A stretch of 32,000 nucleotides of DNA from Methanothermus fervidus DSM 2088 (GTDB taxonomy: Archaea; Methanobacteriota; Methanobacteria; DSM-2088; Methanothermaceae). The position numbers and the translations under genes were made by a program. Position 1 is the first letter of the stretch. Every line of letters starts with the position of its first letter. Where the stretch lies: the NCBI GenBank assembly GCA_000166095.1, contig CP002278.1, forward strand, positions 810,001-842,000, in the 5' to 3' direction. The notes under the pieces were generated by a model that searched no databases, had not been told where the DNA came from, and saw only the letters and a program-made list of their open reading frames with translations. Positions 1 through 32,000 of this stretch are shown here, in pieces.

Positions 1-1039
1 TAGATCTTGCATCCCATATTTTTTTTAAACTTTTAAAACCACTTTTTTCTTTTTTTTCAAATGAGAAATTTTCTATTATTTTTACAACATTATTCACAGA
101 TTTTTTAGAACCTTCAATTAAACTTTTAGCTTTGGGTTTTTTAAGATTTGGTAGATATTTAGGTATATCTTGAATTTTAACAATAGGTATGCCGACTTCT
201 TTAGCTAAATCAACACTTGCATGTTTATAGTGAAATCCAGCGACCTTTATTGATGGAATCTCTAAAACAGCGACTTCAATAGTTACACCCATACCAGCAC
301 AATAAATAACAGCGTTAGCATTTTTAATATAACTTAGAAGATCTACAAAACCTTCTAAAACTTTAACCTTTGAAGAAGTAATAAGACTTTTTATATAACT
401 AGTTTTAAATCTAAAAGGAACAATTAAAACTTTTTCATCTAGGGATTCAATTGTTTTTATCAACTTTGGAACATCATGATATTTAATGTCTCCTCCAAGT
501 ACCAACAAGATAAAATCATCTTCTTCACATGTTTTTATTTCAGATTCAAGAACATATAGGGCGTGTGGATACCCACCAATGTTTCTTACATTTTTTAATA
601 AATATTCTCTCTCTAAATATTCTTTATAATCTTTTGATGGAGCTGTAATAATATCTGCAAATGCTATCATTTCAATTGGGTTGTAAATATCCTGCTCAAT
701 ATGTAATACAGGAATATGGAGTATGTTAGCTGAGATAATTCCTTTCCTTACATCCCCAGCATTTCCACATGTTAGCAATAAATCAGGTTTAATTTTTCTT
801 AAAACTTTGGTAGTTCTAATTATGTCCTTAAATATTAAATAACAAGATTTTAACTTATTTTTTTTATAAGTTATTTTTCTACCTTTTCCAATATAATATA
901 ATGAAGAACAATATGGTTCCAATATATTTTTAACTTCTTTTCCATGCATTAATCCAATTATCTCATGCTCTTCTAGTCTTTTGATTATTGGAATAAAGGT
1001 TTTTGCTGGTGCTAACTCTGCTATAATACAAATTTTCAT
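1..1039 (-). CDS. GT-B-fold glycosyltransferase-like protein (MurG / GT28 C-terminal-domain-like); 3' end runs off the window
   Basis: Absent from the ORF track because it is open to the left edge. ATG at 1039-1037 (minus); I checked that the frame has no stop over positions 2-121 and my translation down from 1039 met none. My translation begins MKICIIAELAPAKTFIPIIKRLEEHE. The C-terminal half contains NAVIYCAGMGVTIEVAVLEIPSI, which resembles the nucleotide-sugar-binding segment of MurG-type GT-B enzymes. ATGA start/stop overlap with the upstream gene. Coding status is solid; the function is a guess. Confidence 0.5.
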   Translation of the reverse strand, partial: MKICIIAELAPAKTFIPIIKRLEEHEIIGLMHGKEVKNILEPYCSSLYYIGKGRKITYKKNKLKSCYLIFKDIIRTTKVLRKIKPDLLLTCGNAGDVRKGIISANILHIPVLHIEQDIYNPIEMIAFADIITAPSKDYKEYLEREYLLKNVRNIGGYPHALYVLESEIKTCEEDDFILLVLGGDIKYHDVPKLIKTIESLDEKVLIVPFRFKTSYIKSLITSSKVKVLEGFVDLLSYIKNANAVIYCAGMGVTIEVAVLEIPSIKVAGFHYKHASVDLAKEVGIPIVKIQDIPKYLPNLKKPKAKSLIEGSKKSVNNVVKIIENFSFEKKEKSGFKSLKKIWDARS

Positions 1040-2097
1040 TTTTTACACCTTTTTAAACATTTAAGTGCAAAAACAATTCCAAAGAAATACAATATCCAAA
1101 CAACTAAATCTGTAGGTCCAGTTTCAATCCATGTAAGTGCATGCGACATCATTATTGAATAAAATGCGGTGATCAATCCTTTTTCCTTCAATTGTAAATT
1201 ATGTAAAAATTTAAGTATGAAACCTAAAAGGAACATTTGAATCAACATTCCTCCAATACCAAAATCTAAAAGTGGAGGGCCAATTATTGTGGATGTAGTG
1301 GAATGATGATATCCAAGAACTTTTAAACCTACAATTGCTCTTGGATCAACTGACGTGAAAAATCCTACCAATGTGTAATAAAACAGTAAGCCATGAGTTA
1401 TCCCCTGAAGTTTCGTTGCCTTTTCCACAACTAAAAGTGTGTAACCTGCCCTATACAACAATAATTGTATTGGATTTAAAGTCCAATGTTGCCATTCTAT
1501 AAATTTGACAACTACGTATCCTAAAATTGAAATTATGAAGAATATAATTAGTATGCCTACTAACGAATATTCTACTGGTATTTTCTTTGTATAGTATAGT
1601 GTCATTAAGACGCTCAAAATTATAACAACTACAGGGGTTCTATAACCTGTCAATGAAAATAGAACCACACCCAGAATTAAAAATATAAAGTATTTTTTAT
1701 TGTAAAATTTGGCAAACAAAATATTTATGCTTGGTAAAAACAGCAAATATGAGAAAAACCAAAAAAGATTGACAGCCTTAGATTTTAAGTGACCACTAAA
1801 AAGAGGTATTCCCCCTAAATAATAAAAATTAAAAATCTGTAACACGAATGCTGTATAAATAAAATATTTTAAAAGATTTTTGTTTATTTGTAACTTACAT
1901 TTACAACCATCTCTCACAAATTTTACAGGATAAAAACCTAAGAGATAAAAAGCCATTGCAAATAAAAAATAAATATACACATACACAGATGGCAATTTAA
2001 GGCCCTTAATACCCATAAAACATCCCAATGTTGCTAGAAAAAGATAGAAAAGTAAAGCAAAAATAAAAATAAGAGGATGAAATATATCTTTGCTCAC
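1036..2097 (-). CDS. Polytopic integral membrane protein, possibly Wzy-like oligosaccharide repeat-unit polymerase / O-antigen-ligase-like
   Basis: 353-aa ORF, almost entirely hydrophobic, with roughly 9-11 predicted TM segments by eye. GTG start at 2097 is preceded by GGTGAT plus a 3-nt spacer, the same geometry as other genes here. Its stop overlaps the start of the downstream GT-like gene (ATGA). I recognised no catalytic motif; the family assignment is weak. Confidence 0.45.
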   Translation of the reverse strand: MSKDIFHPLIFIFALLFYLFLATLGCFMGIKGLKLPSVYVYIYFLFAMAFYLLGFYPVKFVRDGCKCKLQINKNLLKYFIYTAFVLQIFNFYYLGGIPLFSGHLKSKAVNLFWFFSYLLFLPSINILFAKFYNKKYFIFLILGVVLFSLTGYRTPVVVIILSVLMTLYYTKKIPVEYSLVGILIIFFIISILGYVVVKFIEWQHWTLNPIQLLLYRAGYTLLVVEKATKLQGITHGLLFYYTLVGFFTSVDPRAIVGLKVLGYHHSTTSTIIGPPLLDFGIGGMLIQMFLLGFILKFLHNLQLKEKGLITAFYSIMMSHALTWIETGPTDLVVWILYFFGIVFALKCLKRCKK

Positions 2098-2111
2098 TAA
2101 ATCACCAAAAA

Positions 2112-3692
2112 TTAATTATTTAAAATCATGAAAACTGCATCCTCAACGTTTTTCAACGATTTAACTTCTTCTAAAACATCTTCAGGTACCTTTTGATCTA
2201 CTTTGAGTACCATTACAGCTTCTCCACCAGGTTTTTCTCTTCCTACTTGCATTATTGCAATATTTATATCATGTTCTCCAAGCTTTGTTCCAATTGCACC
2301 AATAGTTCCTGGCAAATCGCGATACTTAACAATCATCATGTTCCCTTTAGGTTCAACATCTACTTTATAACCGTTTATATTGATAATTTTTGGCTTATTG
2401 GTGTAAGTTCCTTCAATACTAAACTTTTCACTTTTTGTTTCTACATCTATCTGTATTACAGACTTATAATTATCTGCTTTTGGTCTTCTACTCTCCGTTA
2501 CAACTATACCTCTCTTTTCCGCAATTGTATGTGCATTGACAATATTTACAGGTTCTGTTAAGATGGGATTTAAAATATTCTGCAATAAAGTCCTTGTTAA
2601 AACATCAAGACTTTTGAATTCTGAAATCTCACCAGCATAAACAACATTTAGACTTTTTATTTTGTCTGGTGCAAGTTGTGTAATCATCAAACCCATTTTT
2701 TCACACAATTCTATATAAGGTTTCAAAAGTTTAAAAGATTCTCTGTCTAGAGAAGGCATATTAATAACATTTTGTGGTGGCTTACCATCAAATATTCTTT
2801 TTATTTCATTTGCAACTATTATGGCTGCATCTCTTTGTGCCTCGACTGTAGATGCACCTATATGTGGTGTCAAAACAACATTGTCAAATTCAAGTAATGG
2901 ACTATCTGAAGGTGGTTCTTCTTCAAACACATCTAAAGCTGCACCAGCAATTTCATTGTTTTCTAATGCTTCAATTAATGCTTCTTCGTCAATTATTCCT
3001 CCTCTAGCACAATTTATAATATATGCAGAATTTTTCATCATCTTTAATTCTCTTCTGGATATAAGGTGTTTAGTTTCCTTTGTTAGAGGAACATGTATAG
3101 TTACAATGTCCGATTTTTTTAACAATTCATCTAATTCAACTAGTGTTGCTCCTACACTTTCTGCACTTTCTTCATCAATATAAGGATCATATGCAAGTAT
3201 CTTCATTCCAAATGCTCTTGCTCTCAATGATACTTGAGATCCTATCCTACCTAACCCTATGATCCCAAGGACTTTATCCTTAAGTTCTATCCCCATAAAT
3301 TTACTTCTGTTCCATTCACCCCTCCTAACAGATTTATCAGCAAGGACGATTTTTCTTGCTAAAGTTAACATTAAACCCATCGTATGTTCAGCAACTGTTA
3401 TAGATGTTGATTCTGGTGCATTCACAACCATTATTCCTTTTTCTGTTGCAGCACCTACATCTATGTTATCAACTCCAACACCTGCTCTTGCTATGATCTC
3501 TAAATTTTTTCCAGCTTCTATAACCTCCCTTGTGACTTTTGTTCCACTTCTTACAACTAAGGCATTATATTTACCAATCTCATCAATTAATTCTTCTTGG
3601 CTCATATCTGTTTTTACAGTTACGTCTGCAATTTTTTCTAACTCTTTAATTCCTTTTTCATTAATGGGGTCTGTAACTAGTATTTTTTTCAT
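2112..3692 (-). CDS. serA: D-3-phosphoglycerate dehydrogenase (long form with C-terminal ACT domain)
   Basis: Rossmann motif [12 protein letters not shown], 2-hydroxyacid dehydrogenase catalytic region (NCARGG...TPHIGAST) and an ACT-like C-terminus. The ORF-track start at 3704 is GTG. ATG at 3692 (MKKILVTD...) is preceded by GGTGGA, so I prefer 3692. Confidence 0.9.
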
Positions 3693-3704
3693 GATTTCCA
3701 CCAC

Positions 3705-5054
3705 TTAGCCACATTCTAATGCTGCACGAGTAAAGTTAGCAGCAAATTTTGGATAAGATGCAACATGTATATGCATATAATTTGCAAGAGTGTTATTTGA
3801 TATTAATCCATCTTTCGAATTAACAATTCCTCTACCTCTCATGATTCTAAATGCAAATTTTGGATTGCCAGTTATCTTTATTTTAGAATAATGAAATTCA
3901 TGTCCTTTTATAATTTCTCCTTTCGAACTAATAATGTTGTTATTCTCAACTTTTGCTATAACATAACTTAATCCCTGAACGTTTTTAGTCATTTTTGCTA
4001 TATGTGGATAAATTCCACACATTTTAGCACTATCTAATGCCTTCATAAGGTACATAAGGCCTCCACATTCAGCATATATGGGTCTACCATCCATATGAAA
4101 TTTTTTAATTGATTTACGCATTGATATATTTCTTTCTAATTCTTTACTAAATATCTCTGGATATCCTCCCCCTATATATATGCCATCCACATCAGGAATC
4201 ATCTCATCTTCGCAAGGACTAAACTTTATTATTTTAGCATTGTTATCCTCTAAAGCCTCAATATTTTCTTGATAATAGAAAGTAAATGCCTTATCATATG
4301 CAAGACCTATCTTCACTCTTTTCTTATTTTCCTTAACCCATAGAGATTCTCTTGAAGATGGTATCTTACCAGCATCTTTCATTATTTCCTTTAGCATGTC
4401 AATATCAATGTTTTCTTCAACAACCTTAGCCCATCTATCGATGTATTCAATGATTTTTTTATTCTCCACCGCAGGTATTAAGCCCAAATGTCTCTGCTTC
4501 ACTGTTAATTCTTTTTTTCTTGGAATACCTCCAAGAACTTTCACGTCTGTAAGTGACTCTATAGCTTTTTTTGTTTTTAAATAATGTCTACGATTTTTAA
4601 TAAAATTTAATATTACACCCTCTATTTTTACTCTTGGATCTAATTTTTCAAAACCAAGAATTATAGCTGCAGCACTTTTCACCAAACTTCTTGTATTCAT
4701 TATTAACACAACAGGAGAATTAAGTGCCAATGCTATCGAAGATGTTGATCCAACGTCACTAATTGGACTTATACCTTCATAAAGACCTCTCACTCCCTCA
4801 ATTATACCGGCTTTTGCATTTGATATTTCTAAACCTCTACAAAATGCTTCCCTAATTTGATCATCTGACATAAAAAATGAGTCCAAATTTCTGGAAGGTA
4901 CTCCCGTGGCAAGATAGTGATAAGTTGGATCTATATAATCAGGGCCAACTTTGAAGGGTTGAACTTTCATTTCTTTTGATAGAGCCCTCATTATACCTGT
5001 AGATATGGTTGTTTTCCCTACAGCGCTTCCGGTTCCCGCCAATACTACTCGCAT
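3705..5054 (-). CDS. Tetrapyrrole a,c-diamide synthase, CbiA/CobB/CfbB family (cobyrinate or Ni-sirohydrochlorin substrate cannot be decided from sequence alone)
   Basis: 449 aa. N-terminal P-loop [11 protein letters not shown], then [13 protein letters not shown]...NLDSF. The C-terminal glutamine amidotransferase domain has a nucleophile Cys (AECGGLMYL) and GHEFHYS. SD AGGAGG lies 6 nt upstream of the ATG. Confidence 0.85.
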
Positions 5055-5077
5055 TAAATGCCTCCTAATAATAAAAA

Positions 5078-6277
5078 TTAAGGTCCAAAATGGCCAAGTT
5101 CTGTCTGTACAATCACAGTTTTTAACCCAATGTTATTTAAAATTTCCTTTACTTCCAACATTTCATAAAAACTAGGTCTTTTTATATTTTTCCTCCTGAA
5201 CTCTGGTCTATAATCAAGTACACAAATTTGAACTTCGTCATTCATTTTGTAGATTTCGTCTCCAATTTTTTTAACTTCTTGTTTTGAGATAAGTTCCTTA
5301 TTGTAAGGAATTCCAATCCCTAAAAATACTTCATCCAAATAATTATCTATTATATATTCAACAGCTTTCCATGAAGTGTTAAGATACTTTTTTGCAATAT
5401 TTTCGTCAGCTAAACCAGTTATGTTCATAAAGGTGGAAACTTTTTTTGCCTTGATATCTATTCCAATATCAGTCATTCCAACTTCTATCAATTCATCTAT
5501 ATACTTTTTAGTTAGGATAGTTCCATTGGTATCCACATGTATATGAACATTCTCATCTTTTTCTCTAATTGATTTTATAAGTTCAATAAGCCATTTTTTA
5601 TTTAATGTACATTCTCCACCAGATATTGCTATTCTATTTACTTTATACTTGTTTTTTAAATTTAGCAATATTTCAGCAGTTTTTTGAGCTTTTAATAAAT
5701 ATCCACCAGCTGTGAATGCTATTACATGATTTTGACATTGAGGACATCTCAAATTACATCCATGCGTAAACACTACAACCTCTATAGGTCTATTGTATGA
5801 TTTGAGCCAATAAGGTGTACCAACACCGCCTACACTATGGGGGCCAAAACCACTTACAACTCTTATATCTCTTTCATTTACTTTTGTTTTTATTTTCATC
5901 CCATTTTTTAGTGGTGTACAACAAGCTAAAACTGGTTTTTTATTTACTTCAACGATACATGCATAACATGCGGCAGAATTACATGGAACAAATACTTTAT
6001 CCTCTTCTGGAAACTTCGTGAATTTTGAACAAGATTTTAAAGCATCTTTTATAGTGCCAGAAGCAATGACTTTCTCTCCATCAACAAAAACAGTCTTTTT
6101 TTCATGTTTATATTTTTCCAAAATTAATGCTTCCCTTGGACATGCAATGATGCATAAACCACAACCAATACATTTATTATTCTTAATACTGTCCTTCACA
6201 TTTCCCATAGGACATGCAACTGAAGCACAAATACCACAGTTTATACATTTTTCTGATAATAATTTTGCTATCATCAT
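5078..6277 (-). CDS. Radical SAM protein (PflA/COG1180-like core) fused to an N-terminal 2x[4Fe-4S] ferredoxin module and a second Cys-rich (2Fe-2S-like) domain
   Basis: 399 aa. [13 protein letters not shown] and [12 protein letters not shown] (residues 11-47). A Cys-rich segment [35 protein letters not shown]. Radical SAM CX3CX2C = [11 protein letters not shown] (Cys174/178/181, nt 5735-5758). ISGGECTL glycine-rich SAM-binding motif. The start lies 4 nt after the polC stop. Confidence 0.85.
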
Positions 6278-6281
6278 GAAA

Positions 6282-9200
6282 TTAAATGAAATCCATTAAT
6301 GATGTTTGTTTCAGTTTTTCGTTTTCAAACAATGATTTTATTGTAGATTCTAATAATTTAATTCTTTGCTTAACATATGGATCTAAAGGATATTCTTCCT
6401 TTAATTTAGTTGCAACATCAAGATACTTTATTACAGATCCTTTAGAAACTGTTAAAACTAAATTTCCTCCACATTCGCATTTACCAGAAAGAGGTATTCG
6501 CCTATATTTCTTATTACACGTTGTACATCTAACTTTTTGTCTTAAAAATGCCCTTACATTGCCTGCTATATCTGGAAGGAAATGAGAAACTAAAACTCTT
6601 TCAGCAGTGTCTTTATGGTCAACAGCTCTTATTTTTTTTGCCAATGATAATTGTGAATCAACTTTTTCTTCCATTTTACCTAATTTCTTATATAAGCATG
6701 TTTTTGGAGCACCGTCAATCTTCGAGGTATTATGTGAAAACCATAACTGTTTATATTGTTTGGAAGTACCAAGATGTTTTTTAACGTTGTCTATTAATTT
6801 TTCAACTTTACTAGGATCTGCATATTTCATTGTTTCATTGTAAAACTCTAATGGAAGTTCCTGCATAGTATCTATATTATGTGCTTCATCATCTATTTCT
6901 TCTGGATCTATTCTAGTTGATAATACCAGTGGTGCATCCATACTTCCTCCACGTTTTTCAGGTAAGTAATATTTGCTAAAGTTCAGTAATGCATCGAGAA
7001 GTAACATGACAGAGTCTTCATCGCCATCGCATTGGTGTGTCAAAATGTTTTCATTTATTAAAATTGTGTGGTAATTGTCAACATTTAATGAATAAACATA
7101 GTCTTCTTTTGGTTTTATGATTTCTATCTTCTTTACTTTTAAGATCTTTCCATCCTTTTCTTCAGTATTTGAAATTTTTAATATTGCTTCATTTCCATTA
7201 TATTCATATTTACCAAATATACCAAGCTTTGATATTAACAATAAATCTATTTCCTCTAGCAATTCTTTCTTACCTCTAATTCTTAAATCATCGTCTGTAG
7301 CTATTTTAATCATCTCATGAATTTTCTCTTTTGACAAGTTAAATACAAAATCAGGAAGTTTATTGTTTCTCAAATCTTTAAGGAATGGTTGTGAAGAATC
7401 TAAAATTAATTTACCATTATTTTTATCATAATTGTTACCAAAAACTTTTTTAACATATTTTTCTGCAGAAGAAGGTAAAGTTACTTTATCTCCACAATTT
7501 TCACCCTCTCTCAAATAATATCCAATTATTTTTACCATTGAATCCAACTTTGGATCATCATAATTCTTTTCATTTAATCTAACTCTTGGTATAAAAATTG
7601 AATCTCCTTTTTGAACTTCAAATGCTCTTTTTTCTTTAAATTTTCCATCTTCATAAACAATTACAGGATGATCAATGGTTGTTTCAAAACTCCTATTATC
7701 CTCAAGTATGATTTTAATAAGATGATCTGTTGTAGGAACTTTTAAAACCTCTTTTATATCACTTAAAACAACTTTTTTCTTGTTTTTATCAAAAGAATAT
7801 GCTTTTATATTATGGTCTGTCCGATCTCTAACATATGCCTTATTCTCATTCTTTTCATTGTAAAATTTCTCATATAACTCGTCAATCCTCATCTTGGAGA
7901 TTTTACCATCTATTTGCACAAGTATTTTTGAATCTCCTGGGAAACAATTTCTTCTTTTTGCAGCATGGAAATATGGATGTGCATAACATGCGGAAGCCTT
8001 TGTAAATCCAATGATTCTACCCACAATTGCAGCAGACGTATGGGGTGCTAAAGCAGCTACAAGATGTCCAACAAGATCCTCCTTTTTCTTTACATTGTAA
8101 AATCTTGGTAGGCCATAATATTTTTCCAACAAATCATCTACAAAATTTGCAACCTTCATAAGATATGATGCACAATCTTCAGAAATTATAATGTCTTGAA
8201 CTTTCAATTCTAAAATCTGATCATCACTCACAAGATCTCTACCATAACAATCTTTTTTATATCCTAACTCTTTCAACTTTTCTATGTCAACTCCTATTTC
8301 CTTTGGTGTGAAATGTGTTAATGGAAGGTTTGTTGAATCATGCCGGATTGTTCCATCTTTAAACGTTGATACTCCATTTTTAGCTCTTAATATTCCTTTT
8401 TCAAGTGCTTCTGGAAGTTTCTTACTTGATATCATTCCTTCTACGCCTTTAATTTCGTCTAATCCACGAGTGTTGGTGTTTTTGTATGCCCTTTCAAGCA
8501 TGGATTTTATATTTATTTTTCTTTTCTTTGGATTGAGTAATTCTGTTTTTGACTTACAATATGGGCATACAGACCTAAATGAATTTATCTTACATTTTTT
8601 ACATCTTCTACGTGAAATCTCAACAGTTATATTTACTTTTTTTGCAGCCTCTACAATATTTCTTCTGTTACCTCCACTTTTACCTATTGGGAATAATACA
8701 TGTGGAGCTGGTCTCATTCTCCTTTCTTTACTTTTTTCAGGTCTTCCTATTCTTCCTCCAATATATGTAGGAGCTTTAGGCATTATTTTTACTGGGGAAA
8801 TCTTATTTAAAGCTTTTAAAGGATCATCTAAGCTTTCATCTAATGGTTTTCTTAAGGTATTTAGTAATGCATAAGCATGATCATCCTTTATTATCACCTT
8901 TGAGTCTTTTATATGGTGAGGAACTCCCAATTTTTCTAATATTTTCTTTTCATCGCTTATTTTAAGACGTAAGCCTTTACCACTTATGTATTTAGATGAT
9001 CTCAACCAATTGTATAATCTATTTAATTCTTTGACACTCACGTCATGGTAAAAGTATGTATATTTAGGATGAAGAGGAACATTATATTTCTTTGATATTT
9101 CAAACGCTTCTTTAGCATTTTTGGGTTCTATATCTTTATTAAGAAGTTTTTTCCACCATTCTTCACACCATGCAGAAGGCATAAAAGGGTGGTTGTTATT

Positions 9201-10406
9201 TATAAATTCACCAGGAGCTACTAGGATGTCACCTAAAAACAATATTTCATCTATTTCATTTTTAATTTTCCTGGCTTCTTCTCTACTTTTAACTTTTATG
9301 ACATCTCCATTCTTTAATTTAACAATAGGTCCTTCAACACTATCTACAGGAACAACACAATTTCCTTTTCCCGGTCTTTCAATTTTCATCTGAGTTCCTA
9401 CTGCTGTAAATTCCAATATTTCCATTGTAGCAGGGTGTAATCCCATGGCTGCCAAACCAGTATTCCTTGCCCTTCCATATCTTAATCTAAAACCACCTTT
9501 TTTTGAAGGATAAGCCAAAACTGGTCTTCCACCAATTACATCTTTTAAATATTTATCATTGGGTTTTACATTGACTTCTTCTTCATCTTCCTCTACTTTT
9601 AAAAATTTTTTTAACCATTTCCAATTATCTAAATTTAATTTTTCAGCATATTTTACAACCTTTGAAGCCTTTTGTATTAATCCTTCTACAAGCACTAATA
9701 AGGCTCCACCACGTAAATGATTTGTTTCGACTCTCTCAAGGTTACGATATGATACTTCAATTTTGTCTGTTGGTTCACCTGTTATCTCTACAGGTATATT
9801 ACTAGCAACTAATCTCACTTCATCTGGAGATGGAGAATATTGAAAATTAGTTACTTCTGATTCATATAATTCAACTTCTTCCACATACCTCTCTATTTCT
9901 TCTTCAATTGGTTTATAAACATCTAAACCTAATTCTTTACGGATATAATCAGCTATAAGTACAGAAAGTGCTGATGCTGTCCCACCAGCACTACGAATAG
10001 GTCCTGCATAATATACTGATAAATATTTAGTACCATCATAATTATCTTTAATTTTAACTTTAGCAATTCCTTCAATAGGGGCTGCCACAACACCTTCAGT
10101 AAGCACTGCCATAGAAGTTCTTAAAGCCTGTTCAGCCATTTTTTCCTTGTTATTACCTTTTGATACAATTTTTTTGGCTATAGTGAATGCTATGTTTTCT
10201 CTACTTATGCCTTTTTCTTCTAGCTTTTTTATTTCTTTTGATATACCTTTGGGACCTACAATACCTTCTACTCTTTCTGCTAAATCTTTAGCTAATGGAA
10301 TTTCAGGCGTTGGACTAGGATCAAGTCCTTTTGATCTTGCTGTTTCGGCAATTTTATATACTTTTTTAATTTCTTTTTCTAAAGAATCAAAATACTCGTT
10401 TACCAT
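6282..10406 (-). CDS. polC: DNA polymerase II (PolD) large subunit DP2, intein-containing precursor
   Basis: The N-terminus MVNEYFDSLEKEIKKVYKIAETARSKGLDP matches the DP2 family. Zn-finger-like CKKCKINSFRSVCPYC and CTTCNKKY...CECGG. Catalytic AAKRRN/CDGDED motif interrupted by an in-frame intein. The ORF-track start 10421 is TTG. ATG at 10406 is preceded by GAGGGAT plus a 6-nt spacer, so it is preferred. Precursor 1374 aa, predicted spliced product 1069 aa. Confidence 0.97.
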   Translation of the reverse strand: MVNEYFDSLEKEIKKVYKIAETARSKGLDPSPTPEIPLAKDLAERVEGIVGPKGISKEIKKLEEKGISRENIAFTIAKKIVSKGNNKEKMAEQALRTSMAVLTEGVVAAPIEGIAKVKIKDNYDGTKYLSVYYAGPIRSAGGTASALSVLIADYIRKELGLDVYKPIEEEIERYVEEVELYESEVTNFQYSPSPDEVRLVASNIPVEITGEPTDKIEVSYRNLERVETNHLRGGALLVLVEGLIQKASKVVKYAEKLNLDNWKWLKKFLKVEEDEEEVNVKPNDKYLKDVIGGRPVLAYPSKKGGFRLRYGRARNTGLAAMGLHPATMEILEFTAVGTQMKIERPGKGNCVVPVDSVEGPIVKLKNGDVIKVKSREEARKIKNEIDEILFLGDILVAPGEFINNNHPFMPSAWCEEWWKKLLNKDIEPKNAKEAFEISKKYNVPLHPKYTYFYHDVSVKELNRLYNWLRSSKYISGKGLRLKISDEKKILEKLGVPHHIKDSKVIIKDDHAYALLNTLRKPLDESLDDPLKALNKISPVKIMPKAPTYIGGRIGRPEKSKERRMRPAPHVLFPIGKSGGNRRNIVEAAKKVNITVEISRRRCKKCKINSFRSVCPYCKSKTELLNPKKRKINIKSMLERAYKNTNTRGLDEIKGVEGMISSKKLPEALEKGILRAKNGVSTFKDGTIRHDSTNLPLTHFTPKEIGVDIEKLKELGYKKDCYGRDLVSDDQILELKVQDIIISEDCASYLMKVANFVDDLLEKYYGLPRFYNVKKKEDLVGHLVAALAPHTSAAIVGRIIGFTKASACYAHPYFHAAKRRNCFPGDSKILVQIDGKISKMRIDELYEKFYNEKNENKAYVRDRTDHNIKAYSFDKNKKKVVLSDIKEVLKVPTTDHLIKIILEDNRSFETTIDHPVIVYEDGKFKEKRAFEVQKGDSIFIPRVRLNEKNYDDPKLDSMVKIIGYYLREGENCGDKVTLPSSAEKYVKKVFGNNYDKNNGKLILDSSQPFLKDLRNNKLPDFVFNLSKEKIHEMIKIATDDDLRIRGKKELLEEIDLLLISKLGIFGKYEYNGNEAILKISNTEEKDGKILKVKKIEIIKPKEDYVYSLNVDNYHTILINENILTHQCDGDEDSVMLLLDALLNFSKYYLPEKRGGSMDAPLVLSTRIDPEEIDDEAHNIDTMQELPLEFYNETMKYADPSKVEKLIDNVKKHLGTSKQYKQLWFSHNTSKIDGAPKTCLYKKLGKMEEKVDSQLSLAKKIRAVDHKDTAERVLVSHFLPDIAGNVRAFLRQKVRCTTCNKKYRRIPLSGKCECGGNLVLTVSKGSVIKYLDVATKLKEEYPLDPYVKQRIKLLESTIKSLFENEKLKQTSLMDFI
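7032..7946 (-). mobile_element. Intein (305 aa) with a LAGLIDADG-type homing endonuclease domain, inserted in the DP2 catalytic motif; C-terminal residue Gln
   Basis: Junctions were read directly. N-extein ...HAAKRRN | CFPGDSKILVQIDG (block A, Cys1 codon at 7944-7946). Block B TTIDHPVIV (TxxH). Block F/G YVYSLNVDNYHTILINENILTHQ | CDGDED (Gln codon 7032-7034, +1 Cys 7029-7031). The central region has IIGYYLREGEN (LAGLIDADG motif 1). In frame, 915 nt. Confidence 0.92.
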
Positions 10407-10450
10407 GAATTTATCCCTCAATGATAAATTTTGTCCTTTTGTATCATCTA

Positions 10451-10473
10451 AAAAAACATTTATTATGTTTTTT
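10451..10473. repeat. Perfect 9-bp inverted repeat AAAAAACAT-ttatt-ATGTTTTTT in the divergent intergenic region
   Basis: Read directly from the sequence: arms 10451-10459 and 10465-10473, 5-nt spacer. It overlaps the candidate polC TATA region. The low-complexity arms reduce its significance. Confidence 0.5.
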
Positions 10474-10479
10474 ATTATA
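10458..10479 (-). promoter_or_regulatory. Candidate TATA-box region for the polC-led minus-strand gene array
   Basis: The minus strand reads CTATAATAAAAAACATAATAAATG, with two TATA-like octamers about 55-70 nt upstream of ATG 10406. That would give a roughly 30-nt or longer leader containing the SD. AT-rich background makes the assignment weak. Confidence 0.3.
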
Positions 10480-10510
10480 GTTTTTTCTTAAAAAATAAAA
10501 TTAAAATAAT

Positions 10511-10529
10511 TTTGAAAAAAGTTATATAC
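10511..10529 (+). promoter_or_regulatory. Candidate BRE/TATA promoter for the CobN-like / ExbB-like genes
   Basis: Purine-rich GAAAAAAG followed by TTATATAC (10522-10529). The expected TSS about 24-27 nt downstream (near 10552) gives a roughly 30-nt leader carrying SD GGAGGTGA (10570-10577), 4 nt before TTG 10582. Confidence 0.45.
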
Positions 10530-10581
10530 AACTTTACAATACCAATGAAATAAAAGTAATAACAAAAAAGGAGGTGAAAAG

Positions 10582-13500
10582 TTGAGGAAGTTTTTAGTGA
10601 TTGCATTGTTTGCAGTGTTTTTATTGATTTCAGGAGCTTTTGCTGAAAATGTGACTATGACTGATAAAGATGGTAATTTTATTTTTGAAAATGTAACACA
10701 AAAACCTCACATACTTTGGATTGAAAATAAAGACTTTCAAGTAAATAATATATGTGCAGAGAAAATTGTGTTAAGATTAGAACCTGATAAAAGCAATAGA
10801 AGTATAGTAGGTCCTATAGATGTATATGCAGAATTTAAGGGAACAAAAATACAAGGAAAAGTTTGTTTAAATGGTAAAGGTGTCCCAAACATACATGTCT
10901 ATGATCCAGAAGAAATAAATTTGGTAGTGTTTGGTGCTAGACAATCAATGATTCAAGCTGCTTATCAACTTTGTAAAGATTATCCCGAAATTAAACCTAT
11001 TTTTATTGGAGACCAAAATATTACAGAAACTGAAATAAAGAATTTGATAGAAAAAGCAGATATTATTTTCATAGGCATGACAAGTACTTATTGGACAATA
11101 AAAGGAATTTATGACAAAAATCCTAGTATTTTCAGTGGTAAAACTGTTTGGTCAGGCATTATGTATGCTGAAAGCATGAATCTAACAAAAATCAGAGGCG
11201 AAACTGTTTTTAAAGGTTTTACATTAAGTCAACTACAAAACATCTATGATGGAATTCACGCTGCCAAAGATCAATTTAATTATATACTGAATTTAACAAG
11301 GCAGTACCCAAATGACCATCCAATTCAATTCTGGTTATATTTAAGACTTGTATACAACAATGCGTGTCCAGATGATTACTACAATGGTTTTCTATACATG
11401 GTGTGGACACATACAAGAAATGATAAATACAAGAAATTTTTACCAATTGAAAAATTGAAAAAGCCTGATTACTTTATTTACAGAGATGGATCATTGTATA
11501 CTAGTTTTGATGATTACAAAAAATTTATAGATCCTTCAAAACCAACAGTTGGAATTGTAGTGATGTATTCAACTTATAGTGATGGAAATATATACATAGC
11601 TGAAGAAATAGCGAAAAAACTTGAATCAAAGGGTTTAAATACAATAATAGTTGTTGGAAAATATTATCAACCAATATTTAAAGGCATACAAGAATATTTC
11701 TGGGATTCCACAAAAAATAAAAGCAGAGTAGATTTAATAATTTCGATGTGTGCTTTCACAATTGGAGGAGCTACTGGCAGTGTAAACGCAAGTGATGCAG
11801 CCAAATTTTTTGAAAAACTTAATGTACCTGTATTATTAGCAATAATATCTTCTGATGTAACAAAGGAAGAATGGTATATATCAGAAAAAGGTTTAAGTTT
11901 TACAGCAGTTTATCGTTGGCTTGCAATGCCTGAACTACAAGGTGTATCAGAGCCAATTATCGTTGCTCTTCCCAAAATTGTTAGGGATTCACTAACAGGT
12001 GCAATTGTTAAAAGACCAGAAATTTTACCAGAGAGAATAAATAAATTAGTTGAAAGGGCATGCAATTGGATTAAATTAAGATATAAACCAAATTCTGAAA
12101 AAAAGATAGCATTTATCATTTATAACCATGAGGCAGGTAAAGCAAACATAGGTGCATCTCTCCTAAATGTTCCAGAAACATTGATAGAAATTTTGAAAAG
12201 ATTAAAACAGGAAGGCTACAATGTAAGTGAAATTCCAAACAATGCTACTGAACTTGTCAACATTTTACTTAAGAAAGCTATAAATGTGGCTACTTGGGCA
12301 CCTGGTGAACTAGAAAAATTAGCTAAGTATGCAATACTTTGGGATGCTAACGAATATGTAAATTGGTTTAAAAAACTTGATCCTCTAGCACAAAAATGGA
12401 TGGTTGAAGGTCCTGTAGGGTACTTAGAAGCAATAATTAAAAAAGCTATCGAAGTAAATGAGAGAAAAGAAATATTTAGAAGAATAGAACAATGGAAGGA
12501 AGAAACTGGAAACGCAATAAAAAATGTACTAAAAGATGATCAAAATAAACTACAAAAAGCCTTGTCACTTCTAGATCAAATAGTGCAATGTGCAAATCAG
12601 TTGCTTAACAACACAGACAATGAAACCTGGAACAAATTTTATGAGTTAAAAAAGGAATTACAAAAGATGGAGATTGATGGACTAAGTGGATGGGGAGAAC
12701 CACCTGGTAACAGAATGGTTATTGAGAAAGATGGCAAAAAATACATTGTAATTCCTGGAGTAATATTTGGAAATATATTCATTGGTCCTGAACCATTGGC
12801 AGGCTATATAGGGGACGAAGCTGCTTTATACCATTGTCAAGTACTTCCAAGACCACACCAATTTTTAGCATTTTATGCATGGCTTGAAAATGTTTTCAAA
12901 GCAGACGCAGAAATACATGTTGGTAAACATGCTAAATATGAGTGGAGTGTCCTTAGACAAACAGCATTAGGTCCCGATGACACACCTGACATTTGTGTTG
13001 GAAATGTGCCTCAACCCTACATCTATATAGTAGATGATATAGGTGAAGGTTTACAAGCAAAAAGAAGAGGATCAGCAATAATTGTTGACCATAGAGTTCC
13101 TGCATTAAGAAATTCAAACCTTTACGGTAATTTAACAGAATTAGCAAACCTAATTAATCAATATAGACAAAGCAGTCCAGAAAATAAAGATTTAAGATCA
13201 AACATAATTTCAATTTTGAAACAAGAAGTTAAAAAACGTGGAATAGATAAAGAACTTGACATAAACCTTGATAACATCACTGACGATGAACTAGTGGAAG
13301 CTGTAGATGATTATCTATCAGATATGACAAGTATGTATATGTACTATGGATTAACAACGTTTGGTAGGCCTTTCAACGATGAAGAACTCTCATATATGGT
13401 ATCAGCAATGCTTTCCATTGATGGAACAAATTATACAGCGCTGCCAAATTTAATTGGAAAAATTAAAGGCATAAATTATGATAAAGCTACAGCACTAATA

Positions 13501-15567
13501 AAAGATGAAATTAACAATCAATGTATAGAAATTTGTAAAAAGTTAATTTCAGGAAAATCTGTAGACGAACTAGCGAGGGAATTAACTAATAATCAAACCT
13601 TACAAGAGGAAATAATAAAAACTTTAAAAGCAGGTCTAAAATATCTTGATCTTTTCAAACAGTGTCCAATATGTGAAATGAACAATCTTATCAATTGCTT
13701 GAATGGCGGATTTGTACCACCAAGGATTGGAAATGATCCTCTAAGAAATCCAGATTCATTGCCAACAGGTGCCAATTTTTATGGTATTGATCCATCTTTA
13801 GTTCCTACGAGAGCTGCATACCAATTAGGTTCAAAGCTGGCAAACATGACAATCCAAAAATTAGGAAAAGTACCAGAGAAAATTGGAATGATATTATTCG
13901 CTGTAGAAACTCAAAGAGATCAGGGAGCAAATATCGCATTTGTACTTTATATGATGGGTGTAAAACCAATTTATAATCCTGCAGGTAGAGTACAAGGTGT
14001 TGAAGCAATTCCACTTTCTGAATTAGGAAGACCCAGAGTTGACGTAATAATACAGAGCAGCGGATTATTTAGAGATCTCTTCAGCTATTCTGTTGTCAAT
14101 GTTTTAGATATTGGAGCTAGAGTAGCATTGGCAGCATCGTATAACACCATTATTAAGAAATATCCTGAACTCCAGGCTGAATTAGATAAGGCAATGAAAC
14201 CATTAATAGAAAGAAATATTCTTAAAAAAGGAGATGACCCAATAGAAATGAATTATATTGCAAAACATTGGATAGAACTCGTCAAGAAAGGATATGATGG
14301 GGATTTGGCTATATCAAGAGTTTTCACAGAGCCTGTTGGTGATTATGGAACAAGAATAGCTGAAGCTGTAGAACAGGCAAGCACTTGGAAAGATAGAGAC
14401 AAACTTGCCACCCTTTACTTAACAAGAATGTGCCATGTTTACTCAAACACTAACTGGGGTATTGCAAATAGAAATCTATTTGAAGATTTATTAAAAGGAA
14501 CTGAAGCTGTATTCCACACTCGTACAAGTAATGCCTATGGAATTGTAGATAATGATGATTGGGCCCAATATCTAGGTGGTCTTTCATTAGCTGTAGAAAA
14601 AGTTAATGGATGGAAAGCACCTGCAGCTTATATACTTGAATATAGTAATCCTGCTAGACCATGTGTAGAACCACTTTCATATGCTATAGGTAGGGAAATT
14701 AGGGCAAGATATCTCAACCCAGAATGGATTAAAGGAATGATGAAAGAAGGATATGCCGGAGCTAGACAGTTTAGTGAAAAATTTGTTTCATATGTTTGGT
14801 TATGGGATGCAGTTACTCCACATGCAATCCACGACGAACAATGGAATGAAATTGTCAATGTTTACGTCAAAGACATCTACAACCTAGGCCTTAAACAATT
14901 CTTCAACACCCATAACCCCTGGGCAAGACAATCATTAATAGCTACGGCATTAGTGGCAGCATACAAAGGATTCTGGAAAGCAGATAGAGAAACTTTAACT
15001 TTCCTAGCAAGAGAATACATTGAAAGTGTCAATAAGTATGGAGTTACATGCTGCCATCACACATGTGGCTATATCGACCTAAACAACTTCATAGTTAGAA
15101 TATCAAATATGCCACTTCCATCATTACAAAAATTTGCAGCTGCATTTGCAGAAGCTACTGGAGTTAAGTTATCAATCCCTGGAATTCCAACATCCATTCC
15201 AGGAGCACCATCACAACTAGGAGCTCCAACTGCATTAGGAAGAGTAGGAATTGGAACTGCAGCAACAAGGGGAGTTTCACCAGGAATTTCAGGTCCTTCA
15301 GGTAGAGTTGGTGGTGAAATTGGTACAAGAGGAGCAGCTCAAGCTGCTGGAGCTGCAAGTAAATCCTCATCAGAATCAGGTGCTACAGGTAAAGCAGGAA
15401 TTACAGGTGCTGCAGCAGGTAAAGGAGCAGGAAAAGCATATGAGATTACACCAGTGTCTAAAGGAATTGGAAGTCCATCATCAGTGCCATTCGCAGGAAT
15501 AATCGGAGTTATAATATTGATTGCATTAATAGCAGCAGGATATCTATTGAGGAGGCCTGAGCGATAG
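10582..15567 (+). CDS. Exported, membrane-anchored CobN / Mg-chelatase-H-family protein (1661 aa)
   Basis: TTG start with a strong SD. N-terminal Sec-type signal peptide MRKFLVIALFAVFLLISGAFA|EN. A small beta-sandwich-like N-domain (TDKDGNFIFENV). CobN family core, e.g. GNIFIGPEP...YHCQVLPRPHQFLAFYAWLENVFKADAEIHVGKHAKYEW...GNVPQPYIYIVDDIGEGLQAKRRGSAIIVDH (about nt 12770-13110). G/A/S/P-rich low-complexity stalk (about 15166-15480). C-terminal TM helix FAGIIGVIILIALIAAGYLL plus basic tail RRPER. Confidence 0.9.
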   Translation: MRKFLVIALFAVFLLISGAFAENVTMTDKDGNFIFENVTQKPHILWIENKDFQVNNICAEKIVLRLEPDKSNRSIVGPIDVYAEFKGTKIQGKVCLNGKGVPNIHVYDPEEINLVVFGARQSMIQAAYQLCKDYPEIKPIFIGDQNITETEIKNLIEKADIIFIGMTSTYWTIKGIYDKNPSIFSGKTVWSGIMYAESMNLTKIRGETVFKGFTLSQLQNIYDGIHAAKDQFNYILNLTRQYPNDHPIQFWLYLRLVYNNACPDDYYNGFLYMVWTHTRNDKYKKFLPIEKLKKPDYFIYRDGSLYTSFDDYKKFIDPSKPTVGIVVMYSTYSDGNIYIAEEIAKKLESKGLNTIIVVGKYYQPIFKGIQEYFWDSTKNKSRVDLIISMCAFTIGGATGSVNASDAAKFFEKLNVPVLLAIISSDVTKEEWYISEKGLSFTAVYRWLAMPELQGVSEPIIVALPKIVRDSLTGAIVKRPEILPERINKLVERACNWIKLRYKPNSEKKIAFIIYNHEAGKANIGASLLNVPETLIEILKRLKQEGYNVSEIPNNATELVNILLKKAINVATWAPGELEKLAKYAILWDANEYVNWFKKLDPLAQKWMVEGPVGYLEAIIKKAIEVNERKEIFRRIEQWKEETGNAIKNVLKDDQNKLQKALSLLDQIVQCANQLLNNTDNETWNKFYELKKELQKMEIDGLSGWGEPPGNRMVIEKDGKKYIVIPGVIFGNIFIGPEPLAGYIGDEAALYHCQVLPRPHQFLAFYAWLENVFKADAEIHVGKHAKYEWSVLRQTALGPDDTPDICVGNVPQPYIYIVDDIGEGLQAKRRGSAIIVDHRVPALRNSNLYGNLTELANLINQYRQSSPENKDLRSNIISILKQEVKKRGIDKELDINLDNITDDELVEAVDDYLSDMTSMYMYYGLTTFGRPFNDEELSYMVSAMLSIDGTNYTALPNLIGKIKGINYDKATALIKDEINNQCIEICKKLISGKSVDELARELTNNQTLQEEIIKTLKAGLKYLDLFKQCPICEMNNLINCLNGGFVPPRIGNDPLRNPDSLPTGANFYGIDPSLVPTRAAYQLGSKLANMTIQKLGKVPEKIGMILFAVETQRDQGANIAFVLYMMGVKPIYNPAGRVQGVEAIPLSELGRPRVDVIIQSSGLFRDLFSYSVVNVLDIGARVALAASYNTIIKKYPELQAELDKAMKPLIERNILKKGDDPIEMNYIAKHWIELVKKGYDGDLAISRVFTEPVGDYGTRIAEAVEQASTWKDRDKLATLYLTRMCHVYSNTNWGIANRNLFEDLLKGTEAVFHTRTSNAYGIVDNDDWAQYLGGLSLAVEKVNGWKAPAAYILEYSNPARPCVEPLSYAIGREIRARYLNPEWIKGMMKEGYAGARQFSEKFVSYVWLWDAVTPHAIHDEQWNEIVNVYVKDIYNLGLKQFFNTHNPWARQSLIATALVAAYKGFWKADRETLTFLAREYIESVNKYGVTCCHHTCGYIDLNNFIVRISNMPLPSLQKFAAAFAEATGVKLSIPGIPTSIPGAPSQLGAPTALGRVGIGTAATRGVSPGISGPSGRVGGEIGTRGAAQAAGAASKSSSESGATGKAGITGAAAGKGAGKAYEITPVSKGIGSPSSVPFAGIIGVIILIALIAAGYLLRRPER

Positions 15568-15605
15568 TCTTTTATTTTTCATTTTAAAAAGAAGGGGGTG
15601 ATAAA

Positions 15606-16259
15606 TTGCCAGCAGTCCCAGGATCAGAAGCACTCCAAGGAATTATGCATGTAGTTTCACAAAGCCTCCTAATCCCAGCAATAGTAACATTGCTGGCATT
15701 TGTTGCTTATAGTGTAGTTGCACTTGGAGGATTGATTGCTGAATATGTTGGAAGGGTTAGAGTTGATGTAGATGAAATAAAGGAAGCCATATACAACATC
15801 TCAAATCCAGGGGATCCAAAGGAGATAATAGAGATAATAAATAATTCAAAGCTCCCAGAGAGGCAAAAAGAAATATTAACAGATATTGCAAACACAGAGG
15901 ACTTAGATTCAAGGACAAGAGAAGCACTTGCAAGGAGATATGTTGAAGGAGAAGAACTGAAAGCCATGAAATCTGTTGAAATAACAGATTCAATAACAAG
16001 GCTTGGTCCACAGGTAGGACTCCTCGGAACTTTAATTCCAATAGGTCCTGGATTAGTTGCTTTGGGAGCCGGAGACATAACTCAGCTAGCAAATCACTTC
16101 TTAGTTGCTTTTGATGCAGCAATACTTGGACTTGCTTCAAGTGCAATCTCTTTCTTTGTATCAAAGGTTAGGAAAAGATGGTTTGAGGAATATCTGGTTA
16201 ACTTGGAAACTCTGGCTGAGGCTATATTGGAGGTGATGGAACAACCATCCATAAAATAA
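15606..16259 (+). CDS. MotA/TolQ/ExbB-family proton-channel protein
   Basis: 217 aa. TTG start preceded by GGGGGTGAT plus a 3-nt spacer. Three-TM layout: TM1 at residues about 20-45, a soluble loop, then TM2/TM3. Family-like motifs QVGLLGTLIPIG (compare GLFGTVWGI of ExbB/TolQ) and FLVAFDAAILGLASSAISFF (compare PGIAEALxxTxxGL), with Asp170 (nt 16113-16115) at the position of the conserved TM3 acidic residue. Confidence 0.8.
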   Translation: MPAVPGSEALQGIMHVVSQSLLIPAIVTLLAFVAYSVVALGGLIAEYVGRVRVDVDEIKEAIYNISNPGDPKEIIEIINNSKLPERQKEILTDIANTEDLDSRTREALARRYVEGEELKAMKSVEITDSITRLGPQVGLLGTLIPIGPGLVALGAGDITQLANHFLVAFDAAILGLASSAISFFVSKVRKRWFEEYLVNLETLAEAILEVMEQPSIK

Positions 16260-16310
16260 TTTTTTTCAGCAAATTTTTTTATTGAACCCTTATTTTTAGT
16301 TTAATTTTTT
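16260..16310 (+). terminator. Oligo-T tracts: probable archaeal intrinsic termination zone after the ExbB-like gene
   Basis: T7 at 16260-16266 immediately after the TAA stop, T7 at 16274-16280, T5 at 16293-16297 and T6 at 16305-16310. Archaeal RNA polymerase terminates at such T-runs. Confidence 0.5.
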
Positions 16311-16321
16311 GAACCATAAAC

Positions 16322-16329
16322 TTTATAAA
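16322..16329 (+). promoter_or_regulatory. TATA box (TTTATAAA) for the SPOUT gene / ribosomal protein cluster; predicts a leaderless mRNA
   Basis: TTTATAAA ends 24 nt before ATG 16353, and there is no SD between them. Archaeal TSSs lie about 24-27 nt downstream of the TATA centre, which places the TSS at or next to the ATG. Confidence 0.55.
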
Positions 16330-16352
16330 TTAGTTTCAACAAAATTTTTTGA

Positions 16353-17159
16353 ATGGTCTCTATTCTATCGATTTTTATTCCGGATTCCCTAACAATTGAA
16401 TCTAAGGATAAAAAAATAAAAACTTATAAGGTTGGAATAATTGGAAGAACAGCAGCAATATTCAGAGTCAATGAAATAATCATATATCATGATGAATTTG
16501 GAAATAGTAAGGAAGGAAAGTTCATTAAAGATATTTTAACATATATGGATACACCACAATATTTACGTAAAGATATTTTTCCATTAACTAATAATTTAAG
16601 ATATGTAGGTGTACTCCCACCACTCAGGACTCCCCACCATCCTACTGGACAACCAAAGGTCGGTGAATTAAGGCAAGGATTGACACTTAAAAGCACGAAA
16701 AAAGGAACTATTGTAAATATAGGAGCTAAACGATTAGCTCTTTGTAAAGAAAAGTTACCTATCTATAAAGTTTATACTTTTCGTATCAAAAAACTTGGAA
16801 AAAGAATTTTAGTTGAAAGAGACATTCCAGAAAATGTCTATTGGGGATACAAAGTAAAATACATTAATAAACCTATAGAAAAAGCGATTAAAATGAAAAA
16901 ATATGATTCAATAATAGCTACATCACGTAAAGGTGTTCCAATAACTTTTGTTCTCGAAGAAATAGAAAATATTATACATAATACTCATCATTTAGCAATA
17001 TTATTTGGAGGACCATACAAAGGTTTACCAACAACTTTAGATAGAGAGATAGATATGAAAATAAACACTATACCAAACCAAGGTACTGAAACCGTAAGAA
17101 CTGAAGAAGCAGTTTTAGCGACATTGTCAATATTCAATATGTTGCAACATAAAAAATAG
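16353..17159 (+). CDS. SPOUT-superfamily (DUF171 / MTH1 / eukaryotic SPOUT1-C9orf114-like) putative RNA methyltransferase
   Basis: 268 aa. It occupies the position directly upstream of uL3 that MTH1 occupies in Methanothermobacter (from memory). The C-terminal LAILFGGPYKGLP...TIPNQGTETVRTEEAV resembles a SPOUT knot SAM-binding region. Confidence 0.6.
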   Translation: MVSILSIFIPDSLTIESKDKKIKTYKVGIIGRTAAIFRVNEIIIYHDEFGNSKEGKFIKDILTYMDTPQYLRKDIFPLTNNLRYVGVLPPLRTPHHPTGQPKVGELRQGLTLKSTKKGTIVNIGAKRLALCKEKLPIYKVYTFRIKKLGKRILVERDIPENVYWGYKVKYINKPIEKAIKMKKYDSIIATSRKGVPITFVLEEIENIIHNTHHLAILFGGPYKGLPTTLDREIDMKINTIPNQGTETVRTEEAVLATLSIFNMLQHKK

Positions 17160-17173
17160 AGGAGGGAAATTAT

Positions 17174-18175
17174 ATGGCTAAGCATCATCGTCCAAGAAGG
17201 GGTTCCTTAGCATTTAGCCCAAGAAAGAGAGCATCAAGAGAAACCCCAAGAATAAAATCCTGGCCTGAAATTAAGGACACGTGTTTGTTAGCTGCAGCTG
17301 GATATAAAGTTGGCATGACACATGTAATGGCAATAGACAATAAAAAAAATTCACCTACTGAAGGAATGGAAGTTTTTACCCCTGTTACAATAATAGAAAC
17401 ACCTCCGCTCACAGTGATGGGTATAAGAGCATATGAAAGAACAAGTAGGGGACTTAAAACATTGACTGATGTTTTGGCGGATGATTTAAAGGAAGACCTT
17501 GAAAGAAGGATTAATTTACCTAAAAACTATGATAAAGACAAGGCATTGGATAAAATAGAAGAAAATAAAGATTATATTGAAGAAGTGAGAGTACTTGTGC
17601 ATACTAATCCAAGATTAGTGACAGGAGTTCCAAAGAAAAAACCTGAAATATTTGAATGTGGATTAGGAGGTAAAGATCCACAAGAAAAATTGGAATATGC
17701 ATTGGAGCTACTAGGTAAAGATGTGAAAATTAGTGAAATATTTTCAGAAGGAGAATACGTTGATACAATAGCTGTTACAAAAGGAAAAGGATTTCAAGGA
17801 CCAGTTAAAAGATGGGGAATAAAAATTCAAAATGCTAAAACTGCCAGAAGTGGTAAAGGCAGACATATAGGATCATTAGGTCCATGGACGCCTTCAAGAA
17901 CTATGTGGAGAGTTCCACAAGCAGGACAGACAGGTTACCATAGAAGAACTGAATATAATAAAATGATAATGAAAATAGGTACTTCAGATGAAGTTGAAAA
18001 AATAAATCCAAAAGGAGGATTCATTAGATACGGACTAGTAAGAAATGATTATTTATTAGTTAAAGGCTCTGTTCCCGGGCCAACAAAAAGATTAATAATG
18101 TTAAGAAAAGCTATAAGACCAAAAGTGAGACAAGAAAAACCTCCTGAGATAACTTATATCCATAAAGCTTCTTAG
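17174..18175 (+). CDS. rpl3: 50S ribosomal protein uL3
   Basis: 333 aa. MAKHHRPRRGSLAFSPRKRA..., ...TKGKGFQGPVKRWG... SD GGAGGG upstream. Confidence 0.97.
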   Translation: MAKHHRPRRGSLAFSPRKRASRETPRIKSWPEIKDTCLLAAAGYKVGMTHVMAIDNKKNSPTEGMEVFTPVTIIETPPLTVMGIRAYERTSRGLKTLTDVLADDLKEDLERRINLPKNYDKDKALDKIEENKDYIEEVRVLVHTNPRLVTGVPKKKPEIFECGLGGKDPQEKLEYALELLGKDVKISEIFSEGEYVDTIAVTKGKGFQGPVKRWGIKIQNAKTARSGKGRHIGSLGPWTPSRTMWRVPQAGQTGYHRRTEYNKMIMKIGTSDEVEKINPKGGFIRYGLVRNDYLLVKGSVPGPTKRLIMLRKAIRPKVRQEKPPEITYIHKAS

Positions 18176-18184
18176 AGGGATAAC

Positions 18185-18952
18185 ATGAAAGCTAATGTTT
18201 ATTCATTAGATGGAGAGGTAATAGAAAAGGTGAAACTACCTGAAATATTTGAAGAACACCTTAGACCTGATTTAATAAAAAGAGCAGTATTATCAATTCA
18301 AACAGCAAGGATTCAACCTTGGGGACCTAACAAAATGGCTGGAAAAAGAACAACTGCTGTATCAAGAGGAGCCGGATATGGTATCGCCATGGTCCCAAGA
18401 ATAAAAACACCTCCAGAAAGAGCAGCATTTGTTCCACAGGCTGTAGGAGGTAGAAAAGCACATCCACCTAAACCCGAAAAAATATATCATGAAAGAATAA
18501 ACAGAAAAGAAAGAAGACTTGCATTAAGGTCTGCAATAGCAGCTACAGCTAATAAAGAATTAGTTAAACAGAGAGGTCATAGAATAGACAATGTTCCAGA
18601 AATTCCTTTAATAGTTGAAGATAAATTATCAACATTGAAAAAAACTAGGGAAACTAGAGAAGTATTTAAGAAATTAGGAGTGATGGATGACATTATAAGA
18701 GCCAAAAAAGGTAGAAAAATTAGATCTGGAAAAGGTAAAATGAGAGGTAGAAAATACAGAAAACCAAAGGGGCCATTAATTGTAGTGGATGAAGATAGAG
18801 GAATAGTGTTAGGAGCAAGAAACCATCCTGGTGTAGATATTGTCACTGTTGAAAATTTAAATGTTGAATTGCTGGCACCTGGTACTCATCCAGGAAGATT
18901 CACAATATATACAAAGTCAGCTTTAGAAAAATTAGAGGAGATGCCATGGTAG
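18185..18952 (+). CDS. rpl4: 50S ribosomal protein uL4
   Basis: 255 aa, archaeal L4/L1e type. Follows uL3 in canonical order. Confidence 0.95.
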
Positions 18953-18960
18953 GTGGTAAC

Positions 18961-19221
18961 ATGGATCCCCACAAGATTCTCATAAGACCTCATGTAACAG
19001 AAAAAACTATGGATCTCATAGATAACAATAATGAATTAGTATTTGTAGTTAATAGGAAAAGTAATAAGCCAAAAATAAAAGCAGCATTTGAAGAATTATT
19101 TTCTGTAAAAGTAGAGAGAGTAAACACACATATAAACCCCAAAGGCGAAAAAATAGCTTACATTAAATTAGCAAAAGAACATAAGGCAGAAGATATTGCA
19201 ATGAAATTAGGAATTCTCTAA
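18961..19221 (+). CDS. rpl23: 50S ribosomal protein uL23
   Basis: MDPHKILIRPHVTEKTM... The ORF-track start 18946 overlaps the uL4 stop. ATG 18961 is preceded by AGGTGGT, so it is preferred (86 aa). Confidence 0.93.
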   Translation: MDPHKILIRPHVTEKTMDLIDNNNELVFVVNRKSNKPKIKAAFEELFSVKVERVNTHINPKGEKIAYIKLAKEHKAEDIAMKLGIL

Positions 19222-19241
19222 AAACATAAAATGGTGATAGT

Positions 19242-19967
19242 ATGGGAAAAAGAATAATACCACAAAGAAGAGGTAGGGGTACTCCAACATACAGGGTTGC
19301 ATCACATAGATTTAAAGCTAAAATAAAATATAAAATGATGAATAAAGATAAAAATGGAAAGTTAGAAGGTACTGTGGTTGACATTATTCATGATCCTGGT
19401 AGAACAGCTCCAATAGCTGAAGTCCAATTTGAAAACGGTGAAAGAGATTATATATTAGCTCCTGAAGGGATTAAAATTAATGATACAATTGAAGTTGGAC
19501 CAGAAGCATCTATCAATATTGGAAATATATTGCCACTCAAAAAAATACCAGAAGGTACTCCAGTATTTAATATAGAGAATAGACCAGGAGATGGAGGTAA
19601 ATTAGTTAGATCATCTGGTACACATGCATCAGTAGTTACACATGAAGAAAATAAAGTAATTGTTGAGCTACCTTCTGGTGAACTTAAAGCATTTCATCCA
19701 GAATGTAAAGCAACAATTGGTGTCGTTGCTGGAGGAGGAAGAATAGAAAAACCATTTGTCAAAGCTGGTAACAAGTATTATGCAATGAAATCAAAAGGTA
19801 AGAAACATGTCAAAGTTAGAGGCGTAGCAATGAATCCTGTGGATCACCCACATGGTGGAGGACATCACCAACATCCTGGTAAACCAACTACAGTATCTAG
19901 ACATGCTCCACCTGGAAGAAAAGTTGGATTAATAGCTGCTAGAAGAACTGGAAGAAAGAAAAAATAA
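19242..19967 (+). CDS. rpl2: 50S ribosomal protein uL2
   Basis: 241 aa. Hallmark [32 protein letters not shown] with a 3-nt spacer. Confidence 0.97.
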
Positions 19968-19979
19968 GGAGGTGAGTAT

Positions 19980-20378
19980 GTGGCACGTGAATTCATGTAT
20001 CGAGGTTATAAATTAGAAGAATTACAAAAAATGCCACTTGATAAGGTAATAAAATTGTTTCCAAGCAGGCAAAGAAGATCTTTGAAAAGAGGATTTCCAC
20101 CTAGACATAAAAAAGTATTAGAGAAAATAAGAAAATATAAACGTGAGAATAAAACAGATAAAATAATTAAAACACATTGTAGAGATTTAATAATATTGCC
20201 TGAAATGGTTGGTTTGACATTTGGAGTCTACAATGGTAAAGAATTTGTAAAAGTTAAAATAAAACCTGAAATGATAGGTCATTATTTAGGTGAGTTTGCA
20301 CCTACAAGGAAGAAAGTAGAACATGGAGATCCTGGAATGGGTGCTACAAGATCTTCAATGTTTGTACCTCTCAAGTAG
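19980..20378 (+). CDS. rps19: 30S ribosomal protein uS19
   Basis: 132 aa. GTG start after AAGGAGGTGAG. The N-terminus [15 protein letters not shown] matches the archaeal S19 pattern. Confidence 0.93.
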
Positions 20379-20389
20379 GTGAAATTACA

Positions 20390-20851
20390 ATGCCTAAATT
20401 GAAATATGCTTACAGACCTAAAAATAAAAACAAAGCCGCAAAAGCCATAGGTAGAGAATTACAAATTTCTACAAAACATTCGGTAGAGATATGTAGAGAG
20501 ATTCGAGGGATGATGCTAGAAGATGCAAAAAGATATCTCAAGGAAGTCATGGAAAAGAAAAGACCAGTACCATTCAAAAGATATAACAAAAAAGTTGCAC
20601 ATAGAAAGGGATTACAAGGATGGCCAAGTGGAAGATACCCTGTTAAAGCTGCAAGGGAGATCCTTAAAGTATTAGAGAATGCAGAAGCCAATGCAGAATA
20701 TAAAGGTTTAGATACAGAAAGATTGAAAATTACTCATATATCAGCCCATAAAGCCAGACCTATTCGTGGCTGGATACCAAGAGCGTTTGGAAGATCAACA
20801 CCATTCAACACTTCAAGAACACATATACAAGTGATATTAGAGGAGATATAA
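20390..20851 (+). CDS. rpl22: 50S ribosomal protein uL22
   Basis: 153 aa. Canonical position between uS19 and uS3; basic protein typical of the family. Confidence 0.93.
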
Positions 20852-21504
20852 TGATAGAAAAGGAATTTATTGCTGAAAGTCTAAAAAGAGCAGAAATCGA
20901 TGAATTTTTAGAAAAAGAATTAGAAAGAGCAGGATATGGTGGAATGGATATACAACTTACACCATTAGGAACAATGATAACAATTTATGCAGAAAGACCA
21001 GGACTTGTCATTGGTAGAGGAGGCAGAACTGTCAGAAGATTAACAAATATATTACGTAAAAGATTTGGTTTAGATAACCCACAAATAGAAGTCAAGGAAG
21101 TTGAAGTGCCAGAGTTAAATCCAAAAATAATGGCACATAGGATTGCCAGTATGTTAGAAAGAGGCATGCATTTCAGAAGAGTTGCATATGGTACATTAAG
21201 AAGAATAATGGCTGCAGGTGCACAAGGAGCTGAAATAACAATATCTGGAAAAATAAGAGGTGCAAGAGCAACATCCGTCAAATTTACCGAAGGTCATATT
21301 AAAAAATGTGGAGAACCTGCAGAAAAGTTTGTTAAAACAGGTTTTGCGACCGCACAATTAAAACCTGGGGTTTTGGGTGTGCATGTGAAAATAATGCCTC
21401 CCGGAGTTAAATTGCCTGACGAAATAAAAATCAAAAAAGAAGCCCTAAAAGAAACTGAATCTAAACCAGAAGAATCCGTTGAGGAAGGTGCTTCAGAAGA
21501 ATAA
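20851..21504 (+). CDS. rps3: 30S ribosomal protein uS3
   Basis: 217 aa. KH-domain motif [13 protein letters not shown] and an acidic C-terminal tail. Start overlaps the uL22 stop (TAATG). Confidence 0.95.
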
Positions 21505-21524
21505 TCTGGGAGGCAGAGAAAAAT

Positions 21525-21725
21525 ATGGCTATATTAAAACCAGATGAATTGAGAGAAATGAGTGTTAAAGAACTAGAAAAAAAGTTGGAAGAACTAAGAG
21601 CAGAATATTCTAAAGAAGAATCCAAAGCCGCAGCCAGTGGAGCTCCAGATAATCCTGGCAGAATGCGTGAACTTAGAAGAACAATAGCTCGAATACTCAC
21701 GATCATTAATGAGAAAAAAACTTGA
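21525..21725 (+). CDS. rpl29: 50S ribosomal protein uL29
   Basis: 66 aa. MAILKPDELREMSVKELEKKLEELRAE... Confidence 0.93.
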   Translation: MAILKPDELREMSVKELEKKLEELRAEYSKEESKAAASGAPDNPGRMRELRRTIARILTIINEKKT

Positions 21726-21738
21726 TAAGGAGAAGTAA

Positions 21739-22047
21739 ATGAAGAAGATTTGTGAGAAGTGCGGTCTTCCAAAAGAACTTTGTGTTTGTGAAGAAATAGC
21801 TCGAGAAACACAAAGAATTAAAATATATACTGTAAAACGCCGTTTTGGAAAGATAATGACGATTGTGGAAGGTATAGACAGTCAAGAAATAGACCTAAAG
21901 AAATTGACCAAAGATCTCAAGTCCAAATGTGCATGTGGGGGCACAACAAAAGATGGACGAATTGAACTACAGGGCGATCACAAAGAAAAAGTGAAAAAAG
22001 TGCTTATAAAGAAAGGTTTCCCAGAGGATGCCATTGAAGTACGATGA
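21739..22047 (+). CDS. Translation initiation factor aSUI1 (eIF1 homologue)
   Basis: 102 aa. N-terminal Cys knuckle [13 protein letters not shown], then a SUI1 fold-like [21 protein letters not shown]...CACGGT. Typical euryarchaeal position after uL29. Confidence 0.9.
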
Positions 22048-22325
22048 TAACACCAAGAAATGTATTTAGGCATGAGTTAATAGGTTTAAATGTTAAGATT
22101 GCAAAGTGTACACATAAGCCACTAGAAGGTGTAGAAGGAAGAGTCATCGACGAAACAAAGAACACACTAAAAATTGAACTAAAAAGTGGTAGAGAGATTA
22201 TAGTACCAAAAGATATTGCAATATTTCATTTTAAATTGCCTGATGGTACTAAGGTAGAAATTGATGGGAAAATACTTGTAGCTCGGCCAGAGGAAAGAAT
22301 TAAAAAGAAATTTAAGAGAGTGTGA
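22044..22325 (+). CDS. rnp1: RNase P protein component 1 (Rpp29/Pop4 homologue)
   Basis: 93 aa. [34 protein letters not shown] (Sm-like barrel pattern). ATGA overlap with SUI1. Canonical position before uS17. Confidence 0.88.
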
Positions 22326-22330
22326 AATAA

Positions 22331-22654
22331 ATGGTGGGTCTAGATGTAAAAAAACCTAAAAAAAAGTGTGACGATCCAAACTGTCCGTTTCATGGGAATT
22401 TAAGAGTTAGAGGTCAAATATTGGAAGGTGTAGTTGCAAGTGACAAAGCACGTCGTACAGTAGTTGTAGAAAGGGAATATTACAAGTACATTCCAAAATA
22501 TGAGAGATATGAAAGAAGAACATCGAAAATAACAGCTCATAATCCAGATTGTATAGGTGCAAAAGTTGGAGATAAGGTCAAAATAGGAGAATGTAGACCA
22601 ATAAGTAAAACGAAGTCCTTCGTTGTTATAGAAGTAATGGAGGATAAAAAATGA
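22331..22654 (+). CDS. rps17: 30S ribosomal protein uS17
   Basis: 107 aa. ...[23 protein letters not shown]... Confidence 0.95.
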
Positions 22655-23049
22655 AAGCAATTCCAGCAAAAGTCACTAGAGCATTGCCAGTTGGTGCTAG
22701 ACTTCATTGTGCAGATAATACTGGTGCCAAAGAACTAGAAATAATAGCTGTAAAGGGATATAAGGGTGTAAGAAGAAGATTACCAGCTGCAGGCGTTGGA
22801 GATATGGTAGTAGTTTCAGTGAAAAAAGGAACTACTGAGATGAGAAGAGAAGTTTTAAATGCAGTGATTATAAGGCAAAAAAAAGAATATAGAAGACCTG
22901 ATGGACTAAGAGTTAAATTTGAAGATAATGCAGCAGTTATAGTCACTCCTGATGGTAAAATGAGAGGATCTGAGATAAGAGGCCCAGTTGCAAAAGAAGC
23001 TGCTTCAAGATGGCCAAACATTGGGAGTGCCGCAAGTATGATTGTATGA
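22651..23049 (+). CDS. rpl14: 50S ribosomal protein uL14
   Basis: 132 aa. ...[17 protein letters not shown]... ATGA overlap with uS17. Confidence 0.97.
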
Positions 23050-23058
23050 GGTGAAAAA

Positions 23059-23430
23059 ATGCCTAAAATAAAATCTAAACAACCAAGAAAACAAAGAAAA
23101 TTTCTTAGGGAAGCACCACTACATATACGTCAGAAAATAATGCGTTCAACATTGTCTAAGGAGTTAAGAAAGAAATATAAAAGAAGAACTGTTCCAATAA
23201 GGAGAGGAGATAAAGTAGAAGTCATGCGTGGAGATTTCAAAGGACATGTTGGTAAAGTTGAGAATGTAGATTTAAAGAGATATAGAGTTTATGTAGAAGG
23301 TGTTACAATACAGAAAGCAGATGGAACATCTACTTACTATCCTCTCCATCCATCAAATCTTAGAATAGTTGAATTAAATTTAAAAGATGAAAAAAGGGTT
23401 GAAATGTTAGAAAGAAAATTGAAGGGATAA
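23059..23430 (+). CDS. rpl24: 50S ribosomal protein uL24
   Basis: 123 aa. KOW region [21 protein letters not shown]. Confidence 0.95.
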
Positions 23431-23432
23431 AC

Positions 23433-24155
23433 ATGGCTAGGATGGGATCAAGAAGACACCTAAAACGATTAAAATCGCCAAGACATTGGCCAATACCTAG
23501 AAAGGAAAAAAAATGGACTGTAAAACCTTCCCCTGGTCCTCACAGTGCTGATGAATCTTTACCATTGTTAATAATAATTAGGGATGTATTGGGTTTAGCA
23601 GACACTGCTAGAGAGGCAAAAAGGATAATTCACCATGGAGAAATACTGGTTGATGGTAGACCAAGAAAAGATCATAAGTTCCCCGTTGGATTTATGGATC
23701 TCTTAGAAATTCCAAAAATTGATAAAAGTTATAGAGTTTTAATAGATAAAAAAGGTAGATTGTATTTACATGAAACTAAAGAAGAAGAAAGATACAAATT
23801 ATGTAAAATACTTAATAAAACTACTGTAAAAGGTGGAAAAATTCAATTAAATTTACATGATGGTAGAAATCACCTAGTTGATAATGATTTCAAAACTGGA
23901 GATGTTATTAAATTAAGAATACCTGATCAAGAAATATTGGATAAAATAGAATTTAAAGAAGGAAATCTTGCATTTATAACTGGTGGAAAACACGTTGGTG
24001 AAATAGCAAGAGTAGAAAAAATAAACATCATTAAAGCTCCAACACCTAACACTGTAATATTAAAATCTAGAGACGGAAAAATGTTTGAAACAATACATGA
24101 ATATGTTTTCATGATTGGAGAAAAAGAACCAGTGATTCCATTGCCGGAGGGTTAA
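23433..24155 (+). CDS. rps4e: 30S ribosomal protein eS4
   Basis: 240 aa. [21 protein letters not shown]... Confidence 0.95.
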
Positions 24156-24157
24156 CG

Positions 24158-24670
24158 ATGAATCCAATGAGAAAAATAAGAATAGAAAAAGCAACATTAA
24201 ACATTAGTGTTGGAGAGAGTGGAGAAAGATTATTAAAGGCAGAAAAATTATTAGAGAAGCTTACTGGACAAAAACCAGCTAGAACATATGCCAAGGTAAC
24301 CAACCCAGATTTTGGAATCAGGAAAGGTCAACCCATTGGTTGCAAAGTAACTTTAAGAGGTAAAAAAGCAGAAAAAATAATTAAAATGTTTTTAGAAGCG
24401 AAAGGAAATAAACTCAAAAAGAGTCAATTTGACGACTTAGGTAATGTGTCTATGGGAATAGAGGAATACATAGATTTACCAGGCATGAAGTATGATCCTG
24501 ATATAGGGATATTTGGCATGGATTTAGCAATAACATTTGAAAGGCCAGGATATAGAATCCAGAGAAGAAAAATTCAGAGAAGAAAAGTGCCAAAGAAACA
24601 TAAAATTACTAGAGAAGATACAATGAAGTTTTTAGAAGATAAATTTAATGTAAAAATAGAGGAGGGATAA
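24158..24670 (+). CDS. rpl5: 50S ribosomal protein uL5
   Basis: 170 aa. ...[17 protein letters not shown]... Confidence 0.95.
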
Positions 24671-24674
24671 ATCA

Positions 24675-24821
24675 ATGCCAAGAAAAAAATTTGGAAAGGG
24701 AGCTATCAAATGTTCAAGATGCGGAGACCATGCAGGAGTAATAAGAAAATATGGTATAATGTTATGTAGACAATGTTTCCGTGAATTAGCACCAAAGATG
24801 GGATTCAAGAAATATAGTTGA
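24675..24821 (+). CDS. rps14: 30S ribosomal protein uS14 (short zinc-ribbon type)
   Basis: Too short for the ORF track; I translated it by hand: [48 protein letters not shown] (48 aa). CxxC...CxxC Zn motif. SD GGAGGGA upstream. Canonical slot between uL5 and uS8. Confidence 0.93.
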
Positions 24822-24830
24822 GGTTATACT

Positions 24831-25223
24831 ATGACTCTCAATGATCCACTTGCAAATGCACTTACAACTATAAAAAATAATGAAATGAGAGGCAATATAC
24901 GATGTAAAATAGCCCCAGCATCTAAATTGGTAGGAAGAGTATTGAGAACTATGCAAAAAGAGGGATATATAGGTGAATTTGAATTTGTCGATGATGGTAA
25001 ATCAGGACAATTTATAGTGGAGTTAAAAGGTAACATTAACGATTGTGGTGTTATAAAACCACGGCATTCTGTAAAGAAAGATGAGTTTGAAAAATTTGAA
25101 AAAAGATATCTTCCAGCACGAGATTTTGGAATACTCATTGTAACCACGCCTGAAGGAGTAATGACACACCGTGAAGCAAAAAAGAGAGGCATTGGCGGCA
25201 TACTCTTAGCTTATGTTTACTAG
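24831..25223 (+). CDS. rps8: 30S ribosomal protein uS8
   Basis: 130 aa. [18 protein letters not shown]... Confidence 0.96.
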
Positions 25224-25232
25224 GGTGATTTT

Positions 25233-25772
25233 ATGGTCTTAACTGCAATAATCAAAGATGAAATTCAAATACCAGATGAAGTAGATGTTAAGATAGATGA
25301 TCATAAAGTTAAAGTAAAAGGTCCTAAAGGTGAATTATCAAGAAAATTTGATTATCCTAATGTCAAAATTATAAAGAAAGATGAAAAAATAATTTTAGAA
25401 AGTAGATTTCCAAGAAAAAAAGATAAAGCAATGTTAGGGACCATTAAAGCACATATTAAAAACATGATAAAAGGTGTAACCAAAGGTTTTAAATATACTA
25501 TGAAAATTGTTTATGCTCATTTTCCAATGTCTGTAAAAGTTTCAGGCAGGAAAGTCATAATTGAAAATTTTCTTGGTGAAAGGCATCCAAGAGTCGCTAA
25601 AATTGTTGGTAAAGATACTAAAGTAGAAGTAAAAGATGACAAAGTCTACATTACAGGAATAAACAAAGAACATGTTGGACAGACGATGGCTAACATAGAA
25701 CAAGCAACGAAAATAAAAAGAAGGGATCCACGAGTGTTCCAAGATGGAATATATCTTGTAAGTAAAGAATAG
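25233..25772 (+). CDS. rpl6: 50S ribosomal protein uL6
   Basis: 179 aa. Canonical position; ...VKVKGPKGELSRKF... Confidence 0.95.
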   Translation: MVLTAIIKDEIQIPDEVDVKIDDHKVKVKGPKGELSRKFDYPNVKIIKKDEKIILESRFPRKKDKAMLGTIKAHIKNMIKGVTKGFKYTMKIVYAHFPMSVKVSGRKVIIENFLGERHPRVAKIVGKDTKVEVKDDKVYITGINKEHVGQTMANIEQATKIKRRDPRVFQDGIYLVSKE

Positions 25773-25790
25773 TGTTAAGGGGTCATAAAA

Positions 25791-26117
25791 ATGAAAAAAA
25801 GATTCAAGAGGCAAGAGTATGCAAGATATAAGAGGTTAGGAGAAAAATGGAGAAGACCTCGGGGAAAAGATAGTAAAATGAGAAGGAAAGAGAAAGGTAA
25901 ACCACCAATGCCTAACATAGGTTACAGGTCACCTAAAGAAACTAGAGGTTTACATCCATCAGGATACGAAGAAGTATTAATACATAATCCAAAAGAACTT
26001 GAAGATTTAGATGCTGAAAAACAGGCTGCAAGAATTTCTGCAAAGGTTGGTAAAAGAAAAAAAGCTTTAATTTTAGAAAAGGCTAAAGAACTTGGAATTA
26101 AGGTGTTAAACCCTTAA
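25791..26117 (+). CDS. rpl32e: 50S ribosomal protein eL32
   Basis: 108 aa. ...[39 protein letters not shown]... Confidence 0.93.
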
Positions 26118-26132
26118 TAGGGAGGAAAAGTT

Positions 26133-26582
26133 ATGGATCTTAGTACTCAAAAGAGATTAGCCGCAGATATTCTCAAAGTTGGAGTAAACCGTGTATGGAT
26201 AGATCCAGACAGAGTAGACGAAGTTGCTAGAGCTATAACTAGAGAAAGCATTAAAAAATTAATCAAAGAAGGTGCAATAAAAGCTAAACAAAAAAAAGGT
26301 ATAAGTAGATATAGGGCAAGAAAAATCGCAATGCAGAAGAAAAAAGGTAGAAGAAGAGGAAAAGGTAGTATAAAAGGTGCTAAAGGAGCCAGAATGCCTA
26401 AAAAAAGAGCATGGATATCCAGAATACGTGCATTAAGGAGAACTTTAAAAGAATTACGAGATAAAAGGAAAATTAGCACAAAAACATATCGTAAAATTTA
26501 TAGAATGGCCAAAGGCGGAATGTTTAGAAGTAAAGCTCATATGAATGCATATATTAAAGAACATGGGTTATTAAGAAGATAA
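26133..26582 (+). CDS. rpl19e: 50S ribosomal protein eL19
   Basis: 149 aa. [25 protein letters not shown]... Confidence 0.95.
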
Positions 26583-26595
26583 TGGAGGAGAAGTG

Positions 26596-27177
26596 ATGGC
26601 ACACGGGCCAAGATACAGAGTACCATTCAGAAGGAAAAGAGAAGGTAAGACAAATTATAGGACTAGAATGAAATTAATAGAGAGTGGCAAACCAAGGTTT
26701 GTTGTTAGAATTACAAATCAGCATGTTATAGCGCAAGTTATAGATGTAGATTTTGATGGTGATAAAACATTAGTGTCTGCACATTCTAAACAACTTCAAA
26801 AAATGGGTTGGCTTGGTAATACCAAAAACACTCCTGCAGCATATTTAACAGGGTTTTTATGTGGTAAACGAGCCGTAAAAAAAGGAATCAAAGAAGCTGT
26901 TTTAGACATTGGACTTAGAACACCGACAAAAGGTGCAAAGGTTTTTGCAGCACTTAAAGGTGCAGTGGATGCAGGCATGAATATTCCACATAGCGAACAT
27001 ATATTTCCAACTGAAGATAGAATAAAAGGAGAACATATAGCAAAATACGCAAAATTGCTGGATGAAGAAGAATGTAAAAGGAAGTTTTCTCATTACTTCA
27101 AAAGAGGTCTTCCACCTACGAAATTACCAGAGCATTTTACGGAAATCAAGAAAAAAATAATTGAGGCAGAAACATGA
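26596..27177 (+). CDS. rpl18: 50S ribosomal protein uL18
   Basis: [24 protein letters not shown]... ATG 26596 lies 5 nt after GGAGGAG. The ORF-track GTG at 26593 is one codon upstream and less likely. Confidence 0.95.
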
Positions 27178-27803
27178 GTGTAGATATAGAAGAATGGGAG
27201 CCAAAAACAAAAGTAGGTAGGATGGTTAAAGAAGGCGTAATAACAGATATAGATGAAATTTTGAAAAAAGGACTTCCTATAATGGAGCATGAAATTGTAG
27301 ATATTTTACTTCCTGATTTGGAAGAAGAAGTTTTAGATGTAAATTTAGTACAGAGAATGCATAAATCAGGTAGAAAAGTAAGATTTAGAGTCACAGTAGC
27401 TGTTGGAAATAAAGATGGATATGTTGGCGTTGGTGTGGGAAAAGCCAAAGAAGTTGGACCAGCAATTAGAAAAGCAATAGACAATGCTAAATACAACATA
27501 ATAAAAGTTAGAAGAGGTTGTGGAGATTGGGGATGCATCTGTGGGGAAAAACACTCAATACCATTTAAAGTAACAGGTAAATGTGGAAGTGTTAGAGTTA
27601 CTCTTTTACCTGCACCTAGGGGTGTAGGTTTAGCAATTGGAGATGTAGGAAAAGCAGTTTTAAGGTTAGCTGGTATTGAGGATGTATGGTCAAGAACAAA
27701 AGGTAAAACTCAAACAACTATTAATTTTGCTAAAGCAACTTTTGATGCTTTGAAACGATTAAATTACATGAAAGTCAAAGAAAGTACACCGAGCTCTCAG
27801 TAG
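27174..27803 (+). CDS. rps5: 30S ribosomal protein uS5
   Basis: 209 aa. ...[22 protein letters not shown]... Overlaps the uL18 stop. Confidence 0.96.
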
Positions 27804-27812
27804 GTGAAAATA

Positions 27813-28268
27813 ATGTATGCAGTTGTTAGAGTAAGGGGAAGAGTAGGTGTTAGAAGAGACATAGCAGATACTCTTAAGATGCTTAGACTTCACAGAGTAA
27901 ATCATGCTGTACTTGTCGATGAGACTCCAAGTTATGAAGGAATGTTACAAAAAGCAAAAGATTACATTACATGGGGAGAAATAGACTTAGATACACTTGT
28001 TGAATTAATTAAAAAACGGGGTAGATTACCAGGAAACAAAAGAGTTGACGAGGAATATTTCAAAGAACTTGGTTATTCTTCTATAAAAGAATTTGCAAAA
28101 GCATTGCTTAACAATGAAACTTCTCTAGAAGATGCAGGGCTAAAACCAGTATTTAGGTTACATCCTCCAAGAAAAGGTTATGAAAGTGTAAAAAAACCAT
28201 TTTCAGAAGGCGGAAGCTTAGGTTATCGTGGAAAAAAAATAAATGAATTATTAAAAAGAATGATTTAG
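27813..28268 (+). CDS. rpl30: 50S ribosomal protein uL30
   Basis: [26 protein letters not shown]... ATG 27813 follows AGGTGA plus 5 nt. The ORF-track GTG 27804 abuts the uS5 stop and is less likely. Confidence 0.94.
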
Positions 28269-28278
28269 GAGGGAAAAA

Positions 28279-28710
28279 ATGATACGAAAACGACGAAAAA
28301 TTACGAGGATGAGAGGAACAAGGACTGTCGGTGGTGGCAGTGCAAAAAAAAGAAGAGGTGCAGGAAATCGTGGTGGAAGGGGAATGGCCGGAAGCCACAA
28401 GCATCTCTGGACATGGATTGTCAAATATAAGCCAGATCATTTTGGTAAAAGAGGATTTAAGCGTCCAAAAGCAGTTACAAGAGAAGTAAAAAGTATAAAT
28501 TTAAAAGAAATTGATGAAAAATTAGATGAATTGTTAGAAAAAAATTTAGCAGAAGAAAAGAATGGAATGATATATATTGATTTGGAAAAATTAGGATATG
28601 ATAAGTTGTTAGGTGCTGGTCAAATATCAAGGCCTATATCAGTTAAATCACCAGAAATTTCAAAAAAAGCTAAAGAAAAAATAATAGAGGCTGGTGGAGA
28701 AATTAGATAG
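28279..28710 (+). CDS. rpl15: 50S ribosomal protein uL15
   Basis: 143 aa. ...GGGSAKKRRGAGNRGGRGMAGSHKH... Confidence 0.95.
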   Translation: MIRKRRKITRMRGTRTVGGGSAKKRRGAGNRGGRGMAGSHKHLWTWIVKYKPDHFGKRGFKRPKAVTREVKSINLKEIDEKLDELLEKNLAEEKNGMIYIDLEKLGYDKLLGAGQISRPISVKSPEISKKAKEKIIEAGGEIR

Positions 28711-28720
28711 GTGAAATGAA

Positions 28721-30094
28721 TTGCAAGAAGTTTCTAAATTAAAAAGAAGTTTTGAACCAATATTTTCTATATTACCTTATGTAAAGGCGCCTGCATACAG
28801 AGTTCCACTTAAAGAAAAATTAAAATGGACAGGAATAGTTTTAATATTATATTACTTACTTACACAAATACCTCTTTATGGTCTTAGCCCTACTGCTGTT
28901 GACCAATTTGCACAATTAAGAGCTGTTATAGCCGGTAGTTATGGATCAATATTAACTTTAGGTATTGGACCAATTGTGACAGCTTCAATAGTATTGCAAC
29001 TACTAGTAGGTGGAAAAATTTTAAGGTTAGATTTGTCTAGACATGAAGATAGAGCATTTTTCCAAAGTTTCCAAAAACTTTTATCGATAATTTTTGTTGT
29101 ATTGGAAGGAAGTGCACTGATAGTAAGCGGTGCCCTTCCACCAATCTCACAAGCCTTTGCACCAATTTTACTCCTTCAAATTGTAATAGGAGGAATTTTA
29201 GTAATTTATCTTGATGAAGTTGTATCCAAATGGGGACTTGGAAGCGGGGTTGGACTTTTCATAGCTGCAGGAGTTTCACAAGCAATAATTGTAGGAGCAT
29301 TTAATCCATTTCCATCCCCTGCACAACCAGGAGTCCCTGCTGGTAGAATAACAGGGTTTATATATCTTCTAGCAACAGGACAAATGCCAGATTTCCAAAC
29401 ATATCTATTGCCAGTTATATCATTGATATTTGTATTTTTAGTTGTTGTGTATGCAGAAAGTATGCGTGTAGAAATTCCAATAGCACATGGTGGTGGAAAA
29501 TATCTTAAAGTTCCAATTCAAAAATATCCAATCAAATTTTTATACCCAAGTAACATGCCTGTAATTCTCACAAGTGCACTTCTTGTCAATCTTCAAATGA
29601 TTGCAATGATGTTCCAAAAGATTGGTCATCCAATACTTGGCATTGTTGAAAGAGGCAGGCCAATAAGTGGTTTAGTTTATTATTTAAGCCCGCCACGTGG
29701 AATAGATGTATTATTGGTAGATCCCGCCCATGCATTGATTTATGGAATTGTATTTATATCTCTTTGTATTGTTTTTGCATGGTTCTGGGTAGAAGTGGCA
29801 AATTTAGGTCCTAGAGATCTTGCAGATCAGTTATATAAAATGGGTATTAAAATACCAGGGTTTAGGGGAAGCAAAAGACATATCGAAAGAATATTGAATA
29901 GATACATCCCACCATTAACAATCCTTGGAGGAGCATTTGTAGGATTCCTAGCTTTTGGAGCAGATCTAACAGGGTCCTTAGGTGGAGGCACTGGTGTATT
30001 ATTAACTGTCGGAATACTACATAATCTATACGAAGAAATAGCACGAGAACAAATGATGGAATTACATCCAGCATTAAGAAGATTTTTCAAATGA
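28721..30094 (+). CDS. secY: Preprotein translocase subunit SecY
   Basis: 457 aa, 10-TM pattern. TTG start after AGGTGA; the nearby ATG 28716 is out of frame and terminates quickly. Canonical position after uL15. Confidence 0.95.
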   Translation: MQEVSKLKRSFEPIFSILPYVKAPAYRVPLKEKLKWTGIVLILYYLLTQIPLYGLSPTAVDQFAQLRAVIAGSYGSILTLGIGPIVTASIVLQLLVGGKILRLDLSRHEDRAFFQSFQKLLSIIFVVLEGSALIVSGALPPISQAFAPILLLQIVIGGILVIYLDEVVSKWGLGSGVGLFIAAGVSQAIIVGAFNPFPSPAQPGVPAGRITGFIYLLATGQMPDFQTYLLPVISLIFVFLVVVYAESMRVEIPIAHGGGKYLKVPIQKYPIKFLYPSNMPVILTSALLVNLQMIAMMFQKIGHPILGIVERGRPISGLVYYLSPPRGIDVLLVDPAHALIYGIVFISLCIVFAWFWVEVANLGPRDLADQLYKMGIKIPGFRGSKRHIERILNRYIPPLTILGGAFVGFLAFGADLTGSLGGGTGVLLTVGILHNLYEEIAREQMMELHPALRRFFK

Positions 30095-30104
30095 GGAAGA
30101 TAAC

Positions 30105-30674
30105 ATGAAAACTGTGGTAATAACTGGAGTACCAGGTTCTGGAACTACAACCGTATTAAAAAACGCATTAAAAAATCTGAATTACGTAAATGTTAATTAT
30201 GGTGACGTAATGTTAGAAATTGCAAAGGAAAAGAAACTAGTCGAAGATAGAGATCAAATAAGAAAATTACCATCGGATATACAAAGAGAAATCCAAAAAG
30301 AGGCTGCAAGAAAAATTAGAAAGATTGCAGAAAAAGAAAATGTTATTGTAGATACTCACTGTACAATAAAAACACCAACAGGATTTCTTCCAGGGCTTCC
30401 TAAATGGGTATTAGATGAATTAAATCCACAATTATTTATATTGGTTGAGGCAGACCCAGAAGAAATATTAGTTAGACGCATAAATGATAAATCAAGATCC
30501 AGAGACATGGAAAAGATAAATGAAATAAAGCTCCACCAAGAGATGAACAGAGCAGCTGCAATGGCTTATGCTGTGTTAACAGGTGCAAGTGTAAAAATAA
30601 TAGAAAACCATGATGAAAAATTAGATGAAGCTGTTAATGAACTTGTTAATATATTAGAAGGTGTGAAACAATGA
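30105..30674 (+). CDS. adkA: Adenylate kinase, archaeal type
   Basis: 189 aa. P-loop ITGVPGSGTTT. Canonical position after secY. Confidence 0.92.
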   Translation: MKTVVITGVPGSGTTTVLKNALKNLNYVNVNYGDVMLEIAKEKKLVEDRDQIRKLPSDIQREIQKEAARKIRKIAEKENVIVDTHCTIKTPTGFLPGLPKWVLDELNPQLFILVEADPEEILVRRINDKSRSRDMEKINEIKLHQEMNRAAAMAYAVLTGASVKIIENHDEKLDEAVNELVNILEGVKQ

Positions 30675-31201
30675 CAATTTTTTTAAATCCGGTTGCTTTA
30701 GATCCTAATCCAAATAATCCACTCTTCACAATATTTTTAATATCAATTTTTGTAGCTTTTATAAGTACTTTAGCTAGTAAAATATTAATAGACCATGAAA
30801 AATTAGAAAAACATAAAAAAGAAATAGAAAAGTTTCAAAAAGAATTAAAGAAAATAAGTTCATCATCCGACCCCGAAGCGATGAGAAAATTACAAGAAAA
30901 ACAAATAGAATTTTTTGACAAACAAAAAGAAATAATGATAATGTCATTCAAACCATTATTAGTAACTTTCATTCCAATACTTCTTGTATTTTATTGGATG
31001 GCACGTGATCCACATATATCAAAGACTGTAGTAATACTACCAAAAGTTGCCTATTATTTATTACTTGTGCCACTTTGGCACATGTTATATCCACCACATC
31101 ATCCTTTACCACCTTACTCAATAGGATGGTTAGGTTGGTATATACTCTGTACCCTTACATTGTCACAAATATTCAGAAAACTTATGGGAGTAAAAGCATA
31201 A
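30671..31201 (+). CDS. DUF106-family membrane protein (archaeal Oxa1/YidC/EMC3-like insertase homologue)
   Basis: 176 aa. TM1 (LFTIFLISIFVAFISTLA), then a charged coiled-coil (HEKLEKHKKEIEKFQKELKK...QEKQIEFFDKQKE), then two further TMs. ATGA overlap with adk. Same slot as the conserved DUF106 gene in other euryarchaeal spc clusters. Confidence 0.8.
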   Translation: MTIFLNPVALDPNPNNPLFTIFLISIFVAFISTLASKILIDHEKLEKHKKEIEKFQKELKKISSSSDPEAMRKLQEKQIEFFDKQKEIMIMSFKPLLVTFIPILLVFYWMARDPHISKTVVILPKVAYYLLLVPLWHMLYPPHHPLPPYSIGWLGWYILCTLTLSQIFRKLMGVKA

Positions 31202-31216
31202 TAAGAGGTGTTATGT

Positions 31217-31486
31217 ATGCCACAACCAAGATATAGATCCAGATCATACCGAAAAGTTTTCAAAAGGACACCTGGTGGAAGAACTGTAGTACATTATGAA
31301 AAAAGGAAACCAAACCCTGCCAGATGTGCTGGCTGTGGGAAAGTACTTCATGGAGTACCTAGAGAGAGACCATATAGAATTAGAAAATTATCAAAAACAA
31401 AAAGACGGCCAAATAGACCATATGGTGGTTATTATTGCTCAGAATGCATGAGGAAAGTCTTTAAAAAAGAGGCTAGATCAATATGA
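31217..31486 (+). CDS. rpl34e: 50S ribosomal protein eL34
   Basis: [22 protein letters not shown]... with CxxC...CxxC. ATG 31217 follows GAGGTG plus 6 nt; the ORF-track GTG 31208 overlaps that SD. Confidence 0.93.
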
Positions 31487-32000
31487 TAATAACCATCAGT
31501 GGTTTGGCTGGCAGTGGTACAACCACACTATCTAAAATTTTATCAAAAAAATTAAATTATAAGCATATATCTGCTGGTGATATTTTTAGGAAAATGGCAG
31601 AAGAAAGAAATATGAGTTTATTAGAATTTAGTAAATTTGCAGAAGAAAATGAAGAAATTGACATAAAAATAGATGAAAAACAAGCAGAATTGGCAAAAAA
31701 TTCTGACAATTTAATAATTGAAGGTAGATTATCTGGTCATTTTGTAGATGCAGATTTAAAGGTATGGTTAACAGCGCCATTTGATGTGAGAGCAAAAAGA
31801 ATTAGTAAGAGAGAATCTAAACCGTTAGAAGTTGTTAAAAAAGAAATAAAAAGAAGAGAAAAAAGTGAAGCACTTAGATATAAAAAAATACATGGAATAG
31901 ATATAAACAATCTTGATATTTATGACCTTATAATAAATTCTAGTACTTTTAGTGCAGAAGAAATAGCCGAAATCATAATAAAAGCATTAGAGGTGATTCA
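31483..32000 (+). CDS. cmk: Cytidylate kinase, archaeal type; 3' end runs off the window
   Basis: Not in the ORF track because it is open at the right edge. ATGA overlap with eL34. My translation: [41 protein letters not shown]... (P-loop). Canonical position after eL34. Confidence 0.88.

What the first reader, a model, noticed from the sequence alone, without database searches (positions are those of the whole stretch)
10582..16259. Exported CobN-like giant protein paired with an ExbB/TolQ/MotA-type proton channel: candidate PMF-coupled surface metal/tetrapyrrole module
Seen in sequence:
- The 1661-aa protein has an unmistakable CobN/Mg-chelatase-H core.
- It starts with a classical Sec signal peptide (MRKFLVIALFAVFLLISGAFA|E) and ends in a long low-complexity stalk, one TM helix and a basic tail.
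- I count 17 N-x-S/T sequons in it, which is consistent with an extracellular archaeal glycoprotein, although the Asn-rich background inflates this count.
- 38 nt downstream, with its own strong SD and no convincing promoter in between, lies a 3-TM MotA/TolQ/ExbB-like protein.

Established knowledge:
- Canonical CobN (aerobic B12 pathway) and BchH/ChlH are cytoplasmic and need AAA+ partners (CobS/CobT, BchI/BchD) and ATP.
- Methanogens insert Co and Ni with small class II chelatases (CbiX/CfbA type).
- ExbB/TolQ/MotA proteins convert proton flux into mechanical work on a partner anchored by a single TM helix.

Inference: an ATP-free, outward-facing CobN fold cannot work as a classical chelatase. 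Its pairing with a proton-driven stator suggests a PMF-energised surface machine for capture, extraction or exchange of metals (Ni/Co) or of corrinoid/tetrapyrrole cofactors. I know of no characterised function for such a pair, but I cannot check novelty from here.
Basis: partly seen in the sequence, partly recalled or inferred. Interest (0 to 1): 0.8.

Follow-up and report, generated by a model that had tools for sequence, protein, structure and literature searches.

The report
Exported archaeal chelatase with duplicated stator gene
A heat-loving methanogen encodes a giant chelatase-like protein displayed outside the cell, next to a freshly copied proton-channel gene; together they are the archaeal, still uncharacterised cousin of a gut-bacterial system that strips iron out of heme.

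Summary
The window is Methanothermus fervidus DSM 2088. The gene at 10582-15567 encodes a 1661-aa CobN/ChlH homologue with a signal peptide, enriched N-glycosylation sequons, a Gly/Ala-rich stalk and one C-terminal membrane helix. Thirty-eight nt downstream lies a 217-aa protein with three membrane helices and an ExbB/TolQ/MotA fold.

The pairing is not unprecedented. It is the archaeal counterpart of Bacteroidota HmuS (a periplasm-facing heme dechelatase, shown in 2025), HmuU (ExbB-like) and HmuV (DUF2149).

In 80 related genomes the conserved unit is CobN-like, DUF2162, MotA-like, DUF2149. Direct CobN-to-MotA adjacency occurs in none of them. Here the MotA-like gene is a 644-bp, 100%-identical, cistron-precise copy of a second M. 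fervidus gene. That second gene sits in an intact DUF2162-MotA-DUF2149 operon elsewhere in the genome.

The archaeal protein keeps the chelatase metal-site residues. It has CobN-type Asp-Asp where HmuS has its diagnostic Asp-His, and it lacks the Met-rich insertion of HmuS. DUF2162, which carries an APCPCC motif, replaces the unrelated HmuT.

My best reading is an extracytoplasmic, ATP-independent metal (de)chelation and uptake module, probably for Ni or Co, coupled to a proton-driven motor. The function is inferred, not shown. I file it as a new variant of a known kind, of moderate to high interest.

The parts
10522..10577 (+). Putative archaeal promoter and ribosome-binding region of the CobN-like gene: TATA-like TTATATA at 10522-10528 and SD (ribosome-binding site) GGAGGTGA at 10570-10577.
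   Evidence: Read directly from the sequence. It lies in the 160-nt AT-rich region between the divergently transcribed polD and the CobN-like gene. Assigned by consensus only, not tested.
10582..15567 (+). CobN/ChlH/HmuS-family protein of 1661 aa (ADP77647.1), exported and C-terminally membrane-anchored.
   Evidence: Pfam CobN-Mg_chel 940.6 bits. Exact match to the M. fervidus protein. Best PDB hits are HmuS 9d26 (2.6e-132), ChlH and CobN. About 37-38% identical over nearly the full length to the CobN-like gene (MTH673 family) that precedes DUF2162 in Methanothermobacter.
10582..10644 (+). Signal peptide (residues 1-21, MRKFLVIALFAVFLLISGAFA|E).
   Evidence: Basic n-region, hydrophobic core (Kyte-Doolittle 2.44 over residues 4-22) and an A-F-A cleavage-type motif. 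Equivalent N-termini occur in the orthologues next to DUF2162. No dedicated predictor was available.
11830..15102 (+). Chelatase body (residues ~417-1507), alignable to HmuS, ChlH and CobN.
   Evidence: phmmer alignment to HmuS 9d26 in three stretches: query 417-597, 674-945 and 990-1507.
12916..12930 (+). H779-V-G-K-H783 motif, equivalent to HmuS HFGTH (H534/H538) and CobN H554.
   Evidence: Alignment. The second His is invariant in 45 archaeal homologues. CobN residue roles are taken from 10.64898/2026.07.21.739949.
13042..13068 (+). G-E822-G-LQAKRR motif. The Glu is invariant and is the likely equivalent of CobN E593; that equivalence is inferred from its spacing (39 residues after the His) and from motif conservation, not from an alignment to CobN.
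14548..14580 (+). V-D-N-D1325-D1326-W-A-Q1329-Y-L-G-G. This is the CobN-type motif (CobN has LLDSD1100DYYQFEGG), not the HmuS-type motif (LSLD1208H1209VYE1212FMGG).
   Evidence: Residue-by-residue alignments to CobN 9uk9/9fpc, HmuS 9d26 and ChlH. None of the 45 archaeal homologues has His at the HmuS H1209 position.
15127..15456 (+). Low-complexity Gly/Ala/Ser/Thr/Pro stalk (residues ~1516-1625).
   Evidence: Composition is A 23, G 23, S 11, T 9, P 8 of 110 residues.
15487..15564 (+). C-terminal membrane helix with a basic tail (…VPFAGIIGVIILIALIAAGYLLRRPER). It is preceded by a conserved K-A-Y-E-I motif.
   Evidence: Kyte-Doolittle 2.69 over residues 1638-1656. The 'YE[VI] … helix … GY[FL][RK]' pattern recurs in the archaeal orthologues. 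HmuS also ends in a membrane helix plus a basic tail.
15568..15605 (+). 38-nt spacer: the T-rich tract TCTTTTATTTTTC directly after the stop codon, then SD AAGGGGGTGAT.
   Evidence: The oligo-T tract could act as a leaky archaeal terminator. There is no room for a standard TATA/BRE promoter (inference).
15597..16240 (+). 644-bp segment 100% identical to the MotA-like cistron of the DUF2162-MotA-DUF2149 operon located elsewhere in the M. fervidus genome.
   Evidence: blastn against contigs L005, L006 and L088. The left edge coincides with the DUF2162 stop codon and the MotA SD. The right edge lies 2 nt before the DUF2149 ATG. Both edges carry GGTGAT. Independent assemblies break 30 nt into the repeat, and one such contig recurs in 19 samples.
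15606..16259 (+). ExbB/TolQ/MotA-family protein of the HmuU subfamily, 217 aa (ADP77648.1). It is a truncated copy of ADP76956.1 (227 aa).
   Evidence: Pfam MotA_ExbB 31.6 bits. 212/213 residues identical to ADP76956.1. 30.6% identical to B. thetaiotaomicron HmuU, E 2e-34. hhalign against ExbB/TolQ gives E 1.4e-4. Foldseek top hits are ExbB. Only the non-conserved last ~14 residues are replaced.
16260..16280 (+). Two T7 runs directly after the stop codon: a likely archaeal terminator. The next gene, a SPOUT methyltransferase, has its own TATA-like box (TTTATAAA, about 16323-16330).
   Evidence: Read from the sequence. Function is inferred.

Best explanation
The 1661-aa protein is the M. fervidus member of an archaeal family of exported class-I chelatase homologues (the MTH673 family).

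Location. It is secreted through Sec, probably N-glycosylated, and held on the outer face of the membrane by a flexible stalk and one C-terminal helix.

System. It belongs to a four-gene system conserved in Methanobacteriales:
- the CobN-like protein;
- DUF2162, a polytopic membrane protein with an APCPCC motif;
- an HmuU-type ExbB-family stator;
- DUF2149, an HmuV-type protein with a single helix carrying an invariant Asp, as in ExbD/TolR.
Three of these four are homologous to HmuS, HmuU and HmuV of the Bacteroidota heme-iron system.

This genome. In M. fervidus the system is split. DUF2162, MotA-like and DUF2149 stay together next to hisA/F. The CobN-like gene sits here, followed by a recent, cistron-precise, 100%-identical copy of the stator gene. 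That copy is probably co-transcribed with it.

Proposed mechanism (inferred):
1. The ectodomain binds a metallated tetrapyrrole or another chelated metal in its conserved His/Glu/Asp cleft.
2. It removes (or exchanges) the metal without ATP, as HmuS does for heme iron.
3. The released soft metal, most plausibly Ni or Co, enters the cell through DUF2162 or the neighbouring CbiM-type transporters.
4. The ExbB/ExbD-like proton motor supplies the mechanical or gating work that AAA+ subunits supply to cytoplasmic chelatases.

Shown: the identities, topology features, homologies, gene linkage and the duplication.
Inferred: substrate, direction of the reaction, the motor's client, and whether the extra stator copy is expressed.
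For: Identity and topology.

Conserved signal peptide and anchor in orthologues.

Sequon enrichment: 17 observed against 9.3 +/- 2.7 in shuffles.

Gene linkage in 80 species-level genomes:
- DUF2149 follows the MotA-like gene in 79 of 80 loci; the exception is cut by a contig end.
- DUF2162 precedes it in 64 of 80.
- A CobN-like gene directly precedes DUF2162 in 36 of 64.
The same order is seen in Methanothermobacter and Methanobacterium.

Homology to the hmu system: HmuS is the best PDB hit. HmuU is 30.6% identical (E 2e-34) and HmuV 27.7% identical (E 1.6e-5) to their archaeal counterparts, and both match the same Pfam families. HmuS is likewise signal-peptide-bearing, C-terminally anchored, periplasm-facing and ATP-independent (PMC12583661; PMC13227078).

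Metal-site residues retained: H783, E822 and D1325.

Metal-uptake context:
- APCPCC is present in 39 of 40 CobN-adjacent DUF2162 proteins.
- CbiM plus PDGLE genes flank the module in 14 loci.
- A nicotianamine-synthase gene lies upstream of the module in Methanothermobacter.

ExbB fold.

Invariant Asp in the DUF2149 helix, aligned by hhalign to the ExbD D25 region.

Duplication.

Archaea have no outer membrane and no TonB receptor (established knowledge; none is seen in these clusters). The persistence of the S-U-V triad there therefore argues that the motor serves the chelatase or the permease rather than an outer-membrane transporter (inference).
Against: - No experimental datum exists for any archaeal member. 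The literature calls their role unclear (PMC12583661).
- The window copy of the stator has no ExbD-like partner in cis. It is separated from the CobN-like gene by an oligo-T tract that could terminate transcription.
- Its 100% identity to the other copy means purifying selection on it cannot be assessed.
- The HmuS-diagnostic His1209/Glu1212 pair and the Met-rich insertion are absent, so the proven HmuS chemistry cannot simply be transferred.
- The similarity between DUF2149 and ExbD is weak and limited to the helix (hhalign E 0.005, probability 6.9%). Pfam finds no ExbD match.
- HmuT and DUF2162 show no detectable homology.
- In M. marburgensis the orthologous CobN-like gene is split into several ORFs (PMC3087415), so it is dispensable in rich laboratory medium.
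- Many MotA-DUF2149 pairs occur without any CobN-like gene, so the motor is not dedicated to it.
Confidence: 0.55

Rival explanations
1. The local pair has no function as a pair. The 217-aa gene is a neutral by-product of a recent rearrangement or gene conversion that split the ancestral CobN-DUF2162-MotA-DUF2149 operon. The CobN-like protein works, if at all, with the intact operon at the other locus.
For: - 100% DNA identity over 644 bp, with unrelated flanks.
- The copy is truncated at its 3' end and lacks DUF2162 and DUF2149.
- Direct adjacency is seen in 0 of 80 related loci.
- Both ends of the copy carry the ribosome-binding-site microhomology GGTGAT, which is typical of illegitimate recombination.
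- An oligo-T tract lies between the two genes.
Against: - The copy is cistron-precise. It keeps its own ribosome-binding site, an intact frame and every conserved residue of the family; only the variable tail is replaced.
- It sits in the sense orientation 38 nt after the one gene with which its family is normally co-operonic, which is unlikely to happen by chance.
- A terminator-like double T7 run follows it, giving a tidy two-gene unit.
Confidence: 0.25
2. It is a true HmuS orthologue: an extracytoplasmic heme dechelatase that harvests iron from heme.
For: - HmuS is the best-scoring solved structure (446 bits).
- Same topology and same U/V partners.
- H783, the equivalent of HmuS H538, which is essential for heme turnover, is conserved.
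Against: - The HmuS-family motif LSLDHxxEFMGG is replaced by the CobN-type VDNDDWAQYLGG (His to Asp, Glu to Gln) in this protein. No archaeal homologue has the His.
- The Met-rich insertion is absent: at most 6 Met per 120 residues, against 21 in HmuS.
- There are no hmuY or hmuR genes, and HmuT is replaced by the unrelated DUF2162.
- Methanobacteriales lack cytochromes (established knowledge), and heme supply in an 80-plus-degree Icelandic spring is doubtful (own knowledge).
Confidence: 0.12
3. It is a non-catalytic surface or envelope protein, adhesin-like or structural. The ExbB/DUF2149 motor is a general envelope energiser, analogous to Tol-Pal, that happens to be encoded nearby.
For: - The DUF2162-MotA-DUF2149 triad, or MotA-DUF2149 alone, also occurs next to other giant exported proteins: Big_3_5/DUF3344/beta-helix proteins in 49 loci and FmdE-domain proteins in 12.
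- 16 of 80 loci lack DUF2162, and 44 of 80 show no CobN-like gene in the sequence held.
Against: - The chelatase cleft residues (the second His, the Glu and the Asp-rich motif) are invariant or nearly so across 45 archaeal homologues. That argues for retained ligand or metal chemistry.
- The APCPCC permease is almost perfectly conserved specifically when it is CobN-adjacent.
Confidence: 0.06
4. It is a classical cytoplasmic class-I chelatase subunit, for example a Ni chelatase for F430 as proposed in 2011, or CobN for B12. On this view the N-terminal hydrophobic segment is not a signal peptide.
For: - Annotated as magnesium chelatase / CobN.
- Kaster et al. 2011 suggested that MTH673 might be a nickel chelatase (PMC3087415).
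- cfbB lies 5.5 kb away in the window.
Against: - Signal peptide plus C-terminal anchor plus sequon enrichment.
- All NCBIfam CobN/BchH equivalog scores fall below their cut-offs.
- No AAA+ partner is encoded in the window.
- Ni insertion into the F430 precursor is known to be done by the small CfbA chelatase (established knowledge).
- The module's partners are membrane proteins.
Confidence: 0.02

Closest known systems
Bacteroidota HmuS-HmuT-HmuU-HmuV, part of the hmuYRSTUV heme-utilisation operon. HmuS is a heme dechelatase (PDB 9d26; PMC12583661; PMC13227078).
   Same: - Both have a CobN/ChlH-fold protein with an N-terminal signal or anchor and a C-terminal membrane helix, facing away from the cytoplasm and lacking an AAA+ partner.
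- Both are co-operonic with an HmuU-type ExbB homologue (30.6% identity, sharing the GL(M/L)GTLIP(M/I)GP signature) and a DUF2149 protein.
- In both, a 4-6-helix membrane protein of about 235 aa sits between S and U.
   Different: - No HmuY hemophore and no HmuR TonB-dependent receptor.
- The membrane protein is DUF2162 (APCPCC motif), which has no detectable homology to HmuT.
- The active-site second motif is of the CobN type (Asp-Asp … Gln), not the HmuS type (Asp-His … Glu).
- No Met-rich insertion.
- A long Gly/Ala stalk and an extra N-terminal beta-sandwich-like region.
- In M. fervidus the genes are split over two loci, with a duplicated U gene.
CobN of the aerobic cobaltochelatase CobNST (PDB 9uk9, 7c6o).
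   Same: - Pfam family.
- Conserved H554, E593 and D1100 equivalents.
- The D-x-D-D-aromatic-x-Q-aromatic-x-G-G motif.
   Different: - Exported and membrane-anchored, and about 400 residues longer.
- Scores below every NCBIfam CobN equivalog cut-off.
- No cobS or cobT nearby.
- Methanogens use the anaerobic B12 route with CbiX-type chelatases (PMC3087415).
ExbB-ExbD(-TonB) and TolQ-TolR(-TolA) proton-driven 5:2 motors.
   Same: - Three-helix ExbB fold (TM up to 0.61 over the full length).
- GLxGT motif in helix 2.
- A partner protein with a single helix carrying an invariant Asp in a D-x-M-x-V-L context, as in ExbD/TolR.
- A possible client with one membrane helix and a long flexible linker.
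   Different: - No outer membrane, TonB or TolA.
- The DUF2149 periplasmic part is unrelated to ExbD by Pfam.
- The candidate client helix is C-terminal rather than N-terminal.
- At this locus the ExbD-like gene is absent.
MTH673-MTH670 cluster of Methanothermobacter. MTH673 is annotated as magnesium chelatase / CobN and was once proposed as a Ni chelatase (PMC3087415).
   Same: The orthologous CobN-like protein is about 37% identical over nearly the full length and has the same signal peptide and anchor. DUF2162 (MTH672 family), the MotA-like gene, DUF2149 and hisA/F follow in the same order as at the second M. fervidus locus.
   Different: In Methanothermobacter all four genes are contiguous. 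In M. fervidus the CobN-like gene has moved next to the ribosomal-protein cluster and carries a copy of the stator gene.

Membership tests
CobN/ChlH/HmuS class-I chelatase large-subunit superfamily | Significant match to Pfam CobN-Mg_chel and to solved members | tested here: met
   940.6 bits against a cut-off of 24.5. HmuS 2.6e-132, ChlH 3.7e-124, CobN 1.1e-107.
CobN/ChlH/HmuS class-I chelatase large-subunit superfamily | Superfamily-wide HxGxH motif (HmuS H538 / CobN H554) and the GEG Glu (taken to be the equivalent of CobN E593) | tested here: met
   H779-x-G-x-H783 and E822 are aligned to HmuS. The E593 equivalence rests on spacing and motif conservation, not on an alignment to CobN. The second His and the Glu are invariant in 45 archaeal homologues.
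HmuS heme dechelatase family | LSLDHxxEFMGG motif with His1209 and Glu1212 | tested here: not met
   The window protein has VDNDDWAQYLGG: Asp at the His1209 position and Gln at the Glu1212 position. No archaeal homologue has the His.
HmuS heme dechelatase family | Methionine-rich insertion in domain IV | tested here: not met
   At most 6 Met in any 120-residue window, against 21 in B. thetaiotaomicron HmuS.
HmuS heme dechelatase family | Signal peptide or anchor at the N-terminus and a membrane helix at the C-terminus; extracytoplasmic | tested here: met
   Hydrophobic segments only at residues 4-22 and 1638-1656. The HmuS termini are comparable (PMC13227078). Based on heuristics; no dedicated predictor was run.
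HmuS heme dechelatase family | Encoded together with hmuY, hmuR, hmuT, hmuU and hmuV | tested here: inconclusive
   The U homologue is adjacent and the V homologue lies at another locus. No Y or R is present. T is replaced by the non-homologous DUF2162.
HmuS heme dechelatase family | Heme ligands Met79 and His254 at the head/neck interface | not tested
   The N-terminal ~415 residues do not align to HmuS by sequence. A structural comparison was not done.
CobN subunit of aerobic cobaltochelatase | Reaches a curated equivalog score | tested here: not met
   Best is NF004645 at 785.5 bits against a cut-off of 1619. TIGR02257 scores 576 against 822.
CobN subunit of aerobic cobaltochelatase | Metal-site Asp (D1100) within the D-S-D-D-Y-Y-Q motif | tested here: met
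   D1325-D1326 … Q1329 align to D1100-D1101 … Q1104 of 9uk9.
CobN subunit of aerobic cobaltochelatase | Cytoplasmic, working with the AAA+ proteins CobS/CobT | tested here: not met
   The protein has a signal peptide and a membrane anchor. No AAA+ gene lies in the 32-kb window. Genome-wide absence could not be tested.
[quoted passage not shown] | Pfam match above the gathering score | tested here: met
   31.6 bits against 22.9. hhalign against ExbB/TolQ gives E 1.4e-4.
[quoted passage not shown] | Three membrane helices and an ExbB-like fold | tested here: met
   Helices at residues 21-39, 137-155 and 167-185. 48 of the top 50 Foldseek PDB hits are ExbB, TolQ, MotA or PomA chains (TM up to 0.61).
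[quoted passage not shown] | Adjacent ExbD/TolR/MotB-type partner with a membrane-embedded Asp | tested here: not met
   None lies in the window. The partner candidate, DUF2149 (ADP76955), is at the other locus. Its Asp is invariant in 83 sequences, but similarity to ExbD is weak.
HmuU subfamily of ExbB-like proteins | Full-length similarity to HmuU and pairing with DUF2149 | tested here: met
   30.6% identity over 193 residues, E 2e-34. DUF2149 follows the homologue in 79 of 80 related loci.

The most novel reading that the evidence does not exclude
In archaea, which have no outer membrane and no TonB receptors, an ExbB/ExbD-like proton motor (the HmuU-like and DUF2149 proteins) acts directly on an exported class-I chelatase through its conserved C-terminal helix and stalk. 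The motor thereby replaces the AAA+ ATPase motor of cytoplasmic chelatases. The machine strips Ni or Co from environmental metallotetrapyrroles, corrinoids or metallophores and hands the metal to a CPCC-motif permease (DUF2162). This would be a proton-driven extracytoplasmic dechelatase. It would also redefine the role of HmuU and HmuV in the bacterial heme system.
Probability: 0.2. Interest if true: 0.85.

Novelty: new variant of a known kind. Interest (0 to 1): 0.58.

Why it matters
Methanogens have an exceptional demand for Ni (F430, hydrogenases, CODH/ACS) and Co (corrinoid methyltransferases). How they scavenge these metals from sulfidic habitats is only partly known.

The 2025 paper that established HmuS as a dechelatase states explicitly that the role of the many archaeal HmuS/CobN/ChlH homologues is unclear and that archaea lack hmu operons. 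This analysis shows that the Methanobacteriales homologues are exported. It also shows that they are linked to homologues of HmuU and HmuV plus a Cys-motif permease. In other words, a recognisable core of the system exists in archaea with a different active-site signature.

That turns an open question into concrete experiments: Ni/Co/Fe limitation tests, ectodomain biochemistry, and deletions in Methanothermobacter. It also bears on what the ExbB-like motor does in the bacterial system, because archaea lack the outer-membrane receptor it was assumed to energise.

Tried and rejected
- The search for homologous proteins with the full 1661-aa protein returned only 9 hits. The word index was probably swamped by the low-complexity stalk. 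It therefore gave no list of M. fervidus paralogues.
The gene upstream of DUF2162 at the second locus could not be read. Only 219 nt were recovered from a read-assembly contig, and they show no CobN-type anchor.
- tblastn of DUF2162 against plasmids found no match.
- Pfam at E <= 10 gives no ExbD match for DUF2149. hhalign against ExbD/TolR aligns only the helix (E 0.005). The link is kept as suggestive only.
- HmuT against DUF2162 shows no homology (hhalign E 0.14; BLASTP E > 0.7). The one-to-one equivalence of all four genes is therefore rejected.
- Anti-phage Zorya (ZorA) was considered for the MotA-like protein. The match is only 14.3 bits, E 0.0037, confined to the shared channel region. 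Rejected.
- Rfam finds no riboswitch or other RNA family in the window.
- The sigma-70 promoter scan is at the shuffle background and does not apply to archaea.
- An N-terminal CarboxypepD_reg domain is significant in homologues but not in this protein (E 0.15).
- Two short assemblies (L006, L007) join the CobN 3' end to MotA-DUF2149. They could be chimeras across the 644-bp repeat or a strain variant. This is unresolved.
- Context look-ups of distant HmuU-like representatives mostly returned contigs too short to be informative.

Full report
**Origin and observation**

The window is from Methanothermus fervidus DSM 2088. [quoted passage not shown]

The larger ORF (10582-15567, TTG start preceded by GGAGGTGA) matches Pfam CobN-Mg_chel at 940.6 bits. 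It falls below every curated NCBIfam CobN/BchH equivalog cut-off.

It has exactly two hydrophobic segments. One is an N-terminal signal-peptide-like segment, MRKFLVIALFAVFLLISGAFA|E. The other is a C-terminal helix at residues 1638-1656, followed by RRPER. The helix is preceded by about 110 residues that are about 42% Ala+Gly.

It is about 1.8-fold above the composition-matched expectation of 9.3 +/- 2.7, and only 0.55% of shuffles reach 17.

The smaller ORF (15606-16259) starts 38 nt after the stop codon, behind AAGGGGGTGAT. It passes the Pfam MotA_ExbB gathering score (31.6 against 22.9 bits) and has three hydrophobic helices. It aligns to ExbB/TolQ helices 2-3, including the GLxGT motif (hhalign E 1.4e-4). 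Its AlphaFold model (pLDDT 74.8) has ExbB, TolQ and MotA/PomA chains as 48 of its top 50 PDB matches (TM up to 0.61 over about 210-220 aligned columns, the full length).

**The pair is a derived form of a conserved four-gene cluster**

The closest relatives of the 217-aa protein come from Methanothermobacter and Methanobacterium. There they sit in the order CobN-like (1588-1643 aa), DUF2162, MotA_ExbB, DUF2149.

I scanned species-representative genomes with a profile of the MotA-like protein and recovered 80 loci from Methanobacterium, Methanobrevibacter and allies. I then annotated them with HMMs built from the seed proteins:
- DUF2149 follows the MotA-like gene in 79 of 80 loci. The one exception is cut by a contig end.
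- DUF2162 precedes it in 64 of 80.
- A CobN-like gene lies 52-583 nt upstream of DUF2162 in 36 of those 64.
- Direct CobN-to-MotA adjacency occurs in 0 of 80.

The window contains neither DUF2162 nor DUF2149.

All full-length CobN-like proteins that flank the module carry a signal peptide. They also share a characteristic C-terminal pattern, 'YE[VI] … membrane helix … GY[FL][RK]'. The window protein is about 37% identical over nearly its whole length to the Methanothermobacter protein of the MTH673 family.

**The second gene is an exact, cistron-precise duplicate**

The 217-aa protein shares a 90% cluster with a second M. fervidus protein, ADP76956.1 (227 aa), and is 212/213 identical to it.

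Exact-sequence look-ups show that ADP76954 (HisA/F), ADP76955 (DUF2149), ADP76956 (MotA-like) and ADP76957 (DUF2162) are consecutive genes in the reference genome. This is the canonical operon, with the same hisA/F neighbour as in Methanothermobacter.

At the DNA level, window 15597-16240 is 100% identical to that locus. The left edge falls on the DUF2162 stop codon and the MotA Shine-Dalgarno sequence (GGTGATAAATTG). The right edge falls 2 nt before the DUF2149 ATG (…GGAGGTGATGGA). The copy therefore runs from one ribosome-binding site to the next, and both ends share GGTGAT.

Only the last ~14 residues are replaced, and these are not conserved in the family. Independent read assemblies stop 30 nt into the repeat from the DUF2162 side, and one such contig recurs in 19 samples. 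That is what a genuine two-copy repeat produces.

Two short contigs (L006, L007) join the CobN 3' end to MotA-DUF2149. I cannot tell whether they are chimeras across the repeat or a strain variant. The 219 nt recovered upstream of DUF2162 at the second locus show a hairpin followed by a T-run and no CobN-type anchor. What lies further upstream is unknown.

**Transcription signals (consensus only)**

- A TATA-like TTATATA lies about 55 nt upstream of the CobN-like start codon.
- The 38-nt spacer begins with TCTTTTATTTTTC, which could be a leaky archaeal terminator. It leaves no room for a standard promoter.
- Two T7 runs directly follow the 217-aa ORF. The next gene, a SPOUT methyltransferase, has its own TATA-like box.

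The two genes thus look like a compact bicistronic unit. Co-transcription is inferred, not shown.

**Comparison with what is known**

The best-scoring solved structure is HmuS of Bacteroides thetaiotaomicron (9d26, 2.6e-132), ahead of ChlH and CobN.

HmuS was shown in 2025 to be a membrane-bound, periplasm-facing enzyme. It removes Fe(II) from heme without ATP or an AAA+ partner, and its reaction is NADH-dependent in vitro (PMC12583661). It has a signal peptide and terminal membrane helices (PMC13227078). Its operon continues with hmuT ('putative permease'), hmuU (ExbB homologue) and hmuV (DUF2149) (PMC11681262, PMC10434189).

I retrieved a 100%-identical B. thetaiotaomicron locus (L098) and compared its genes one by one with the archaeal ones:
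- HmuU is 30.6% identical to the window protein over its full length (E 2e-34). The two share the subfamily signature T(K/R)LGPxxGL(M/L)GTLIP(M/I)GP.
- HmuV is a DUF2149 protein, 27.7% identical to the M. fervidus DUF2149 (E 1.6e-5).
- HmuS is 35% identical to the window protein over the C-terminal half and ends in the same kind of membrane helix plus basic tail.
- HmuT has the same size and position as DUF2162 but shows no detectable similarity to it (Pfam none; hhalign E 0.14).

The archaeal cluster therefore shares three of the four inner-membrane components of the hmu system, with a different polytopic membrane protein. The hemophore HmuY and the TonB-dependent receptor HmuR are absent, as expected for a cell without an outer membrane.

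The same 2025 paper states that the role of archaeal HmuS/CobN/ChlH homologues is unclear and that archaea lack complete hmu operons. An older proposal held that MTH673 might be the F430 nickel chelatase (PMC3087415). The later identification of CfbA has superseded it (established knowledge).

**Active-site reading**

The superfamily-wide HxGxH motif is present: H779 and H783, where H783 is the equivalent of HmuS H538 (essential for heme turnover) and of CobN H554. The GEG glutamate E822 is also present. I take it to be the equivalent of CobN E593 from its spacing after the His and from motif conservation, not from an alignment to CobN.

In the second motif, HmuS has LSLD1208-H1209-VY-E1212-FMGG. 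Its authors give this as diagnostic of the HmuS family, with His1209 as the second axial ligand. The window protein has VDN-D1325-D1326-WA-Q1329-YLGG, which matches bona fide CobN (LLDS-D1100-D1101-YY-Q-FEGG). D1100 is one of the proposed Co(II)-site residues of CobN.

Across 45 archaeal homologues the second His and the Glu are invariant, the Asp-rich motif is nearly so, and none has His at the HmuS position. The Met-rich insertion of HmuS is also absent.

The protein therefore retains a chelatase-type metal cleft, but it is not an HmuS in the strict sense. By this motif it is closer to a cobalt chelatase.

**Clues to function from the partners and the neighbourhood**

- DUF2162 next to CobN-like genes carries APCPCC in a predicted membrane helix in 39 of 40 cases. 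CPC/CPx motifs are the metal-binding signature of soft-metal P1B-type ATPases (own knowledge).
- CbiM plus a PDGLE-domain protein, which are Ni/Co ECF-type transporter components, flank the module in 14 loci.
- In Methanothermobacter a nicotianamine-synthase gene and a ~960-aa FmdE-domain protein lie immediately upstream. FmdE-domain proteins take the CobN position in 12 loci.
- DUF2149 has a single helix with invariant P, N, D, M and V in the pattern N-x-V-D-x-M-x-V-L. hhalign places this on the ExbD/TolR helix around the essential Asp. That similarity is short and weak, and Pfam finds no ExbD match.
- The HmuU-like subfamily is large: 672 representative clusters at 50% identity with E <= 1e-10. 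It also occurs with DUF2149 but without any CobN-like gene, so the motor is not exclusive to the chelatase.

**Most likely mechanism, and what is inferred**

Shown:
- An exported, anchored, probably glycosylated class-I chelatase homologue with an intact metal cleft.
- Membership of a conserved cluster with an ExbB-type stator, an ExbD-like single-helix protein and a Cys-motif permease.
- Homology of three of these components to a proven extracytoplasmic dechelatase system.
- A recent exact duplication that places a stator cistron directly behind the chelatase gene in M. fervidus.

Inferred:
- The ectodomain captures a metallated tetrapyrrole or another chelated metal and releases the metal without ATP.
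- The metal is more likely Ni or Co than Fe. The grounds are the CobN-type motif, the transporter neighbours and methanogen physiology.
- DUF2162 or CbiM-type transporters import the metal.
- The proton motor provides gating or mechanical work, possibly through the conserved C-terminal helix and stalk of the chelatase. The stalk resembles a TonB/TolA-type tether with reversed polarity.

One observation bears on the motor's client. The S-U-V triad persists in organisms that have no outer membrane and no TonB-dependent receptor. This is an argument, though not proof, that U and V do not exist to energise an outer-membrane receptor, as was drawn for the bacterial system.

I put about 0.55 on this overall picture. 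I place much less on any particular substrate, and about 0.2 on direct motor-to-chelatase coupling.

**Rivals**

1. The local pair is functionally meaningless, and the 217-aa gene is a neutral by-product of the rearrangement (0.25). The exact identity, the truncation, the missing partners and the T-tract support this. The intact frame, the retained ribosome-binding site and conserved residues, the sense orientation directly behind its usual operon partner, and the tidy terminator argue against it.
2. It is a true heme dechelatase (0.12). The missing His/Glu motif and Met-rich insertion, and the missing hmuY, hmuR and hmuT genes, contradict this.
3. It is a non-catalytic surface protein served by a general envelope motor (0.06). 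The near-invariant cleft residues and the CobN-specific conservation of the APCPCC permease weaken this.
4. It is a cytoplasmic chelatase (0.02). The topology contradicts this.

**Verdict**

The claim that nothing like it is known is out of date, and the direct two-gene adjacency is peculiar to M. fervidus.

The result is best filed as a new variant of a known kind: an archaeal system that keeps the HmuS-, HmuU- and HmuV-type components but lacks any outer-membrane parts, has a CobN-type active site, and uses a different permease. It addresses a question that the field has explicitly left open.

Noticed in passing
window 6282-10421 (- strand): The DNA polymerase II large subunit (PolD DP2, 1379 aa) carries an intein at roughly residues 834-1130 (Pfam Intein_splicing, 50.8 bits). 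The junctions read …KRRN|CFPGDSKILV… and …ILTHQ|CDGDED…, so the intein appears to end in His-Gln rather than the usual His-Asn.
   Followed up: partly
window 3705-5054 and 5078-6277 (- strand): cfbB (Ni-sirohydrochlorin a,c-diamide synthase; NCBIfam NF033195, 652.7 bits against a cut-off of 560) lies next to a ferredoxin-fused radical-SAM protein of unknown role. This F430-pathway gene is only about 5.5 kb from the exported CobN-like gene, but it is on the other strand and separated from it by polD. The linkage is probably coincidental.
   Followed up: partly
window ~10400-10600: All sizeable ORFs to the left are on the - strand and all to the right on the + strand. GC skew changes sign here and the cumulative skew has its minimum near 10 kb. 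This could reflect divergent transcription only, or a replication-related switch.
   Followed up: no
L006 1-719 and L007 1-1041, versus window 15196-16240: Two short read-assembly contigs join the 3' end of the CobN-like gene through the 644-bp repeat to DUF2149-hisA/F. That join does not exist in the reference genome. L007 also differs from the window at 13 positions in the stalk-coding region while being identical across the repeat. The contigs are either chimeras across the repeat or a strain with a CobN-MotA-DUF2149 arrangement.
   Followed up: partly
L001 4142-9070 (Methanothermobacter marburgensis CP001710): The orthologous CobN-like gene is broken into three ORFs (195, 849 and 604 aa) in M. 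marburgensis, whereas it is intact (1643 aa) in a sister genome (L002). This agrees with the three locus tags listed by Kaster et al. 2011. It suggests that the gene is dispensable in metal-rich laboratory culture.
   Followed up: partly
L005 65-775 and DUF2162 homologues in L001-L087: DUF2162 proteins carry a membrane-embedded APCPCCFG motif: 39 of 40 when CobN-adjacent, and more variable otherwise. No paper in the searchable library mentions DUF2162 at all.
   Followed up: partly
L001 1-3957; L054 5565-8681; L025 11118-18773; L177: Other giant exported proteins recur beside the DUF2162-MotA-DUF2149 triad. These include FmdE-domain proteins of about 1000 aa (one with a weak Shr-like heme-binding-domain hit) and Big_3_5/DUF3344/beta-helix proteins. 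A nicotianamine-synthase gene is also present in Methanothermobacter. The motor may serve several surface clients.
   Followed up: partly
window 15487-15564, versus PDGLE proteins (e.g. L003 12035-12337): The C-terminal anchor of the CobN-like protein weakly resembles the C-terminal helix of PDGLE-domain proteins, which are encoded next to CbiM in these clusters (Pfam E 0.35; shared G-x-G-Y … basic tail). The similarity is statistically insignificant and may only reflect helix composition.
   Followed up: no
window 15606-16259 (residues 170-173): Both M. fervidus copies of the stator have A-F-D-A-A in helix 3, where the rest of the family has the nearly invariant A-F-D-T-T. The two Thr lie in the helix that aligns with the ExbB Thr181 region.
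   Followed up: no
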